64,000 nt of DNA from Candidatus Woesearchaeota archaeon (GCA_016192905.1 JACPTG010000001.1:357005-421004), one strand, 5' to 3'; shown: positions 1 to 64,000, counted from the stretch's first letter. Program-made: numbers and translations. Notes: generated from the sequence alone by a model not told the origin.

Positions 1-3000
1 CACTCAAACACGTCAATAATCATCTTAACCAGCTTGCCCTCATAATAGACAGTCCTGGTTATCCTCGCAACAGCAGTGGAGTTGATCTTGATAGTTGCCT
101 TAATCCTGACAGGCTCCTTAGGCTTGCCCTCACAACACCTCACCTCATAATGCCTCTCCCCTGTCTCAGTGAAGTTATACGGCCTTGTAAAGTCCTTATG
201 GAAGCCATCACACGCGTCAATAGCAGCCCGGTCAAAGAACAGGCAGCCATTAGTGCCCTGGCACTCTGAATGGCACATCTCATCATTAGTATAAGAGCAA
301 TCCTCCTCGCAAAGGCTAGAGCCAAAGCCCAAGGCAAAGTTAACCATTGTAGGCGCAACAGTATCAAAGTCCTTAATCTGGATGCCCTTCAAGGTAGACG
401 GGCTGAAAGGAGCCTTGCTCGCAATCATATCATACAGGATAGTGCCCCTGCTGGCATTCACGCCATCAATCCTGTAAGTGCCATCAGCAGCAGTGAACGT
501 CCTGTTCCTTGAGCCAACAATCTTAACCTCAACTCCCCCGAGGGGATTGCCCCCTGCATCCGTCACCTTCCCGACAACCGAGCCGGTCGGAGTAACCCAC
601 AATGCTGGATGGGTATTGGCGTCACAGACTTCAAGGAATCCGTCGCCATTGGCGTCTGCATACACCCTATCCTTGTCAGGCCTGCTGATAACATCCTTCC
701 TCTGGACTCCATTAGCCGAAGCGTAAGTGTCAATGTCCTGATAGCACTTGCCGCTTAAAACGCAGCTCTTATCAGTCGTGCAGCAGGCAACGTCAGTCAA
801 GAGGTCGCCCATCCCAGACTTGTACTTCCTCACCTCATCCTTATCATCACCACAGCAGCCAGTTGACTGATAACCGGCATACTCGCCAGGCTGGGAGCCG
901 ACAGGCAGGCCCTGACTGTCAAGCCAGCCCTGGCCGCTGCCAATCCAAGTCTTGCCGCAAGTCGTGCACGGGTTATGGTTGGCTGCGGTTGCGTCATCTG
1001 CGTCATAAGTTTTCAGGACGCAATTCTCAGCAGCGCCAGCGCCATTGGAATTCGCAGCATAATACTCGCTATAAGTGCAGGAATCAACTCCAGTGCCGCA
1101 CGTTCCCGAGCAGCCCTCTGCGCTGGCAACATGAGAAACATCCACATTACACTGGCCAGTGCCGCACGAACCCTTATCACCATTAAAGCACACTCCTGTA
1201 GTTGAAGGCGAATCATCAGAGTCACCAGTGGCAACAGTGTCATAATCCCTACACTCCTTAGAAGAACTGGTGAAAGGCGAATCCTGGGCAACTGGATTAG
1301 GGTTGCAGGCGTACTCAGTAAGCGAATATTGGCTGGCGCACGCGTCTGCCTGCGAATAAGACTGAAGATTACAATAGCCGCCACCAGCCCCAGACAGGCA
1401 TCCCTGGGCATCAGTGCCAGAGACAGTGCCGCTCAGCTTAAAGACATCCGGACTTGCGCTGTCCGAGTCCAGACATGTCTGGCCATAAGTCAGGCAGTCA
1501 TAATCCTGGCTGATGAAAGGCACGTCCTGGGCATCAGCATTCGCAGGGCAGCCATACTCTGTAAGGGCGTTAACCGTGCACTTGTCCTGCTTGCCGAAGT
1601 CAAGCTGAGTGCATCGGCCCCCAGCGCAGCCAGTTGAATCCCTGCCTGTAGTGGTTCTCGGAGTGGTAACTCCTGCAATGCCATCAGGGTCACTGCACGT
1701 CTGGCCATAAGTCAGGCAATTTGCAGTCCCGTCCGGGCATGCTGCACCCTGCGCATAAGTCTCCTTCAAATTATTGCCAGTGCAAACATCATTAAGATTA
1801 TTGAACGCGCAGAAAGCTGAACCCGGAACTCCCTGACAGGCATAATAATCCTTGCAAAGCCCTGAAGTGAAAGGAGTGTAGCCACCATCAGAATCCTCAG
1901 ATGCCTTAGCCGTACAGTCCTCAGTCTGGGTGATTGTATAATCGCAGTACGGAGAGCCAGACGGAATACAAGCATAACTCCGGTACACCCTCACACCAGC
2001 ATTCGAACAATACCAACCAGTCAACAAATTACAGTCCTGAATCATACTGTCAGAAGCCGCATCATTACAATAACCGCCGCTACCGCCATTAGTGCACTGC
2101 CACTCATTCCTCATAATCTTACCCGCATTCCCGCCAGAACCACAATAATTATACTCAGAATTCTCACAATTATACGAATTGCTCACCCAAGGAATGCTAT
2201 CCTGATTAGAGCCGCAGCCATACTCAGTCAGACTGTTACCGCTACACCTGTCAGTAAACGCATAACTGCTGCCAATGCACCTGCTGCCACTGCAACTCGT
2301 CCCATCATAGCCAGAGACTGAGCCAGCAGAATTATAATTAGAAGGCGAACCATCCAAATCTGAACAGCTCTGGGCGTAAGTATTGCAGTTATAGTTCTTA
2401 CTTGGACAGGAAACTCCTGACGCATAAGTCTCTGCAAGATCAGTGTTGGATACGCAGTTATCATTATAATCCCTCAAATCACAATAAGCATTCGGGCCAG
2501 AGCCAGCACACTGGGTAAAGTCCCTGCAATAACCGCTGACGTCAGGCCTGTCACCCAAATCACTATCCTGACTGGCCAACTTGGGGCAGTCATCAGTCTG
2601 AGTAACTGTATAAGCGCAGGCAGGAGAGCCAGAAGCAGAACTGCAGGTATAATCCCTAAGCTCACGAGCGCCTGTAGGAGTGCAATACCATCCAGACTGC
2701 AACCCGCAATTCTGAACAAGAGAATCCTGCGCACCATCATTACAATAGCCGCCTTCTGCGCCAGAAGAGCAACGCCACTCATTCCTCATAATATTCCTGC
2801 CACTGCAATAAGTTGATTCCTGACTCTCACAATCACTAGTCTGAGACACATAAGGACTGTCCTGGCCGCTTGGATTACTCGGACATCCATATTCAGTCAC
2901 GAAATTGCCCGAAGGACCCCCACAGGAGTCACGAATTTCATAACCACTTGAAGAGCACTTACCCTGGCTACAGCCAGTACTATCAGAACCAGACACCTTC

Positions 3001-6000
3001 CCAGCAGAGTTAAAGACACTCCCACCATCAGAATCAACACAGGACTGGCCATAGGAATAACAGTCAGCCACAGTGCCAGAGCAATAAACACCATTCGCCA
3101 ACATCTCACCCAAATACCTGCCATCCATGCAATAGTCAGAAGAAGCCCACGCCACACAATCTGCACTGCCAGGGGTTCCTCCGCACCCATAATAATCATT
3201 ACATGAGCCATAAGCAAAGGGATAATTACCGCTATCAGAATCCGTACTGGCCTTACCCAGACAATCCTCAGGCTGGGAAGCCGCATAGGTACAGGCAGCA
3301 GAGCCGGAAACAACACCACAAGTATACTGCCTATACTCCTTCGTATTGCCATTGCAATACCAACCAGACTTAGCACCACAATCATCAACCAGAGAATCAG
3401 CAGCACCATCATTACACGCGCCGGAAGAACACTGCCACTCGTTCCTCATAATCTTACCTGCATTGGCGCCTGAGCCGCAGTAAGTTGTCTCTGAGTTTTT
3501 GCAGTTTATATCCGTGCTGGTGCATGAAGAGATGCCGCTTGAATAATATTCCCTCAGGGAAGTTGATGTGAGGCACGTATCAGTGACTGTGCTGCTTATG
3601 CATGCAGTCCCCTGACATGCCCCGGTTGTAGTTCCGGAAGTATAGGCTGTACATGAGCTAGCTGTACTTGGAACATTTCCACCATCAGGCTCGACAGTTC
3701 TTTGCACGCACCAGGAGCAGCCTTGCCGAGTTACTGGATTTTGGGCTTGTCGGCAGGACAGTTCGAAACTACACGCAGAGCACCCATTATCAGTTGTTGA
3801 GGTATAGTAGCAACCACCTACGCAATTTGAAATGGCCGAGCAGTCGGGATAGCAGCAGCTTGTTTGCGAGGGGGGCTTGGTATCCTTTTCATCGCATGTC
3901 CCAGCAGCCCCGCAGGATGCCTCGCAAAGGCCCCCGCCATAACTCGGAGTCGGAGAAGTCTGCTTTTTGTTGGCATCACAGGTAACACACACACCCGAAG
4001 AAGTATCGCAAGTGCCTGAGCAGCACTGGCTATTCTGAGTGCAAGCTTGGCCTGCTGCTGCCAGTGCAGTGTGGGTAACGCCACTCCCTGTGCACGCATC
4101 AACAGTGCAGGCATTCCCATCATCAATGGATGCAGTCTGGTAATTGCAGTTCACAGTGGATGTGCAGCTTGGATTTGGATTATAGTAACACACTCCGCTG
4201 ACTGTCTTGGGAGAAGGACAGCTGCCGGTGATGTCAAGATAATTGCAGGAAGTAGTGCAGCAGGAGTTGCCAGAGGCCGCGCCTGCAGCCTTCTCATCAC
4301 ACCTGATATCAGCGCCACAGGAAGAGTCGCAGAGGTTGCCGCCATAAACGTTTGACGGGCTCGTCTGCACGCTGTTGGAATTGCACCTGATACAGACGCC
4401 ATTGGTGTTATCCCTCAAGCCAGAGCAGCAGTCCGAAGCCTGCGTCGAACTTAACCCATCCAAAATCTTAGTTACATGCGAAACGCCAGAAGAAGAGCAG
4501 ACATCCACAGTGCATGAATTGCCATCATCCACAACAGCGCTGCCCGGCGCAGTATACGAATAGGCAGAGCAAGACTCGCCATAATAGCAGCGGCCACTCA
4601 CAACAACCCCATTATCATTGCAAGCAGCAGTGCCAGAACTGCATGAGGCTGCATTTGAAGCACCGCAAGTCCAGCCGCTATTAAGGTTGCAGGAAACCAC
4701 AAGGCTCCCATAATAGCAGTTGCCATTGGCAACCAGCCCCTGCTCCCTGGAGCACGCATTCATATCAAGAGTGCTGGAAGTGCAGTCACTCTTACAACAC
4801 TGGCTGCCAGTGGAATACCCGCCGCTCTGCTCATCACACGCAGCACTTGCCCCGCAGGAAGCCTCACATTGATAACCGCCGAAAGCATTACCGGGATTAC
4901 CCTGCCTACTGCCGCTGCACTGAATACAGACGCCATTGCCAATAGGGAAGCGCAGGCCGCCTCCCTTGGTCATATATTCCTGACCTGGCCGCACGTCAGC
5001 ATTAGACTTAAAGTCTCCGATATGATACCTTACCCTCACATTCTCTGATTGGAAGGTCGCGTAGTCATTAACCTTGATATAGTCTACATTCAGCTCCCTG
5101 CCATTGTCTTCATCCGGATTTGTATAAACAACCGCAACCTCTGAGCCATCCCTTATCAACGGTTCAGAACCCAAAAGCCACTGAGTGGTGTAATCTGCAT
5201 AGCTGCCTGTAGTTGTAAACGTATTCCGCCTTACCCAAGACTGAGAGGAAGACTCCCTAATCCACACCTCAACAACAGGCATAACACTGCCAGAATAACC
5301 AGGATAGTAAGAGCCCTTAGCCCTCACAATAACAGACTTGTAAAAGCCACCCAAGGCGTTTGAGTCGCAGATATTGCCCGAGCAACAGTCAGCACTGGAT
5401 GAGCAAACATTTGAATTTGGGCTGCATGCTTCAGTTACCTTAGGAGTGTCAACATTTACTGCGCTGGTTGCATCACAGTCGTCATTTGTAGAATCAAGCT
5501 TTACCAAATACTGTCCCCTAGCATTAGGCACATTGCCAGTGAAAAGATCAGTATAGCTGGTGACTGGGCTGGGCGATGAATAGCTCACTGCTGTCGCGCT
5601 ATCAGAGCTGCGGACTAAGGTTGACTGCAGATTTCCATTCTTGTCAACTATCCGGACGCTGAAGCTGCTTGCAGCGCAGCCACATGAGACCAGAGTGGAA
5701 GCTGAAATATACTCGCCTGGATTAAAGTTGTTCTTATTCGGGGTAATGGACTTGCTGTTGGCGCACACATTAATTGTAGTATACCTGTCACATCCATTAT
5801 CAGGCGAGTCAAGCATCACATTATAAGTTCCTGCTGCCGAGGGAGCAGTGCCGTAGAAGGTATCGCCATAAGCAGTTGAATCAGAAGAGGCGTGAACACC
5901 GCTGCCCATGCTGCTTACAAGAGTGCCATCCTGCTTCAGAATCTTCACCGTAAAACTGTTCCTAGTGCAAGCGCAGTTCGTACTCGTAGTTGCTGTAACC

Positions 6001-6593
6001 GACTCGCCTGGGAAATAAGTGGCCTTACTGGTGCTGAGAGAGCTTGACTTGCCAACCACTGTAAAAGACTGGGGAAGCTGCTTGAAACGCCACTCAAGGC
6101 ACTGGTCAGCTTCGCCCCTAACATTCCAGTCAAACTTAACGTAGTAAGTGCCAGTTGATGACGGCGCGCTGAAAGACCGCGAACATGAGCCGCCAACCGC
6201 ATAGGCGCACCTGTTGGCTCCCCAGCCGTCCTGCCAGTTGCCACAATATATAGAAGGCTCCTTACCAAAGCCGACAGCAGTCACAAAAGTGCCGCCGGAA
6301 TTGTATACGCCCACTTTACCCTTGTTTGAATCATCATTAGGAAGTCGAAGAGTGGTCACAGTGTCTGACAACAGCCCATTCCCGCAGTCAACCTTTCCAA
6401 CATTATTGTAAGTCAGGGTGACAGAGTCGCTAGGGCAGAGGTTGTTGACCGGCGAAATTGAAATATCAGGCTCAGGATATGTAAGCTCGTGGCCTGCCCA
6501 CGGCTCAGAGTAAAGCGTCTCATCCTGACTGATGACAAAGGTGGAAAGAAGGAAAACACCCAACAAAGCAATGGCCAGCCACCTCAACCTCAT
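1..6593 (-). CDS. Giant Cys-rich secreted protein, N-terminal >2190 aa (C-terminus beyond window start)
   Basis: All minus-strand ORFs reported in 1-6590 share one frame and are short. The other minus frame has no reported ORF because it runs off the window. Its ATG at 6593-6591 overlaps the TGA of the upstream gene (ATGA). N-terminal signal peptide MRLRWLAIALLGVFLLSTFVISQ. Codon-scale Cys richness (many gca/aca on plus strand). Tandem ~670-bp repeats (2101/2771/3441). A beta-sandwich CarboxypepD_reg-like segment (..GSVVGKVTDAGGNPLGGVEVKIVG..) near 430-560. Confidence 0.6.
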   Translation of the reverse strand, partial: MRLRWLAIALLGVFLLSTFVISQDETLYSEPWAGHELTYPEPDISISPVNNLCPSDSVTLTYNNVGKVDCGNGLLSDTVTTLRLPNDDSNKGKVGVYNSGGTFVTAVGFGKEPSIYCGNWQDGWGANRCAYAVGGSCSRSFSAPSSTGTYYVKFDWNVRGEADQCLEWRFKQLPQSFTVVGKSSSLSTSKATYFPGESVTATTSTNCACTRNSFTVKILKQDGTLVSSMGSGVHASSDSTAYGDTFYGTAPSAAGTYNVMLDSPDNGCDRYTTINVCANSKSITPNKNNFNPGEYISASTLVSCGCAASSFSVRIVDKNGNLQSTLVRSSDSATAVSYSSPSPVTSYTDLFTGNVPNARGQYLVKLDSTNDDCDATSAVNVDTPKVTEACSPNSNVCSSSADCCSGNICDSNALGGFYKSVIVRAKGSYYPGYSGSVMPVVEVWIRESSSQSWVRRNTFTTTGSYADYTTQWLLGSEPLIRDGSEVAVVYTNPDEDNGRELNVDYIKVNDYATFQSENVRVRYHIGDFKSNADVRPGQEYMTKGGGLRFPIGNGVCIQCSGSRQGNPGNAFGGYQCEASCGASAACDEQSGGYSTGSQCCKSDCTSSTLDMNACSREQGLVANGNCYYGSLVVSCNLNSGWTCGASNAASCSSGTAACNDNGVVVSGRCYYGESCSAYSYTAPGSAVVDDGNSCTVDVCSSSGVSHVTKILDGLSSTQASDCCSGLRDNTNGVCIRCNSNSVQTSPSNVYGGNLCDSSCGADIRCDEKAAGAASGNSCCTTSCNYLDITGSCPSPKTVSGVCYYNPNPSCTSTVNCNYQTASIDDGNACTVDACTGSGVTHTALAAAGQACTQNSQCCSGTCDTSSGVCVTCDANKKQTSPTPSYGGGLCEASCGAAGTCDEKDTKPPSQTSCCYPDCSAISNCVGGCYYTSTTDNGCSACSFELSCRQAQNPVTRQGCSWCVQRTVEPDGGNVPSTASSCTAYTSGTTTGACQGTACISSTVTDTCLTSTSLREYYSSGISSCTSTDINCKNSETTYCGSGANAGKIMRNEWQCSSGACNDGAADSLVDDCGAKSGWYCNGNTKEYRQYTCGVVSGSAACTYAASQPEDCLGKASTDSDSGNYPFAYGSCNDYYGCGGTPGSADCVAWASSDYCMDGRYLGEMLANGVYCSGTVADCYSYGQSCVDSDGGSVFNSAGKVSGSDSTGCSQGKCSSSGYEIRDSCGGPSGNFVTEYGCPSNPSGQDSPYVSQTSDCESQESTYCSGRNIMRNEWRCSSGAEGGYCNDGAQDSLVQNCGLQSGWYCTPTGARELRDYTCSSASGSPACAYTVTQTDDCPKLASQDSDLGDRPDVSGYCRDFTQCAGSGPNAYCDLRDYNDNCVSNTDLAETYASGVSCPSKNYNCNTYAQSCSDLDGSPSNYNSAGSVSGYDGTSCSGSRCIGSSYAFTDRCSGNSLTEYGCGSNQDSIPWVSNSYNCENSEYNYCGSGGNAGKIMRNEWQCTNGGSGGYCNDAASDSMIQDCNLLTGWYCSNAGVRVYRSYACIPSGSPYCDYTITQTEDCTAKASEDSDGGYTPFTSGLCKDYYACQGVPGSAFCAFNNLNDVCTGNNLKETYAQGAACPDGTANCLTYGQTCSDPDGIAGVTTPRTTTGRDSTGCAGGRCTQLDFGKQDKCTVNALTEYGCPANADAQDVPFISQDYDCLTYGQTCLDSDSASPDVFKLSGTVSGTDAQGCLSGAGGGYCNLQSYSQADACASQYSLTEYACNPNPVAQDSPFTSSSKECRDYDTVATGDSDDSPSTTGVCFNGDKGSCGTGQCNVDVSHVASAEGCSGTCGTGVDSCTYSEYYAANSNGAGAAENCVLKTYDADDATAANHNPCTTCGKTWIGSGQGWLDSQGLPVGSQPGEYAGYQSTGCCGDDKDEVRKYKSGMGDLLTDVACCTTDKSCVLSGKCYQDIDTYASANGVQRKDVISRPDKDRVYADANGDGFLEVCDANTHPALWVTPTGSVVGKVTDAGGNPLGGVEVKIVGSRNRTFTAADGTYRIDGVNASRGTILYDMIASKAPFSPSTLKGIQIKDFDTVAPTMVNFALGFGSSLCEEDCSYTNDEMCHSECQGTNGCLFFDRAAIDACDGFHKDFTRPYNFTETGERHYEVRCCEGKPKEPVRIKATIKINSTAVARITRTVYYEGKLVKMIIDVFE

Positions 6594-8197
6594 CTGACCC
6601 TCCGCTTCCTTGGCTGAACCTTAGGCAGCGCAGGCGGCCTCCTGGAAAGCAACCTGGCACCTATGAAGGCGGTAAGCGCAGCTACCAGCAAGCCAGCCAG
6701 GTACGGCCAGAGGCTTAGAATGTTAAAGCCTGGCTTCCTGAACTGGAATGGCGTTGCATTAATGACCTTTGAAACCTTTCCGCCGGGGTACTCTGCAGTA
6801 AAATTATAGGAGCCTGCCTCAAGGCGAAGCTCCTGAACAGTGCTCAGGTCAATGGGACCGATGTTTGAAGGGCCATTAGTGTAGAAGGCCGTGGCAGGAA
6901 CCCCATAAACCAGCTTCCCATTCTCATCTGAAATCTTCAACAGCACGTAAACAGGCGTGCCCTCAACAAACGAATCCTTTGACTCCTTGAACGACTGGTC
7001 TGAAGAGAAGACAAGCGAAGCCGAAGCGATTAAAGGAGCGAAACTGGAGGATTTTGAGGAAATCCTGTAGGAATCCACGACCTTACCTTCAGAGACTGCC
7101 TCGGCAACCACTGAAAACTCATCTACAGTCTCCTTTGCCTTGAAAGTGAGGACTTCCTCAGCCATATTGGCACCTGCATTAGCCCCTGTCAAATCGATGG
7201 GCAGCCTGCCAAAGGAGAAATCCTTCCAAAACTCTGCCATTGCCTTGCCATCCTTGTCAGAGAACCTAAGGCTCAAACGGCCTGAAATGTTGGACACCGA
7301 ATCCGCAGGCCCAACAAAAACCGCCTTCACATTTGCTGTCTCCCCTGCCTTATAAGCGGGCTTATCGGCAGAAAGCTCAACAAGCCTTGCGCCAGAACCG
7401 GCAACAACAAGCCTGTTCCTATAAAGGGAAAGAAGCTCTGCCCCATCATAGACCCCAATCCTGACAGCATAAGCAGTCGGCTTTGACGGCGCGGGAAAGT
7501 CAACTGGAAACTCATTGAGACCGGGGGAAAAGCTTAAAGGCTTGGAATAGGAGTAAACTGGCTTATCACCCAGAGTATCATCCCACTCATACACATCATA
7601 ATCCAGTATTAACTGCCGGGCTGAAGCGCTGGAAACAACAACCCTTGACTTCACAGTTGAGCCGGGCTGGACAGTCGGGCCAAGCTGGCTGGAGTAGCAG
7701 CCTTCCACACCTGAAAGCACGCCACAGACAACAGTAGAATTCCGGCTGATGGAGACCTGAGGAGCTGAAGCAGAACTGTTAACCCTGAAATACACAACAG
7801 CAGGGCTGATGTAAGACCAAGGCCAGCCGACAACGGCACTGCGGCCATCCTTCAAATAAATCTCAGCCCTGTACACTCCCGCCGGGGCAAAGCCAGGAAT
7901 TGACAGATTCACCCTATAATCACCAGCCTCACCCACCCTCAAATGAAGGCCGCGGTAAACCTCCTCAGAAAACTGATTCGCACGCGGCTCAAGGCTCAGA
8001 AAGGCAACCACAAGATAGCCGTCAAGCATCGCATCAGGGCCGCTGTTGGTGACTTTGACGTTAAGATAGCCGCTGGTTCCGGCACTGTAAACCGGCTCAT
8101 TGGTGTAAGCCTGGATTGAGGCAGCGGCTGAAACAAGAGATGCCGAAACTAAAGCTAAAGCAAGGATTAGCAGTATGACTACCCCTCTTTTTTTCAT
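6590..8197 (-). CDS. Secreted surface protein with C-terminal TM anchor and basic tail
   Basis: 535 aa. Signal peptide MKKRGVVILLILALALVSASLVSAAAS (tool start at 8206 is TTG). C-terminal hydrophobic helix plus RRPPALPKVQPRKRRVR. Stop overlaps start of downstream Cys-rich gene. Confidence 0.7.
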   Translation of the reverse strand: MKKRGVVILLILALALVSASLVSAAASIQAYTNEPVYSAGTSGYLNVKVTNSGPDAMLDGYLVVAFLSLEPRANQFSEEVYRGLHLRVGEAGDYRVNLSIPGFAPAGVYRAEIYLKDGRSAVVGWPWSYISPAVVYFRVNSSASAPQVSISRNSTVVCGVLSGVEGCYSSQLGPTVQPGSTVKSRVVVSSASARQLILDYDVYEWDDTLGDKPVYSYSKPLSFSPGLNEFPVDFPAPSKPTAYAVRIGVYDGAELLSLYRNRLVVAGSGARLVELSADKPAYKAGETANVKAVFVGPADSVSNISGRLSLRFSDKDGKAMAEFWKDFSFGRLPIDLTGANAGANMAEEVLTFKAKETVDEFSVVAEAVSEGKVVDSYRISSKSSSFAPLIASASLVFSSDQSFKESKDSFVEGTPVYVLLKISDENGKLVYGVPATAFYTNGPSNIGPIDLSTVQELRLEAGSYNFTAEYPGGKVSKVINATPFQFRKPGFNILSLWPYLAGLLVAALTAFIGARLLSRRPPALPKVQPRKRRVR

Positions 8198-8361
8198 GTT
8201 TACCAAGAATTCTTTAGCCGGAGAATCCTATTTAAAGCTTTTGGCCGCTTTCTGGCATCGGAAACCTCACCATAACAGCAGACTGCATCAAAGTTTATAT
8301 TTTATATAAATGACTATTCCTTAGCTCAGATGTTTAACTTTATATAAGCAACCTGCGCCAA

Positions 8362-8382
8362 AGGTGCACAAATATTATATAG
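8362..8382 (+). promoter_or_regulatory. GTGCAC palindrome + TATA-like box (recurring promoter module)
   Basis: gtgcacaaatattatata. Same module at 10044, 10010, 11648 and 12994. Confidence 0.4.
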
Positions 8383-8667
8383 CCTCAGGCACACAGGCTC
8401 ACATATGTTCAGAAGGCCTGCAGTGCTGCCAAAAAATCCGAACGATTGGAAAGCCTTTCTGCCTGGACTAAACACTTTTGTTGAGCCCAAGCAAGGTTCT
8501 CCATTGCATTCTGCCCAGACTGCCGGCTTAAACCTGCCAACACACGCAAAGAACACCTTAAACAGCACGGCAATAGAATGTCCACTTCAAAGTAGTTAAA
8601 AGAATAAACTTTATAAATTATAGCCCTTACAAAGTAGTAAAATGCCAAGACGCAAGGGTACGGCGAC
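8362..8667. repeat. 306-bp direct repeat copy 1 (promoter/5' flank of M23-domain paralog 1)
   Basis: Near-identical (about 97% by eye) to 10042-10347, exactly 1680 bp downstream. Contains GTGCAC + AAATATTATATA TATA-like element. Confidence 0.85.
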
Positions 8668-9947
8668 TCGCAGCAGGAATAGCCGCCATACTATTCCAAA
8701 TAAACCCCTTCGCCCAGCCAGCACAGGCAAACCCAAACTACAGGCCACCCGCGGTAAGCCGACAGGCAGATACCTACCAAAGGCCAAGCGAAGAAAAGGA
8801 GCAGAACCCAAACAACAGATTCATAACAGCCAGCAACACACCATTAGTTTACCTACAGCAGGCAATAAGTCCGACGGCGACCGTAACGGGCACATCTGCA
8901 TTTACACCAACCACGCCATTCTTAACATGGTTCATGCCTAAGGGAAAAGAATGGGGAATAAGCAACCAATATGATTATTGTTGGGATCCGCCAGGCAAAA
9001 AGTGCGATTATAAAGACAGAGAGGAAACTATAGCCAGAGATAACCATACTGGAATAGACGTTATTTCATTCGAGAACACTATGGTTGTTGCTGCGGCCCC
9101 TGGAAAGGTTATGCCCATTCAAAGAGACCCTTCAAATGATGAGTATGGTGTTCTTATTGACCATGCTAATGGCTATGGTAGCTCTTATACTCACATGGAT
9201 AATCCGGCTGATATGCCCAATCCCATAAAAGTTGGACAGAAAATAGAAAGAGGTCAGATTATTGGAAAGTTTAAGCGGTATGGACTAGGCGGGGGTCATG
9301 TGCATTTCGCAGTTATGTTTATAAATGATGGAGAGTTAGGGTACGGGACGATGGGCCCATATAGGAGAATCAGTCAACCTGTAAGCCAATACAACCAAAA
9401 TTTGTGGCTTGATGATCGGGGGCGTGAAAACTGCCCGCATTACGCTGGGGAAACCGATGCGCAGGATTGTATAGGAGACTTTTGGCCGCCGTACACGGCA
9501 ACTGCTACCCCTAGTAGCACAAGCAGCCCGACGCAGGTTGCGACATACACACCAACAACACCGCCCACAGCAACACCCAACTTCACAGCAACACCCTCTC
9601 AAACAGGCACGCCAACGGCAACAAGCAGCCCAACAGCAGTTGCAACCTTCACACCAACAGGAACACCAAGCCCAACACCAAACTTCACACCAACACCTAC
9701 ACCAACAAACACGCCAACCTCAACACCCGCACAGGCAACACCCGAACCAGTAGTATGCGGAGCAGGCGGAAGAGTTGTACAGAAAGCAACAGGCCAACAG
9801 ACATGCCAATATTTCGCAAATGTCCCGGTAGTATTAAACTATACCTCAGGAAACCAGAACATAGCCGTAACTGGCGCTACCACAGCAGCATACACATCAG
9901 CAGCAGCAGACTACAGGATAAGCGCAACACGTCCGGCACTACGCTGA
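8667..9947 (+). CDS. M23 (LytM/lysostaphin-type) metallopeptidase-domain protein with Thr/Pro-rich linker and C-terminal Cys domain; start uncertain (first ATG at 8934)
   Basis: HTGID (HxxxD) and GGGHVHF (HxH) motifs. TPT-repeat linker. C-terminal VCGAGGRVVQKATGQQTCQYF domain shared with paralog. In-frame homology to paralog N-terminus extends upstream to ~8667 without ATG/GTG/TTG. Confidence 0.65.
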   Translation, partial: LAAGIAAILFQINPFAQPAQANPNYRPPAVSRQADTYQRPSEEKEQNPNNRFITASNTPLVYLQQAISPTATVTGTSAFTPTTPFLTWFMPKGKEWGISNQYDYCWDPPGKKCDYKDREETIARDNHTGIDVISFENTMVVAAAPGKVMPIQRDPSNDEYGVLIDHANGYGSSYTHMDNPADMPNPIKVGQKIERGQIIGKFKRYGLGGGHVHFAVMFINDGELGYGTMGPYRRISQPVSQYNQNLWLDDRGRENCPHYAGETDAQDCIGDFWPPYTATATPSSTSSPTQVATYTPTTPPTATPNFTATPSQTGTPTATSSPTAVATFTPTGTPSPTPNFTPTPTPTNTPTSTPAQATPEPVVCGAGGRVVQKATGQQTCQYFANVPVVLNYTSGNQNIAVTGATTAAYTSAAADYRISATRPALR

Positions 9948-10041
9948 GAAGGCCTCACACAAACATGTCAGTTGTAATGCCCAGATTTAACCAATAGTAT
10001 GCATTTCTAGTGCACAATTTAAGGATAAAATGTGCATTTAC

Positions 10042-10347
10042 AGGTGCACAAATATTATATAGCCTCAGGCACACAGGCTCACATATGTTCAGAAGGCCTG
10101 CAGCGCTGCCAAAAAATCCGAACGATTGGAAGACGTTTCAGTCCGGACTAAACACTTTTGTTGAGCCAAAGCAAGGTTCTCCATTGCATTCTGCTCCTGC
10201 TGCCAGCTTAAACCTGCCAACACACGCAAAGAACACCTTAAACAGCACGGCAATAGAATGTCCACTTCAAAGTAGTTAAAAGAATAAACTTTATAAATTA
10301 TAGCCCTTACAAAGTAGTAAAATGCCAAGACGCAAGGGTACGGCGAT
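10042..10347. repeat. 306-bp direct repeat copy 2 (5' flank of M23-domain paralog 2)
   Basis: See copy 1. Followed by ~60-nt segment absent from copy 1 that contains the ATG (10407) of paralog 2. Confidence 0.85.
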
Positions 10348-10406
10348 TGGAAGAAAGAGTAGAGGAAGCTTCCGGAACAGCCCGGCACAACCACAAACCA
10401 CACTGG

Positions 10407-11579
10407 ATGAGAGTAGCAGGATACACCCTGCCACTCGCAGCAGGAATAGCCGCACTACTAATCCAAACAAGCCCAGCCGCATCCCAACCAGCACAACCCA
10501 ACCCAAACTACCAGGTCTACTCGCAGCAGGTAGCAACTCCCACCCCCACAGCAACCAGACCGCCAACAAGCCCCATAGGATTCGCATTCTGGCCACTAAG
10601 CAAAAAAGTAAAGCTACCAGACGGAAAAGAAGGAGAACTGACATTCCGAATCACAAGCTATTTAGACAATGACCCGAGCAATGGAATCAGGAGATGGGAT
10701 GGGGCATATGACCCTGACCCGTTGTCTGTAAAGATATACACGTTAGACGGACACAGAGGGACAGACATACAGCCATTAAACGAAACCGGAACTACTGTTT
10801 ACGTGCTGGCATTGACTGATGGGAAAATTATCATAACAGAAGAAGCGACAGGAAATAATGGGTTAGTTATAGAGAACGATAAATGGACAATCCAATATTA
10901 TCATGTTTATAACATCCTAGTAGCCGATGGTGCAGCTGTGACTACCGGGCAAAAAATTGCTGAAATAATAATGGGCTCGGGGAAAGCCTATTTGCATTTA
11001 GGGGCTATTGAAGGAGGAGTTTTTAAACAGAGAGACTACTGGCGTGATGTCACAGGCCAGTCAATCAACACCCAAAGCCTGTGGATAGATGACAACTGCC
11101 CAAGATTCAAAGAAGACATAGACGCAGGAGTATTCTACTGCCTCCAAAGAACATATCCGGAATCATTAGCAACGCCATCAGCAACACCAACCAGCACAAG
11201 CAGCCCCACAGCAACCTACACGCCAACCGGAACACCAACCCCAACACCCAACTTCACAGCCACCCCCTCACCAACAGGCACGCCAACAGCAACCCCACAG
11301 CCAACAGCAACCACCACACCCACCAGCACCCCAACACCTCCACCAACAAACACACCAACAGGAACACCAACACCTCCACCAACAAACACCGCAACAGCAA
11401 CCCCAACACCCGCCCAAGGAACACCCGTAGCAATAGTATGCGAACAAAGCAAAGGCGGAAGAGTTGTGCAAAATGCGGCCACAGGCCAACAGACCTGCGT
11501 ATATACCCAAGGTGTGCCAGTTTTGTTGAACAGCTACACAACAGGAAACCACCAGAACATAGCCATAACATTACGCTGA
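10407..11579 (+). CDS. M23-like peptidase-domain paralog with degenerate HxH motif, N-terminal signal anchor, Thr/Pro linker, C-terminal Cys domain
   Basis: [20 protein letters not shown] hydrophobic N-terminus. HRGTD (HxxxD) present but HxH replaced by YLH (KAYLHLG). Same TP linker and C-terminal [23 protein letters not shown] domain as paralog 1. Confidence 0.7.
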
Positions 11580-11686
11580 CCTCAGTTAAATCTCACACAA
11601 ACACGTCAGTTGCAATGACAATGCTTAAATAATAGTATGCGTTTCCAGTGCACAATTTAAGCATAAAATGTGCATTTGCAATTAAC

Positions 11687-12973
11687 ATGGAAAAAAGCAG
11701 AGTGAAGAAGGCAGTCATAGACCAAAAAGAGGAGATAGAGCTGCTGTCTTCAAGAGTAAGGCTCATTGAAAGAAGCTGCTTTGAAAAATACAAAGCCTAC
11801 GCAGCATCAACGCAGATTAAAGTGATAATGGGGGTGAGAAGAAGCGGCAAATCAATTCTCGCCTACCAGCTGCTGAAAGACAAGCGGTTTGCATACATAA
11901 ATCTTGATGATGAAAAACTTGCAAATATTTCTGCAGATGACTTAAATGACGTTCTTGAAGCATGTTATGAAGTGTATGGGGATTTCAAGCATTTACTGCT
12001 TGATGAGATACAGAATATTCCCGGCTGGGAATTGTTTGTCAATAGGCTGCAAAGACAGGGATTTAACATCATTGTTACAGGAAGCAACGCCAATCTTCTG
12101 GGCAGAGAATTATCGACACACCTTACAGGAAGGCACATTGCCCTGGAACTCTTCCCATTTTCCTTCAAGGAATTCGCAATATACCATGGGACTGAGCTGA
12201 AGGCGCCTGATTTACTGTCCACAAAAGAGAGGGGGCTTATGAAAAAAAAGCTTGAAGAATACATGTTTACAGGAGGGTTTCCCGAAGTTGTCAGGGAGCC
12301 TGAAAGCAAAAAAGCATATCTCCAATCCCTGTATTCCGATATACTGAACAAAGACATAATAGTTCGCCATAAAATAAGGTTTTCAAAAACTTTCAAAGAG
12401 ATAGCGAACAGCCTCATGTCCAATGCCGCATCGCATGTAAGCTTTAACAAGCTAAAAAACAGCTTTAACCTAAAAAGCGCGCACACTGCCTCAAACTACA
12501 TGTCCTTCCTGGAAGAATCCTTTTTGTTCTTTTTAGTCCCCCGTTTTTCATTCAAGGCCAAGGAAAGGGCGATTGCAAGCAGAAAAATATATTCCATTGA
12601 CACCGGGATTATGGATACCCTGAGCGTAAATTTCTCGCCGAATATTGGAAAGATATACGAGAACATGGTTTTCCTGGAACTGGCCAGGAGAAGCTCCATG
12701 GGGCAATCTGAAATATACTATTGGCAGGACGCATACCAGAATGAAGTTGATTTTGTGGTGAAAGAAGGCAGGGAAATAAAGGAGCTCATCCAGGTATGCT
12801 ATGATGCGGGCAATTATGACACCAAAAAAAGGGAAGTGACTGCGCTGCTTAAATCAGCAAAGGAGCTAAAGTGCGGAAAATTGACTGTGATAACCAACGA
12901 TTACGAGGCTGAGGAAGCAGCAGATGGCGGAAAGGTCAAATTCGTGCCATTATGGAAATGGCTTCTGGAATGA
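11687..12973 (+). CDS. AAA family ATPase (AAA_14 + DUF4143-type architecture)
   Basis: Walker A GVRRSGKS, Walker B LLLDEIQ, C-terminal DUF4143-like region. AT-rich relative to neighbours. Leaderless: TATA-like element ~25 nt upstream of ATG at 11687 (tool start 11648 is GTG inside promoter). Confidence 0.75.
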   Translation: MEKSRVKKAVIDQKEEIELLSSRVRLIERSCFEKYKAYAASTQIKVIMGVRRSGKSILAYQLLKDKRFAYINLDDEKLANISADDLNDVLEACYEVYGDFKHLLLDEIQNIPGWELFVNRLQRQGFNIIVTGSNANLLGRELSTHLTGRHIALELFPFSFKEFAIYHGTELKAPDLLSTKERGLMKKKLEEYMFTGGFPEVVREPESKKAYLQSLYSDILNKDIIVRHKIRFSKTFKEIANSLMSNAASHVSFNKLKNSFNLKSAHTASNYMSFLEESFLFFLVPRFSFKAKERAIASRKIYSIDTGIMDTLSVNFSPNIGKIYENMVFLELARRSSMGQSEIYYWQDAYQNEVDFVVKEGREIKELIQVCYDAGNYDTKKREVTALLKSAKELKCGKLTVITNDYEAEEAADGGKVKFVPLWKWLLE

Positions 12974-12993
12974 CTGCAATTTCAAACGGTGAT

Positions 12994-13012
12994 GTGCACA
13001 AAAAATATAATA
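12994..13012 (+). promoter_or_regulatory. GTGCAC + A/T-rich TATA-like box upstream of TP-rich gene
   Basis: gtgcacaaaaaatataata ~22 nt upstream of GTG start at 13034. Confidence 0.35.
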
Positions 13013-13033
13013 GGCCATTGAAAGCTATACAGC

Positions 13034-14302
13034 GTGGCGCTTGATTACATAGTAAGGCGTGCAGGAAGGATAGCTGCAATAGTAGGAATAGCGGCTGCTG
13101 TTGGCTACTGCCAGATTGCCTCGCCAACACAAATTCCATCGCCAACATACACCAAGCCCGCCTTCTCCAACGACCTCAGCAGCAGACTTTACTTGCCTGC
13201 TGTAATGAACAACCAGGCGCCTGAAAAACGGTTGGACTACAAGTGGTACCTTTACGTAATACTCAACGGGGACATGTCCATCAAACCGACGCACACTCCA
13301 TCAGCAACAGCCACCTCTGGAACCACTCCCACTATAACAGCCACAGCAATTACTGCTCCCACCCTGACTGCCACCCCGGGACTAACGCCAACCGCCACCT
13401 CTGCCGCAGCAACAATGATAGCAGCAACACTCACAGCCACTGCAGCGCTAACACCAGCAGGCTACCTAACTTCAACACCCACGCAATACGCCATAATCAT
13501 ACCTACTGCATCATCAACATCATCACCCCTGGCATTACTGACCGGAACACCAACAAACACGGCAATAATCTACTTCACACAAACACCAACAGGAACAAGC
13601 ACAGGAACACCAACCTGGACACCCACAACCATAAACACACCAACAGGAACAGCAATAATATGGACACCAACAGCAACCGCCACCCCAATATGGACAGGAA
13701 CACCAACCTGGACACCCACAACCATAAACACACCAACAGGAACAGCAATCATACTGACACCAACCAACACACCCATACCTGCACCAACAGCAACAAGCAC
13801 AGCAACAGAAACTGCTACCTCGCCACCAACCCTAACAGTAACACCACAGCCAACCTACACGCCTCTGCCTACCGCGACCAACACAGCAACCTACACGCCA
13901 GTACCAACAGCAACATGGACCCCTACGAACACGGCAACACAAACATGGACGCCCACAGAGACAGCCACCTACACTCCCATCCCCACACCAACTGGAACAC
14001 CAACAAACACTACAACAGCAACCCCAACATGGACACCAACACCAACCAGCACAAGCAGCCCAACAGGAACACCAACAGGCACGCCTGTACCCACAGCCAG
14101 CTTTACCCCTGTACCGCCAACATCAACCAGCACAGCCAGCGCAACTCCCACCAGTACCCTAACACCAACACCCACAACAACAAGCAGCCCAACCCCAACA
14201 GAAATATTCATTCTGCCGCCGAGCTCGATATTCACAAGTTACCTGAACGCTGCGCTGAGGATAAACGATATCACCTGGCTGATTTATGATGTCAGATGGT
14301 GA
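13034..14302 (+). CDS. Thr/Pro-rich low-complexity (mucin-like) membrane-anchored protein
   Basis: GTG start, N-terminal hydrophobic segment IAAIVGIAAAVGY, then ~350 aa of TPT/TAT repeats using same codon pattern as M23 linkers. Internal 93-bp direct repeat (13607-13655 / 13700-13748). Confidence 0.5.
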   Translation: MALDYIVRRAGRIAAIVGIAAAVGYCQIASPTQIPSPTYTKPAFSNDLSSRLYLPAVMNNQAPEKRLDYKWYLYVILNGDMSIKPTHTPSATATSGTTPTITATAITAPTLTATPGLTPTATSAAATMIAATLTATAALTPAGYLTSTPTQYAIIIPTASSTSSPLALLTGTPTNTAIIYFTQTPTGTSTGTPTWTPTTINTPTGTAIIWTPTATATPIWTGTPTWTPTTINTPTGTAIILTPTNTPIPAPTATSTATETATSPPTLTVTPQPTYTPLPTATNTATYTPVPTATWTPTNTATQTWTPTETATYTPIPTPTGTPTNTTTATPTWTPTPTSTSSPTGTPTGTPVPTASFTPVPPTSTSTASATPTSTLTPTPTTTSSPTPTEIFILPPSSIFTSYLNAALRINDITWLIYDVRW

Positions 14303-14344
14303 GCGGCAGATTTATATAAGAAACAGGGGTAGCCGTTGGCTGCC

Positions 14345-14447
14345 GGGGCTGTGGTGTAACTTGGCTATCACACAAGGTTTGGGACACAAATTGGGAACAA
14401 TTGTGTCAGAAGACCTTGTGATCGGGGTTCAAATCCTCGCAGCCCCA
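14345..14447 (+). tRNA. tRNA-Pro (anticodon UGG) with ~30-nt intron in anticodon loop
   Basis: Acceptor GGGGCTG/CAGCCCC. T-arm CGGGG-TTCAAAT-CCTCG. Anticodon stem CAAGG..CCTTG with loop TTTGGG[intron containing GACACAA..TTGTGTC helix]A. Discriminator A. Confidence 0.6.
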
Positions 14448-14617
14448 TTAAAATACCCTTCTCGCAGTCTTCAATGCCTGGGTTACGTCGTCCCTTTCAA
14501 GGTTAAGGGAAACCCTGCTACCCCTAAGCAGATCAATAAACTCACTTAAGACTTCTGAACGGGTCTCATTCAGGACCTTTCCGAAAAGATTCAGTCTTTT
14601 TTTTTAAAAGATTACGG

Positions 14618-14633
14618 AATCCTCGCAGCCCCA
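14618..14633 (+). repeat. Direct repeat of tRNA-Pro 3' end (att-like)
   Basis: aatcctcgcagcccca matches tRNA 3' end (14432-14447). 171 nt downstream of tRNA. Confidence 0.55.
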
Positions 14634-14725
14634 CCTGTTTTTCGTTTGCAGGATTGGGCTTAGCCAAATTACCGCAATTTACGATAAAAGGAAAAATTTT
14701 TATAGTTATCCACTATTAATCCGCT

Positions 14726-14968
14726 ATGACAACTACTTTGACATTGAAGTTTAAAGGGGTCGAGGCAAAAGCCCTTGATGACATGATAAAGGCAGGTCTG
14801 TTCAACAGCAAGTCAGAGGCGATCAGGGCTGCCCTGGTAAAATACAGCACGGACATGGGGCTTATCAGCAGGGAAAAACTGTGGGAAGAGATAGGCAGAT
14901 ATCCAAGAAGAGGTGTCAGCGAACGCCAGCTCTCCAAAGACCTGGAAGAGATAGGGAATGAAGTATAA
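14726..14968 (+). CDS. Ribbon-helix-helix (CopG/VapB-like) antitoxin
   Basis: 80 aa, SKSEAIRAALVKY RHH signature. Overlaps downstream PIN gene by 11 nt. Confidence 0.65.
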   Translation: MTTTLTLKFKGVEAKALDDMIKAGLFNSKSEAIRAALVKYSTDMGLISREKLWEEIGRYPRRGVSERQLSKDLEEIGNEV

Positions 14969-15383
14969 AGCCTTTCTGGATACCGCAGTTTTTATCTATT
15001 CCTTTGAATTTCCTGATTCCAATAGCAATACCGTGTTATGGCTTGTTAACAAGGGAATTCTAGAGGCAATTATCTCTGAAAGGGTATTCCTTGAATGCAT
15101 AAGATACTTTGAAAAACATCATACAGCCAAGCTTGCAAAGATTTTCAGGAAATATCTTCTTGAGAGTTGCGTGATAATTCCCAGCCAGCAAGTATCCGAT
15201 GAAATGACCTGGCTTAAAGGAAGAATAAAAGACAAGGATCTGGAACAGCTTGCAACTGTCAGGCGTCTCGGACTCAAATTTCTGATATCATACGACAGGG
15301 ATTTCCTTGAAATAAAAGAATATGCGACGCCAAAAAGATTCCTTATGGAAATAGGGGTAAAAGCGAAAGAGACCGAATACTGA
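14958..15383 (+). CDS. PIN-domain nuclease (VapC-like toxin)
   Basis: 141 aa. Conserved acidic residues (LDTAVFIY.., ..SYDRDF..). Paired with upstream RHH. Confidence 0.7.
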   Translation: MKYKAFLDTAVFIYSFEFPDSNSNTVLWLVNKGILEAIISERVFLECIRYFEKHHTAKLAKIFRKYLLESCVIIPSQQVSDEMTWLKGRIKDKDLEQLATVRRLGLKFLISYDRDFLEIKEYATPKRFLMEIGVKAKETEY

Positions 15384-15384
15384 G

Positions 15385-15400
15385 CTTCTCGCAGCCCCAT
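15385..15400 (+). repeat. Second direct repeat of tRNA-Pro 3' end (att-like)
   Basis: cttctcgcagccccat(tt) matches tRNA 3' end and following tt. Immediately downstream of vapC stop. Confidence 0.55.
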
Positions 15401-15439
15401 TTAATTAACTTTATAAACAACCGTAATAAACCCTCCGCT

Positions 15440-15685
15440 ATGGCGACCCTCACAAAATACCCGTCCGTAAAGAGGTTTGGGGTAAGGTATGGAAGGCGCG
15501 TCAAGGAGACATTTGGAAAAATTGAAAAGGCAGGAAGGGAAACTTCACTGTGCCCCCTGTGCAGGAGGACGAGAATGAAAAGGCTGGCCGCAGGGATATG
15601 GAGCTGCAAAAAGTGCAACGTCAAAATGGCTGGCGGGGCGTACAGCGTGACAAAGATGGCGAAGGAAACCGCAGAGGCTGAATAA
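15440..15685 (+). CDS. rpl37ae: 50S ribosomal protein L37Ae (eL43)
   Basis: C4 zinc ribbon CPLC..CKKC. Typical length and basic composition. Confidence 0.9.
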   Translation: MATLTKYPSVKRFGVRYGRRVKETFGKIEKAGRETSLCPLCRRTRMKRLAAGIWSCKKCNVKMAGGAYSVTKMAKETAEAE

Positions 15686-15822
15686 TGGTGGAATACAAGT
15701 GCTTTTACTGCAACAAGAAAGTTGCGACAGACTACCTGCGCAAGAAGGTAAGGTGCCCATACTGCGGAAGCAAGATACTGTTCAAGCCAAGGCGGACAAT
15801 CACCAAGATAAAGGCAAGATAG
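15685..15822 (+). CDS. rpoP: DNA-directed RNA polymerase subunit P (Rpo12/RpoP)
   Basis: 45 aa MVEYKCFYCNKK..CPYCGSKILFKPR zinc ribbon. TAATG overlap with L37ae stop. Not in ORF track (too short). Confidence 0.8.
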   Translation: MVEYKCFYCNKKVATDYLRKKVRCPYCGSKILFKPRRTITKIKAR

Positions 15823-15826
15823 GGCG

Positions 15827-16048
15827 ATGAAATACGAAGCAACCATTAAAACCACGGATGAGGCTGAGCTCATCTTCAAGGCCTTTGAGCCTGAAGGAAT
15901 GAAGTCGGACAGGTCCAGCTACCAGGTTTCGATGGAAGGGGACTCAGTCCTTTTCAGGATTTCTGCGGCAGACGCCACAGCCCTCAGGGCGGCGCTAAGC
16001 TCAATAAGCAAGGCGCTGGCTGTAATTGAAAAGACAGGAGAAATCTGA
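15827..16048 (+). CDS. pcc1: KEOPS complex subunit Pcc1
   Basis: 73 aa. ..ADATALRAALSSISKAL.. motif. Conserved position between rpoP and prefoldin beta. Confidence 0.65.
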   Translation: MKYEATIKTTDEAELIFKAFEPEGMKSDRSSYQVSMEGDSVLFRISAADATALRAALSSISKALAVIEKTGEI

Positions 16049-16050
16049 AA

Positions 16051-16383
16051 ATGGCAATCCCAAAGGAAGCTGAGGAAAAACTGCAGCAGCTCCAGCTATT
16101 CGAGCAGAACCTGCAGAACTTCATGATGCAAAAACAAGCCCTCCAGATGCAGCTTGTAGAGGCAGAATCAGCACTTGAAGAGCTGAAGGACGCCAGCACA
16201 GCCTACAGGATAATAGGAAACATAATGGTGAAGGCTGAAAAGGAGGAGCTCACCAGCGAGCTTGCCTCAAAGAAGGAGACAACAGAGCTAAGGATAAAGG
16301 CGATAGAAAAACAGGAAGCCATGCTCAGGGAAAGGGCAACGAAGCTTCAGCAGGAAGTCCTGGGAGCATTGAAAGATGAGTGA
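16051..16383 (+). CDS. pfdB: Prefoldin beta subunit
   Basis: 110 aa coiled-coil. EEKLQQLQLFEQNLQNF..QKQALQMQLVEAESALEEL characteristic. Confidence 0.85.
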   Translation: MAIPKEAEEKLQQLQLFEQNLQNFMMQKQALQMQLVEAESALEELKDASTAYRIIGNIMVKAEKEELTSELASKKETTELRIKAIEKQEAMLRERATKLQQEVLGALKDE

Positions 16384-16615
16384 CGTAAATGAGATAATAA
16401 CCGCGCTCTCTGAACTTGAGCAGGACAACACAGTGCCAAGAAACATAAAGGACCGGGTGCAAAGGACAATAACCGCGCTGAACGGAAACGGCGAAATGTC
16501 AATGAAAATAGACAAGGCACTCCAGGAACTTGACGAAGTAGCAGACGACATAAACCTCCAGGCCTACACAAGAACGCAGATATGGAACATAGTCAGCATG
16601 CTGGAGAAGCTTTAG
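16376..16615 (+). CDS. UPF0147 family conserved archaeal protein
   Basis: 79 aa. ..VPRNIKDRVQ..TQIWNIVSMLE pattern typical of UPF0147. 8-nt overlap with pfdB. Confidence 0.6.
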   Translation: MSDVNEIITALSELEQDNTVPRNIKDRVQRTITALNGNGEMSMKIDKALQELDEVADDINLQAYTRTQIWNIVSMLEKL

Positions 16616-16729
16616 ATGCGAGCGAGTTTCAAATTCTACTAGTAGCAGGCTGTGGCTACCTTAGATTCGGCAGCCCCTTTCGGGAGAATCGTATGTGCAC
16701 TGTACAGCTTCGTGCACGCATTAGCACGT

Positions 16730-17308
16730 TCACTTGTGCCCTGCATTTTCCTTTGAGCGCCTCTTCCTGACCAGGACAACCCTGCTCATCACAAAAGTGT
16801 TCGGGACAAAGATAACGTCGCCCTGCCTGTTGTGAATCCTTGTATCAACGAGATTGACTGAAGAAACCACGCCCTCCAGGTCGCCAATCCTGACATGGTC
16901 GCCCTCCCTCAAGTGGGCAGCCTGGTGAATAACAACGCCCGCAAAAACGTTCGGGATGAAATCCTTAAGGAAAAGAAGCATAGAAATCAGGATGATAACA
17001 ACAAGCAGCGCAGAGGCAAGGTCAAACAGGATTCCCCTCAGGCGCAGAGTATCAAGAGCGATGACGATGGCAAGGAAGTATATGAAAAACTGGGAGAGGT
17101 AGCCAAGAATCTCATCAGCAGGGATGCTAAGCCTGGTAATGTTATGCACCAGCCTGTTGAACTCCAGCTCATCAAGCACCCTGCTGACAAGCTTGCCCAC
17201 CAGCCGGCCTCCAATAAAGCCTATAAGCACCACAATGGCCGCAACAACAATGTTGTTAAGCACGGCAGACAAAATCTGCCAAGCGCTTTCCAATACCGCC
17301 GATGCCAT
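16730..17308 (-). CDS. Small-conductance mechanosensitive channel (MscS family)
   Basis: TM helices followed by GDHVRIGDLEGVVSSVNLVDTRIHNRQGDVIFVPNTFVMS beta-domain signature. Confidence 0.7.
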   Translation of the reverse strand: MASAVLESAWQILSAVLNNIVVAAIVVLIGFIGGRLVGKLVSRVLDELEFNRLVHNITRLSIPADEILGYLSQFFIYFLAIVIALDTLRLRGILFDLASALLVVIILISMLLFLKDFIPNVFAGVVIHQAAHLREGDHVRIGDLEGVVSSVNLVDTRIHNRQGDVIFVPNTFVMSRVVLVRKRRSKENAGHK

Positions 17309-17417
17309 TGCATGAAAGGCAGACTGAATGTTTATAAAGGTTTTTGCCGCGTCCTGGACCTGCGGACGAAAGATATATAAGTAGGAAAGTAAGACTGTTT
17401 TACCGAGGTGGTGTGAG

Positions 17418-17666
17418 ATGGAAGAAGCCGGAGTTCAGGTAACAACAGCATCGCTCAAAGGACAGGTAGTTATTCCGCAGGAAATAAGAGAGCGCATGAG
17501 GATAGACCCGGGCACGAAATTTGCAGTGTACGGGAGGGGGGATACCATCATCTTCAAGAAAATAGAAGTCCCGACCGTAAAGGACTTTGAAAGGCTTGCA
17601 AGGTTTGGAAGAGCATTCGCCAAGCGAAGGGGAATCAGAGAAAGCGATGTGCTCCAAAATGATTAA
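17418..17666 (+). CDS. AbrB/SpoVT (MazE-like swapped-hairpin) family DNA-binding protein
   Basis: 82 aa. LKGQVVIPQEIRERMRIDPGTKF motif. Confidence 0.55.
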   Translation: MEEAGVQVTTASLKGQVVIPQEIRERMRIDPGTKFAVYGRGDTIIFKKIEVPTVKDFERLARFGRAFAKRRGIRESDVLQND

Positions 17667-17669
17667 GAA

Positions 17670-18758
17670 ATGGTAGAATACCTTGACCAGATAAAGGAGA
17701 TTGAGGAAGAGATAAAGAAGACACAGTACAACAAGGCAACGCAGCACCACATAGGCCTGCTCAAGGCAAAGATAGCCGTGCTCAGGCAGAAGCAGGAAGC
17801 GAGAAGCAAGAAGTCGCCGGGAGAAGGGTTCGCGGTAAGGAAAAGCGGCGACGCATCAGCAGTCCTTGTAGGCTTCCCATCAGTCGGAAAATCAACACTC
17901 CTCAACAGGCTCACCAACGCAGAGTCAAGGACAGCGGCCTACGCCTTCACAACACTCACATGCATACCAGGAATCCTGAACTACAAATCCGCAAAAATCC
18001 AGATACTCGACATACCCGGAATAATAAAGGGAGCAGCCGGAGGGGCAGGCAAAGGCAGGGAAGTAATAGCAGTCGCAAGAAGCTCAGACCTTGTCATAAT
18101 ATTAGCGGACATATTTGACCTGAAGCAGATAGAGGCGATAAGAAGGGAACTTCATGAGGCCAACATAAGGCTGGACGAGGAGCCGCCAAGAGTTACGATA
18201 AGGCCCACCCCAAGGGGAGGAGTGCAGCTTGCAGCCCTGAAAAAACTCAGCCAACTGGACCAGAAAATGGCAGAAGGAATACTAAAGGAATACAGGATAA
18301 GCAACGCGCAAATCACAGCCAGGGAAGACCTGACTCCTGAACGCCTCATAGACGCGCTCAGCGGAAACAGAACTTACTTACCATCACTCATACTCCTGAA
18401 CAAGGCAGACCTTGTCAGCAGGGAAGATGCTGAAAAGGCGGCAAGCGAAACAGGAGGAATTCCAGTTTCTGCAGAATACAGCGTAAGCCTGGAACAGGTG
18501 AAAGAGGCAATCTACAGGAAGCTGAAATTCATCAGGATACACCTCAAGGAACACGGGAAAAAGGCAGACATGGACGAGCCCCTCATAATGAAAAGCGGGA
18601 CAACAGTGGCAGACCTATGCAGGAAGCTCCACAAGGACTTCATAAGCAGATTCAGGCACGCAAAAATCTGGGGAAGCTCAGCGAAATTCCCAGGCGAAAG
18701 GCACAAGCTCGACCATGTGCTTGCTGACGGCGATGTAATCGAGGTCAGACTGAGGTAA
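17670..18758 (+). CDS. Developmentally regulated GTP-binding protein (DRG/Rbg1, Obg-family) with TGS domain
   Basis: G1 GFPSVGKSTLL, G3/G4 motifs, C-terminal TGS (..ADGDVIEVRLR). Confidence 0.9.
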   Translation: MVEYLDQIKEIEEEIKKTQYNKATQHHIGLLKAKIAVLRQKQEARSKKSPGEGFAVRKSGDASAVLVGFPSVGKSTLLNRLTNAESRTAAYAFTTLTCIPGILNYKSAKIQILDIPGIIKGAAGGAGKGREVIAVARSSDLVIILADIFDLKQIEAIRRELHEANIRLDEEPPRVTIRPTPRGGVQLAALKKLSQLDQKMAEGILKEYRISNAQITAREDLTPERLIDALSGNRTYLPSLILLNKADLVSREDAEKAASETGGIPVSAEYSVSLEQVKEAIYRKLKFIRIHLKEHGKKADMDEPLIMKSGTTVADLCRKLHKDFISRFRHAKIWGSSAKFPGERHKLDHVLADGDVIEVRLR

Positions 18759-19560
18759 TCTTAACAGCTGAAACAAGCCGGTGGAGATAAGCCATAGCGG
18801 TTTCCCGCTGATGCCTGCCAAAAACCATCTCAAGGGTCTTCCAGCCCTTCATGCCCTCATCTGACCACTCTGCATCCACTAACCCCAGACAATCAGCAAA
18901 GCCGCGTGTCAACGCGCGAAATTCCGCCGCACTCCTCTGCCTGTAAAAGTCCGCCCTTACAACATAAGAAACCCCGTCAGGGCCAGGCAGCTGGTCAAGG
19001 GTCAGAAAAAAGTCGCTCATATACCCGGAAATCCTCGTCCGGTTGGAATCAAGGCTCCTGCGAATAAGGGGAATCGCAAGCTCGCTAACCACATGCTCCC
19101 AAAAACGTTCAGCAAAAGCCGGATTGACAGGCACGTAATAAACCTCTGCCTCATGACGCTTCCTCAAGCCGATGCCTGCATACAAGGGCTTTGAGAAGCC
19201 TGCCCTGAACCTGAGGGCGAACATGCCATCCTCAACTGCCAGCGAAACCTCATCCTTCACGGCACATTCAAGCGAAACCCTGCGCAAGGGCTTATGAAAA
19301 GTCTGGACAGTAACCTCCCACGGCACATAAGAGACTGCAAGAAAACTGCTTCCCACAATCACAGGCCCGTCACTGTGATAACCTATAACCTCAGCCTGAG
19401 AGCCGCCGGCAAACACCAGCATTTCGCGCTTAAGCATCTGCCTTTGCCCGCGAAGGGCAGAGAACATAAAATCGGCAGCATCCTCCAGCGAAACAATTGC
19501 AGCGCGGCTCAAATCATATCCGAGCGCATCAAGCTTTCTCTGCAAGTTTACATTGCCCAT
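18745..19560 (-). CDS. Hypothetical protein (271 aa), last gene of GC-rich six-gene operon
   Basis: Long ORF, no recognisable motifs. Confidence 0.5.
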   Translation of the reverse strand: MGNVNLQRKLDALGYDLSRAAIVSLEDAADFMFSALRGQRQMLKREMLVFAGGSQAEVIGYHSDGPVIVGSSFLAVSYVPWEVTVQTFHKPLRRVSLECAVKDEVSLAVEDGMFALRFRAGFSKPLYAGIGLRKRHEAEVYYVPVNPAFAERFWEHVVSELAIPLIRRSLDSNRTRISGYMSDFFLTLDQLPGPDGVSYVVRADFYRQRSAAEFRALTRGFADCLGLVDAEWSDEGMKGWKTLEMVFGRHQRETAMAYLHRLVSAVKITSV

Positions 19561-19599
19561 GTCCAGCCCACAAAGGCCTGAAGATAAAAATTTGATGCA

Positions 19600-20411
19600 C
19601 TATCCCACCAACGAGGAAATTTCCTTTACAAGCCGAAAAGACGAATTGCCTGAGGGAGCAACGCCAGAGAACCTTACGCTTTGGTCTGCTGCGCCGGGCT
19701 TTGGATTGAAAATATGCACATTGGAAAGGCCATAAGCCATTGCCATGCGGCTGATGGCCAGCCTCGGCAAGACAATCCCTGGATTAACATTTACTGCAAC
19801 AGTGCCGTCATCCCTTAAGGCCCCTTCAATTTCAAAGGGGACGCGGCGGCCAGCAAGAACCCAGCTTCCATCGCGCTCAGCAGCCGTAAGGTCTGTATTA
19901 CCCGCAACCAGATTCCAGTAAAGGGCATTAGCCAGCGGCAAATCCACACGGCGCAGCCATGAAACCTCGCCTTCCTTCCAAAGCAGGCGATAGAACTCAC
20001 TGGAGCCCCCTATCCCCGCTGCTGCAACGAAATGCAAATTCCCTGCAGGTTCCCATCCCCCGAAGGCCAGGAGTGCCCAAACCAGTCGGAGCCTGACGGA
20101 AAGAGGTGCCTTACGAAGGGCTCATTTGACACCAAGTAAACTCCCCCTTCGGAATGTTGCAGAAACGGAGTTGCAAGCGCGAAATTTGACTGGGAAGGCC
20201 GCTCCCGCTCAAAGGTAACTGCATCAGGCAGGACAACCCTGCAGTCAGGCTGCTGGCCGGGCTGACTGAAGCCAAGCCCATGGTTGAAATAGTCTGCGAG
20301 GCCCTGCCTGCTGATGGCAGCCCTGTGCACTGCATCGTAGCCATCGCATACATTGGCTATCACCTGAGCAAGGTCCATTTTAGTGCGGCATGACAGGATA
20401 ATTATGAACAC
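19600..20411 (-). pseudogene. Hypothetical protein split by frameshift near 20010-20040 (133-aa + 145-aa ORFs)
   Basis: Upstream ORF ends ..GDGNLQGICISLQQRG* while downstream ORF begins one nt out of frame (TTG 'start' LHFVAAAGIGG). Combined ~275 aa. Confidence 0.4.
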
Positions 20412-20727
20412 GTAGCTGCTCCCAGCCCCAATAAGTCAAACGCAGCCCGCTCGCGTGGGGGTGACTTGCCAATTGGTCTGATTTTGAGTACTCCTTCATA
20501 AGAGCCACAACTTCAGGATACTTTGTATCAATGGTGACATCGAACCAATCATCCCTGCCCTCAACACGGACCTCTGAAGCAATCACTGCATTGAACCCAT
20601 GCATCTTTGAAACTATAAATCCAGTTGCAGGCTCAAAGCGGACAGAACACTCTGGCATACGGTCATCCAGAAAAGCTGCGAAATCAGCGATTACAGCCAC
20701 AACCGCATCTGACAGCTCCATCATCAC
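20380..20727 (-). CDS. Hypothetical small protein (115 aa)
   Basis: ATGA overlap with upstream ATPase stop. Acidic, no motifs recognised. Confidence 0.45.
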   Translation of the reverse strand: MMMELSDAVVAVIADFAAFLDDRMPECSVRFEPATGFIVSKMHGFNAVIASEVRVEGRDDWFDVTIDTKYPEVVALMKEYSKSDQLASHPHASGLRLTYWGWEQLRVHNYPVMPH

Positions 20728-21617
20728 ACCTCCTCATCAACATTCGTCCTGACAGTGGACATCTCCTCCTCGTAAGTGCGCACGTTAAGCTGGGGCTGCC
20801 TGGGCTTCCTGCCAGGCCTGGGCTGCACAGGAATATCAACGTCCTCAATCTGCTCAATCACAATCCTGGGCCCCTGCCTGATGACAGGCCTCCTCTCAAC
20901 CTTAACCACATCATTAACATGCGAGACTGTGACTTTCTCAGCTCCCAACTCCACCGCATGCCGCATGACATCCTCGCAGTTCTCAAGAAGCCGCCTCGCA
21001 TTAAAGCCTGAGCGGCTGTAAATCCTCCTGATTACCTGGTCGGAGATGAGCGGGATGTCACCTATCCGCTTTCTCACCAGCTCAACAGCATGGTCACCCT
21101 TCAGCCTCGCAAGGACCTTCACATTATCCTTAAGAAGCGAATTAAGCTCATCAGGGAACTTCTCCTTCACATGCTCTGTGCCGAAGAAGACAACAGAGCG
21201 GAAATTACCCTTCCTGAAAAGCCTGAAAAGCTCAACAGACTCCTGCTTCTTCAGGTCCTGAGCCTCATCAACCAGCAGAATCATATCCTTAGCCGGGCTT
21301 GAAAACAGCCTGCTGAAAAAGCCAGAGCCTATCAAAAGCGCCCTGAAGCTAATCCTTGAATCAGAAGTGTTGGCGCTGCAATAAATCACCTTGCCCTTTC
21401 CGCCGAACCTTGCCAGAATATTCTTCAGGATGGTTGTCTTCCCAACGCCCATCGGGCCAAGAATGAAAAGAAAGCCACCAGACTCAATCCGGCTGGAAAT
21501 CTCATCAACGTCATACCCGACAATCTCGCTGTGGAAAGCAGCAGGCTTTATGCTGAAAGGATTGTTGTAGAAACCCAGCTTGTTATACCAAACTTCACCT
21601 TGCGCCATCTTCACCAA
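20724..21617 (-). CDS. AAA+ ATPase, ExeA/AAA_22-like, with Pro/Arg-rich C-terminal tail
   Basis: N-terminal NPFSIKP then Walker A GPMGVGKTT, Walker B LLVDEAQ, lid-like ..ARRLLENCEDVMRHAVELGAEKVTVSHV. Paralog of upstream gene. Confidence 0.75.
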   Translation of the reverse strand: MVKMAQGEVWYNKLGFYNNPFSIKPAAFHSEIVGYDVDEISSRIESGGFLFILGPMGVGKTTILKNILARFGGKGKVIYCSANTSDSRISFRALLIGSGFFSRLFSSPAKDMILLVDEAQDLKKQESVELFRLFRKGNFRSVVFFGTEHVKEKFPDELNSLLKDNVKVLARLKGDHAVELVRKRIGDIPLISDQVIRRIYSRSGFNARRLLENCEDVMRHAVELGAEKVTVSHVNDVVKVERRPVIRQGPRIVIEQIEDVDIPVQPRPGRKPRQPQLNVRTYEEEMSTVRTNVDEEV

Positions 21618-22305
21618 ACACCTCTTTTACATGCTTCTCTGACACCTTGTCAGCACCATCTGAAACAGCCTTATCGCACAGCGCGCTAACGCTTGCAAGG
21701 AACTTCTTAGTGTTATGGGCAGAGAGCCTGAAAGCCTCCTTGATGATGTCATCAGGAAGAAGATTAACCGACGGAGCTTTTGCCCTTACAGCCTCCACGC
21801 TCTGCTCGGGAGTAAGGTCCCTGAGCCTGATAACCCTGCCACCAATCCTGTCCCTCAAGCTCCTGGAAAAGTGCGCCCGTGAGTATGAACCCCCTGTAAA
21901 GACAACTGACTTCACGTAATTGCTGTCAAAATAATGCTTAATCCTCTCGCAGTTCTTCCTGCTCAGGCGATTGGCGTTGTCAAGAAGCAGAATCATGTTC
22001 TTAGGAACCTTTTTGAACAGCCTGCCAAAAAAGCCATACTTGCCTGTCATCAGGCCCTCAATATTCACCTTCCTCTCAATCTGGCCGCAGTCAAAATAAA
22101 TTACCTTACCCCTTCCGCCAAAACGCTCAATAAGCTTTTTCAGGACAGCAGACTTGCCGCTGCCCTCCTTGCCCTCCACAAAAACCATGCTGCCAGACTC
22201 AACCCTGTAAACAATCTCATCCAACACCTTATCCAGGCCAAAAAGATTACTGGAAGATGTAAAAGGGTCCTCGGCAAAATCATAATCCTCATACCACGCC
22301 ATCAC
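21595..22305 (-). CDS. AAA+ ATPase, ExeA/AAA_22-like (paralog)
   Basis: DPFTSSSN..GKEGSGKSAVLKKL (Walker A), ILLLDNANRL (Walker B), lid ..TKKFLASVSALCDKAVSDGADKVSEKHV. Confidence 0.75.
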   Translation of the reverse strand: MMAWYEDYDFAEDPFTSSSNLFGLDKVLDEIVYRVESGSMVFVEGKEGSGKSAVLKKLIERFGGRGKVIYFDCGQIERKVNIEGLMTGKYGFFGRLFKKVPKNMILLLDNANRLSRKNCERIKHYFDSNYVKSVVFTGGSYSRAHFSRSLRDRIGGRVIRLRDLTPEQSVEAVRAKAPSVNLLPDDIIKEAFRLSAHNTKKFLASVSALCDKAVSDGADKVSEKHVKEVFGEDGAR

Positions 22306-23054
22306 TCCTCAATCCTCCTTGCCCTGGCCCTGTACTCCTCAGCCAGCGAATAATACTTATGAGCCTCTCCCTCATCACCCTTCTCATGCAACTCCTCAGC
22401 CTTCCTGTGGAAATTCCGGGCCTTGCCCAGGTCGCCCTGCGGGGTCTCCCTGAAGAGGAAAAGCAACACAAGGGCGACAACCAAAAATGCAATTGCAGCG
22501 CCGGCGATAACATACGCATTGAATCCTCCGGCATTAAAGCCTGAAATAACTGGCTGTTGGGGCTGTGAGACATTTGAAGCATTAGAGGTTGAAGGAGGAT
22601 TAGGAGCAGCCATGGCGCTCAATTCAGACCTGGTAAACTGGCTCTTACCAGCCCTGCACTGCCCAAGGTCACCGCTAAAGCACCGGCAGCCCTTTACGCC
22701 CCTATCATAATAGCAGTTAAACTGGAAATTGCCATCAGACCTTTCAACGCACTCAAACTGGTAAGCGCAGAAATCATCAGCTGAAAATGAGGACTTTGCA
22801 ACATTACACTGGGACACCTCGCCCTTAAAACACCTGCACGAGCCACTATCAGAATAGCACCCAAACCAGTAAAGCCTCGCAGCCCGCTCCGCAAGCTGAC
22901 ACTCAAGCTGGCGCGAGCAGTCAGCATCACTGAAATTCGCAGACCCCGGCGCAGAAGCCGCATCCTCTGAATGAGGCTCAGCTGTCTCATGCGCAATGGA
23001 AGCGGCAGCTAAAAACAAAGCAAAAAACACCGCAAAAAAAGCCAGTCTTTTCAA
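22302..23054 (-). CDS. Membrane protein with signal peptide, two tandem 6-Cys extracellular repeats, one TM helix and charged cytoplasmic tail
   Basis: MKRLAFFAVFFALFLAAASIA. Repeats C-x4-C-x13-C-x6-C-x-C-x7-C twice. TM AYVIAGAAIAFLVVALVLLFLF. ATGA overlap with downstream ATPase. Confidence 0.65.
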   Translation of the reverse strand: MKRLAFFAVFFALFLAAASIAHETAEPHSEDAASAPGSANFSDADCSRQLECQLAERAARLYWFGCYSDSGSCRCFKGEVSQCNVAKSSFSADDFCAYQFECVERSDGNFQFNCYYDRGVKGCRCFSGDLGQCRAGKSQFTRSELSAMAAPNPPSTSNASNVSQPQQPVISGFNAGGFNAYVIAGAAIAFLVVALVLLFLFRETPQGDLGKARNFHRKAEELHEKGDEGEAHKYYSLAEEYRARARRIEE

Positions 23055-23160
23055 TGCAATCCCTCTTAAATGAAGCCGCGGCTAACTGGCCTTTTATATA
23101 AATTTTTTGCACGCTTTTTAAGCTGGAAAAAAAGCTGTTTCGCCACCATCCAAAAACGAA

Positions 23161-24054
23161 CTAAACAGCGCTTTGTATAAACTCATGCCTGCTGCGGAAG
23201 CCGCTTTTTTTTGCAATTTTTTTGATGGCAAAATCAAAGCCAGAGCCGTACTGCGCAGCCAGCTTTTTCCTGCCTGAAATTGCCTCGGGCAGGCCAAGCT
23301 GAACAGCGGCAAGCCGCAGGATATGCTTCTTTGAGCCGGCCTTGATTTTCAGCCCGCCGTCCATACGCATAGCTGACACAATCAGCTCCTGATCCATGAA
23401 AGGCGTGGCAAATGAAACGCCAAGGTTTGAGGCAATGGCTGTATCCCTTACAAGGTCGCGCTGATGCATTCCATAAAGCCCCTGCCAGCACTCGGCGTTA
23501 ATGTCAGCGGCAAACCCATGCCTCTGGTAACCTGCAAAAATCTCCTCAGAACCCAGGCCTGAAAAAATGACTGAAACGCCATCCTGCTTCGCAAGCCGAC
23601 AGGCAGCATAAACAACAGAAGCAACTCCGACGTTAACAACGTCAACCTTAGGAATAATCCGGCTAACCTCTGACACAATCGCCCCTACCTCATCCAATGC
23701 ATAATTCCTGGCAGCCAAATCAAGGCCCAGACTCCGGGATGCCTCGCCTGCGGCAGCCAGATCCTTTGAATTTCCAAAGCCGACAGAATAGCACCTGAAA
23801 TGAGGCGAAAAATTCCTGCATAAAAACGCAATCAGGGAGCTATCAACTCCACCTGAAAAAAGGACTCCAAAACGTGCAGCGGGAATTCTTTTTTCAACTG
23901 CCTCCGGGATGGCTTCCTTCAGAATTGAGACAGCCTCAGCCTCCCCAGAAATCCCAGACTGAAGTGATGCCCTCTCCTGCAAGGCACTTACCTCAGAGCG
24001 CCAGCCTGACTCGGGCAGCAGCCTGCCATCAGAGGATGTATAAATTTCGCGCAT
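23161..24054 (-). CDS. Asparagine synthetase-like PP-loop ATP pyrophosphatase (AsnB C-terminal domain family)
   Basis: SGGVDSS PP-loop motif. Start placed at MREIYTSS (tool start 24150 further upstream). Confidence 0.7.
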   Translation of the reverse strand: MREIYTSSDGRLLPESGWRSEVSALQERASLQSGISGEAEAVSILKEAIPEAVEKRIPAARFGVLFSGGVDSSLIAFLCRNFSPHFRCYSVGFGNSKDLAAAGEASRSLGLDLAARNYALDEVGAIVSEVSRIIPKVDVVNVGVASVVYAACRLAKQDGVSVIFSGLGSEEIFAGYQRHGFAADINAECWQGLYGMHQRDLVRDTAIASNLGVSFATPFMDQELIVSAMRMDGGLKIKAGSKKHILRLAAVQLGLPEAISGRKKLAAQYGSGFDFAIKKIAKKSGFRSRHEFIQSAV

Positions 24055-24108
24055 CGCAAACAGGAATCCAGGCAAATATTTAAATATTGAGCAGCAAAAC
24101 CACCAATC

Positions 24109-24321
24109 ATGCCAGAAAGCAGGGAAAAGGCAGAACTGACGGGCTTCCACAAAGGCAGCCTTACAACACTCGCAAAGGAAAGGCAGGAACTAACAAGGCT
24201 CCTCGCCATAGTTGAACAGCTCATGCAAATGCACATAGCAGAGCTGAAAAAGATGGGGGTAGACCTTGAAAAAGAGGCAAAGGCAAAAAAGCCAATAGAG
24301 GACATAGTCAGGAAAAGCTGA
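24109..24321 (+). CDS. Small hypothetical coiled-coil protein (70 aa)
   Basis: ORF ending 4 nt before DUF371 gene. Weak. Confidence 0.3.
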   Translation: MPESREKAELTGFHKGSLTTLAKERQELTRLLAIVEQLMQMHIAELKKMGVDLEKEAKAKKPIEDIVRKS

Positions 24322-24325
24322 TTCC

Positions 24326-24718
24326 ATGAATTACGAGTTCTCCGCATACGGACATCCAAACATAACAGCAAGGCACAGGACAACGCTGGAATTCACAAAA
24401 GACAGGGAAGCAACCGCGAACGGGGACTGCATTGTCGGGGTGAAGGCTGATTTTGAGCTGCCTGAACTGAAGAAATTCCTAAGCTGCGGCAGGATAAGGA
24501 TAGGGATAAGCGTGGCGGGAATGACTGAGGAGATAACCGCCACTCCAAACCCTGGCTTCAGCAGCAGCCATGAAATGGTCATAAGAAAGACAGAGTTTGC
24601 AAGCGCCAGGACTTTTGCAGTAAGGGCTGACAAGAGCTCCTGCGAAATCAGCAGAAGCATGGCTGCAGCCTTAAAGGCAGAAGAGGCTGAAATAAGGGTT
24701 AACGTTACCGCTTACTGA
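24326..24718 (+). CDS. DUF371 family protein
   Basis: 130 aa. ..GHPNITARHRTTLEFTKD..GDCIVGV.. pattern. Confidence 0.65.
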   Translation: MNYEFSAYGHPNITARHRTTLEFTKDREATANGDCIVGVKADFELPELKKFLSCGRIRIGISVAGMTEEITATPNPGFSSSHEMVIRKTEFASARTFAVRADKSSCEISRSMAAALKAEEAEIRVNVTAY

Positions 24719-24776
24719 ATATATAGCGCATATAGAAATGATTATAAATCTGCCTGCTTATCATAAAAATTAAATT

Positions 24777-26198
24777 TTGGGGAGATGGAGGAATGACAGT
24801 TTGATTCAATTACTCGATTTTCCGGCAATAACCACAGAGTACCGGGATGCAATAAGAGGCGTTAGAGATAGCCTTATCGGTGTCCGCAGGGACGCGGTAG
24901 CGGCGGTTGAAGAGGCTCTTTCATCTAAAACCATTGACAGTGTGACACGGAAACTGCAGGAAAGGCTGAAAGCGACAGGGAAAAAAGCCACTACAGAAGT
25001 CGAAAGGGAAGTCCAAAGGGAAGCTGCCCTGCTAAGGGCATATCCGCTGCTCTACGGAGGAGCGGACCTTGAGAGGGAAGTAGCACAGATAGCCCAGCAG
25101 GCCAACATCCCGCGACTCAGACGCTGGCATGATGCTGCGTCCAGAACACTTGAGGATGCCCTCATATCATACATGCTAAACTTTGCCATCCCTGAATGGA
25201 CAGGAGAGCAGGACCCCAGACTTAGATACGACCTTCGCGTTGAAGGAATATGCGAAGGATGCTGGCAAAAAGGCAGGGAAGGCTCAGGCTTGACCAAAGG
25301 GGAATTTAAAATTCAGAGAGACATCAGCCTGTCAGAGCTTGCTGCCAATCCACGTGAGATACTAATCACAGATTATGCATTAAACCATGGTTCTGCAGCC
25401 AGAGATTTATATTCTCCCATCTGCAAATCAGGCAAAAGAACTGAAAAGGCAATCCCGCTTGTCACTGTCCATAAATTGCAGCTTCTGGGCCCAACTGGAG
25501 AGGTGGCGCGGTATGCAGAAGCCCAGTTCAGGATGAAATCAGGAAAGTCGTTCGTTGACAAGGCAACTGAATACATCACCGGAAGCAGAAAACCAACAGG
25601 CCTGCCGCAACTGGTCCAGGACTTCATGGCAGCCACACTTATGAGCCGGATGGACCAACTTCCACGCAAATATGTAAGATGGAATGAAGCCTTCAGCCAG
25701 CAGTTCATGCGAGGAACAGCATGGTGGGAAGGCAACATACTTGCGCAAAGGTGTGACCAGTGGCTGGACGAATTTCCAAAGGCCCTGGAAGCGCATCCAG
25801 AAGAATGGCAGCTATACATGGCCAAATACTTTCCCCGCATTGATGCAAGCAGCAGAAACAGGCATGCAAAAGAGGGAAACGGAAATGCAAGGTTCATAGA
25901 AGTAACGCATGGCATAATGCCAATAGGCGCATACAACAGGATAGAGATCCACGTGAGAGACAAGGCGTCAGCAACTAAGGAAAGCGGAACCATCCAAATC
26001 GAAGGAGGAGAGCGATCAGACATAGAACATCTGGGCTACAAAATGGCGAAAGAGCGGAAAAGGCTGGAAAATTGGAGTCTGCTAGAGGCTTTATGCCTAA
26101 CAAAAATTGCATATCCCCTGTTTGGGCACAATCCAATCAGAACCCTGGTCCAAGGGTTTGCACAGAAAGTCGTGGAAAGGGCATACCGCCTAAGCTGA
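24777..26198 (+). CDS. Hypothetical protein (473 aa), start uncertain (TTG)
   Basis: Long ORF with GGAGATGGAGG RBS-like element upstream of in-frame TTG. No motif recognised. Confidence 0.55.
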   Translation: MGRWRNDSLIQLLDFPAITTEYRDAIRGVRDSLIGVRRDAVAAVEEALSSKTIDSVTRKLQERLKATGKKATTEVEREVQREAALLRAYPLLYGGADLEREVAQIAQQANIPRLRRWHDAASRTLEDALISYMLNFAIPEWTGEQDPRLRYDLRVEGICEGCWQKGREGSGLTKGEFKIQRDISLSELAANPREILITDYALNHGSAARDLYSPICKSGKRTEKAIPLVTVHKLQLLGPTGEVARYAEAQFRMKSGKSFVDKATEYITGSRKPTGLPQLVQDFMAATLMSRMDQLPRKYVRWNEAFSQQFMRGTAWWEGNILAQRCDQWLDEFPKALEAHPEEWQLYMAKYFPRIDASSRNRHAKEGNGNARFIEVTHGIMPIGAYNRIEIHVRDKASATKESGTIQIEGGERSDIEHLGYKMAKERKRLENWSLLEALCLTKIAYPLFGHNPIRTLVQGFAQKVVERAYRLS

Positions 26199-26654
26199 GG
26201 ATTTAACCCTCCTGGTCTTCGGCACGAAATTCTTAATCCTGCCATTGGCATAGCGGCCGCAGCCAAGGTAATCTGAATTGCGGCGAAGGATGACAAAGCC
26301 AGAGCATCCCGGGCAGTCCTTCATCAAATCCTCACCCCTCAGCCACTGACGCATCTCCTCACCTGAAATCTCCACGACATTCTTAGACGCCGACGGGCCC
26401 AGAAGCTGAGAGCCTTCTATTGAGAGGCGGATTGCCTCATCCTTAAGCTCGCCGAAGTAAAGGCCGGCGCTGTTTACCCTCAGATTCTGCAAATCCAGCC
26501 TGCCAACATCCCTGGAAATAAGATGAAGCTTATTCCTTGAGTTTATGAGAAAAGCAGAATCAGGCAGCCTGGCGCCCCACTGGCGTTCAACAATTGAAGC
26601 AATACCTCGCACCTCCCTTGAGTTAAGGAACCTTAAGCGCAGCACAAAACACAA
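26190..26654 (-). CDS. Nip7-like ribosome biogenesis protein with C-terminal PUA domain
   Basis: ..SREVRGIASIVERQWG.. N-domain and ..GFVILRRNSDYLGCGRYANGRIKNFVPKTRR PUA-like end. Confidence 0.55.
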   Translation of the reverse strand: MCFVLRLRFLNSREVRGIASIVERQWGARLPDSAFLINSRNKLHLISRDVGRLDLQNLRVNSAGLYFGELKDEAIRLSIEGSQLLGPSASKNVVEISGEEMRQWLRGEDLMKDCPGCSGFVILRRNSDYLGCGRYANGRIKNFVPKTRRVKSSA

Positions 26655-26700
26655 GGCTGCGGGAAAGGCTTAAATAATTTATCTATGAAAGGCTGAACTT

Positions 26701-26844
26701 TCAAAAGCCTAAGTCCTCCCTTGTAAACACTCTTCCAGCTGCCAAATTCTGCTCAAACTCCAGAAGCCTTTTGTAAAGCGCCGTATTCCTGAGAGCCTCG
26801 TTTTCGGCCTTAAGCCGAGCATATTCCCTTTTCAAAACAACCAT
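26701..26844 (-). CDS. Small ORF (47 aa), hypothetical
   Basis: ATG-started coiled-coil-like peptide MVVLKREYARLKAENEALRN.. directly downstream of aIF5B. Not in ORF track. Confidence 0.25.
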   Translation of the reverse strand: MVVLKREYARLKAENEALRNTALYKRLLEFEQNLAAGRVFTREDLGF

Positions 26845-26860
26845 ATTTTACTTAAATCCC

Positions 26861-28603
26861 TCAGACCCCCCAAACGGGATTATACTTCCTCATCGTGTCT
26901 GCCAATTCGCGCAGAACAGCCACTTCGCCCTTTGACAGGTACTTTGAATACTGCTTGAGCTTCCTGTAGTCCTCCTCCGGAACCGCGCTGATAAGCTCAT
27001 CGCCCTCATTCACCTGCCTGCCAACAGTCACGTTATCCATTGAAACAGCAACACGGCTTCCTGCATCGGCTGAATTCACAGACTCCTGCTCAAGCTGGAT
27101 TGACTTTACCAAGCCGATGGCTTTTCCGCGGCTCATTACAGGCATCCCTGCCTTAAGCACACCAACCAGGATCTCAACCCCAAAGACAGCTGGATTGCTC
27201 TGCCTGAAAACATATCCTGCAAGGATTTTCAGCCTGCACGGCCTGACCAGGGCGTCAAGAACCTTGGCCTCGGCTGTTTTTTTAAGCTCAGCCTGCCACG
27301 CCTCAAATTCCTCAATAAGCTGATATATTACCCTGCTGGCAAAAACCCTTGCCTGGGCCGGGTCAGGAACCGCAACATTGAACGCGAGGACAGCTGAATT
27401 AAGGGGGTCTGTGTTTGCCTGGGCAGCCTTAACATCCTTTCTTGTCACGTCGCCAATGGATGCCCTCCTTACAGGAATTGACTTCTCCTTCAGAATCATC
27501 AGCAGCGCCTCAAGGCTGCCAAGGGTGTCTGCCTTAACGACTACACCCGCCCTTTCAGTCTCAACCAAAACCTCCTGAACCTCAGACTGAACCTCAGAGC
27601 TGACCGCCTCCAGATTATCAAGAACGCCCCTCAGCGGCGCGCCGGCAACAACATTATCCACATCAGGGGCAACAACCTTCACGCCTGCTGCAGCAGAGAC
27701 AGAATCAACAGGCTCAAACCTTCCGCGGCCGCCCATCTCGGCAAGAGGGGCAGGCTCAAAAAGGGCCTTAACCCTTGTTACAACAGGCGAATCCAGGCCG
27801 CCAATTACTATGGCATCGCCTTTCCTCAAAACCCCGTCATAAACTATGACATCCAAAGTTGTGCCAAGGCCCTTATCCCTCTTGACCTCAAGCACTGTGC
27901 CCTTGGCAGGGCCTGAAACGTCAGCCCTCAGCGACTGCTCCAGGAACTTCTGGGCAAGGCCGGAAATCACCATCAGCAGCTCAGGAATGCCCTCACCGCT
28001 CTTCGCAGAGCAGGGAATAATCGCGACCTGCCTTGAATAATCCTCAACCCGGTCGAAACGTTCGGAGCCAAAGCCAAGCTCAGACAGCTTACCCACGATG
28101 TCATAAATCCGCTGCTCAACAAACTCCTGGGCTGCAGGAGCCTGGGAAGAGATGCTGGCAGATACAAGGCCTGAGCCAGGACGCCATCCGGGCGAAAGGT
28201 CGAGCTTATTCGCGGCGACCACGAACGGCGTCTTAAAGCCTTTAAGGATTTCTATGGCCTCATAAGTCTGAGGCTTGAAACCCTCAACAAGGTCTATGAC
28301 GAGAATGGCAATGTCCGCAAGATTGCCTCCGCGCCTCCTAAGGTTTGTAAAGGCAGCATGGCCAGGCGTGTCAATGAAAAGCAGCCCTGGAATTGTAAAG
28401 CTGATTTTCAAAGCCTTCAGCAAGTCGCCGCAAATGGCCTGCACTGTGGAAAGCGGGACATAGCTGCAGCCAATGGACTGCGTAATGCCGCCAGCCTCCC
28501 TTGCGGCAACGGCCGTGCCCCTAACCTTATCAAGCAGCAAAGTCTTTCCCGCATCCACATGGCCAACCGTGACTATAAGGGGCTGCCTGACAGAGGTTTC
28601 CAT
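26861..28603 (-). CDS. infB: Translation initiation factor aIF5B (IF2 homolog)
   Basis: G domain VGHVDAGKTLLLDKV..DTPGH..NKLD, domains II-IV, 580 aa. Confidence 0.9.
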   Translation of the reverse strand: METSVRQPLIVTVGHVDAGKTLLLDKVRGTAVAAREAGGITQSIGCSYVPLSTVQAICGDLLKALKISFTIPGLLFIDTPGHAAFTNLRRRGGNLADIAILVIDLVEGFKPQTYEAIEILKGFKTPFVVAANKLDLSPGWRPGSGLVSASISSQAPAAQEFVEQRIYDIVGKLSELGFGSERFDRVEDYSRQVAIIPCSAKSGEGIPELLMVISGLAQKFLEQSLRADVSGPAKGTVLEVKRDKGLGTTLDVIVYDGVLRKGDAIVIGGLDSPVVTRVKALFEPAPLAEMGGRGRFEPVDSVSAAAGVKVVAPDVDNVVAGAPLRGVLDNLEAVSSEVQSEVQEVLVETERAGVVVKADTLGSLEALLMILKEKSIPVRRASIGDVTRKDVKAAQANTDPLNSAVLAFNVAVPDPAQARVFASRVIYQLIEEFEAWQAELKKTAEAKVLDALVRPCRLKILAGYVFRQSNPAVFGVEILVGVLKAGMPVMSRGKAIGLVKSIQLEQESVNSADAGSRVAVSMDNVTVGRQVNEGDELISAVPEEDYRKLKQYSKYLSKGEVAVLRELADTMRKYNPVWGV

Positions 28604-28715
28604 GAGAAAAAGGGAAAGCGGAGGGTTTTAAATATGTTTGCGGCTGCTGGCATTAGCCACTTAAAAGTAATTAAAAATCAAAAGATTTAAATAGGGCCGT
28701 AAGGCGCTTACTTGT

Positions 28716-30014
28716 ATGGATGACTCGGCCATAGAAAGATCTGAAATCCTGCTAAGACTGATAGAAAAGGCTGCAAGATTCAGCACAAGATTCAACGTAT
28801 ACCCCTATAGTGCCGCTGCCAGAATAGTTGATGAACTATACAGGCTGGCAGAAAACATCCCTGCTGTTGAAGATCCAAGCAACAAGCATGAGGTAATACA
28901 GGCAGAGCTAAAAAGAAGAATGGCCAGCGAAGCCACAACCCTGGAACACTATATACTTGGAAGGCCATATGACTTTAATACGGTAATGGCCGTATACGGA
29001 ATTGCAGGCGGCGACGTGGTAGGGCTAAGAGACTGGCTGGACAACAACAGGGCAGGCGCTCTGGCCTCAATTGACAGGCTCTTTGAGTCAGCAGACGTTG
29101 AGAGCTACGAGCTTGGGCTTCACCTGGACATCCCCCAAGTGAGAAGACAGGCTGAGGAGTTTGCAGCTGTCCAACTGCAAAAATATCACGCCAAACTGGG
29201 GCGACTCACACAAGGCTTATCAAACGTGGGCGAATACCTCAGGGATATCAGCGCTGTGCCCACAACAGAGGGAAGGTCATACTTTGACCCGCTTACATCC
29301 ACGCTGGCAGTTAGCTTCCCCGCATTTGTTTACCAGACAGAAGACGGCAGCATGCACATCAGAGAGCGCGAACTCGTAAGAATCTATGGGCATGAAGGAA
29401 TGGGACACGGCCTAAACCAGGTCATGACCAAAGCCAGCGGACTGCCCTACTTCCTGACCAAAGACTCACAGATAACACAGGCAACCGCCGAATCCCTGGC
29501 ACAATTCTACCAGCGCAGAATACTTGAAGACCTCAAGAATTCGCCTGAAACACAGAGGGCGCTGGGAATAAATCATGACTTTGAAGACATATACCGGGAA
29601 TCCCTTGATGTGGCCATAGTGGAAGAATACAGACTCAGGACCATGCAATATGGGATAAGCCTGCTCGCAGACAAATCCCTCGGAAGCCCGGAAGACCCGG
29701 CAGCAATAAGAAGGAGGATAGCTATCCTGAGCGAGGTGGCCATTGACCCTGCATTCCCGCAAAGCTTCATAGAAGGCAACAGAAACAACTTCGATTCCAG
29801 GGGCAACCTGCACCCTTACCTCGTCAGCGAGCTGAGGTATGCGGCGCAGCCAGTCCAAAGGGCGCTGGATGCGTTCGCCAAGAACGGAATTCATTATGAC
29901 CCAAATGGCAGGAACCTGATAGACCAGACTATGCTCACCGGATTCTGGACGCCAATAGGATTTGTCCAGAATGCGCAGGTTGCAGCCGTGGAAGGCCTTA
30001 GCCTGAAGGCATAA
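28716..30014 (+). CDS. Hypothetical protein with HExxH zinc-metallopeptidase-like motif
   Basis: 432 aa. Single HEGMGHG motif. No other family signature recognised. Confidence 0.55.
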   Translation: MDDSAIERSEILLRLIEKAARFSTRFNVYPYSAAARIVDELYRLAENIPAVEDPSNKHEVIQAELKRRMASEATTLEHYILGRPYDFNTVMAVYGIAGGDVVGLRDWLDNNRAGALASIDRLFESADVESYELGLHLDIPQVRRQAEEFAAVQLQKYHAKLGRLTQGLSNVGEYLRDISAVPTTEGRSYFDPLTSTLAVSFPAFVYQTEDGSMHIRERELVRIYGHEGMGHGLNQVMTKASGLPYFLTKDSQITQATAESLAQFYQRRILEDLKNSPETQRALGINHDFEDIYRESLDVAIVEEYRLRTMQYGISLLADKSLGSPEDPAAIRRRIAILSEVAIDPAFPQSFIEGNRNNFDSRGNLHPYLVSELRYAAQPVQRALDAFAKNGIHYDPNGRNLIDQTMLTGFWTPIGFVQNAQVAAVEGLSLKA

Positions 30015-30306
30015 TCCTGATACCCTGTTTATCCCTCGTCAAAAGGCCCTGTCTGCCCTCGGAGATGCCACACTCTTCGGCCACATCACTAGGAATCCTG
30101 ACAGCAATGCTGTTGCCCCACTTGGCAAAGGTTACCTGCCTGGCATTCCTCAGCCTCCTGTACTTTGCAGCCAGGCTCCTCAGCTGAGGCATTGTCATAA
30201 GCTCCTCTCCGCACTTAACACACCGATAAGCCTCAAACTCAACCCCATCCTGCCTGATAACATCCTTATTTCTTTCCATAGCACCATTACACACTGGACA
30301 TTTCAT
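29998..30306 (-). CDS. Zinc-ribbon + AbrB/SpoVT-domain protein (putative antitoxin)
   Basis: CPVC..C..C N-terminal ribbon. ..FAKWGNSIAVRIPSDVAEECGI.. swapped-hairpin. 4-nt overlap with upstream gene. Confidence 0.55.
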   Translation of the reverse strand: MKCPVCNGAMERNKDVIRQDGVEFEAYRCVKCGEELMTMPQLRSLAAKYRRLRNARQVTFAKWGNSIAVRIPSDVAEECGISEGRQGLLTRDKQGIRIMPSG

Positions 30307-30542
30307 ATTAGTTCCCCCCTCTCTACAGTTTTGATTACAATCGCATGGCCGAGGTCTTCACCCAAACAGATTATGGAACCATGCTTGCCCTTTTTGACAA
30401 ATTTCAGTCCATTCTTCCCGAATCGAGTTACTTTTCCTGTCCTCAAAACATCAAGTACCTGATCAGGATAGGCTATCTCCCTTTCCCTCGCCCTTTTAAC
30501 CGCATGAACGGTAATCAGTACCGGCCTGCCTTGGAAATCCAC
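30303..30542 (-). CDS. DUF4258-like small protein (putative toxin)
   Basis: 79 aa. ITVHAVKRAREREI.. pattern. Operonic with Zn-ribbon/AbrB gene. Confidence 0.4.
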   Translation of the reverse strand: MDFQGRPVLITVHAVKRAREREIAYPDQVLDVLRTGKVTRFGKNGLKFVKKGKHGSIICLGEDLGHAIVIKTVERGELI

Positions 30543-30594
30543 ATATCTCTGTAGATACTTAGATATACGAGTATAAAAATGTTTTTCGTATTTG

Positions 30595-31386
30595 TTACGA
30601 TATCGGCAACCTTAGAATATCCTTCAGCTCGTCAAAAGATGCCACAATGTGGTCAGCACCCCTACCGCCATAACGCCCCTTCCTGTCCATTAGAACACCC
30701 GTGAACCCGAACCTTCTCGCATCCGCAACCACCCTTGGCGAATCATCCACCATTATACAGTTTTCCTTCGGAACGCCTGAAACCCTAAGGCACTCCTGCC
30801 AGAAGCTGTCACCAGGCTTCCTGAAAGGGTCGCCTATGATAACCCTGGCTTCAGGAACGAAATCAAGCAAGCCTACAGCCCTTGTCCTTTCCATGCGATT
30901 TTTCCGCGCGTATTCCGAATCGTAAGAAAATTTTCCATTCCTCACAACAAGCCTGCTGTCGCTGCCAACAGCGATAAAACAGCCGGGAGATGACTTTACG
31001 AAACGCCGCGCGTCAGGATAAAAACTGGCATTTGCGACCATCGCATTCCAATAAGCATCCATTGCCTCAGCAATCTGGGCGTCAGACACCTGAAGCCTGT
31101 GCTTATCTGACAAATACCTTACATAAAGCTCCCTGCTGTAAATGACATTCGGCTTCTCGATGCCATCAGGGCAGGCCACAGGGTATGAATTCAATTTAGC
31201 GAGGAACTCCCTGCTTTCCGACGTCTCCCTGTCCTGATGATACGCAACCGCAAGAGAGAACAATTTCCTGAACTCGGCAGCCGCGGCCTCAGGCCAGAAA
31301 GCCCTGAGATAGGCGTATACAGCCTCGTTGGCCGCATCAGAATTAAAGGTCATCAGCGTATCGTCAACGTCAAGGAAAAAAGGCAT
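30595..31386 (-). CDS. HAD-superfamily hydrolase
   Basis: Motif I FLDVDDTL, C-terminal ..IMVDDSPRVV.. motif. Confidence 0.7.
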   Translation of the reverse strand: MPFFLDVDDTLMTFNSDAANEAVYAYLRAFWPEAAAAEFRKLFSLAVAYHQDRETSESREFLAKLNSYPVACPDGIEKPNVIYSRELYVRYLSDKHRLQVSDAQIAEAMDAYWNAMVANASFYPDARRFVKSSPGCFIAVGSDSRLVVRNGKFSYDSEYARKNRMERTRAVGLLDFVPEARVIIGDPFRKPGDSFWQECLRVSGVPKENCIMVDDSPRVVADARRFGFTGVLMDRKGRYGGRGADHIVASFDELKDILRLPIS

Positions 31387-31501
31387 GCGCCGGGGGGCGC
31401 CTTAATAGCTATAAAAAAGTTGCCAATATTACATAGTTTGCCCAACAGTTGGAACCTGCTGCCAGAAAATTCTTAAAGCCACCGATGACGCACAGGAACA
31501 A

Positions 31502-32599
31502 ATGAACATTATTTCAGAAGGCAAAGCCAGGATTTATGCCGAAAGCGGAAGGATAAGCAGAAAAATGGAAGCCTTCTACAACCCTGCCATGAAGCTCAAC
31601 AGGGACCTGTCAGTGCAACTGCTAAATGCGGTGGGCAGGAGGAAGATGCAGATAGCAGACCCGCTTGCCGGGACAGGGGTAAGATGCATAAGATTTGGAC
31701 TGGAGCTTGAAAAAGGATTGGCGGAGAGGATTGCAATAAACGACATATCAAGAACAGCCATTGCCTCTGTAAGGAGAAACCTCAAGCTGAACAGGATAAG
31801 CAGCAGGCTGGCCAGCGTAAGCAATAAGGATGCAAACATCTTCCTGCTTGAAAGCAAAGGCTTTGACTACATTGACATAGACCCGTTCGGAAGCCCTGCG
31901 CCATTCCTTGACTCTGCAACGCAGCGGCTTGCAAGGGGCGGGATAATCGCAGTTACAGCCACAGACACCGCAGCCCTTGCGGGAACCTCGCCCGGAGCCT
32001 GCATGCGAAAATACTGGGCAAGGCCACTGCGAAACCAGTCAATGCACGAAACAGGCCTCAGGATACTGATAAGAAGGGTGCAGCTTGCGGGAATGCAGCA
32101 TGAAAAGGCCCTTACACCAATACTTTCCTACCACGACCAGCACTACCAAAGGACGGTCCTAAGCTGCAGGAAAGGAAGGATACCTGCTGCAGCGATATAC
32201 AGGCAGCATGGATTCATAACAAGCTGCCTGAAATGCCTGCATGCAGAAGCAACCGCGCTGCCAAAGGGGAACTGCAGCGAATGCGGGTCAAAGGCTGAGA
32301 TTGCAGGGCCTTTATGGCTTGGGCAGACCAGCGACGCCAGGCTATGCCTAAGGATGTCAAAACACGGCCACAGGGAACTGCTCACAGCAATAGCAGCCGA
32401 AAGCAAAGTAAAAACGCCCTGGATTTACAACCTGAACTCCCTGTGCCGCAAATCCAGGATTGGAAAGCCGCCAAGAATAGAAGCGGTAATTGACAGGCTG
32501 CGGCAGGCCGGGCATAAAGCAGCGAGAACCCACATGGACTGGGAAGCGATAAGGACTGAAGCAACTGTGAAGGAAATAGTTGAAGCAATTAAGCATTGA
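31502..32599 (+). CDS. trm1: tRNA (guanine26-N2)-dimethyltransferase Trm1
   Basis: DPFGSP motif, zinc-finger CLKCLH..C..C insert, 365 aa. Confidence 0.85.
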   Translation: MNIISEGKARIYAESGRISRKMEAFYNPAMKLNRDLSVQLLNAVGRRKMQIADPLAGTGVRCIRFGLELEKGLAERIAINDISRTAIASVRRNLKLNRISSRLASVSNKDANIFLLESKGFDYIDIDPFGSPAPFLDSATQRLARGGIIAVTATDTAALAGTSPGACMRKYWARPLRNQSMHETGLRILIRRVQLAGMQHEKALTPILSYHDQHYQRTVLSCRKGRIPAAAIYRQHGFITSCLKCLHAEATALPKGNCSECGSKAEIAGPLWLGQTSDARLCLRMSKHGHRELLTAIAAESKVKTPWIYNLNSLCRKSRIGKPPRIEAVIDRLRQAGHKAARTHMDWEAIRTEATVKEIVEAIKH

Positions 32600-32716
32600 T
32601 GGAACTTTTGGCTGAATAACTAAAATTGGATTGTAGCAGCCTGTTCCTGCTTTGTTTCAGCTGCCCCTTTCAGGAGGCTTGTAACGTGTACGGCCGCTTC
32701 GTTCACTACAACTGCA

Positions 32717-33175
32717 ATGTCAGCTCCTTATAAAAAACAAGCTATAAAAAACAATCAACCTCAACGACAAGAATTAAATACGGGCTGTTCCTGCCTGGCT
32801 TCCATGGGATGGGACGAGTTGCAAGCGGTGGGGCGCATAATTTACGCAATCAAGCTTAATTATATCATTGGCGACGGACACGCCAGTGGAGGGGAGCGGC
32901 TTATTCCTGACCCGACTGTGAGAATTGCGGTTCAGGCTGCCGGCGTAATGATTGATACCCTCCTGGAACAGGCTCCGCAGCCTGACAATCTTTGGAGCAG
33001 GGAAAAGGACATAGCCAAGTCCATTGCTAGTCTTGGCCCGGACTATTACAATCTCCATGCATTCTTTGGTGAGGATCCGTGCAACTACAGCCGAGTGGCT
33101 GAAGGGCTGCCTGCCGGGATCAGAGAAGTCGTTTTAAGAGGATTGGAGTACAGGCCAGGGCACGCGGGACGATAA
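32717..33175 (+). CDS. Hypothetical protein
   Basis: ORF only. Start uncertain. Confidence 0.35.
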   Translation: MSAPYKKQAIKNNQPQRQELNTGCSCLASMGWDELQAVGRIIYAIKLNYIIGDGHASGGERLIPDPTVRIAVQAAGVMIDTLLEQAPQPDNLWSREKDIAKSIASLGPDYYNLHAFFGEDPCNYSRVAEGLPAGIREVVLRGLEYRPGHAGR

Positions 33176-33250
33176 AGAACAGGCCGGCGACGCAAAACAA
33201 AGGGCAAAGATTTATATATGATTTCTGCCGGAAAAGGCTCTGGAAACGAG

Positions 33251-34033
33251 ATGAAAACAGCACACCAGCTTCTGCTAAGCATAGGGATAGTGTTCCTTTT
33301 TATCTTCTTCCTCAACGTCAAGCCGCAGATGACCGGCCTTGCCGTTGCGCAGGACTCAGGCCCTGAAATAACGATTACCAGGGCTGAAGGCACAGGCAGC
33401 CAGGGAATCGTGGAGTGGAGCACAGGCAGGGCAAGCAGGGCCTCATTTGAGCTTGAAGGAAGGACTGCTGAATACGACTATGCAAAGCGCTTTGAGATGA
33501 GGCTTGAAAGCCTCAAGCAGGGAAAACAGTACAATTACCAGATTACAGCATGCGACAGGGACGGAAAATGCAGCCAGGCAACAGGAACCTTCACATCAAT
33601 GTATCCGCCTGCAATAACAGGGTGGACTGTGAATGACGCAAGAGGACTGCAGAAAATGGCCGGGGCAGCCTTCCTCATCCTCCTGGCAGCAGCGGTGTCA
33701 ATGGTCATCGTAAATGCAGGCCTCCAAAGGCTGGACAAAAACAGACTAATGCCTGCCTCATTCAGAGTCAAGCTGAAGCTGGACAAGGCTGAAAAGGCGC
33801 TGGAAGAAAAGAAACACCACCATGCCTTCGCGCACTACAGGGAACTAAAGGAGTTGTATGGCAGGCTGGGGGCAGGGCAGAAGGAAAAGCACAACAAACG
33901 GGTTATGGGCGTATACAGCGAGCTCCTGTCGCACAACAGGGCAAAGGAGGCAAGCTACCTCGCGGACAGGTACCTTAGCGGAACAATAAGCAGCGGCGAA
34001 ATGCAGCGGCTAAGGGAACTGATAGAAAACTAG
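33251..34033 (+). CDS. Membrane protein with extracellular FN3-like domain, TM helix and charged cytoplasmic tail
   Basis: MKTAHQLLLSIGIVFLFIFFL. ..ITITRAEGTGSQGIVEWSTGRASRASFELEGRT..YQITACD... Second TM AFLILLAAAVSMVIV. Confidence 0.5.
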   Translation: MKTAHQLLLSIGIVFLFIFFLNVKPQMTGLAVAQDSGPEITITRAEGTGSQGIVEWSTGRASRASFELEGRTAEYDYAKRFEMRLESLKQGKQYNYQITACDRDGKCSQATGTFTSMYPPAITGWTVNDARGLQKMAGAAFLILLAAAVSMVIVNAGLQRLDKNRLMPASFRVKLKLDKAEKALEEKKHHHAFAHYRELKELYGRLGAGQKEKHNKRVMGVYSELLSHNRAKEASYLADRYLSGTISSGEMQRLRELIEN

Positions 34034-34305
34034 CCAACAGTCCTTCTCACATCAAAAACATCAACGCTCTGAACACCCTTAACCAGTGCAATCTTATTCT
34101 CCAAAGGCTCTGTTGTCCCCTTCGCCTCACCCATCACGAAATGAATATGCAGGGCCTTCAGGCCAAATGCTATGGGAATAACCTCCCGCTTCGCAACCTT
34201 GCCGCCAAATTCCGCTATCAGGGCAGAAGCCTGCCTGTCAATCGCGGAGAGGTCCTCATCAGGGGAAGAAGGCATAATCTTCAGATTAACAATAACGCTG
34301 GCCAT
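34030..34305 (-). CDS. ef1b: Translation elongation factor aEF-1 beta
   Basis: MASVIVNLKIMPSSPDEDLSAI..IAFGLKALHIHFVMGEAKG..VDVFDVRR. Start placed at ATG 34305 (tool start further upstream). Confidence 0.85.
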   Translation of the reverse strand: MASVIVNLKIMPSSPDEDLSAIDRQASALIAEFGGKVAKREVIPIAFGLKALHIHFVMGEAKGTTEPLENKIALVKGVQSVDVFDVRRTVG

Positions 34306-34306
34306 C

Positions 34307-34477
34307 TCAATTAGGACCTGAAAAACTGCACTCAGGACACCTATACTTAACAGCCTTCTCCCGGCAGGAAGTACAGCGGACGATGTCATACTTCAGGCAG
34401 TTCGGACACTTAAACTTGACTGTGCCCTTGACATTGGTAATCCGCCGCTTGCAGGAAAGGCACTTAACATCAACCAT
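34307..34477 (-). CDS. Zn-ribbon RNA-binding protein linked to translation (COG2888-type)
   Basis: 56 aa MVDVKCLSCKRRITNVKGTVKFKCPNCLKYDIVRCTSCREKAVKYRCPECSFSGPN. Canonical neighbour of aEF-1beta. Not in ORF track. Confidence 0.65.
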   Translation of the reverse strand: MVDVKCLSCKRRITNVKGTVKFKCPNCLKYDIVRCTSCREKAVKYRCPECSFSGPN

Positions 34478-34517
34478 GATAAATGCGGCAAAAAAGGGTG
34501 ATATAAAAATCTTTTTG

Positions 34518-35009
34518 CTACACCAGCGGCCTAATCAAAACAAAGGCCACTGCTGCAAAGAAGGCTGAGATAGGAATTGTAAGAATCCACGCCAGCAGGA
34601 TTTTCCTGGAAACCCCCCATTTAACCGCGCTTACCTTCTTTGAGCCGCCCACGCCCATTATTGAACCGGCAATCACGTGAGTCGTGCTGACAGGAATCCC
34701 AAAATGGGCTGTGCCAAGCAAAACAGCCGCGCCTCCGCTCTCAGCACAGAAGCCATCAATAGGCCTGAGCTTGGTAATCTTATGCCCCATTGTCCTGACT
34801 ATCCGCCAGCCGCCAGCCAGGGTTCCCAATGCTATTGCGGTGTGCGCTGCAAGAATCACCCAAACATCAATCCTGAAGGAGCTCATCATCCCAGAGGAAA
34901 AAAGAGCCAAAGCGATAACACCCATTGTCTTCTGAGCGTCATTCGTGCCATGCCCCAAACTATACCAGCTGGCTGAAACCAGCTGAAGGCGCTTGAACCA
35001 GCCGTTCAC
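34518..35009 (-). pseudogene. Inorganic phosphate transporter PiT (PHO4) family, C-terminal half only (fragment)
   Basis: GHGTNDAQK signature and 5 TM helices equal to one PiT repeat. No space for N-terminal repeat because divergent + gene starts at 35103. Confidence 0.5.
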
Positions 35010-35102
35010 TGAAACAGGCGGGAACCTGCTTGCAATGGAATAGGTGATTATGGTACAGAATTCAGAAAAATATATAAAGATGCGGCAGCCAGGAAGAATG
35101 GG

Positions 35103-36029
35103 ATGAAAAAGGGGGGAGCGGCTGCCTTTGCAAAGGACGTGCCGCCTGAGTACAGCTTCTGGCTCTGCGACGGCAGGGTCATAAGGAACCTGAAAAGCCT
35201 TGCAGAGGCGCTTTCAGACATGAAAAGCAGCACCTACTCCTACCACGCAAACTCAATGAAGAACGATTTTGCGGACTGGATAAGGGACATTGTAAAGGAC
35301 CAGCAACTATCAGAAGCTGTCAGGAAGGCCGGAAGAAGCCAGGCTGCAGAGTTCATAGCAAAGAAAACAGGCTTACGGCTTCCGAAAGTGGCAGCCACCG
35401 AAGCAAAGCCTGATAAGCCAACGCCAGTGGTAAGCCAGCCAGCACCAGTGAAAATCCAAAAGGCGCAGAAGCAAATCCAGCCTGAAAAGAGGCAAATTCA
35501 TAAGGCTTTGGCTCAAAAGGTTGTGAAAAAGCCCAAGCCAATAACAAGACCAGAACCCATAACAAGACCAGAACCAAAGCTTACAGTGGAACTCCTCAAG
35601 AAAATGGAAAGGGAGCTGGGCGAAAAGGAGAAAAAGCTCAACGAAGAGGAAGACAGGGCAAACCAGAGGAAAATAGAGCTTACCAAAGAAAGATACGAAC
35701 TCCTCAAGAAGAGGGGAGAGCTTGAAAGAAAGAAATTCGAATACTTCATGTCCAGGCGAAGCGCGGCAATAAGGCTGCCAGAGCTGCCAAAGATTGACGC
35801 TGCAATACAGCCAGCTGAATTCACCAGGGACAAGCTGGAAGAGCTAATAACCCAGGCCAGAAGCGGCTTTGAATCAGGAAAACAAGATGAGGCTGTCAAG
35901 AGGCTAACCGAGGCCCAGCAAAGAATGGGCCGAATTCCGCTAAAAACTGATGAAAAAAGGCACTTGCGGCTTCAAATCATGGAGCTGGAAGCAGACCTAA
36001 AGCTTGCAACAATAAAGCAGGCGGCATAA
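35103..36029 (+). CDS. Hypothetical protein with conserved N-terminal domain and Lys/Glu-rich coiled coil
   Basis: 308 aa ORF. Low-complexity PKP/ITRPEP repeats. Confidence 0.5.
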   Translation: MKKGGAAAFAKDVPPEYSFWLCDGRVIRNLKSLAEALSDMKSSTYSYHANSMKNDFADWIRDIVKDQQLSEAVRKAGRSQAAEFIAKKTGLRLPKVAATEAKPDKPTPVVSQPAPVKIQKAQKQIQPEKRQIHKALAQKVVKKPKPITRPEPITRPEPKLTVELLKKMERELGEKEKKLNEEEDRANQRKIELTKERYELLKKRGELERKKFEYFMSRRSAAIRLPELPKIDAAIQPAEFTRDKLEELITQARSGFESGKQDEAVKRLTEAQQRMGRIPLKTDEKRHLRLQIMELEADLKLATIKQAA

Positions 36030-36095
36030 AGTGGTTGGTGGCTGGTAGTTAATGGTTGGTAGTTAATGGTTGGTAGTGATATTTGTGGTTGATAT
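36030..36095. repeat. Tandem repeat (GGTTGGTAGTTAAT x ~3) in convergent intergenic region
   Basis: gtggttggtggctggtagttaatggttggtagttaatggttggtagtg read directly. Confidence 0.6.
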
Positions 36096-36114
36096 TAATT
36101 CTTGAATAAACCTG

Positions 36115-37206
36115 TCACAAAGCCCTGATGACCTTATTACCGGCATCAACCTCAAAGCTCTTGCCGAGGAACTGCTCAACAACATAAACATTCGTCAGGC
36201 AATGGGGAGTAATTTTGGAAGCCCTGAATGAGCCGCCAGCAAGGGCCAGGAAAGGAACAAGCTGGTCGGCAAGAAAAGGGTCCACCGGAGCGCCGCTGTC
36301 AATAACTGATGAAAGTGCGCGGGCAGCCTCTGCGCCAACATCCTCGGCCTTCCTGCCCTTTGCACCCAAAGAATCGCCCCCCACAACTACCGGATTAAAG
36401 GAATCCACCTCATCCATGCTGTTCAGGAAAACAGCCCAGAGACAAATGCCAGAGCCTGCTGACAGGGAATCCGAGTAAAAGGAATCAATCCTGACAGGGC
36501 CGCGGCCTGAAAGAATGCGGCGAGCGGCAGAAGACTGCCTTTCGGCAACCTCAGCTTTCTGAAGGTCAAGCGACGCATGGGAAATGCCCCTGATGCCTGC
36601 AAACCTGCCCTGCTCCATCAGCGTTACATCAGGGCAGCCATCCCTTACCATTTTCCTGAACTCCTCAAAACTGCCAAAATCAGTGCGCCTGAACCTCGGC
36701 GAGACCGACAGCTCAATCCTCCCGCCGCCCCTTGGATAATAGCCGCGCCTGTCCAGATTGAGCTCAACAGACTCTGCAAAGCGCGCAACATGCGGGAGAA
36801 AAACATGCTTCAGGTAATCATAAGGCTCGCTCCAGGGCACATCAGTGCCGCCTGTAAGCCTCAGCCTGAATTTCCCATCAGCAAAAAGGACAGGAAGCAG
36901 AAGGGCCTGCAGAAGCAGGGTAACCGAGCCAGCTGTCCCAACATCAACAGAGAGCGTCCTGGAAGGCACGCTGCCAGGATGAAAAACAATATGCCCTGAC
37001 CCAAGTTCTGCGCCCTCACACCTTGCCCCCATCTCCGCAAGAGCCCTGATGCAGTGAAGATGCTGCGCCTTCAGCCCGGAGTCACACCTGCCCTTCCTGA
37101 TACCCTCCACCTCAAAAGGAATGCCTGTAATGGTTGAAAGAGCCAGTGCAGTCCTGACTATCTGACCACCTCCCTCACCAAAGCTGCCGTCAAGCCTAAT
37201 CATCAC
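36115..37206 (-). CDS. rtcA: RNA 3'-terminal phosphate cyclase
   Basis: N-terminal ..DGSFGEGGGQIVRTALALSTITGIPFEVEGIRKGR, 363 aa. Confidence 0.85.
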   Translation of the reverse strand: MMIRLDGSFGEGGGQIVRTALALSTITGIPFEVEGIRKGRCDSGLKAQHLHCIRALAEMGARCEGAELGSGHIVFHPGSVPSRTLSVDVGTAGSVTLLLQALLLPVLFADGKFRLRLTGGTDVPWSEPYDYLKHVFLPHVARFAESVELNLDRRGYYPRGGGRIELSVSPRFRRTDFGSFEEFRKMVRDGCPDVTLMEQGRFAGIRGISHASLDLQKAEVAERQSSAARRILSGRGPVRIDSFYSDSLSAGSGICLWAVFLNSMDEVDSFNPVVVGGDSLGAKGRKAEDVGAEAARALSSVIDSGAPVDPFLADQLVPFLALAGGSFRASKITPHCLTNVYVVEQFLGKSFEVDAGNKVIRAL

Positions 37207-37272
37207 AGGCAGGAAAGCCTAACTGGTTTAAAAACAAAACGTTTAAAAAAGCCCAAGCCGGAAACAGGCCCG

Positions 37273-38256
37273 GTGATAAGGCACCTAAGGACGCTCAAGG
37301 GAAAGGCCATCCGCGGGGAAGGAATCGGCTACAAGAAGCCCTCCAGAAATGAGCTTCTCTGGCTATTCCTACTCGAACCCAAGCCAGAAGAGATAGCGAA
37401 AGTGGTCAGGGACTTCGGGCTCGAAAGAAGGCCATTCGACCTGTTCAGCCGGGAAAAGCACTCGGTCAGGTATTCAATGGACCCATTCCAGTTTGTAATA
37501 GTTGACTATTATGTTGAAAACGACAAGGTAGGCGCATCGCACCTCCTCTTCAGCATAAAAGACAACGTGCTCATACTGGTTGCCAGCAAAAGCGCCAAGT
37601 TTTACTATGAGCTGTTTGACAGCATAAGCGAAGGCATAGAAAAAAACAAGATATCCACCAGCAACATCGGAAGGATACTCCACGCATTCCTGCAGGAAGA
37701 CATAGAAGGAAACTACGACGTGCTTGAAAAGACAGAGGAGCAGATAGCGGCCATAGAAGAAAGGGCGGCAAACTTTGAGGGCACAAAGCCAGCAGACATA
37801 AAGGACATAATCAAGCTCAAGCGGAAACTCTTCATGATGGGAAGAAGATTCTGGGCAAGCACAAAAATAATCTTCCTCCTGAAGGCAGGCTTCACCAACG
37901 TAAAAATAGACCCTGAAACAAGCAAGCTCCTGATTGACGTGCACGACACATTCCTCCACCAGATAGACATAGTGACGGCGCAGAAGGAGATGCTCAGCGA
38001 CGTGATGAGCATATACTCCACAAACATAAACAACAGGCTGGCACAGCTGTCAAACGACATGGGAAACGTGACAAAAAAAGTGTCATCCTTCGCCCTCATA
38101 CTCCTCCTGCCCACCCTCATAGCCAGCTTCTACGGCATGAACTTCGCCCACATACCCCTGGCGTCCACGCCATACGGATTCTACGCCGTTATAGCAGGAA
38201 CCGTGGCAACAACGCTAATACTCTGGCTGCTGTTCAAGAAAGTGAGATGGCTGTAA
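37273..38256 (+). CDS. corA: Magnesium/cobalt transporter CorA
   Basis: YGMNF motif followed by two C-terminal TM helices. Confidence 0.85.
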   Translation: MIRHLRTLKGKAIRGEGIGYKKPSRNELLWLFLLEPKPEEIAKVVRDFGLERRPFDLFSREKHSVRYSMDPFQFVIVDYYVENDKVGASHLLFSIKDNVLILVASKSAKFYYELFDSISEGIEKNKISTSNIGRILHAFLQEDIEGNYDVLEKTEEQIAAIEERAANFEGTKPADIKDIIKLKRKLFMMGRRFWASTKIIFLLKAGFTNVKIDPETSKLLIDVHDTFLHQIDIVTAQKEMLSDVMSIYSTNINNRLAQLSNDMGNVTKKVSSFALILLLPTLIASFYGMNFAHIPLASTPYGFYAVIAGTVATTLILWLLFKKVRWL

Positions 38257-38318
38257 TAATTGTTGGACTGGGGCAAATTTTTTATATCACTGCAACCCAT
38301 TAAGGCATGGGTGATTAG

Positions 38319-39425
38319 ACGAGGCCACTTATAGTTGGAATAGACCCGGGAACAACATCAAGCTACGCGCTTCTGGACGCACAGGGAAAGGTAGTAAAGG
38401 TAAAGTCAGGAAAGGAACTTGGGCTAAACGAAATTCTCAGGGAAACATACGCAGAAGGCACTGCAATAGCCGTGGGGACAGACAAAAGGAAATGCCCTGC
38501 GGCCATTGAAAAGTTCGCTGCAAGGACCGGGGCAAGGATAATAAGCCCGGGCGAGGACATGGGCATAAGGGAGAAAACCGAGCTTACAAAAAGCTATTCC
38601 TTCGCCAACGAGCATGAGAAAGACGCAATCGCAGCCGCCCTGCTGGCGTACAATGAGCTGAGGCCGCTGCTGGAAAAAATACGAAAAGCCGTCAGCCTGC
38701 AACTAAGGGAGCCTGTAACAAAAACAGTGATTACAAAAGGGATAAGCATAAGCGCAGCCCTGGAGGATATGAAGCCAAAGCCAGCCCCTGAAACAGCCCA
38801 GCAGAAAAAGCCCTTCACGCCTGTTCCAAGGCAGATAAACCCGCTGGCGAAAACAGTCGAGATAATGAGGAGGCACAACAACAAGCTCATCAAAGCCCTG
38901 AACAGGCACAAGGCCACCATCAGAAAACTGCGGGCCATGAGAAAAACAGGCCCTGACCACAGAGAGCGCACAATACAAGCGCTGGCAGGCCAGGCAAGGG
39001 CAAAAAACGAGCAAATAAACCTGCTAAGCGAAGAAATAGCCCTGCTTCAGCAGATGCTGGCAATGGCAAACAGCAAGGCAATAGTAAAAAAGCTCAAGGA
39101 CCTGACCTGGCAAGAGTACGCGGCAAAAAACAGAATCCTTAAAATAGGCGAAGGCGACATCCTGCTTGTGGAAAATCCGGAAAAGTACAGTGAAAGGACA
39201 ATTTCAGAGTTAAAGGACAAGGCGCTTATAATACTCTGCAGGGGGAAGCCCGGAAGTCAGCTTTATGACTCGGCCACCCTGATAGACGCGTCTGAAATAA
39301 GCCTGACTGAAAATGAGCACTTCGCAATAGGCGACAGGAATGAAATAGAGGCAGAAAAGTCCAAAAAGGACCTCCTGGGAAGGATAGTAACGAGCTACCG
39401 GAAGGAAAGGCAGGGAACAACATGA
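38319..39425 (+). CDS. RNase H-like (RuvC/YqgF-fold, DUF460-type) nuclease-like protein; no canonical start codon
   Basis: ..PLIVGIDPGTTSSYALLD.. begins right after in-frame ATG-GGT-GAT-TAG (38307-38318). First canonical start in frame is GTG at 38472, inside conserved domain. Confidence 0.5.
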   Translation, partial: TRPLIVGIDPGTTSSYALLDAQGKVVKVKSGKELGLNEILRETYAEGTAIAVGTDKRKCPAAIEKFAARTGARIISPGEDMGIREKTELTKSYSFANEHEKDAIAAALLAYNELRPLLEKIRKAVSLQLREPVTKTVITKGISISAALEDMKPKPAPETAQQKKPFTPVPRQINPLAKTVEIMRRHNNKLIKALNRHKATIRKLRAMRKTGPDHRERTIQALAGQARAKNEQINLLSEEIALLQQMLAMANSKAIVKKLKDLTWQEYAAKNRILKIGEGDILLVENPEKYSERTISELKDKALIILCRGKPGSQLYDSATLIDASEISLTENEHFAIGDRNEIEAEKSKKDLLGRIVTSYRKERQGTT

Positions 39426-39853
39426 ACCAAAACGCAAGGATACTGCTCGCCATAGCGGCTGCAGTCGCAGCATACCTTTCAGCATTAGCTGTCTTCCGGC
39501 CAATAATAGCACCCAGCACCGGAATGATGGCCATGATGCCAAGCCCAAACATTCTAACGCTTAACATACTGGCCCTCATGCTCGGAGCAGGAGCCGCAGC
39601 CATGGCATACGCCCTTACCAGGGAAAAGGGAAAGGAGGAACTGGCTGTGGTAAAAAAGGTAATATCGCCAGATGAGAAAGCAGCCCTTGAAGAGGTTCAA
39701 AAGGCAGGCGAAATAACCCAGGACTCGCTAAGATACAGGCTCGGCTGGAGCAAGGCAAAGACAAGCAGCATAATCACAAGCCTGGACAGGATGAACCTAA
39801 TCCAAAGGGAACGGCAGGGGAAGACCTACAACATATTTGTCAAGCCCAGGTAG
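39422..39853 (+). CDS. Membrane-anchored winged-helix (MarR/TrmB-like) transcriptional regulator
   Basis: Two N-terminal TM helices then ..EITQDSLRYRLGWSKAKTSSIITSLDRMNLIQRER.. wHTH. Confidence 0.5.
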   Translation: MNQNARILLAIAAAVAAYLSALAVFRPIIAPSTGMMAMMPSPNILTLNILALMLGAGAAAMAYALTREKGKEELAVVKKVISPDEKAALEEVQKAGEITQDSLRYRLGWSKAKTSSIITSLDRMNLIQRERQGKTYNIFVKPR

Positions 39854-40002
39854 AGGCGCTTTGATTTCGGCACAGGCTGTATTGAAAACCCCGCCTATGG
39901 TTAACTATTTTATCTTGGCACTCTGCGTTTTTCGTTCCCTTCGTTGGCCTGAACAAAAGTTTTATAAATAAGCTCTCCTTAGCTAGCCTTAGGTGATGTT
40001 AT

Positions 40003-40239
40003 ATGGTGCAAGCTCTTGTGGAACTGGATGAAAATACCAATAGGGTGCTGAACATTGTAAAAGCCAAATACAACCTTAGAGATAAAGGAGAAGCAATAAA
40101 GAGGGTTGTGAGCGAATATATTGAAATGGAAGATGAACCTGAATTAAGGCCTGAGTTTATTGAGAAGATGAAAAGAATCAGTCAGCAGAAAAGCATTAAG
40201 GTTGATGATTTTGCTGCAAGGTATAGCTTAAGAAATTAA
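40003..40239 (+). CDS. Putative antitoxin partner of RelE/ParE toxin
   Basis: 78 aa, acidic, directly upstream of RelE-like gene. AT-rich. Confidence 0.45.
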   Translation: MVQALVELDENTNRVLNIVKAKYNLRDKGEAIKRVVSEYIEMEDEPELRPEFIEKMKRISQQKSIKVDDFAARYSLRN

Positions 40240-40249
40240 AGGCGTCATC

Positions 40250-40531
40250 ATGTATGATTTGCATATCAAACCTGAGGCGGATGGCATATTCAGGAAGCTA
40301 ATGAAGCGAAACCCTAAGCAGATCGAGATAATCAACAAGAAACTATTGGAAATAAGGCACAATCCAAATCACGGATACAAGTTCCTGAGAAAACCTTTGC
40401 AGTCCTTCAATCGCGTTCATATTGACAAGCATTTTGTGTTGATATTCAAAATTGACCATGCAGGAAGCATCATTGACGTATATTATTATGACCATCACGA
40501 TAATGTCTACAACTGGAAGCCTAAAGAATAG
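40250..40531 (+). CDS. RelE/ParE-family type II toxin
   Basis: 93 aa, basic. ..HIDKHFVLIFKIDHAGSIIDVYYYDHHD.. typical RelE/StbE core. Confidence 0.6.
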   Translation: MYDLHIKPEADGIFRKLMKRNPKQIEIINKKLLEIRHNPNHGYKFLRKPLQSFNRVHIDKHFVLIFKIDHAGSIIDVYYYDHHDNVYNWKPKE

Positions 40532-40613
40532 AGGGTATTCTACGGTTCTGAACGGTAAGCAGGGCAAAAAAGTAATATGCGCCCGGACAGCCTTCTTTGT
40601 GAGGTGAGGCCAA

Positions 40614-40886
40614 ATGGACAGGAAAAAGACGTTCGCAATAGTGGCTGTGGCAGTACTGCTGATAACAGCCGCATTAGGGGCAACTGCGCTTGCCCACCAG
40701 AGCAACCGGACCATAGCCTGGCAGGGAATGATGAGCGGGCAAAAGGGCCAAGGCACAGGCATGATGGAAACTAAAGGCGGGCATATGGGCACAGGAGGCC
40801 AAATGGACATTGAGGAAATGAAAACCATGCACAGGCAGATGCACGGCGAAGAAATGCCAGAGCACTGCCAGCAGATGATGGGTTAA
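40614..40886 (+). CDS. Secreted Met/His-rich small protein (putative copper-binding)
   Basis: Signal peptide then GMMSGQ..GMMETKGGHMGTGGQMDIEEMKTMHRQMHGEEMPEHCQQMMG. Confidence 0.45.
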   Translation: MDRKKTFAIVAVAVLLITAALGATALAHQSNRTIAWQGMMSGQKGQGTGMMETKGGHMGTGGQMDIEEMKTMHRQMHGEEMPEHCQQMMG

Positions 40887-40891
40887 CAGGC

Positions 40892-41269
40892 CTACAGCAG
40901 GCACTGGCAGGGCCTGTAGCCCTTCCTGAAAGCCTGAGACTTTGACCTGAACACAACCTTATTTGATTTAAGCACATTCTTGGCAAAAGGGCAGGAAGGC
41001 TCATGCACTTTCATAGTGCTTGCCGCGCCGAGGAAAAAAACAGGCCGCCTCGCGGAAATCCTGGGCGCAAGAATAATTGAAGGCTTTGATTTTCCAGAGT
41101 TCTCATAAGAGGCAAGGCGCGCTGCCATTGACTTCTGCGCCTCAGCCATCTGGTTAAGAGCGCCTGTAAGCTCGGAAACCCTTAGCCGCAAAGACTCAAT
41201 ATCCTTCCTCGCCAAAGTAAAAGAAAGGCTAACGTTCTTCACAACCTGGTCCAGTCCTATTTCAACCAC
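40892..41269 (-). CDS. Hypothetical protein
   Basis: ORF only. Confidence 0.35.
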   Translation of the reverse strand: MVEIGLDQVVKNVSLSFTLARKDIESLRLRVSELTGALNQMAEAQKSMAARLASYENSGKSKPSIILAPRISARRPVFFLGAASTMKVHEPSCPFAKNVLKSNKVVFRSKSQAFRKGYRPCQCLL

Positions 41270-41350
41270 CCCTTGACTGGAAAGCGGGCGGCATTTAAAT
41301 ACTTTTTCAAGTTCACCACTATAAAGGAATGCTTAAATAAAATGCGGAAA

Positions 41351-41914
41351 CTAAACCTGCACTATAACGCCCTTAGGCCCTGGGTTCAGGAGCACTGTAC
41401 CTCCTATTTTGTCCCTTTCCCCAAAGTGCTCATGGAAGTGGCCTGAAATGGCCAGGAGCGGCCTCAAACTCCTTATCGCACCTGTTATGCTCCTGTTACC
41501 CCTATACTCCCATAGCAGGTCCAGCCTGGTCCCGAATGGAGGCGCATGCGTGACTATTATCAGGTTCTTTTTTCCCTCAAGATTCCTCATGAACCTTTCA
41601 AGCCCTGCATCCCTCAAGGCAAACCCTCCGCCGCCATAGCCTGCGAACCAAAATCCGCCCAGCTGGAGGGCTTTCCTGTGAATGAATTCAACGTTGCCTT
41701 CGCAGGCCTTTCTAACCTCTTTTTCATCTTCATGGTTGCCGTGTATGAGCAATACCTTTTTCCCCAGCCTGTTCATTGATGCAAGGATGGTTTTCGTTTT
41801 CTTCCCGAAGAAGGTAAAGTCGCCTGCGCACACTATTATGTCTGCAGCTTGCGCCTTCCTCCTGATATGCCCCAAGGCAGCGCCGTGGGTGTCTGTGAAT
41901 GCCAGGATTTTCAT
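41351..41914 (-). CDS. Metallophosphoesterase (YfcE/MJ0936 family)
   Basis: DTHG, GDF, GNHE, GHFH motifs. Confidence 0.8.
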   Translation of the reverse strand: MKILAFTDTHGAALGHIRRKAQAADIIVCAGDFTFFGKKTKTILASMNRLGKKVLLIHGNHEDEKEVRKACEGNVEFIHRKALQLGGFWFAGYGGGGFALRDAGLERFMRNLEGKKNLIIVTHAPPFGTRLDLLWEYRGNRSITGAIRSLRPLLAISGHFHEHFGERDKIGGTVLLNPGPKGVIVQV

Positions 41915-43107
41915 GCTTCGTAGTAGTCCAAAAGCACCAGCTTGTCGATTTCCTTCAGGTCCCTTACTATAAATAGCCTTCCCCTGCCTACCTCAACTAT
42001 TTTTTCGGCCAGTGCGCGGCCCCTCTGGTCAAGCTCTATCCCTATTATTGAGATGGTAACTCCTGATGCACTGACTGCCGAGGCTGCCTCCAGCGTGTCT
42101 TTTTCAGGGCTTTCCCCCTTTGTCGGCAGCCCATCAGTAATCAGAAGAAGATGCCTCGTCCCCTTAATGCCCTCGAATTGCATGGATGCCTCATGTATGG
42201 TTCCGGCAAGGTCTGTCTGCGCAGCCGCCCTTGCACGGGTTATCTCCCTCAACAGGGTTGGGAAGTCCTGCGTTGGCCTAATCGCTGACTTAATCCCTGT
42301 CCCGAAGACTATCAGCCCAACATCATCCTTTTCGTCTATTGCCTTATACGCAAGGGCTATGCCTGCCTTCTTGCACTTCCCCAGCTTCTCGCCCTTCATG
42401 CTTCCAGACGCGTCTATAGCGTAAATAACACTCTTCCTGCCCCTGCCTTTCCTTTTAAAGCTCATAAGGTCCTTAATGCTGATTTCCTCATGCCTCCGCA
42501 TTATGGCCCTTTTCAGCGTCTTCCTAATGGCTATGTCACTGTACCTTTCCTTCTGGAAGTTTCTCTCCTCATCCCTAATCCCATACGGCTGCTCCTTCCT
42601 TTGCTTCCTTTCACCTGTGATTCCCTCAGGCAGGAGATTGTCCAGCTCCTCTGTGTATAGAATCAGCCCTGCAAGGTCTGCCGCCCTCTCCGTAAGGTTG
42701 CCTTCCCTGTCTATAAGCCTGTCCTCCCTCAGCCTGTCAACCCTTTCCTCAATCCGCCGCAGCAGCTCGCGCTGGAATTCAGGCAGCCTGATGTTCTTCC
42801 TGACTTCGCCTGGCTCATATCCTGTTATCCTCCTGATAATCGACTCACCAAAGACCTGCTGCGCCACAGAGTAATTTTTCACGAGCTGCTCAAAAAGCTT
42901 TGATGCTGTGAAGCTTTGCACGCCCTGGTTGATTGCATCAGCTATAAGTTTTCCTTCCTCCACTGTGCCCTTGTCGTTTTCCAGCACAGCCCTCATAAGC
43001 CCCTTGTCAGCGCCTGGCGCAAGCCTGCCTGAATATTCGCCAATCTGCTCCCAGCCGGCTAATGGAACATCCCTGCTACCGGTAATCACCTTTCTGGAGA
43101 AAGTCAT
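41911..43107 (-). CDS. von Willebrand factor A domain protein
   Basis: MIDAS-containing VIYAIDASGSM.. VWA domain. Operonic (ATGA) with phosphoesterase and downstream of MoxR ATPase. Confidence 0.75.
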   Translation of the reverse strand: MTFSRKVITGSRDVPLAGWEQIGEYSGRLAPGADKGLMRAVLENDKGTVEEGKLIADAINQGVQSFTASKLFEQLVKNYSVAQQVFGESIIRRITGYEPGEVRKNIRLPEFQRELLRRIEERVDRLREDRLIDREGNLTERAADLAGLILYTEELDNLLPEGITGERKQRKEQPYGIRDEERNFQKERYSDIAIRKTLKRAIMRRHEEISIKDLMSFKRKGRGRKSVIYAIDASGSMKGEKLGKCKKAGIALAYKAIDEKDDVGLIVFGTGIKSAIRPTQDFPTLLREITRARAAAQTDLAGTIHEASMQFEGIKGTRHLLLITDGLPTKGESPEKDTLEAASAVSASGVTISIIGIELDQRGRALAEKIVEVGRGRLFIVRDLKEIDKLVLLDYYEA

Positions 43108-44074
43108 CCAGCTCTTCCCTGAGCACGTCCTGCGGAGTGGTCATGTATTTTGCAGAAGGCTTAACCTCTATCCTATGGGCAAGCACAGACACCGCCGCGT
43201 CCCTGATGTCCTCTGCTGTCACTGTATCGCCCGCCCTCAGCAGCGCGTTTGCCTGCGCCCTTTCATACAAGCCTATAGTCGCCCTGACGCTTGGCAGCCT
43301 GGAAAGTTTTTTATTGTTCCTGAGCGCCCTGACAAACGCCACCATTCTTGAGAATAACTGCGGGGGAAAATCTGCCGCTTTTTTCCCCTTTTTCAGCGCA
43401 ATCTGCTCCTCTGTCTCCTGCGCCTCAGGATAGGCCATGTAAACCAGGTCAAACCTGTCTGACAACACCTCAGACAGCTTCTCAGTGCTGGTGTCCTGAG
43501 GGTTCATGGTCCCAAGGAAAATGAAGTCTGCCTCCAAATCAACTGTGTAGCTGCCAATGGTCGCCTTCTTTTCCTCAAGAGCCTGCAGCAGCGCGTTCTG
43601 CACCTTTTCAGGGCACCTGTTCAGCTCGTCAAAGAACAAGACCCCGTTGTTTGCCTTGAATATCTTTCCAGGAGTGAACGCCTCAATTGACGCAGGGCCG
43701 AATCTGATGGCCTTCACAGGGTCTATGTCCCCCAAAAGGTCTTCAGACGTAAGGTCTGGGCTGCCCTGAACCCTCACAAAACGCTGCTCCCCTGAAATTA
43801 CCTTAGTCTTTGTTGTCTTTCCCGCCAGGCATTCAGGGCACACAGCCTTGCCTGGAAGGCAGTTGTACCCGCAATCATTCACAAGCACCTTTGGCAGCAG
43901 CCTTGCCACATTCCTGGCAAGAGTGGTCTTCCCAATCCCAGGCGGCCCGACTATTATTACGTTCCTTCCCATTAACAGGGCTGACTTAAGCTGCCCCTTT
44001 GCCTCTTCCTGGCCAAGTATATCAGGAAACGAGCTCTCCAGCAGCCTTTCATGGAATTCCCTGCCAATCATCAC
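43076..44074 (-). CDS. MoxR-like AAA+ ATPase
   Basis: GQEEAK..VIIVGPPGIGKTTLAR.., Walker B FFDELNR, 332 aa. Confidence 0.85.
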   Translation of the reverse strand: MMIGREFHERLLESSFPDILGQEEAKGQLKSALLMGRNVIIVGPPGIGKTTLARNVARLLPKVLVNDCGYNCLPGKAVCPECLAGKTTKTKVISGEQRFVRVQGSPDLTSEDLLGDIDPVKAIRFGPASIEAFTPGKIFKANNGVLFFDELNRCPEKVQNALLQALEEKKATIGSYTVDLEADFIFLGTMNPQDTSTEKLSEVLSDRFDLVYMAYPEAQETEEQIALKKGKKAADFPPQLFSRMVAFVRALRNNKKLSRLPSVRATIGLYERAQANALLRAGDTVTAEDIRDAAVSVLAHRIEVKPSAKYMTTPQDVLREELDDFLQKGDYR

Positions 44075-44114
44075 TAAAAGAGAAACCCGGGTGATTTATA
44101 AAGATTGTTTTGGA

Positions 44115-47100
44115 TTAGTTGCCTTCCTTCTTTCCCTTGGAAACAAAGTACACGACCACTCCAAGGACAGCTATAACAACAATGGAGATGGCTATAAGGT
44201 TCAGGAGCGGAATTCCTGCGACGTTCTGCAGGTTTGGAAGCAGGGAAGGCTGGGCAGATTCGTTTGACAGCTCACCTGAAGGCCCTCCAGACGCAGACTC
44301 ATTAGTCTCCACAACGGCTCCTGTCGGGCCTGCGGTAGTCTCATTCGCAGCAGCAGCCGGACTTGACCTGGCAGCGACCGCGAAAACGCTGAAGCCAGGC
44401 GTTGAAGCCTCATAGTTGACATTTATCGTATCCTCACTGAGTATCTTGGTTGAAAGCTCATTCCACTTGCCCCCGTTGTGCCTGTAAAGGGCAACGTTAT
44501 CCTTCACAAGGCTGTTTGAAGCCAGCCACTTCTTCCCCACACTGAACTGCATCGTGACGGTCTTAACAGAAGATATCGGGAGGTTTGATGTATCAAACTG
44601 CAGGTACTGGTAAACAGTGCCGGGCGCAACGCCTGTGGCTGAAGGAGCGCCGGTAAGCTTGGTCACATCAACCGTAACCGAAGCTGCGACAGTGCCTGTC
44701 TCAATGATAACCTTCCTCACGGCAAAGTCAGACTTGACAATATTCATGACATTCGCGCCAATAGGCAGCTCAGCCCAAACCTTGCTGACCTTCGTGGCAG
44801 CCGCATCCTGATTACCAGGTCCGGCACCACCGCCACTGCTGCTTCCACCGCTGCTACTGCTGCTGGAGCTGGATGAGGAACTGGTTGAGAAGTTAAGCGG
44901 GCCTGTGGTGTTGCAGTTGCCAGCCACGTCACATGAAGTCACGTTGATGTAATAAGCCGTTGATGCAGAAAGGCTGTTTACTGTAACCCTATGACCCTCA
45001 CTATAAGCAGTATCAGTCGTATTCGCAGTAAATGTTGCTGAGGCAATGCCATGGGCAACAGAAGAGTTAGCCCTTTCGTGCGTTGTCCAGGTAATGACTG
45101 CTGAGGTAGTGCTCACAGAAGCTGAAGGCGTCTGGTTGAACACAGGCTTCTCAGTGTCATTAACCCTTAATGTCCTCAAGGCGCTGGTACCCACCTCATT
45201 GCTCTCGCTGTTCAGGCAGCTTATGTTATAGGAATAGGTTCCATTCTGGGGAGTTGAATTCACAATGAACGCGCTCAGGGTGTCATTAACAACAGTGCCA
45301 TTCACAAGCGAAGTTCCGTTAATCCTGAGCGTGCAGGACTGGTTTGAGTCGTTAAGCGTCAGCAGCTTAAACTGAATCCTGGCGTTCTGGACCTGGGAAA
45401 GATTAGAATCCTCTGTAGTGATGTTGATGGTGTCAAACCAGACGTCATCCTTCCAGGAAGACACCCACCCGCTGTTATTGGTGACTGTGAAATTAAAGGT
45501 CACGAAATCAGCCACAGGAACAGACATGTTCACAACAACCCTGAACTGGTGGACTGTCTCGTTCAGCTTTCCTGAATTGACAATCGTGAAGTTATAGTTG
45601 GAAATGTTCGACTCATTGTTCATCGCAACAGGAACCCACTGCGTTAGGTTGCTCAGGTTCAAATAGCTGATATTATAAGATGTGCGGGAAGAAGTGTCAT
45701 TAACCTTCACAGTAAGATTAAGGATTTGCGAATAATTGGTCTGATAATTGGTGACGTTCCAGTACACTGTGCAACCCGGGTAACACTGGTAGACTGTGCG
45801 GTCAGAGCGGAACTCCACTCCAGTGCTGTTCACGCCGTACGCCGAGAAGCCGCCGAGGCCATAAGTTGGAATCCTGACTGTAGTGTAATTTGAGCCCTGC
45901 TTAATCACAGTAATGTTGCCGCTCACATCCACGCAGCCCGAGCCGTTGATGTCACACTTGATAATCCGGTTGCCCACCTGTGAGATGTTTATCACCACAG
46001 AATCAATGCCCAGAATCTGGGCCATCTCCTGCCACTTAGTGCCATTCATGCCCACAAGCATCCTTGCATCTGTTGGCCTGCTGGGAGTTGACTCGTTAAC
46101 CTGAGTGTACTGAATCATGTCAGTCATGTTGATGGATGTTGCCTTGGCGATGTCAACGCCCTCAAACAGGATGTTCCAGCCCAATGTAGAGCCATTAAAA
46201 GAGGCATTGGGATTATCAAACCTCATGGTGGTATTAGAGATGTAGCTGATGTTCCTGATTGAGAAATGTATATACTCAGAGCCGTTGAAATAAGTAAGGT
46301 TAAGCCCGGACATTGACGGGCTGCCCTTGGGGTCAAACAGGATGCCGAAGTTGAAATTAGATGAGCCGCTGGTCTTGGTGGTGAAGTTCAAACAGGCGCT
46401 GGTGGCGCAGTTGCCTGACAGGTCGCAGTTCTTTGTCCTGTAGTAATAAGTCGTGTTTGCCCTTAAAGGAGTGACGCCGGCGGCTGAAATTGAAGTGTTG
46501 TCAAAATTCAGGGAGTGCCACGGCCTGTACCGGTCACTCTCAAAGAGGGCGTCAGTAAGGTTGGCAACAGGAACTGTGCACGCACTTGAAGTATTGTAAA
46601 ACTCCAGCGAAAGGTTTGACAGCTCGCTGGTGCTCTGCCTGAGCATGGCAAACCTGTCAAACTCATCAACTATATTGCTCATAACCCTGGGAGCCGTCTT
46701 GTCATTGGCCAAAAGCGCGGATCTGTTAGCCGAACACCACGGAGCCTGCGCGCAGTCAGCGTCAGCGCAGTTCGCATTTCCATCCTGGTCCTCATCAGGA
46801 GAGCCCTGAGCACAGTCTTCAAAGGGCGTGAACTTGCCGCCGCCAAGCTTGGCAAAGGCAGTGCCGCAGGCCATCGGATTGGACTCGCAGTTCGGCGGGA
46901 TAAACTCCACAGAGCCAGGGGTATAGGTGGCATTAAACAGAGTGTCGTTGGACATGTTCGGAATGGCTGTAAGGTTATCCACAGTGGCCAAATGGTAAAC
47001 AATTGAGTCCTTGGGGTTGCCAATGTCAGACAGCGGAACCACCATTATGGCTGCGCCGAAAGTGCAGATAGGCGTCTGGCTCGGGTTGAAGGGGTTTGTC

Positions 47101-49091
47101 GGAGTTGTGAGCTTGGCAGGGAAAAGGCCGAAGCTGCTCGTGTTCTGCACAAGACACCTGAAAGCCTGCCTCCTCTCAATGGAAGTCGAGGCATTAATGG
47201 ACACATTATAAACGAACTTATACTCTATGCCAGAGACATTTGTGCGGTTTATCATCTCCCAGCAGCCTGTGCTCTGGCTGCCATCAGTGTCAAGGAAGTA
47301 ATAATACAGGCCTGTCCCATTCGTGCTGTTCGGGCAGGCAGCTGAAGCAGAGCCGTTGCCAAGCATGATGCCCATGCCAATTGACTTGCCCATGTCCTTA
47401 AAGCCAAACCCGAGAATGTCCAGATGCTTATGCGAAGCAGGCGGCTCAGTTGTCATATCAGTGTCATCCTTAAGCCTGATGGGAGGGCCTGGCTTGTCAT
47501 CCATGGCCCTTGCTGACTCGAAAAGCATGGCCTTCTCCTTGTTGCAGCTAATGCCTGAACTAGTTTCGGTGCATATGCCAAACACCTTCATTGTGTTAAC
47601 AAACACTGTATCGGTAAGTATCTTCTTGTCAAACTCGCCTCCGCCGCAGAACTTGTCAGTGGAGCAGCCCGGGTCATTGCAGTCAATAAGGCCGTTGCCA
47701 TTGTTATCAGCGCTGTCAAAGCAGGAGTATTCCAAGCTGCCGATGTTCATATAGCAGAAGTTGCTCGTGTTCTCCCAGGCGCAGGCGCCGCCATTTGCAA
47801 CGCCTATGCAGGTCGTGGCATTGCAGCTTGAGCATGAAGCAGTCTCTGTATTAGGCCCGCATGTCTTGATGGTTGTCCCGGCCTCGGCGCAGAATGACTT
47901 CCCGGTAACCGGATCGGAAATCCAAGAGCAGCCGCCCGATGCCCTGCTGTTGGTGCAGGCATTCTGGCCAAAGCAGTCATTGCACTTGGAATCGCAATTG
48001 CCGCCAAACCTGAACTTCGTAAAGTCCTCAATACAGAAGGCGCCTGTCCACTGGCATGTGTTCCTCGCGCCGGTGGCACAATCTCCGGAAGTGGTGCATG
48101 CACCGCAAAAGTCAGAGCAGCCATAATTGCCTGTATCCTCAAAATTAGGCCGGCAATGGCTGAAATCAGACTCCCAGACGCAACTGAAGTTGCCATTAAG
48201 AGCTCCACTCTCACAATAAGACTGGTTGATAAAGCTGCCGCAGCCTGAATCCCTGAACATGAAGCTGTCGTTCCCGCTCTTCTCAAAAAATGCCCCTGTG
48301 CTCATCCCCAAGTCTGAACTGAAATCCTGCCTGTTAGCGCCTATAAGGTCAACAGGGCCTCCAGTGCCCTTTGAAACCACATTATATGTAAGGACCGACC
48401 ACTTAAGCTGGGACTTGTTAATTGCCACCCTGACTGTTGAAGGGTCAGAGTCACACCTAGCGCCTGTCTTGGAGATGTTAACAAAGACAGTCACGTTTGT
48501 CGACCAATTATAGCAGTTGCCAACAGGGCAGGCACCGCTAACCTGGCTGCTGTTGAAAATCAGAAGCGAGCCATTGCCTGTGGAATTAACAATAATATGA
48601 TAATCCGCGCCTGGATAACAGGGGTCGCCCGAAGGCCTGCAGCCAGTGTTGACATTGCCGTCAGCGTCAAACTCAATCTCAAACTCCAGTTGGCTGCTTC
48701 CAGAGCAAAAAGATGCATTGGAAAAATTCTTGCCAGTAATCTTCCAGGCAATGAAATTGGAATCCTGCGCCACCCATGTAGAGCGAAGGTCCCAGGTGGG
48801 CGCACAAAAAGACGAGCCCATGCCTCCACAGCTGAAAAAGCGGTCATACTTGCCATCGCCATTGCTTGCATAAGGAAGCCCTGAAAAATCAAACGTAGCC
48901 CAGTCCAACGTGCCCTGATTGGCAGGGGACAAGTTAAAAACGGCCTGAGGAGGAACGTCTGAATCTGAAAGGCTCAGGATGAGATTAGAGCCCACCACCA
49001 AGACAGTGAGCATTAACACAACAATGAAAACCAGCCTGAGGCTATTAATTACACCTCTCCTAAACACACCCTTTTTCATCAAAATCCTCAA
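44115..49091 (-). CDS. Giant surface protein (~1655 aa) with Cys-rich region, FN3-like and PGF-pre-PGF domains, C-terminal TM anchor
   Basis: Signal/anchor MKKGVFRRGVINSLRLVFIVVLMLTVLVVGS. Dozens of N-x-S/T sequons. Poly-Ser/Gly linker. ..STPGFSVFAVAA.. pre-PGF signature. Terminal IPLLNLIAISIVVIAVLGVVVYFVSKGKKEGN. Confidence 0.8.
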   Translation of the reverse strand: MRILMKKGVFRRGVINSLRLVFIVVLMLTVLVVGSNLILSLSDSDVPPQAVFNLSPANQGTLDWATFDFSGLPYASNGDGKYDRFFSCGGMGSSFCAPTWDLRSTWVAQDSNFIAWKITGKNFSNASFCSGSSQLEFEIEFDADGNVNTGCRPSGDPCYPGADYHIIVNSTGNGSLLIFNSSQVSGACPVGNCYNWSTNVTVFVNISKTGARCDSDPSTVRVAINKSQLKWSVLTYNVVSKGTGGPVDLIGANRQDFSSDLGMSTGAFFEKSGNDSFMFRDSGCGSFINQSYCESGALNGNFSCVWESDFSHCRPNFEDTGNYGCSDFCGACTTSGDCATGARNTCQWTGAFCIEDFTKFRFGGNCDSKCNDCFGQNACTNSRASGGCSWISDPVTGKSFCAEAGTTIKTCGPNTETASCSSCNATTCIGVANGGACAWENTSNFCYMNIGSLEYSCFDSADNNGNGLIDCNDPGCSTDKFCGGGEFDKKILTDTVFVNTMKVFGICTETSSGISCNKEKAMLFESARAMDDKPGPPIRLKDDTDMTTEPPASHKHLDILGFGFKDMGKSIGMGIMLGNGSASAACPNSTNGTGLYYYFLDTDGSQSTGCWEMINRTNVSGIEYKFVYNVSINASTSIERRQAFRCLVQNTSSFGLFPAKLTTPTNPFNPSQTPICTFGAAIMVVPLSDIGNPKDSIVYHLATVDNLTAIPNMSNDTLFNATYTPGSVEFIPPNCESNPMACGTAFAKLGGGKFTPFEDCAQGSPDEDQDGNANCADADCAQAPWCSANRSALLANDKTAPRVMSNIVDEFDRFAMLRQSTSELSNLSLEFYNTSSACTVPVANLTDALFESDRYRPWHSLNFDNTSISAAGVTPLRANTTYYYRTKNCDLSGNCATSACLNFTTKTSGSSNFNFGILFDPKGSPSMSGLNLTYFNGSEYIHFSIRNISYISNTTMRFDNPNASFNGSTLGWNILFEGVDIAKATSINMTDMIQYTQVNESTPSRPTDARMLVGMNGTKWQEMAQILGIDSVVINISQVGNRIIKCDINGSGCVDVSGNITVIKQGSNYTTVRIPTYGLGGFSAYGVNSTGVEFRSDRTVYQCYPGCTVYWNVTNYQTNYSQILNLTVKVNDTSSRTSYNISYLNLSNLTQWVPVAMNNESNISNYNFTIVNSGKLNETVHQFRVVVNMSVPVADFVTFNFTVTNNSGWVSSWKDDVWFDTINITTEDSNLSQVQNARIQFKLLTLNDSNQSCTLRINGTSLVNGTVVNDTLSAFIVNSTPQNGTYSYNISCLNSESNEVGTSALRTLRVNDTEKPVFNQTPSASVSTTSAVITWTTHERANSSVAHGIASATFTANTTDTAYSEGHRVTVNSLSASTAYYINVTSCDVAGNCNTTGPLNFSTSSSSSSSSSSSGGSSSGGGAGPGNQDAAATKVSKVWAELPIGANVMNIVKSDFAVRKVIIETGTVAASVTVDVTKLTGAPSATGVAPGTVYQYLQFDTSNLPISSVKTVTMQFSVGKKWLASNSLVKDNVALYRHNGGKWNELSTKILSEDTINVNYEASTPGFSVFAVAARSSPAAAANETTAGPTGAVVETNESASGGPSGELSNESAQPSLLPNLQNVAGIPLLNLIAISIVVIAVLGVVVYFVSKGKKEGN

Positions 49092-49120
49092 AGCTGGACA
49101 GAAAATGCCCTGCCTCTTAT

Positions 49121-52100
49121 TTAAAGTTTTCGCTGAAGCCTGACCCGCAGCAGGAAATAAAGGCCTGCGGCAAGAAGGACAGCGACAAGCAGAACCGCGG
49201 CAAGGACAGTGAGGCTGATGCCCTGCTGCTGCGGGGGCTGGCCAGATGGCATCTCCTGGGCAGGGGTTTGGTTGGCGGCAGGATTCTGAAATGACTCCGG
49301 TTCCTCCTCTGGAGTTCTGTTGGAAAGCGGAGCAGGACTTGCAGGCTCAGCCACACCGGCAACGGCAAAATAGGAAAAGCCAGGGCTTGAGGCAGAGAAT
49401 GAGTAAAACGACTGGTTCTCACCTATACCCGATGTAGGCAGCTGATGCCAACTGCCTTCCGAAAGCCTGTAAAGGTAAACCGAGCCAAAGCGGCCTGCAA
49501 AAGAGCTGTTAACCCTGAAATCAATGCTCACAGATGCAAAGTCAGAGTCAGGCAAGGAAGGGGTAGAGGTAAGCCTGAAGTAGGCGTATGAAGCGTGGGA
49601 TGCAAAGGCGCTTTCAATGGCCAAAGGAGGGTCTGTAACCGGCTCAGCCACCAGAGTCAGGGCATCCACGGGCCGGTTGGTGAAGAAGGAAACCAGCGAA
49701 ACAGGCATCTGCGGGCTGCTTACCTTCATAGTGTTAAGCCTGCCAGCGGAAATGCCCGCGAAAACATGGCTTACCTTAGCAGACTGGCTGGGGGTGGTTG
49801 AGCCTCCTCCGCCACCGCCGCCACCGCCGCTTGAGCTGCCGGATGAGCAGGCAAGGTCAACGCCATCACAATTCTGGTCAATGCCATCACCGCAAACCTC
49901 GGTGGCGCCAGGATTAATGCCTGAAGAGGAGTCATGGCAGTCAGTGCCGTTCCCGCAGCCAGAAGCATAAAAGCCGTCAGCATCACTATCAGGGCACTGC
50001 TGCCTGGCTGCGGAAAAGCGAAGCCCAGCAACTTTGAAGTAAGTCGTGTTGCCGGTGCTGTTAACAAGCGAACATGAATAAGAGGAGTTCTGGCCCGGGC
50101 AGCTTATCAAGGTCTCGTTCTGGCCATTGCACGAAACGCTAATGTTGTAAAGGCTTGACACATCAGCGTCCTTCACGCAGACAGTGCCAATGGTGCCATT
50201 CACAGCAAGCAGGCTAACATTCTTGGTAAGGTTGTACTGCAAAGCCAAACCGCGGACAAGGACTGCACCAAAAGTGCTGGCAGCAGGCTGCACCTCATAA
50301 GTGAAGTTAAGGTTAAGCGTGGAATTCGTAAAGTTCCAGAAAAACTCAAGAATGCTCACCGAGCTGTTGGAGACGTTCACAAAGAAAGTCCCGTTAAACC
50401 TCTGCGAAAGGTTGCTGCTGCTGTTCACTGAGATGTTAATAGAGCCTGCAAGCATGTTAGTCACGTTTATGAAGGAATTGTTTGTCCCCAGAAGATAATC
50501 CTCACTGTCGGGGATGCCATCATTGTCGTCATCAGAGTCATAAATGTCGGGGACACCGTCAAGGTCGCTGTCAATCTGGTCAAAAACGGTAATGTTGACC
50601 TGCATTGAAGAAGAGGCATTGCCATCAGTGACATTAACCAGAACTGCGAAAATCCCTGAACTGGCCAGATTCGTCCTCCAGCTGAAGTTGCCGCTTGTGT
50701 TCTGAGCAAACCTTGTGTCGTTGACCGAATAGTTGAAGAAGCCATTGTCAGGGTCTGAGGCTGATACGGTAAAGTTCACCCAGTCAGTTTCATTCACGCT
50801 CATGTTCGCCTGCTGGGCAATTTCAGGCGGGTCGTTCTGCGGGGAAATGTTCACCAGAATTACTTCGGAAATATTGGCTGTCCCGTCCCAAGCGGTGATG
50901 TTCAACGGGACAGTGCCGTTGAAGTTGGAGGCGGGAGTGAAATTCACGGTAGTGTTCTGCCCCTGCGGGACTGCTGCGCCTGTAACATTGAACCGGGAGT
51001 CATTAACATAATACCTGACAGTGTCATTGTCAACATCCGACGCTGAAATGTTAAAGAACAATGCCGCGTCCTCAAGCATGGACTGGTTTGACGGCGAGAA
51101 ATTCCAGTAAAGCACATCATTAACCGGGGTGACGTTAACGAAGACACGCCCGGAAATGTTGACCACGCCGTCGGATGCGGTTATGTTGATGAACACCACG
51201 CCGTTGAAGTTGGAAGCAGGAGTGAAATTAAAAGTCGTATTTACACCCTGCGGGACTGCTGCGCCTGTAACATTGAACCGGGAGTCATTAACATAATACC
51301 TGATTGTGTTATTGTCAAAGTCTGACGCGGAAACGTTGAATACGAGCGAGGAATCCTCCTGAATGGAATAATTCTGCGGGGTGAAATTCCAGAGAGGAGA
51401 GGTGTTGTTCACGTCGAGCCGCCACTCGTAATAAGCCGATGAATTCCAGTCTGAAACCAAAACCGAGACATTATAGCTGCCAAGCGTGGTGTTGGTGAAG
51501 TTGAAAGAGGTACTGTTGAAGAAGGCGGACTGGTTGGAATTGTTAAGGAACCAGGCTATTACGAGCAAATCATTGTGCGCATCCGTATAGTTGAACGAGA
51601 AAGTCTGGTTATTCGGCGAGCTTATCGTGAAGTTCCGGGTTGAGGGGCCGGTTGTGAGGACAGGAGCTGAGTTGTTGCACAGGCTTGAGTTAATGCCGTG
51701 AAGGACAGAAAAGGAATAGCACAACTGCCCCCTATTCGGCGTGCCGTCGCTGAGGTTCGTGTTATTGTCGTCCATTACAAGCAAATCCTCAAGGAACGCG
51801 TTGAAAGTCTGGCTCTGCACCTTCATGGCCCTGATGACAAGGTCATCTGACTTTGTATTGCCAACTCTCAGCCTAAGCTCCCACATCGCGCCTGAAAATG
51901 ACTGGCTGTCAGCATGCACCTGGGTGAATGAAGTCGGCTTCTGCACGCTGTTGTTCAGATTACGAAGGCAGGGAGTGACAGAATCCCACTCATCGGCAAG
52001 GCACGGGTTGCCATTCAGTGTGGCTGCAAAATAATCCGCAAGAGCCTCATTCATCGCGCCCGGCTGGCCTGAAGTCATAGCCGCAGAATAAATCTGGTCA

Positions 52101-53734
52101 ACAGCAGCATGAGTGTACTCGTGATAAACCACATCGCTGCCAAGCGAAGTCGCATTGCAGCCGCCGCCAGCAGGAGTGAAATGCACAGTCCCTGTTGAAG
52201 GCTGATAAAACGCATTGCAGTTGCTGCCAAGCGATGTGTCCTGCACGAGGACGAGCATCTCATAGTTTAACCCTGATACATTAAACGGAGTGCCATTGGT
52301 AAAAAAGTCATGAACCCTGGTGGCGTGGTAAAAGACGTTGGACAGCTCCAGCGAATAGCTCGGGTCAGACCCATTCCAGTTCCAGCTATGAGAGCCGTTT
52401 AATGTTGAGTTGACCTCTGCGGTATGGTTGGCGTCATAGGTTGCAGCGCGGTCAGCAACCCTAATCCATGGACTCCTAAAGTTGGTAATTACGGTGGCGT
52501 TGCCTGAAAAGCCCGAAATGTTATAATGGCCTGTGTAATTCGTGTTTGTGAAGTTGATGAAGGTATCATTTGAATGCGAATAGCCTGCAAGGGACCAGTT
52601 TGAGGTTGAGTTGAAATCCTCTGAAAAAACAATTCCTGAATTCGTTACAATGGATACGTTATCCACAAAAAAGCCGTCCTCAACCACAGAAGTATCATAA
52701 GTTGTGGTGAAGTTAATGTAAACAGACCTGTTAATGTAATTGTTCAGGCTGTAATTCCTAAGAACCCAGCCAAGCTGCCTGCCTGTGAAAGTTTCCAGCG
52801 TCTGCCATGAACTGCCATTAGCGGAAACCCTCGCGTAAGAATAGTCTGAGTTGTTCTCAAGCTCGTACCTGGCCATGAAGGTAATGTTGACATCTGTATA
52901 GCCGGAAAGGTTAATTGAACGATTAGTTCCTGCTGCGCTCACCAGGTTGTTTGCCTTCCCTGAGTAAATTACGGAATTGTTGGAAGGCTGGTAAACCCTG
53001 ACTGTGAGGTTGGTGAAGTTAACCAGGGTGCGGGAATTCTTCCAGTGCTCAGGGTAAACCATTCCTGTGACACGACCGTAAATGTCGCCAAAGACTATGT
53101 TGTTGTACTTCCTGATGATGCCTCCACCATGCGCATCCACGTAATACGCCCAGGCCCCACGCAGCCTCTCGTCAAGCGGCAGCTGGACCTTCCAGGCGAG
53201 GTGATAGCCTGAGTCGGCTGCTGTGACAAGCAAAGTCGTATTAAGCGGAGTGATGCTGACTCCAGCGTCCTGAACTGCCAGCTCAGCAGCCTTTTCAGCT
53301 GAAATCCCTGGAACAGGGTCAAGGCTGATACCCCTCAGGAAGTTGTTATTAACGGTTACAAGCTTATCATCAACGTAAACCAGGACCACAAACCCGTCCT
53401 CAACAGGAACGCCCCTGTAAACCTGCTCGTAAGAGGCGTACCACACGCCGCTCTGATGCCTATACAACGGGCTGTCACGCTCAGCCTGCCTCAAGGCAAG
53501 CGCATCCTCATCAATCTTCAGAAAGCGCTCATTGCGCTCCATAAAGCCCCGGGCAACGCTATCAACATTACCGGCGGTTATGTGCCTGCCAACATCCAGC
53601 GAGCCCACCAGCCTCTCCGGAGCTCCTCCCCTATAATCAACCTTAAAGGCCTGCAGATTATCAGAGCGGCCCGCAGCCAAGGCTACAAAAGCAGAAGCGG
53701 ACATAACAAAAAGAACAGCAAAAAGCCACCTCAT
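49121..53734 (-). CDS. Giant surface metalloprotease (1537 aa): propeptide-like N-terminus, M4 thermolysin-like domain, Ig-like and TSP3-like repeats, PGF-pre-PGF domain, TM anchor
   Basis: VVYHEYTHAAVD..GAMNEALADYF (HExxH + NEAxxD). Tandem ..RYYVNDSRFNVTGAAVPQG.NTT.NFTPASNFNG.. repeats. DSDLDGVPDIYDSDDDNDGIPDSED. ..SPGFSYFAVAG... C-terminal ISLTVLAAVLLVAVLLAAGLYFLL. Confidence 0.75.
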   Translation of the reverse strand: MRWLFAVLFVMSASAFVALAAGRSDNLQAFKVDYRGGAPERLVGSLDVGRHITAGNVDSVARGFMERNERFLKIDEDALALRQAERDSPLYRHQSGVWYASYEQVYRGVPVEDGFVVLVYVDDKLVTVNNNFLRGISLDPVPGISAEKAAELAVQDAGVSITPLNTTLLVTAADSGYHLAWKVQLPLDERLRGAWAYYVDAHGGGIIRKYNNIVFGDIYGRVTGMVYPEHWKNSRTLVNFTNLTVRVYQPSNNSVIYSGKANNLVSAAGTNRSINLSGYTDVNITFMARYELENNSDYSYARVSANGSSWQTLETFTGRQLGWVLRNYSLNNYINRSVYINFTTTYDTSVVEDGFFVDNVSIVTNSGIVFSEDFNSTSNWSLAGYSHSNDTFINFTNTNYTGHYNISGFSGNATVITNFRSPWIRVADRAATYDANHTAEVNSTLNGSHSWNWNGSDPSYSLELSNVFYHATRVHDFFTNGTPFNVSGLNYEMLVLVQDTSLGSNCNAFYQPSTGTVHFTPAGGGCNATSLGSDVVYHEYTHAAVDQIYSAAMTSGQPGAMNEALADYFAATLNGNPCLADEWDSVTPCLRNLNNSVQKPTSFTQVHADSQSFSGAMWELRLRVGNTKSDDLVIRAMKVQSQTFNAFLEDLLVMDDNNTNLSDGTPNRGQLCYSFSVLHGINSSLCNNSAPVLTTGPSTRNFTISSPNNQTFSFNYTDAHNDLLVIAWFLNNSNQSAFFNSTSFNFTNTTLGSYNVSVLVSDWNSSAYYEWRLDVNNTSPLWNFTPQNYSIQEDSSLVFNVSASDFDNNTIRYYVNDSRFNVTGAAVPQGVNTTFNFTPASNFNGVVFINITASDGVVNISGRVFVNVTPVNDVLYWNFSPSNQSMLEDAALFFNISASDVDNDTVRYYVNDSRFNVTGAAVPQGQNTTVNFTPASNFNGTVPLNITAWDGTANISEVILVNISPQNDPPEIAQQANMSVNETDWVNFTVSASDPDNGFFNYSVNDTRFAQNTSGNFSWRTNLASSGIFAVLVNVTDGNASSSMQVNITVFDQIDSDLDGVPDIYDSDDDNDGIPDSEDYLLGTNNSFINVTNMLAGSINISVNSSSNLSQRFNGTFFVNVSNSSVSILEFFWNFTNSTLNLNFTYEVQPAASTFGAVLVRGLALQYNLTKNVSLLAVNGTIGTVCVKDADVSSLYNISVSCNGQNETLISCPGQNSSYSCSLVNSTGNTTYFKVAGLRFSAARQQCPDSDADGFYASGCGNGTDCHDSSSGINPGATEVCGDGIDQNCDGVDLACSSGSSSGGGGGGGGGSTTPSQSAKVSHVFAGISAGRLNTMKVSSPQMPVSLVSFFTNRPVDALTLVAEPVTDPPLAIESAFASHASYAYFRLTSTPSLPDSDFASVSIDFRVNSSFAGRFGSVYLYRLSEGSWHQLPTSGIGENQSFYSFSASSPGFSYFAVAGVAEPASPAPLSNRTPEEEPESFQNPAANQTPAQEMPSGQPPQQQGISLTVLAAVLLVAVLLAAGLYFLLRVRLQRKL

Positions 53735-53969
53735 TCTGACACCTTTGCCAATGCGGAAAAGAAAGCAGGTTAGTAAAGCTTTGCTTTTTTAGTTAGTCGT
53801 TGGAGGTTTGTAGTTTACTCTTCAGTGAACTCCAGACCGCACACTTTACGATTTTCCCGAAGGGGGATGGTGAAACCAAGGAAGGCACAGGCCGCTACAG
53901 TGATAAAGAGAAGAATCAGGAACTAAGCTGACTATGCATCAGCCTATTCCAACAGCCAAAAACACTCCT

Positions 53970-54602
53970 TTATTTCTTCTTCCTAAGCAGGAAGAAAGCA
54001 GCAAGCCCTGCAAGCACAATCACCACAACCACCAGAATCCCTGCGGTGGGAATTCCTGCTGCCGGCTTTTCAGGCGGAGCGGGCTGAGGAGTAACAGGCT
54101 GAGGCTGTGCCGCTGCCTTCTTGCAGTCAGCAGCGCAGCTTGACTCTGACTCATCACCCTCGCATACATTATCCCCACAGGCAATGTTCCTAACAGTAAC
54201 GGACTTCTGGTCGCGGCTCTGGCCTGAAGCATCAAACCACACAGCATCAAAATTAGCTGAGCCAACAGCGCCTGCCACAGCAGTGTACTTAATCTGAGCG
54301 CTTGAGCCTGTTGGCGTAAAGCTCCACCCATGCCTGTTGCCATCAGCAGAGCGGTGGTTAATCTTATCCTTAGACTCCTGCGAGCCTGAAACCTCCCAAG
54401 TGCTGAACTTCCAGTCATCAGGAAGGTCATCCTCAAGCGTGAAAAGCTTGCCAGCCTCTGCGCTGCCAATGCTAAAAGTCACTGTGACTGTCTCGCCAGG
54501 GCTCACCCTGTCCGGAATGCTACGGCTCACAGAAGCGGCAAAGACAGCCGATGAAAGTGCAAGAAGAACAGCAAAAAACATCAAATACCTGAAGGCTTTC
54601 AT
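53970..54602 (-). CDS. Secreted surface protein with C-terminal TM anchor
   Basis: Signal MKAFRYLMFFAVLLALSSAVFAAS. CGDNVCEGDESESSCAADC motif. Pro-rich stalk. ..ILVVVVIVLAGLAAFFLLRKKK. Confidence 0.55.
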   Translation of the reverse strand: MKAFRYLMFFAVLLALSSAVFAASVSRSIPDRVSPGETVTVTFSIGSAEAGKLFTLEDDLPDDWKFSTWEVSGSQESKDKINHRSADGNRHGWSFTPTGSSAQIKYTAVAGAVGSANFDAVWFDASGQSRDQKSVTVRNIACGDNVCEGDESESSCAADCKKAAAQPQPVTPQPAPPEKPAAGIPTAGILVVVVIVLAGLAAFFLLRKKK

Positions 54603-55847
54603 TCAACCACCCGCGTAAAACTTCCTGATTATATCGATAATGTCAAAGGCCGTGTAAGACGACTTGCCTGCATAAAAGCCCCTTATCGCATCAATAATGC
54701 CGAATGCAGTCGTAGGAGCAGCCTTCTGCTCGCCGGTAATCGCAAATGTTGAAAAGCCGGGAACCTCAGCCTCATAATGATAATAATTCGCGTCCTCCTT
54801 CACAAACTTAGTTGGCTGCTTGGTCCATGTGCTGCCAACAAGCTTCTTGAGCGAAACCGTGGTATGGTCAATACTGTTCTGGCTCACCCAACTCTTCGCC
54901 ACCTGGAACTTAACCTTGGCAGACTTAATGTCAGCATCCTTAATATTAGCCTTGGTGATTGTCAGATACTGAAACACTACTTCCTGATTTGGCTTTGGAG
55001 CCACGCCAGAGCCTCCTGAAGCTGAAATCCCTGCTGTTGGAGAGCCAGCCGCAAGCGTGGTCTCCCGCACAGTAATCTGAGGGCCTGTTACGGCAGCTGC
55101 AGTGCTTGAAGTGGTAACCTCTATCGTAGCTATTCCAGTATCAGCAGCCTTGGCAAAGCTGAAGGTAGCGGTTGAATCTGCTGAAACAGTACCTGGAACT
55201 GTTGAGGTCTCTGTAACCGCAGCAGAGCCGGCACCTCCGCCTGAGGAAGTGGATGACGAGGAGCTGCTGGAACTGCTTGAGCTTGAGCCACCGCCACTGC
55301 TGCCGCCACTACTGCTGCTGCTCGAGCTGGCAGAGCAGGCAGAAGCCTGGCAGGTGCCTGCAGTGCCGGAATAAGGAGCTGCCTGCACAATCTCAGTCGC
55401 GCCACTGCAACAGTAGCCGCCAGTGCAAGCCTTTGAGTGGTTGCAGGCTGCGCTGTTGGCTATGGCTGTAAAAGTAAGATTGAACCACTGGCCATAATCA
55501 GGACCTGGATGCCATCCTGTGGAAAAAACCTCTGCGGTAGTGTTATCCGGTGCAGAACCCCAAACCCTAAAAGTAACCGCATCGCCAGTGTTTCCCACAC
55601 CGGTAATCAGGTAATAACCTGAAAAAGGGACATCTGCCGAAGTTGCAGTTGTATTTTTCTTCCAAATGCCATTAACATACATATCAACAACAGTGCCCGG
55701 CTCTGCCGACAGGTTATTCCCTGTGCCATTAGTTATTTTGACAAATCCTCGCCAGGTTCCGGTTTCAGCTGACACAAATGAGGCTAAAATAAGTACAAAA
55801 GCAACGATAGCGACTATCAAACCCGCCTTTCTCATTTTTTCCCCCAA
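54603..55847 (-). CDS. Secreted surface protein with poly-Ser linker, PGF-pre-PGF domain and duplicated C-terminal IID(A/I)IR(G/K)FYAG motif
   Basis: Signal MRKAGLIVAIVAFVLILASFVSA. ..EVPGFSTFAITGE... Ends ..FGIIDAIRGFYAGKSSYTAFDIIDIIRKFYAGG, no C-terminal TM. Confidence 0.6.
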   Translation of the reverse strand: MGEKMRKAGLIVAIVAFVLILASFVSAETGTWRGFVKITNGTGNNLSAEPGTVVDMYVNGIWKKNTTATSADVPFSGYYLITGVGNTGDAVTFRVWGSAPDNTTAEVFSTGWHPGPDYGQWFNLTFTAIANSAACNHSKACTGGYCCSGATEIVQAAPYSGTAGTCQASACSASSSSSSSGGSSGGGSSSSSSSSSSSSTSSGGGAGSAAVTETSTVPGTVSADSTATFSFAKAADTGIATIEVTTSSTAAAVTGPQITVRETTLAAGSPTAGISASGGSGVAPKPNQEVVFQYLTITKANIKDADIKSAKVKFQVAKSWVSQNSIDHTTVSLKKLVGSTWTKQPTKFVKEDANYYHYEAEVPGFSTFAITGEQKAAPTTAFGIIDAIRGFYAGKSSYTAFDIIDIIRKFYAGG

Positions 55848-55863
55848 AAAAAGAAAATGATAA

Positions 55864-58800
55864 TCAGCTCAGCGTCCTGCAGCATAATCTGAACTTTGTG
55901 CTGTTTCCTGTGATGTTCAGCTGATACTGCTTATCATTAGTATTATTAATGTACTTCAGGTCGCTTCCAACCCAATCAGTCCTGCTGAATGTCTTCCAGC
56001 CAGTATCAGTACCATCAGTGTTATAATAAACCACGTTATAGTTGGCACCCAGCCCTCCAATGTTTGTCAATATGAGGGATATATTCCAGTTCTGAGTTGT
56101 GCTTGTGTTCCATCCCCAGGACTGCAGTTGTGATGTCTGATGGATAGTAAGGGCAGGACTTGTCTGTAGGTCAGCACTCTCATACCAAGGCTTAATGTAG
56201 TTCTTGAACCTTGATGTGTTTGCCACAACATTGTTGCCCGCCAGATCCTTCGCTGCAGCCCCATAAAGGGTAATATTCACGCCCACAGAGTCACCCTGCT
56301 GTATCTTCCGCACAGCAGCATCCTGGCCGCTGGTCAGCTTTATGAATATCGTGCTGCTGTTGGCAGGGACAAGGGTTGAATTCCCACCTCCCAGGTTTGC
56401 AACTCCGTCAGCAATGCTTCCATCAGTGTAGTTAAGGCTTACGCTGGTGAGCGTAACGCCTGTAACGTTGCTGTCCATCAGCTCATTAAAGCCAAGCGAA
56501 AGCAGCCTGGAAGACTCATTGTAAGTCCAGTTGGCCAAAATCGGGGCATTAGCGTCAACATGGATTGTGAAGTTTGTGGCATTGAATGCTGTGTTTGAAG
56601 CTGAATCATTGCAGAAGACATTCCACGCATAGTCCCCATCAACCCCGAACGTGAGGCTGAAGTTGTTGTTGCCGCCGGCCCCGCCACCTGACACGCTGAG
56701 GTTCGTGCCATTTGAGACCCAGGCATTGCCGCTTGAAGAGTTGGTGTAAATGCTGCAGTTCTGCGGGTTGGCATCCAGTACGGTATAGTTGAAGGTAACG
56801 GTAGCCCCCCTTCTTGAGTCACTCGAAGGGGCGACGAGCGCAACCCTTGTAACATTGACATCAACTGTGATTGAAAGGTTGCTCAGGTTTGAGTTTCCAG
56901 ACCAGTCAGTGACATTGACTGTGAAGTTAAGCAGGCCCTCAGCATAAGCGCTTACACTCACAGTCACGTTAAAGACCCCGCTCAGGTGAGCACTTCCAGC
57001 AAGCAGCGTGACATTAGTCATCCTGACAGTCGCATTGTAATTGCCTGTAGGCGCTGAACTGTTAATCCAGTAAACACTTACATTCTTGATGCCTGAAGCA
57101 GTGTCATTGGTTGAGATGTTTATGAGCAGGTTGTCATTCTCAAATCCGCCAGTCTGAGCAATAACGAACTTCAGGGTTGGCGCAAGATTATCAACCATTA
57201 TGGATATCTTCTCGGCAGTCTGCTGGTTTCCAGACCAGTCAGTCGCATTGACAGTAATGTTCACCATGCCATTCGCAAACTGGGTTGTGACGACTGTTGA
57301 ATTGAAATAACCAACAGTGCCATTGACTCCATCAGGGTTGCTGACATTGCTCATGGCCATAAGCGGGCCTTTCTGGGTTGTGCCTGCACTCTGGTTCTCC
57401 CAGTACCAGAACACAAACCTTATGCCTGAAACAGTGTCATTCACAGAGGCGTTCAGAAGGAGGACTGAGCCTGACTGGTTAGTCCCGTTAGCAGGAGAGA
57501 CTATTCCCACAGTTGGGGCGGTGCTGTCCACGATAAGCGTAACGTTTGAAAGCGCAGTGTTGCCAGCCCAGTCAGTCGCGTTGACAGTTATGTTTATTGC
57601 GCCTGCGGCAAAGGTGCTGACATCAACCGTAGCGTTGAATGTGCCGTAAGTGTTTGCAGTAACAGCCAAGGCAGTGACATTCGTCATCCTCTGAAGCGGG
57701 CCAGAGCCAGAACCGTTAATCCAATACCACGAAACATTCCTCAGCCTGCTGAAGCTGTCATTCACAGTGAAGTTAAGGACTGTTGTTGAGGTAACGTTAA
57801 TTCCTGTCAGGCTTATCCTTGTAAGGTTTGGAGCGACATTATCAATGGTAACTGATACGTTCGCGCCGGTATCATTTACATTCGCAGCCCAATCAGTGAC
57901 GTTAATGCTGATGAATGTAACGCCATTATCCAAAGTGGAAGGCACAGTTGCATTGAAGTTTCCAATGCTGCCATTAGGAGCAATGGGATTGCTGACATTG
58001 CTCATTCCGGTTGACGGGCCCCTGCTTGCATTAGCCCAGTACCAGAACACATACCTGATGCCTGAACCGGTGTCATTCACTGACGTGTTCAGCAGGAAGC
58101 TGCCTGACAGGTTGGCGCCTGAAACAGGATTAAGTATTGCGATGCTCGCATTCGTCCTGTCAACCCTAATCGTGAAGTTGGTAAGGTTTGCAGCGCCACC
58201 CCAGTCAGTGACATTCACTGTAATGTTCAACAAGCCGTCAGGGAAGCCTAAAGTATCTATAGTATAATTGAAAGTACTGTTCCTGACCGCAGTATCAGCG
58301 CCAACACTTACATTCGTCATCCTCTGAAGCGGGCCAGAGCCAGAACCGTTAATCCAATACCACGAAACATTCCTGACCAGGCTTCCGCCGTCACTTGCCG
58401 TGACATTCAACAGGAATATGTCTGATTGGTTGGATACAGCAATTACGGGCGAGAGTATTGTGCCATTAGGCCTTGTATTGTCAACCAGGACTGTTATATT
58501 CGTGACAGAGTAATTGCTCGTTCCTGCAACGTCTGTCACGTTAACAGTAAGATTCAAAGACGTGCCCTCGGCATAGGCTGAAACGTCCACTGACACTGAA
58601 TAGAAGTTTGTGCCAGCGGTCCTTGACATCGCAGTGGCAGGACCTAAACTTGAGCTGCCATTGGACTCATTCGCCCACTGATAAGTGGCCAGCCCCACTC
58701 CGCCGCCATCATCACTCAAGGTAACATTCAGGGTAATGGTTGCTGACACATTGCCGCCACTGGTCGGGGTGTTGGTCGCGTTGTAAAACGGCGTCTTTGT

Positions 58801-61131
58801 ATCAATAGTGACATTAAGCGGTGTATTCTCAGTCCCATTCGCCGCCCTGAGATTTGGCGTCCCGTCAGTTGCATTGATGATGAACTCAACAACATCGCCA
58901 TGGACAGCTGAAAGCTCAGAGGCAGCAGCAACATTTATGCTGGTGTTGCATATGTAAACAGGAGCGCTTGAGGGGAACAAAGAGCAGTTCATCACCTTAT
59001 TCCTCGTCCATGAGGAGAGACCAGGGGAATACACCCTGTAGAAAATTGTGGCATTCCGGCTAACATTAAAGTTTAGCTCGGTAACATTCACCGACCAAAT
59101 CCTCAGCCCAGTCCTGATGAATGACTGGCTTGCGGGGCTTGCATTGGTGATAATCGGCGGAGACTCGTCTGAAGTTATATTGACAGTAAAGTTTGAGAGC
59201 CTATAGTTTCCTGCCCAGTCGCTTGCATTAATGGTAATGTTGAGGAGGCCGTTGGCGAATGCGGAAGCGTCAATAGTAACGTTGTAGTCACCTGTCTGGC
59301 TGACGCCCTCAGCACTCCAGTCCGCGGACATGTTGCTGAGCAGCTGGTCACCTGTGAACTGCGCCTTGCTTCCTGAACTGTTAATCCAGTACCAAGAAAC
59401 GTTGGCTATGCCTGAGCCTGTATCGTTAACCGAGACATTCACGAAAAAGTAGCCTGTAACATTCCTTGTAATATTCACCTGCCGTACATTAGTCGGGAAA
59501 CGCCTTGACTCATAAGTTATGTTTACAATCCCAGCCACGGTCGGCGCTGTCTTGTCAACCACAAAGGTAAGGTTCTGCAAGACAGTGTTGCCAGCCCAGT
59601 CAGTTGCGTTGATTGTGATATTCTGAAGGCCATCGGCAAAGGCAGAGGCATCAACAGTGGCGTTGTAATGACCCCAGTTGTTTCCTGTGCCAGCGGCATT
59701 TGTAACATTAGTCATTATATTGGAAGGGCCATACCCTGAGCCATTAATCCAATACCAGGTCACGTTCCTAATTCCTGAACTATTGGTTGCAACAGCCCCT
59801 GTCTTGTTGGCCCAGACAGTAAAGTTAACCAGGATTGTGCTGCTGACATTAGTCGTATTGGCAGTGATGAGAGGATTTTGCCTCTGCAGGACAGGAGCCT
59901 TGTTATCAACCAGAAGGGTGATATTGATGCTCGTATTCACATTCGAGGCATTGTCAGTAACGTTTATTGATATATTGACAAGGCCGTCAATCCACGTTGA
60001 TGTGTCAAAGTCAACCCAGTAATGATGGGAAGCAGGCTGCCTTACCATGCTCTCAAACTCTCCTATATTCCTGGATGTGCCTCCAGTGCCATTCACCCAT
60101 GTGGCTGAAGCGTTATACACTCCGCCGCCGTCATCACTGGTGGTAATGTTAAGCGTGAACCTGCCTGACACGTTCAGGACAGTGCCTGCTGTGTTCGGGT
60201 TATCGTAGGCCAAGCTGGCGCCTGACGCTGATTTTGTGAGGTTAACCCTGGTGGAGTTAATAGTCGGGGTCCTGGTGTCCAGAGTCACTGTAAAGACCGG
60301 CGTATTATTGGTCCGGTTCCCGGCGTCAGAGAGGTTGAAATTATACTCAACCACATTTCCATGCGCCCCTGAAAGGCCAAGAACTGCCTGGACATTAACT
60401 TCAAGAGAGCAGTTATGGGCTGCAGTGTGAATGGCCGGGATGAAATTACAACTGGTGGCGTTGGACACGTAAGTGTCGGTTCCCTGCCTCCTGTAATAGA
60501 CAGTAACGTTGTTCGCATTCACCAGGTTATGCTCTGTAACGTTAATAGCGAAGATTACATTAGTCAATGAACTTACGTACGTGGCATTGTTCCAACTCTG
60601 GTTAACAAAAACAGGAGCGTAGCTGTCCACCTGGAACCTCTTGTATGACTGGTTCCGCGACTCATTCACAGTACCGTGCGACGCATTCGCCGCGACCGAG
60701 CAGAACCAATAGAATGCCTCTCCGCGGACAGGACCTATGCCTGAAAGATTAAACTGGACTTTCTTGCCGTTGCCTGAGCCATTGAAAATATTAGTGGCAT
60801 TGGACATGTCACTAACTGTCTGGTTCCTCAGGAATGTGCCAGTCATGTTGGTCCACAACGAAACATTTGTCAGGTTATCCGGACCAAAATTCTCATCAGA
60901 GTCCAACTTCACTTCACAGAAGAGCGAAATTGAATTGTTAGTGCTGTATGATGAGTTTGCAGGCGACTCAACATCAACCGCTGCAAAAATCAAAACTCCA
61001 AAGGCGAGAAGGCTTAAAAGCGATATTACAAGTATAAAAGGCCAGATGCTCCTTACTCCTGCAGACTTAAGATTCCTGAAACTCACAGCCCCAGAAACCA
61101 ACCGTCCACCCCTCTTTTCACCCCAAGGCAT
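55864..61131 (-). CDS. Giant surface protein (1755 aa) built from >10 tandem ~100-aa Ig-like repeats rich in N-glycosylation sequons
   Basis: N-terminal anchor IWPFILVISLLSLLAFGVLIFAAV. Recurring NVSWYWINGSG..MTNV..FNATVD...NITVNATDWAGN modules. Exact 60-bp DNA repeats (57686-57745 / 58312-58371). Confidence 0.8.
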   Translation of the reverse strand: MPWGEKRGGRLVSGAVSFRNLKSAGVRSIWPFILVISLLSLLAFGVLIFAAVDVESPANSSYSTNNSISLFCEVKLDSDENFGPDNLTNVSLWTNMTGTFLRNQTVSDMSNATNIFNGSGNGKKVQFNLSGIGPVRGEAFYWFCSVAANASHGTVNESRNQSYKRFQVDSYAPVFVNQSWNNATYVSSLTNVIFAINVTEHNLVNANNVTVYYRRQGTDTYVSNATSCNFIPAIHTAAHNCSLEVNVQAVLGLSGAHGNVVEYNFNLSDAGNRTNNTPVFTVTLDTRTPTINSTRVNLTKSASGASLAYDNPNTAGTVLNVSGRFTLNITTSDDGGGVYNASATWVNGTGGTSRNIGEFESMVRQPASHHYWVDFDTSTWIDGLVNISINVTDNASNVNTSINITLLVDNKAPVLQRQNPLITANTTNVSSTILVNFTVWANKTGAVATNSSGIRNVTWYWINGSGYGPSNIMTNVTNAAGTGNNWGHYNATVDASAFADGLQNITINATDWAGNTVLQNLTFVVDKTAPTVAGIVNITYESRRFPTNVRQVNITRNVTGYFFVNVSVNDTGSGIANVSWYWINSSGSKAQFTGDQLLSNMSADWSAEGVSQTGDYNVTIDASAFANGLLNITINASDWAGNYRLSNFTVNITSDESPPIITNASPASQSFIRTGLRIWSVNVTELNFNVSRNATIFYRVYSPGLSSWTRNKVMNCSLFPSSAPVYICNTSINVAAASELSAVHGDVVEFIINATDGTPNLRAANGTENTPLNVTIDTKTPFYNATNTPTSGGNVSATITLNVTLSDDGGGVGLATYQWANESNGSSSLGPATAMSRTAGTNFYSVSVDVSAYAEGTSLNLTVNVTDVAGTSNYSVTNITVLVDNTRPNGTILSPVIAVSNQSDIFLLNVTASDGGSLVRNVSWYWINGSGSGPLQRMTNVSVGADTAVRNSTFNYTIDTLGFPDGLLNITVNVTDWGGAANLTNFTIRVDRTNASIAILNPVSGANLSGSFLLNTSVNDTGSGIRYVFWYWANASRGPSTGMSNVSNPIAPNGSIGNFNATVPSTLDNGVTFISINVTDWAANVNDTGANVSVTIDNVAPNLTRISLTGINVTSTTVLNFTVNDSFSRLRNVSWYWINGSGSGPLQRMTNVTALAVTANTYGTFNATVDVSTFAAGAINITVNATDWAGNTALSNVTLIVDSTAPTVGIVSPANGTNQSGSVLLLNASVNDTVSGIRFVFWYWENQSAGTTQKGPLMAMSNVSNPDGVNGTVGYFNSTVVTTQFANGMVNITVNATDWSGNQQTAEKISIMVDNLAPTLKFVIAQTGGFENDNLLINISTNDTASGIKNVSVYWINSSAPTGNYNATVRMTNVTLLAGSAHLSGVFNVTVSVSAYAEGLLNFTVNVTDWSGNSNLSNLSITVDVNVTRVALVAPSSDSRRGATVTFNYTVLDANPQNCSIYTNSSSGNAWVSNGTNLSVSGGGAGGNNNFSLTFGVDGDYAWNVFCNDSASNTAFNATNFTIHVDANAPILANWTYNESSRLLSLGFNELMDSNVTGVTLTSVSLNYTDGSIADGVANLGGGNSTLVPANSSTIFIKLTSGQDAAVRKIQQGDSVGVNITLYGAAAKDLAGNNVVANTSRFKNYIKPWYESADLQTSPALTIHQTSQLQSWGWNTSTTQNWNISLILTNIGGLGANYNVVYYNTDGTDTGWKTFSRTDWVGSDLKYINNTNDKQYQLNITGNSTKFRLCCRTLS

Positions 61132-61306
61132 TATATTTTGGCACCTCTACGAACAGGAAATGACTTGTGCTATCTTCTTTTTTCCAAAATAGATTGGCAC
61201 GCCTCTATTTAAAGCTTTTGGTCAGCCATATCAATGCGGCGATGAACTAAATTAAGCGAACTTCATTAATGATAACTTTTTAATCCAGCCAGCCAAAAAG
61301 CCTGAA

Positions 61307-61651
61307 ATGATTAAAAACAGGAGCAAAAAAACCCTGCTGTGCGAAAAACACACAATAATAGAGGACATCCTTGTAATGAGCATAGGCCTGATGTTCCAAA
61401 GGCAAGTAAGCGAAGCCCTGGTCTTCAGGTTCAGGCACCCAACCCGGGCCTGCCTCCACATGATGTTTGTATTTATGCCAATCGACATAGTCCTCACCGA
61501 TGAGCAAGGCACTGTATTGGAGGTAAAGGAGAACTTCAGGCCTTTCACCATATATAATAGCTCCATGAAATGCCGCAACATAATAGAGGCAAAGGCCGGC
61601 GCGGTTAAGGAGAGCAGGACAACGCCTGGAGACAAGCTGGAGTTCGTATAA
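61307..61651 (+). CDS. DUF192 family protein
   Basis: 114 aa. ..ACLHMMFVFMPIDIVLTDEQGTVLEVKENFRPFTIYNS.. pattern. Confidence 0.55.
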   Translation: MIKNRSKKTLLCEKHTIIEDILVMSIGLMFQRQVSEALVFRFRHPTRACLHMMFVFMPIDIVLTDEQGTVLEVKENFRPFTIYNSSMKCRNIIEAKAGAVKESRTTPGDKLEFV

Positions 61652-61767
61652 AGGCGCAGGCTAGTACCTAACAATACCCCAAACCATTCACCCTGCTGAA
61701 ATACCTGGAACCATGCAATCCTCAATCTAAAAGTATAAATACCACTCCAAACCTGCCAATCATTGAT

Positions 61768-61902
61768 GGGGATGTCGTATAAAGGATTAATTCCGTACTA
61801 CCTGGCATTATCGCTGGCTCCAGCTATGGAGCGATGAGCTAACAAGCGATGACCGACCATTGGCGATACCAGCTGATCGGAGTTCAAATCTCCGCATCCC
61901 CA
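61768..61902 (+). tRNA. Intron-containing tRNA-like gene, candidate tRNA-Trp (CCA); 135 nt with ~44-nt anticodon-loop insertion and ~18-nt extra segment in 5' half
   Basis: Acceptor GGGGATG/CATCCCC + discriminator A. T-arm CGGAG-TTCAAAT-CTCCG. Anticodon stem GCTGG..CCAGC with loop CTCCAG[insert]A. T-run (61903-61910) follows. Confidence 0.5.
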
Positions 61903-61911
61903 TTTTTTTAA
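61903..61911 (+). terminator. Oligo-T archaeal terminator after tRNA-like gene
   Basis: ttttttta directly after discriminator base. Confidence 0.4.
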
Positions 61912-61949
61912 TGCAAAGATATTAAAGGACAAACCTGAAAATTCCCTGC

Positions 61950-63101
61950 ATGAAACCCTTCCTCGCCGCAGTCGCAACGCTTGTAGGGGCAACTGTCGGG
62001 GCTGGAGTCCTCGGAATACCCTATGTAGTGTCCCAGTCAGGATTCTGGACAGGAATGGCTGTGATTGTTGCACTGGGAATTGCAACGCTAATCCTGAACC
62101 TGTACATGGGAGAAGTTGTGCTGAGGACAGAAGGAAACCACCAGATAAGCGGATACGCGGAGAAGTATACTGGGAAGCCTGGAAAGCTGCTTGCAGGCGC
62201 GTTCATGATATTCGGAATATACGGAGCGCTGGTAGCGTACATGATTGGAATAGGGAATGCAGCCGCAGCAGCACTTGGAGGAAACCACATACTCTACTCA
62301 CTGGCATTCCTTGCCATCGGCTCACTTGTAGTGATACGCGGAATAAAGTCGCTTGGCTTGGCTGAACTCCTCATCACAAGCCTAATGGTAGCCGTGGTCA
62401 TGCTGATACCCTTATTTTCAGCAAGCAACCTGCAGATAACAAACCTCCATGGATGGGACACGCAAAAACTTATGGTCCCCTTTGGAGTTGTGCTCTTTGC
62501 CTTCATGGGCTCTGCGGCGATACCTGAAATGAGGGAAGAGCTGGGGAGGAACAGGAAGCAGCTCAGGAAGGCGATAATAATCGGGACGCTGATACCGCTT
62601 GTAATTTACATCCTGTTTGCTGCTGTGGTGGTTGGGCTTGTTGGAGACGGCTTCAGCTCGCTAAAAGAAGATGAGCGCATTGCAACAATAGCCCTCAAGC
62701 TGTTCGTCCAGCCTGAAATAGCATTACTGGCAAACCTGTTTGCAGTGATTACCATGACAACCAGCTTCATGGCACTTGCATACGCGCTGCGGGGAACGCT
62801 CCAGTATGACTTCAAGGCAAACAAAAAGGCCGCAATAGCGGCAACATTGCTGGTTCCCCTTGCAATCTTCCTCATAGACGCCCTCGCGGCCGACATAACC
62901 AGCTTCATAGGCATACTCGGAACCGTAGGGGCTGTGACTGGCGGGGTGACCGGAATACTGATAGTGGCAATGCACTGGAAGGCTGCCAAAAGCAAGGGAA
63001 GAAAGCCAGAATTCTCACTAAAGCCGAACATTGCAATTGCAGCGGCGCTCATTCTTATATTCGCCGCAGGGATAATAAACGAGCTCAGGCACTTTCTTTA
63101 G
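61950..63101 (+). CDS. Amino-acid permease of aromatic (Trp/Tyr, HAAAP) permease family
   Basis: 11-12 TM helices. N-terminal ..GATVGAGVLGIPYVV.. signature. Confidence 0.75.
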   Translation: MKPFLAAVATLVGATVGAGVLGIPYVVSQSGFWTGMAVIVALGIATLILNLYMGEVVLRTEGNHQISGYAEKYTGKPGKLLAGAFMIFGIYGALVAYMIGIGNAAAAALGGNHILYSLAFLAIGSLVVIRGIKSLGLAELLITSLMVAVVMLIPLFSASNLQITNLHGWDTQKLMVPFGVVLFAFMGSAAIPEMREELGRNRKQLRKAIIIGTLIPLVIYILFAAVVVGLVGDGFSSLKEDERIATIALKLFVQPEIALLANLFAVITMTTSFMALAYALRGTLQYDFKANKKAAIAATLLVPLAIFLIDALAADITSFIGILGTVGAVTGGVTGILIVAMHWKAAKSKGRKPEFSLKPNIAIAAALILIFAAGIINELRHFL

Positions 63102-64000
63102 GCCTTCTTCGAACAAACTCAAGAACTCCAATAACAACAAACAAAATAACCAATCCTGCAACCACAAACATCCAATAATCCTTCAGCCAGGAGCCCACAA
63201 ACCTGGCAGCAGCTGGCAACGCAGACTGGTTGCCTGACTGATTGCCTGCTGAACCGGCCCCTTCAGGGGCCACGTAAGAAGTAATGGCAGAGCCCTCCTG
63301 GGAAGGCGACTGGGATGATGCGTTGCGGCTGAAGTTAAGCCTTGGCAGAGACTCAGAAAGCCTGGACCAATTTATGCCAGGGAAGGCACTAAAATTGGAA
63401 TCGCCTGAAGCGGACTCATTCCTGCCTGAAAAAGCCGGCGAAAAACGATACAGGAGAAAAACAACCAGCAGCACCACGAAAACAGCAGCCAGCAGCTTCA
63501 GAATGGCCCAACCTGACAAGCGGACTTTCCTTTCAGCAGGAGCCTGCCTTACGCCAGGCTCCTCAAATTTTTTCTCCCAGTAATAAGGCCTTTCGTCCTT
63601 CACCTTGGGGGCAGCACGCCTCCTTCTCAGGAGCAACGCAAGAATTACAAGAATAAGAAAAAGCCACCACATCAGCACAACCAAAACCCAAAAGGGAAAT
63701 TCAGACGGCCTGGTTTCCTTAGGGACAGCAGACTCATTTGCAGCAGGGCAGGACTCGCTGAAGTTCACTACAAAAGGAGTATAACCCGTGAATGCGCTGC
63801 TCTGCGCAGAAACAGACAGGAAAAACTGGCCAGGCCTCAGGCTGCAGTCAGGCCTGAAAAGCACGGCAAACTCAGCCTCACCGCCAGGGGCGAGCCTTAA
63901 ACTGGCGGGAACAACCACAGCGCCTGGATGGTCCACGCCAAAATCAAAAGTGTCTGAAAAGCCGCCAGTGTTCCTAATCCTGTAGACATACGCGAAAGAC
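63085..64000 (-). CDS. Membrane/secreted protein, C-terminal part (N-terminus beyond window end)
   Basis: Reading frame open to window edge (tool M at 63936 is GTG). Two TM helices, Arg-rich juxtamembrane segments. Confidence 0.5.
   Translation of the reverse strand, partial: SFAYVYRIRNTGGFSDTFDFGVDHPGAVVVPASLRLAPGGEAEFAVLFRPDCSLRPGQFFLSVSAQSSAFTGYTPFVVNFSESCPAANESAVPKETRPSEFPFWVLVVLMWWLFLILVILALLLRRRRAAPKVKDERPYYWEKKFEEPGVRQAPAERKVRLSGWAILKLLAAVFVVLLVVFLLYRFSPAFSGRNESASGDSNFSAFPGINWSRLSESLPRLNFSRNASSQSPSQEGSAITSYVAPEGAGSAGNQSGNQSALPAAARFVGSWLKDYWMFVVAGLVILFVVIGVLEFVRRRPKESA

Follow-up and report, generated by a model that had tools for sequence, protein, structure and literature searches.

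Described relatives of the window protein

The closest described systems include the M4 thermolysin family, with members such as thermolysin, neutral protease, aureolysin, gentlyase, MCP-02 and pseudolysin. The HExxH motif and the Glu ligand of an NExxxD motif about 20 residues further on are common to these enzymes and to the protein described here (the window protein), where the window is the whole stretch of 64,000 nucleotides that was analysed. Equivalents of Asp170, Arg203, His231 and Asn112-Ala113 of thermolysin, an FTP and PepSY propeptide and a two-lobed beta/alpha fold are also shared. Whereas the M4 proteases are free secreted enzymes, the window protein continues into a stalk of 850 residues, predicted to be glycosylated, and a transmembrane (TM) anchor, and it carries a 140-residue MAM domain after the first beta-strands of the mature protease. 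The M36 (fungalysin) family is part of this superfamily too and likewise has an FTP propeptide, and some relatives of the window protein score on the Pfam M36 model.

NF038112 ('myxosortase-dependent M36 family metallopeptidase') describes giant proteases of bacterial surfaces that carry a sorting signal at the C-terminus. Like the window protein, the myxobacterial relatives are of very large size, consist of several domains and are anchored at the C-terminus, and a MAM domain is present in P0001 as well. In P0001 this domain is located after the catalytic domain, whereas in the window protein it is located inside, and the anchor is of the archaeal pre-PGF type instead of the MYXO-CTERM type. 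NF038112 gives no match to the window protein. InhA of family M6 (structures 4yu5 and 4yu6) also combines a propeptide and a zinc protease with a homologous MAM-like jelly-roll domain, but its catalytic motif and family are unrelated and its MAM-like domain occupies residues 432-590 of 756, in contrast to the N-terminal nesting observed here. Among archaeal envelope proteins, P0084 of Methanococcoides orientis (WP_233084405.1, 'S-layer protein domain-containing protein') shares the propeptide-MAM-catalytic module (36% identity over residues 210-690) and the pre-PGF domain with the window protein. In P0084 this module is combined with S-layer duplication domains (TIGR01567 at 361 bits), and a PGF motif is found close to the C-terminus. 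The window protein instead has tandem Ig-like repeats and a MopE-type module and ends in G-I-S plus TM, with no detectable PGF-CTERM.

The gene belongs to a Candidatus Woesearchaeota archaeon and is a single open reading frame on the minus strand of the window (49121..53734), with an ATG start, a stop codon at 49121-49123 and 1537 encoded residues; all feature coordinates below refer to this strand. The organism was recognised from neighbouring housekeeping proteins of the window that match MBI3051302.1 and other records exactly, whereas an exact look-up of the protease itself in the assembly index gave no match. This frame and all the motifs quoted in an earlier sequence-only reading of the window were confirmed. 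Inspection by eye showed a GGTG Shine-Dalgarno-like element some 7 nt before the ATG. Residues 1 to about 22 (53669..53734) form a predicted signal peptide, MRWLFAVLFVMSASAFVALAAG, recognised by eye, and residues 2-21 appear as a lone N-terminal helix in the AF2 model. The gene is one of a cluster of envelope genes that run in the same direction and are rich in sequons; the pre-PGF domain is also encoded by two neighbouring members. We consider that its product is secreted by this DPANN archaeon as a zymogen and that the enzyme is a zinc endopeptidase of the thermolysin (M4/M36) superfamily tethered to the cell surface, and give this reading a probability of roughly 0.78.

Propeptide and thermolysin-like catalytic domain

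Residues 23 to about 215 (53090..53668) form an M4-type propeptide with an FTP motif and a PepSY-like fold, in agreement with the resemblance to FTP/PepSY propeptides suggested by the sequence-only reading. Pfam FTP was matched at residues 99-132 with 21.0 bits, which is exactly the cut-off, when the segment was scanned alone. The family profile (A4), built from the closest (archaeal-type) relatives, matches the prothermolysin propeptide with an E-value of 4.7e-22, and Foldseek matches of this region include vibriolysin MCP-02 (3nqz_A, E 3e-6), fungalysin (4k90_B) and YpeB/YpmB. That FTP/PepSY propeptides have a part in the autoprocessing of M4 enzymes is well established (Gao et al. 2010, PMC2955107).

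The first beta-strands of the mature protease, GDIYGRVTGMVYPEHW...LTVRVYQPS (about residues 216-251; 52982..53089), were located by alignment with MAM-less relatives and stand upstream of the MAM insertion with a pLDDT of about 92. Within this segment G220 is invariant in the alignment of relatives, and V222 and G224 are nearly so. The thermolysin-like catalytic domain proper, supported by profile and Foldseek matches, is found at about residues 392-690 (51665..52561) and has a beta-rich N-subdomain and a helical C-subdomain. Its HEYTH motif (residues 538-542; 52109..52123) contains the zinc ligands H538 and H542 and the general base E539, while the NEALAD motif (residues 562-567; 52034..52051), which opens the NEALADYF stretch at residue 562, contains the third zinc ligand E563 and, at +4 from it, D567.

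In the family profile alignment, HEYTH is aligned with HELTH of thermolysin and GAMNEALAD with GAINEAISD, where E563 and D567 are the equivalents of E166 and D170 and the position of Ser169 is taken by Ala. The family blocks 'clRnl' and 'gevHddS' are aligned with 'SLRSM' and 'GGVHINS' respectively. R591 is the equivalent of R203 and is located 16 residues upstream of H607 (51914..51916), the equivalent of the transition-state residue H231, and the N507-A508 pair corresponds to Asn112-Ala113. H538, E539, H542, E563 and D567 were observed to be invariant among 36 relatives, and N507, A508, C506, C526, R591 and H607 nearly invariant. The thermolysin HExxH...NExxxD zinc site, first proposed by eye, is alignable to thermolysin and invariant across these relatives.

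Several positions depart from thermolysin. The first His is separated from the ligand Glu by 25 residues instead of 24, and the second (H542) is separated from E563 by 21 residues instead of 20, that is, by one extra residue. The equivalent of Tyr157, nine residues before the Glu ligand, is T554 in the window protein (AMTSGQPGAMNE) and Ser in the 64%-identical P0074, whereas the family consensus LPYxxExGAMNE retains Tyr at this position. In the profile alignment the thermolysin stretch with Asp226 falls into an insertion; this loop is deleted in the window protein and is not alignable. At -2 from the His231 equivalent Glu is found in the family and Gln605 here. Compared with M4 enzymes, the C-terminal lobe lacks about 20 residues, and a conserved Cys506-Cys526 pair is present in addition.

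The lone sequence falls under the Pfam cut-offs for Peptidase_M4 (PF01447; 19.2 bits vs 22.4), M4_C (PF02868; 16.3 vs 24.4) and M36 (14.7 vs 23.3), and the full-length Pfam scan returned no M4 match. Among the 36 relatives, E-values below 0.001 were obtained by 12 for M4, 12 for M4_C, 14 for M36, 10 for FTP and nine for PepSY. The family profile matches prothermolysin (5a3y) with an E-value of 1.2e-30, to which the catalytic part contributes a match of 1.7e-7 beside that of the propeptide, and it also matches the mature M4 enzymes neutral protease (1npc, 6e-12), gentlyase (4b52, 4e-11), aureolysin (1bqb, 4.5e-11) and thermolysin (4e-8). The AF2 model built with the 36 relatives has a pLDDT of 87.8 overall and of about 90 over residues 392-690. 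With Foldseek this model matches aureolysin (E 8.6e-11; TM 0.65, target-normalised; 307 columns) and also gentlyase, and the top catalytic-domain matches are all M4.

Of the two comparisons put forward by the sequence-only reading, the alignment, made with the family profile, gave M4 structures at 1e-30 to 1e-8 against 2e-5 for M36, and the structure prediction gave a fold matching aureolysin and gentlyase. Its M4 domain stands at the level of profile and fold but does not stand for the single sequence, and because the latter is under the Pfam M4 and M36 cut-offs, formal family membership can be stated by profile and fold only. At that level, as judged from alignment and model, the N-terminal third of the protein holds as a genuine, divergent thermolysin-type zinc protease.

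The same profiles bear on whether the domain should be placed in the fungalysin family (M36) rather than in M4, an assignment that we consider unlikely. Pfam M36 is matched by slightly more of the 36 relatives than M4, the Bacteroidota and Myxococcota relatives are annotated as 'M36 family metallopeptidase' or 'myxosortase-dependent M36', and a profile dominated by bacterial relatives scores the two families about equally (aureolysin 1.9e-7, fungalysin 2.3e-6). The C-terminal 'EVHxDSxIxSGALWDL' block also resembles what we take to be the M36 consensus. However, the profile of the closest relatives matches M4 catalytic domains with E-values of 6e-12 to 4e-8 while its match to fungalysin (2e-5) extends over only some 55 positions near the zinc site. 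The match to the prothermolysin propeptide and the exclusively M4 best Foldseek matches of the catalytic domain are also against M36, as is the distance from the second His to the ligand Glu, which is longer in M36 than in M4 and here, at 21 residues, is close to the 20 of thermolysin.

Orthologues that are about 90% identical at the nucleotide level are carried by two other assemblies. The catalytic domain has 97% amino acid identity to them and a dN/dS of 0.05, the lowest among the substantial (more than 100-residue) divergent regions; a value of 0.03 was obtained for residues 216-237, which comprise 22 codons only. Residues 1051-1245 show zero amino acid change between two assemblies, while the C-terminal stalk and TM part evolves fastest (dN/dS 0.46). 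Profile E-values down to 1e-30, together with purifying selection on the orthologues, show that the protease match is more than a chance similarity.

These values also make it improbable that the protease domain has lost its catalytic activity or is a vestige, with the protein serving as an adhesin or envelope scaffold only. Such a loss would be in keeping with the absence of the Tyr157 equivalent here and in the closest relative, with the deletion of the Asp226 region and with the adhesin-like character (Ig, cadherin-like and MAM) of two thirds of the protein. Substitutions of Tyr157 in thermolysin-like proteases lower activity and do not abolish it. All the zinc ligands are conserved in this protein and its orthologues, as are the general base, D567, R591 and H607. 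Few parts of the gene are as constrained as the catalytic domain, and the propeptide, required only where an enzyme has to be kept latent, is retained with a dN/dS of 0.11.

The nested MAM domain and its family

An InhA-like MAM domain is inserted in a hairpin of the N-terminal beta-region at about residues 252-391 (52562..52981), as indicated by Pfam, Foldseek and alignment. Pfam InhA-like_MAM (PF20773) was matched at residues 238-388 with an E-value of 6.5e-14 (52.3 bits vs a cut-off of 26.9). With phmmer, residues 242-391 are aligned to residues 432-590 of InhA (4yu5) with an E-value of 1.6e-4, and the family profile matches the InhA MAM domain with 5e-24. Foldseek recovers InhA2 (4yu5, E 1e-12) and the MAM domains of meprin-beta, which have the jelly-roll fold. 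Relatives without the MAM domain align contiguously across residues 252-391, and the insertion boundaries were set from that alignment. The pLDDT of the domain was about 46 in an AF2 run with bacterial relatives only and about 90 once archaeal relatives were used. The nested topology is seen at the level of alignment and of the predicted model, and a MAM domain nested inside an M4/M36 protease is an architecture that has not been described previously. The domain probably adds a surface for binding substrates or partners. This insertion of 140-150 residues, the most distinctive feature in the present analysis, was missing from the sequence-only reading.

Several relatives with the nested MAM domain are named 'immune inhibitor A' by NCBI, among them P0074, P0081 and P0242, and this label derives from the MAM domain alone. 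An identity as an immune inhibitor A (InhA-type, M6) metallopeptidase would be consistent with these names and with the matches of the MAM domain to the Pfam InhA-like model and to the InhA2 structure. The similarity to InhA is limited to residues 242-391, and no Peptidase_M6 match was obtained on the catalytic segment even at E<=10. The sequence HEYTHAAVDQI has neither the Gly at +3 nor the His/Asp at +6 of the HExxHxxGxxD motif, the third ligand is a gluzincin-like Glu 21 residues downstream, and both the fold and the profile of the catalytic domain match M4. The M6 identity was rejected on these grounds and is effectively refuted. Other public labels in the family are 'S-layer protein domain-containing', 'subtilisin-like proprotein convertase' and 'hypothetical'.

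Word-indexed searches gave one match for residues 1-700 and 10 for residues 431-700, mostly bacterial fragments, and the orphan reading to which they led was overturned by an exhaustive homologue search. The latter recovered 3579 relatives, 140 of them at E<=1e-30, and the named ones include Woesearchaeota, Altiarchaeales, Methanococcoides, Methanoperedens and Nanoarchaeota. This does not agree with the view of the sequence-only reading that a protease of this kind is uncommon in archaea. The named relatives with an inserted MAM domain are all archaeal (Woesearchaeota, Altiarchaeales, Methanococcoides and Methanoperedens). A neighbour-joining tree built from 144 catalytic domains, which is crude and without support values, does not unite the 20 nested-MAM proteins in one clade; nine are found in a pure clade and the others are scattered. 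Our search of the literature on this protease family, on archaeal M4/M36 proteases and on DPANN surface proteases found nothing specific. This archaeal family is of considerable size, uncharacterised and in part wrongly annotated.

Stalk, anchor and proposed role

Four Ig/cadherin-like domains follow the protease at residues 693-1053 (50576..51658) and are matched by Pfam Big_9 and Cadherin_5 and by the NCBIfam tandem-95 repeat (E 4.4e-19, two stretches). They include two tandem repeats of 95 residues (787-881 and 882-976; nt 50807-51376) that are identical at 61 of 95 positions and each contain RYYVNDSRFNVTG, at residues 812 and 907. An Asp-rich DxDxDG element at residues 1054-1080 (50495..50575), with DSDLDGVPDIYDSDDDNDGIPDSED at residue 1055, resembles TSP3 and may bind Ca2+. 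Pfam TSP_3 scored 20 bits against a cut-off of 25 (E 5.6e-4) when a 42-residue segment was scanned alone and was absent from the full-length scan. The next region (residues 1081-1245; 50000..50494) is beta-rich, predicted to be glycosylated and has four Cys near its end. It matched no Pfam family, is common to P0074, P0087 and P0163 and has 100% amino acid identity to one orthologue (L001).

A Cys-rich MopE-type module occupies residues 1246-1297 (49844..49999), with Pfam Cu-binding_MopE matched at residues 1249-1291 (E 2.6e-9 in the whole protein, 1.7e-11 when scanned alone). It is followed by a Ser/Gly linker (residues 1298-1315), with poly-Gly at residue 1303, and by a PGF-pre-PGF domain at residues 1331-1460 (together 49355..49843), where TIGR04213 scored 40.3 bits against a cut-off of 28. 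A Pro/Gln/Glu-rich stalk (residues 1463-1505) and a G-I-S motif, TM helix and basic tail (residues 1506-1537), recognised by eye, complete the protein (49124..49348). A search for a PGF-CTERM signal gave no TIGR04126 match and no Pro-Gly-Phe, the C-terminus reading ...QQGISLTVLAAVLLVAVLLAAGLYFLLRVRLQRKL, and without a detectable signal of this type the mode of anchoring is uncertain. In this part of the protein the sequence-only reading was borne out for the two or more tandem Ig-like repeats of about 95 residues, the Cys-rich module with its poly-Gly linker, the pre-PGF domain and the TM anchor, the last being read from the C-terminal hydrophobic stretch and its basic tail. The TSP3-type calcium repeats that it had listed are reduced to one Asp-rich stretch of about 25 residues below the Pfam cut-off.

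The protein contains 101 N-glycosylation sequons, compared with 28.4+-4.7 in shuffled sequences. Only one is found in residues 1-237, and the density is highest in the Ig-like part (12.4 per 100 residues over 693-1053). Dense N-glycosylation at these sequons would shield the mature part of the protein from proteolysis.

In the mechanism that we propose, the Sec signal peptide would direct export and the FTP/PepSY propeptide (residues 23-215) would act as folding chaperone and inhibitor until it is removed by autoprocessing near residues 215-225, as in thermolysin and vibriolysin. In the mature enzyme, zinc would be held by H538, H542 and E563 and the attacking water activated by E539, while H607 would stabilise the transition state and R591, N507 and A508 would hold the substrate backbone. 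The MAM domain (residues 252-391), located in the first beta-hairpin of the mature enzyme, would probably offer a substrate- or partner-binding surface. The Ig-like repeats, Asp-rich element, disulfide module, Gly linker, pre-PGF domain, Pro/Gln stalk and TM helix may together tether the protease and set its distance from the membrane.

The physiological role is purely an inference: the enzyme might degrade external or host-surface proteins for the supply of peptides and amino acids, or remodel cell contacts. An amino-acid permease gene is present at 61950-63101 on the opposite strand, 8 kb from the protease gene. Its strand and distance count against the nutrient role. In a more specific and rather speculative version, the proteins would represent a MAM-nested thermolysin-like lineage, archaeal-only among its named members, that is displayed through a pre-PGF/S-layer stalk. 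In host-dependent DPANN archaea such a MAM-guided, glycan-shielded protease could conceivably be a weapon used on contact, or a means of feeding, by cutting proteins of the S-layer or surface of the host or of a neighbouring cell.

The enzyme class and the anchoring logic are familiar, and current understanding is not overturned by these observations. They provide the correct label, a thermolysin-type zymogen protease, for a family that is named otherwise in public records, and the domain-in-domain architecture may shed light on the influence of accessory domains on the choice of substrate. For DPANN archaea, with their small genomes and their dependence on other cells, a broad endopeptidase tethered to the surface is a concrete candidate for acquiring nutrients or remodelling the host surface.

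Domain layout and catalytic site

The protease is encoded by a minus-strand ORF (49121..53734) that starts with ATG and yields 1537 residues, and this ORF together with every string quoted from it in the sequence-only reading was recovered. HEYTH is located at residue 538 and NEALADYF at residue 562, and the 13-mer RYYVNDSRFNVTG occurs at residues 812 and 907 with a spacing of exactly 95 residues. These are followed by an Asp-rich string (residue 1055), a Cys-rich string (residues 1249-1291), a poly-Gly stretch (residue 1303) and a C-terminal hydrophobic helix with a basic tail. A full-length Pfam scan matched InhA-like_MAM (residues 238-388, E 6.5e-14), Big_9/Cadherin_5 (785-956), Cu-binding_MopE (1265-1292) and, weakly, FTP; a protease family was absent from these matches. 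NCBIfam models matched a tandem-95 repeat and the pre-PGF domain (PGF_pre_PGF, 40.3 bits, cut-off 28). When the catalytic segment was scanned alone, Peptidase_M4 (19.2 bits, cut-off 22.4), M4_C (16.3) and M36 (14.7) were all sub-threshold, and FTP scored 21.0 bits, equal to its cut-off. Since the segment matches are sub-threshold and no protease family appears in the full-length scan, the protease call is suggestive but not established by single-sequence criteria.

In an alignment of 36 of the relatives, H538, E539, H542, E563 and D567 were found to be invariant, with N507, A508, C506, C526, R591 and H607 nearly invariant. This alignment, run as a profile against PDB sequences, matched prothermolysin (5a3y) at E 1.2e-30 over the whole chain, 4.7e-22 over the propeptide stretch and 1.7e-7 over the catalytic stretch, as well as neutral protease 1npc (6e-12), gentlyase (4e-11), aureolysin (4.5e-11) and thermolysin (4e-8). 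Fungalysin (M36) was matched at 2e-5 over about 55 positions only, and immune inhibitor A (InhA, MEROPS M6) at 5e-24 in its MAM domain only. A profile from the first, bacterial-dominated alignment matched M4 and M36 structures about equally, and the 36 relatives themselves match Pfam M4 in 12 cases, M4_C in 12 and M36 in 14 (E<0.001).

The likeness to thermolysin extends along the active site: HEYTH aligns with HELTH, GAMNEA with GAINEA, which places E563 on the third zinc ligand, the LRN stretch with LRS (Arg203) and VHADS with VHINS (His231). Differences were also observed, as the position of Tyr157 is occupied by Thr554 here and by Ser in the closest relative (P0074) whereas the family consensus keeps Tyr, and the loop bearing Asp226 is absent. 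We conclude that this catalytic clade is a divergent branch of the thermolysin/fungalysin superfamily, nearer to M4. The M4 domain proposed in the sequence-only reading is supported by the profile and the invariant zinc site, although the single sequence stays under the Pfam M4, M4_C and M36 cut-offs.

Position of the MAM domain and predicted structure

Relatives without a MAM domain are continuous in the 36-member alignment from '...VNFSNxNVxxxQ' to 'xxxxTNxSGxYNISG...', and about 140 additional residues are found at exactly that junction in the protease, P0074, P0077 and P0084. Because the prothermolysin propeptide alignment stops at about residue 213 and the MAM-less relatives align across the junction, the strands at residues 216-251 are assigned to the mature enzyme and MAM (about residues 252-391) is shown, at the level of alignment and model, as an insertion in its first hairpin. 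Neighbour-joining of the catalytic domains, which gives a crude tree, neither supported nor refuted a single origin of this insertion.

AlphaFold2 gave a pLDDT of 75.6 with bacterial relatives, with the MAM region poorly modelled, and 87.8 with the 36 closer relatives, where the three modules are each near 90. Foldseek against the PDB matched the MAM domain to InhA2 (E 1e-12) and the propeptide to those of vibriolysin MCP-02 (3e-6) and fungalysin (9e-6). The catalytic model matched the M4 enzymes aureolysin (8.6e-11, TM 0.65 normalised to target, 307 columns) and gentlyase (8e-8), in line with the predicted family, and this outcome agrees with a separate earlier Foldseek search.

Constraint and genomic neighbourhood

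Two GTDB representative assemblies hold an orthologue at about 90% nucleotide identity, and in one of these loci (L001) the downstream 1660-aa gene is conserved too. Regional dN/dS (Nei-Gojobori, against the orthologues) was 0.05 in the catalytic domain (97% amino acid identity), 0.08-0.10 in MAM, 0.11 each in the propeptide and Ig-like repeats, 0.29 in the pre-PGF region and 0.46 in the C-terminal tail. This constraint, together with a zinc site whose residues do not differ between the three gene copies, makes a decayed pseudo-enzyme unlikely.

Along 49121-53734, nucleotide identity to L001 is 88-94% over residues 1-700 and 77-84% in the Ig repeats (700-940), rises to 96-100% over 942-1360 (100% at 1062-1181) and falls to 68-77% in the tail at the C-terminus, and this mosaic suggests between-lineage recombination inside the gene. 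The other copies are labelled 'Methanosarcinales archaeon' (CAZDCW010000036.1) and 'Candidatus Iainarchaeum archaeon' (JACQPB010000026.1). The window's own genome bears the label 'Candidatus Woesearchaeota archaeon', and with three different labels on DNA that is about 90% identical, no fewer than two have to be mistaken or imprecise.

The gene lies within a co-directional run of envelope genes. A 1755-aa protein with Big_13/Big_3_3 Ig repeats, DUF7743 and 8.7 sequons per 100 residues (55864-61131, minus strand) is followed by a 414-aa pre-PGF protein and, just before the protease, a 210-aa TM protein. A 1658-aa Cys-rich protein (44115-49091, minus strand; 4.9 sequons per 100 residues, acidic double-disulfide repeats, pre-PGF at 77 bits) starts about 42 nt past the protease, its start being read by eye, and a MoxR ATPase with its VWA partner follows (41911-44074). 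The C-termini of three neighbouring minus-strand envelope genes (49124-49219, 44115-44270 and 53970-54080) read QQGISLTVLAAV..., NVAGIPLLNLIAIS... and AAGIPTAGILVVV..., and in each a G-I-(P/S) motif precedes a hydrophobic helix with a basic tail. No PGF-CTERM model matched, and this ending may serve as the equivalent, specific to this lineage, of the PGF-CTERM sorting signal.

Elsewhere the window encodes aIF5B, Trm1, a permease and a GTPase, which are identical to MBI3051302.1 and other proteins recorded for 'Candidatus Woesearchaeota archaeon', with locus tags starting HYY74_ on a contig of 623,706 nt. Rfam places a tRNA over 103 nt at 14345-14447 (plus strand, 48.9 bits), probably an intron-containing archaeal tRNA; ARAGORN found none in the whole window. 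The ORF at 8934-9947 (plus strand) carries an M23-type peptidoglycan-peptidase-like domain with weak NCBIfam matches to ShyA and Pgp3-type enzymes, and DPANN genomes other than this one are described as encoding extracellular M23 peptidases (PMC8561730).

Relatives, public names and proposed roles

Word-indexed searches returned few matches, most of them fragments from Bacteroidota, alongside a single protein of myxobacterial type. Exhaustive phmmer with residues 210-700 raised the number to 3579 proteins at E<=1e-3, of which 140 reach E<=1e-30; their length is typically 900-2000 residues, and P0074 (64% identical) ranks first. Among the 150 best clusters, about twenty place MAM between the propeptide and the catalytic domain; most of the remainder have these two modules and no MAM, and in a few MAM follows the catalytic domain. 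Source names exist for a minority of matches only, and within that minority all nested-MAM proteins are archaeal: Ca. Woesearchaeota (MBI4438754.1, P0074; MBI2143708.1, P0242), Altiarchaeales (ODS36745.1), Methanococcoides orientis (WP_233084405.1, P0084), M. methylutens (WP_052402690.1) and Ca. Methanoperedens (MCX9081206.1, P0081). A Nanoarchaeota-labelled relative (MEK6871337.1) is without MAM, and several further relatives also have the archaeal pre-PGF domain.

NCBI names P0074, P0081 and P0242 'immune inhibitor A' (M6) and IMG uses 'Zn-dependent metalloprotease'. Because their catalytic domains are thermolysin-like, the former name evidently derives from MAM alone. Another relative is named 'subtilisin-like proprotein convertase' owing to its P-domain.

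The protein would be exported via a signal peptide, and by homology to M4 zymogens its FTP/PepSY propeptide may confer latency and assist folding before autoprocessing. N-x-S/T sequons number 101 in the protein, and composition-preserving shuffles give 28.4 +/- 4.7. Residues 1-237 (53026-53734) hold a single one, compared with 5-12 per 100 residues in the MAM, catalytic and Ig regions and most of the mature protein, which fits a propeptide that is discarded and unglycosylated as well as the proposed latency and autoprocessing. The conserved residues point to zinc catalysis, MAM may provide an extra binding surface, and a stalk, anchor and glycan shield are predicted from sequence. Physiologically the enzyme might scavenge peptides or remodel the host surface, both of which are speculative roles.

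The enzyme class, propeptide logic and surface tethering are known, the last from bacterial giant anchored M36 proteases with their own NCBIfam model (NF038112). Our literature search found no paper on an archaeal M4-like zymogen family or on the nested-MAM architecture. Three points are new here: an M4-like zymogen module is recognised in archaeal envelope proteins that form a sizeable family, a MAM domain is nested inside this module, and current public names do not match it. P0084 shares the propeptide-MAM-protease module but, unlike the window protein, combines it with S-layer duplication domains (TIGR01567, 361 bits), pre-PGF and a C-terminus that contains PGF, and thus its protease is built into an S-layer-type protein. 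Methanococcoides orientis is a cultured methanogen and would be experimentally tractable.
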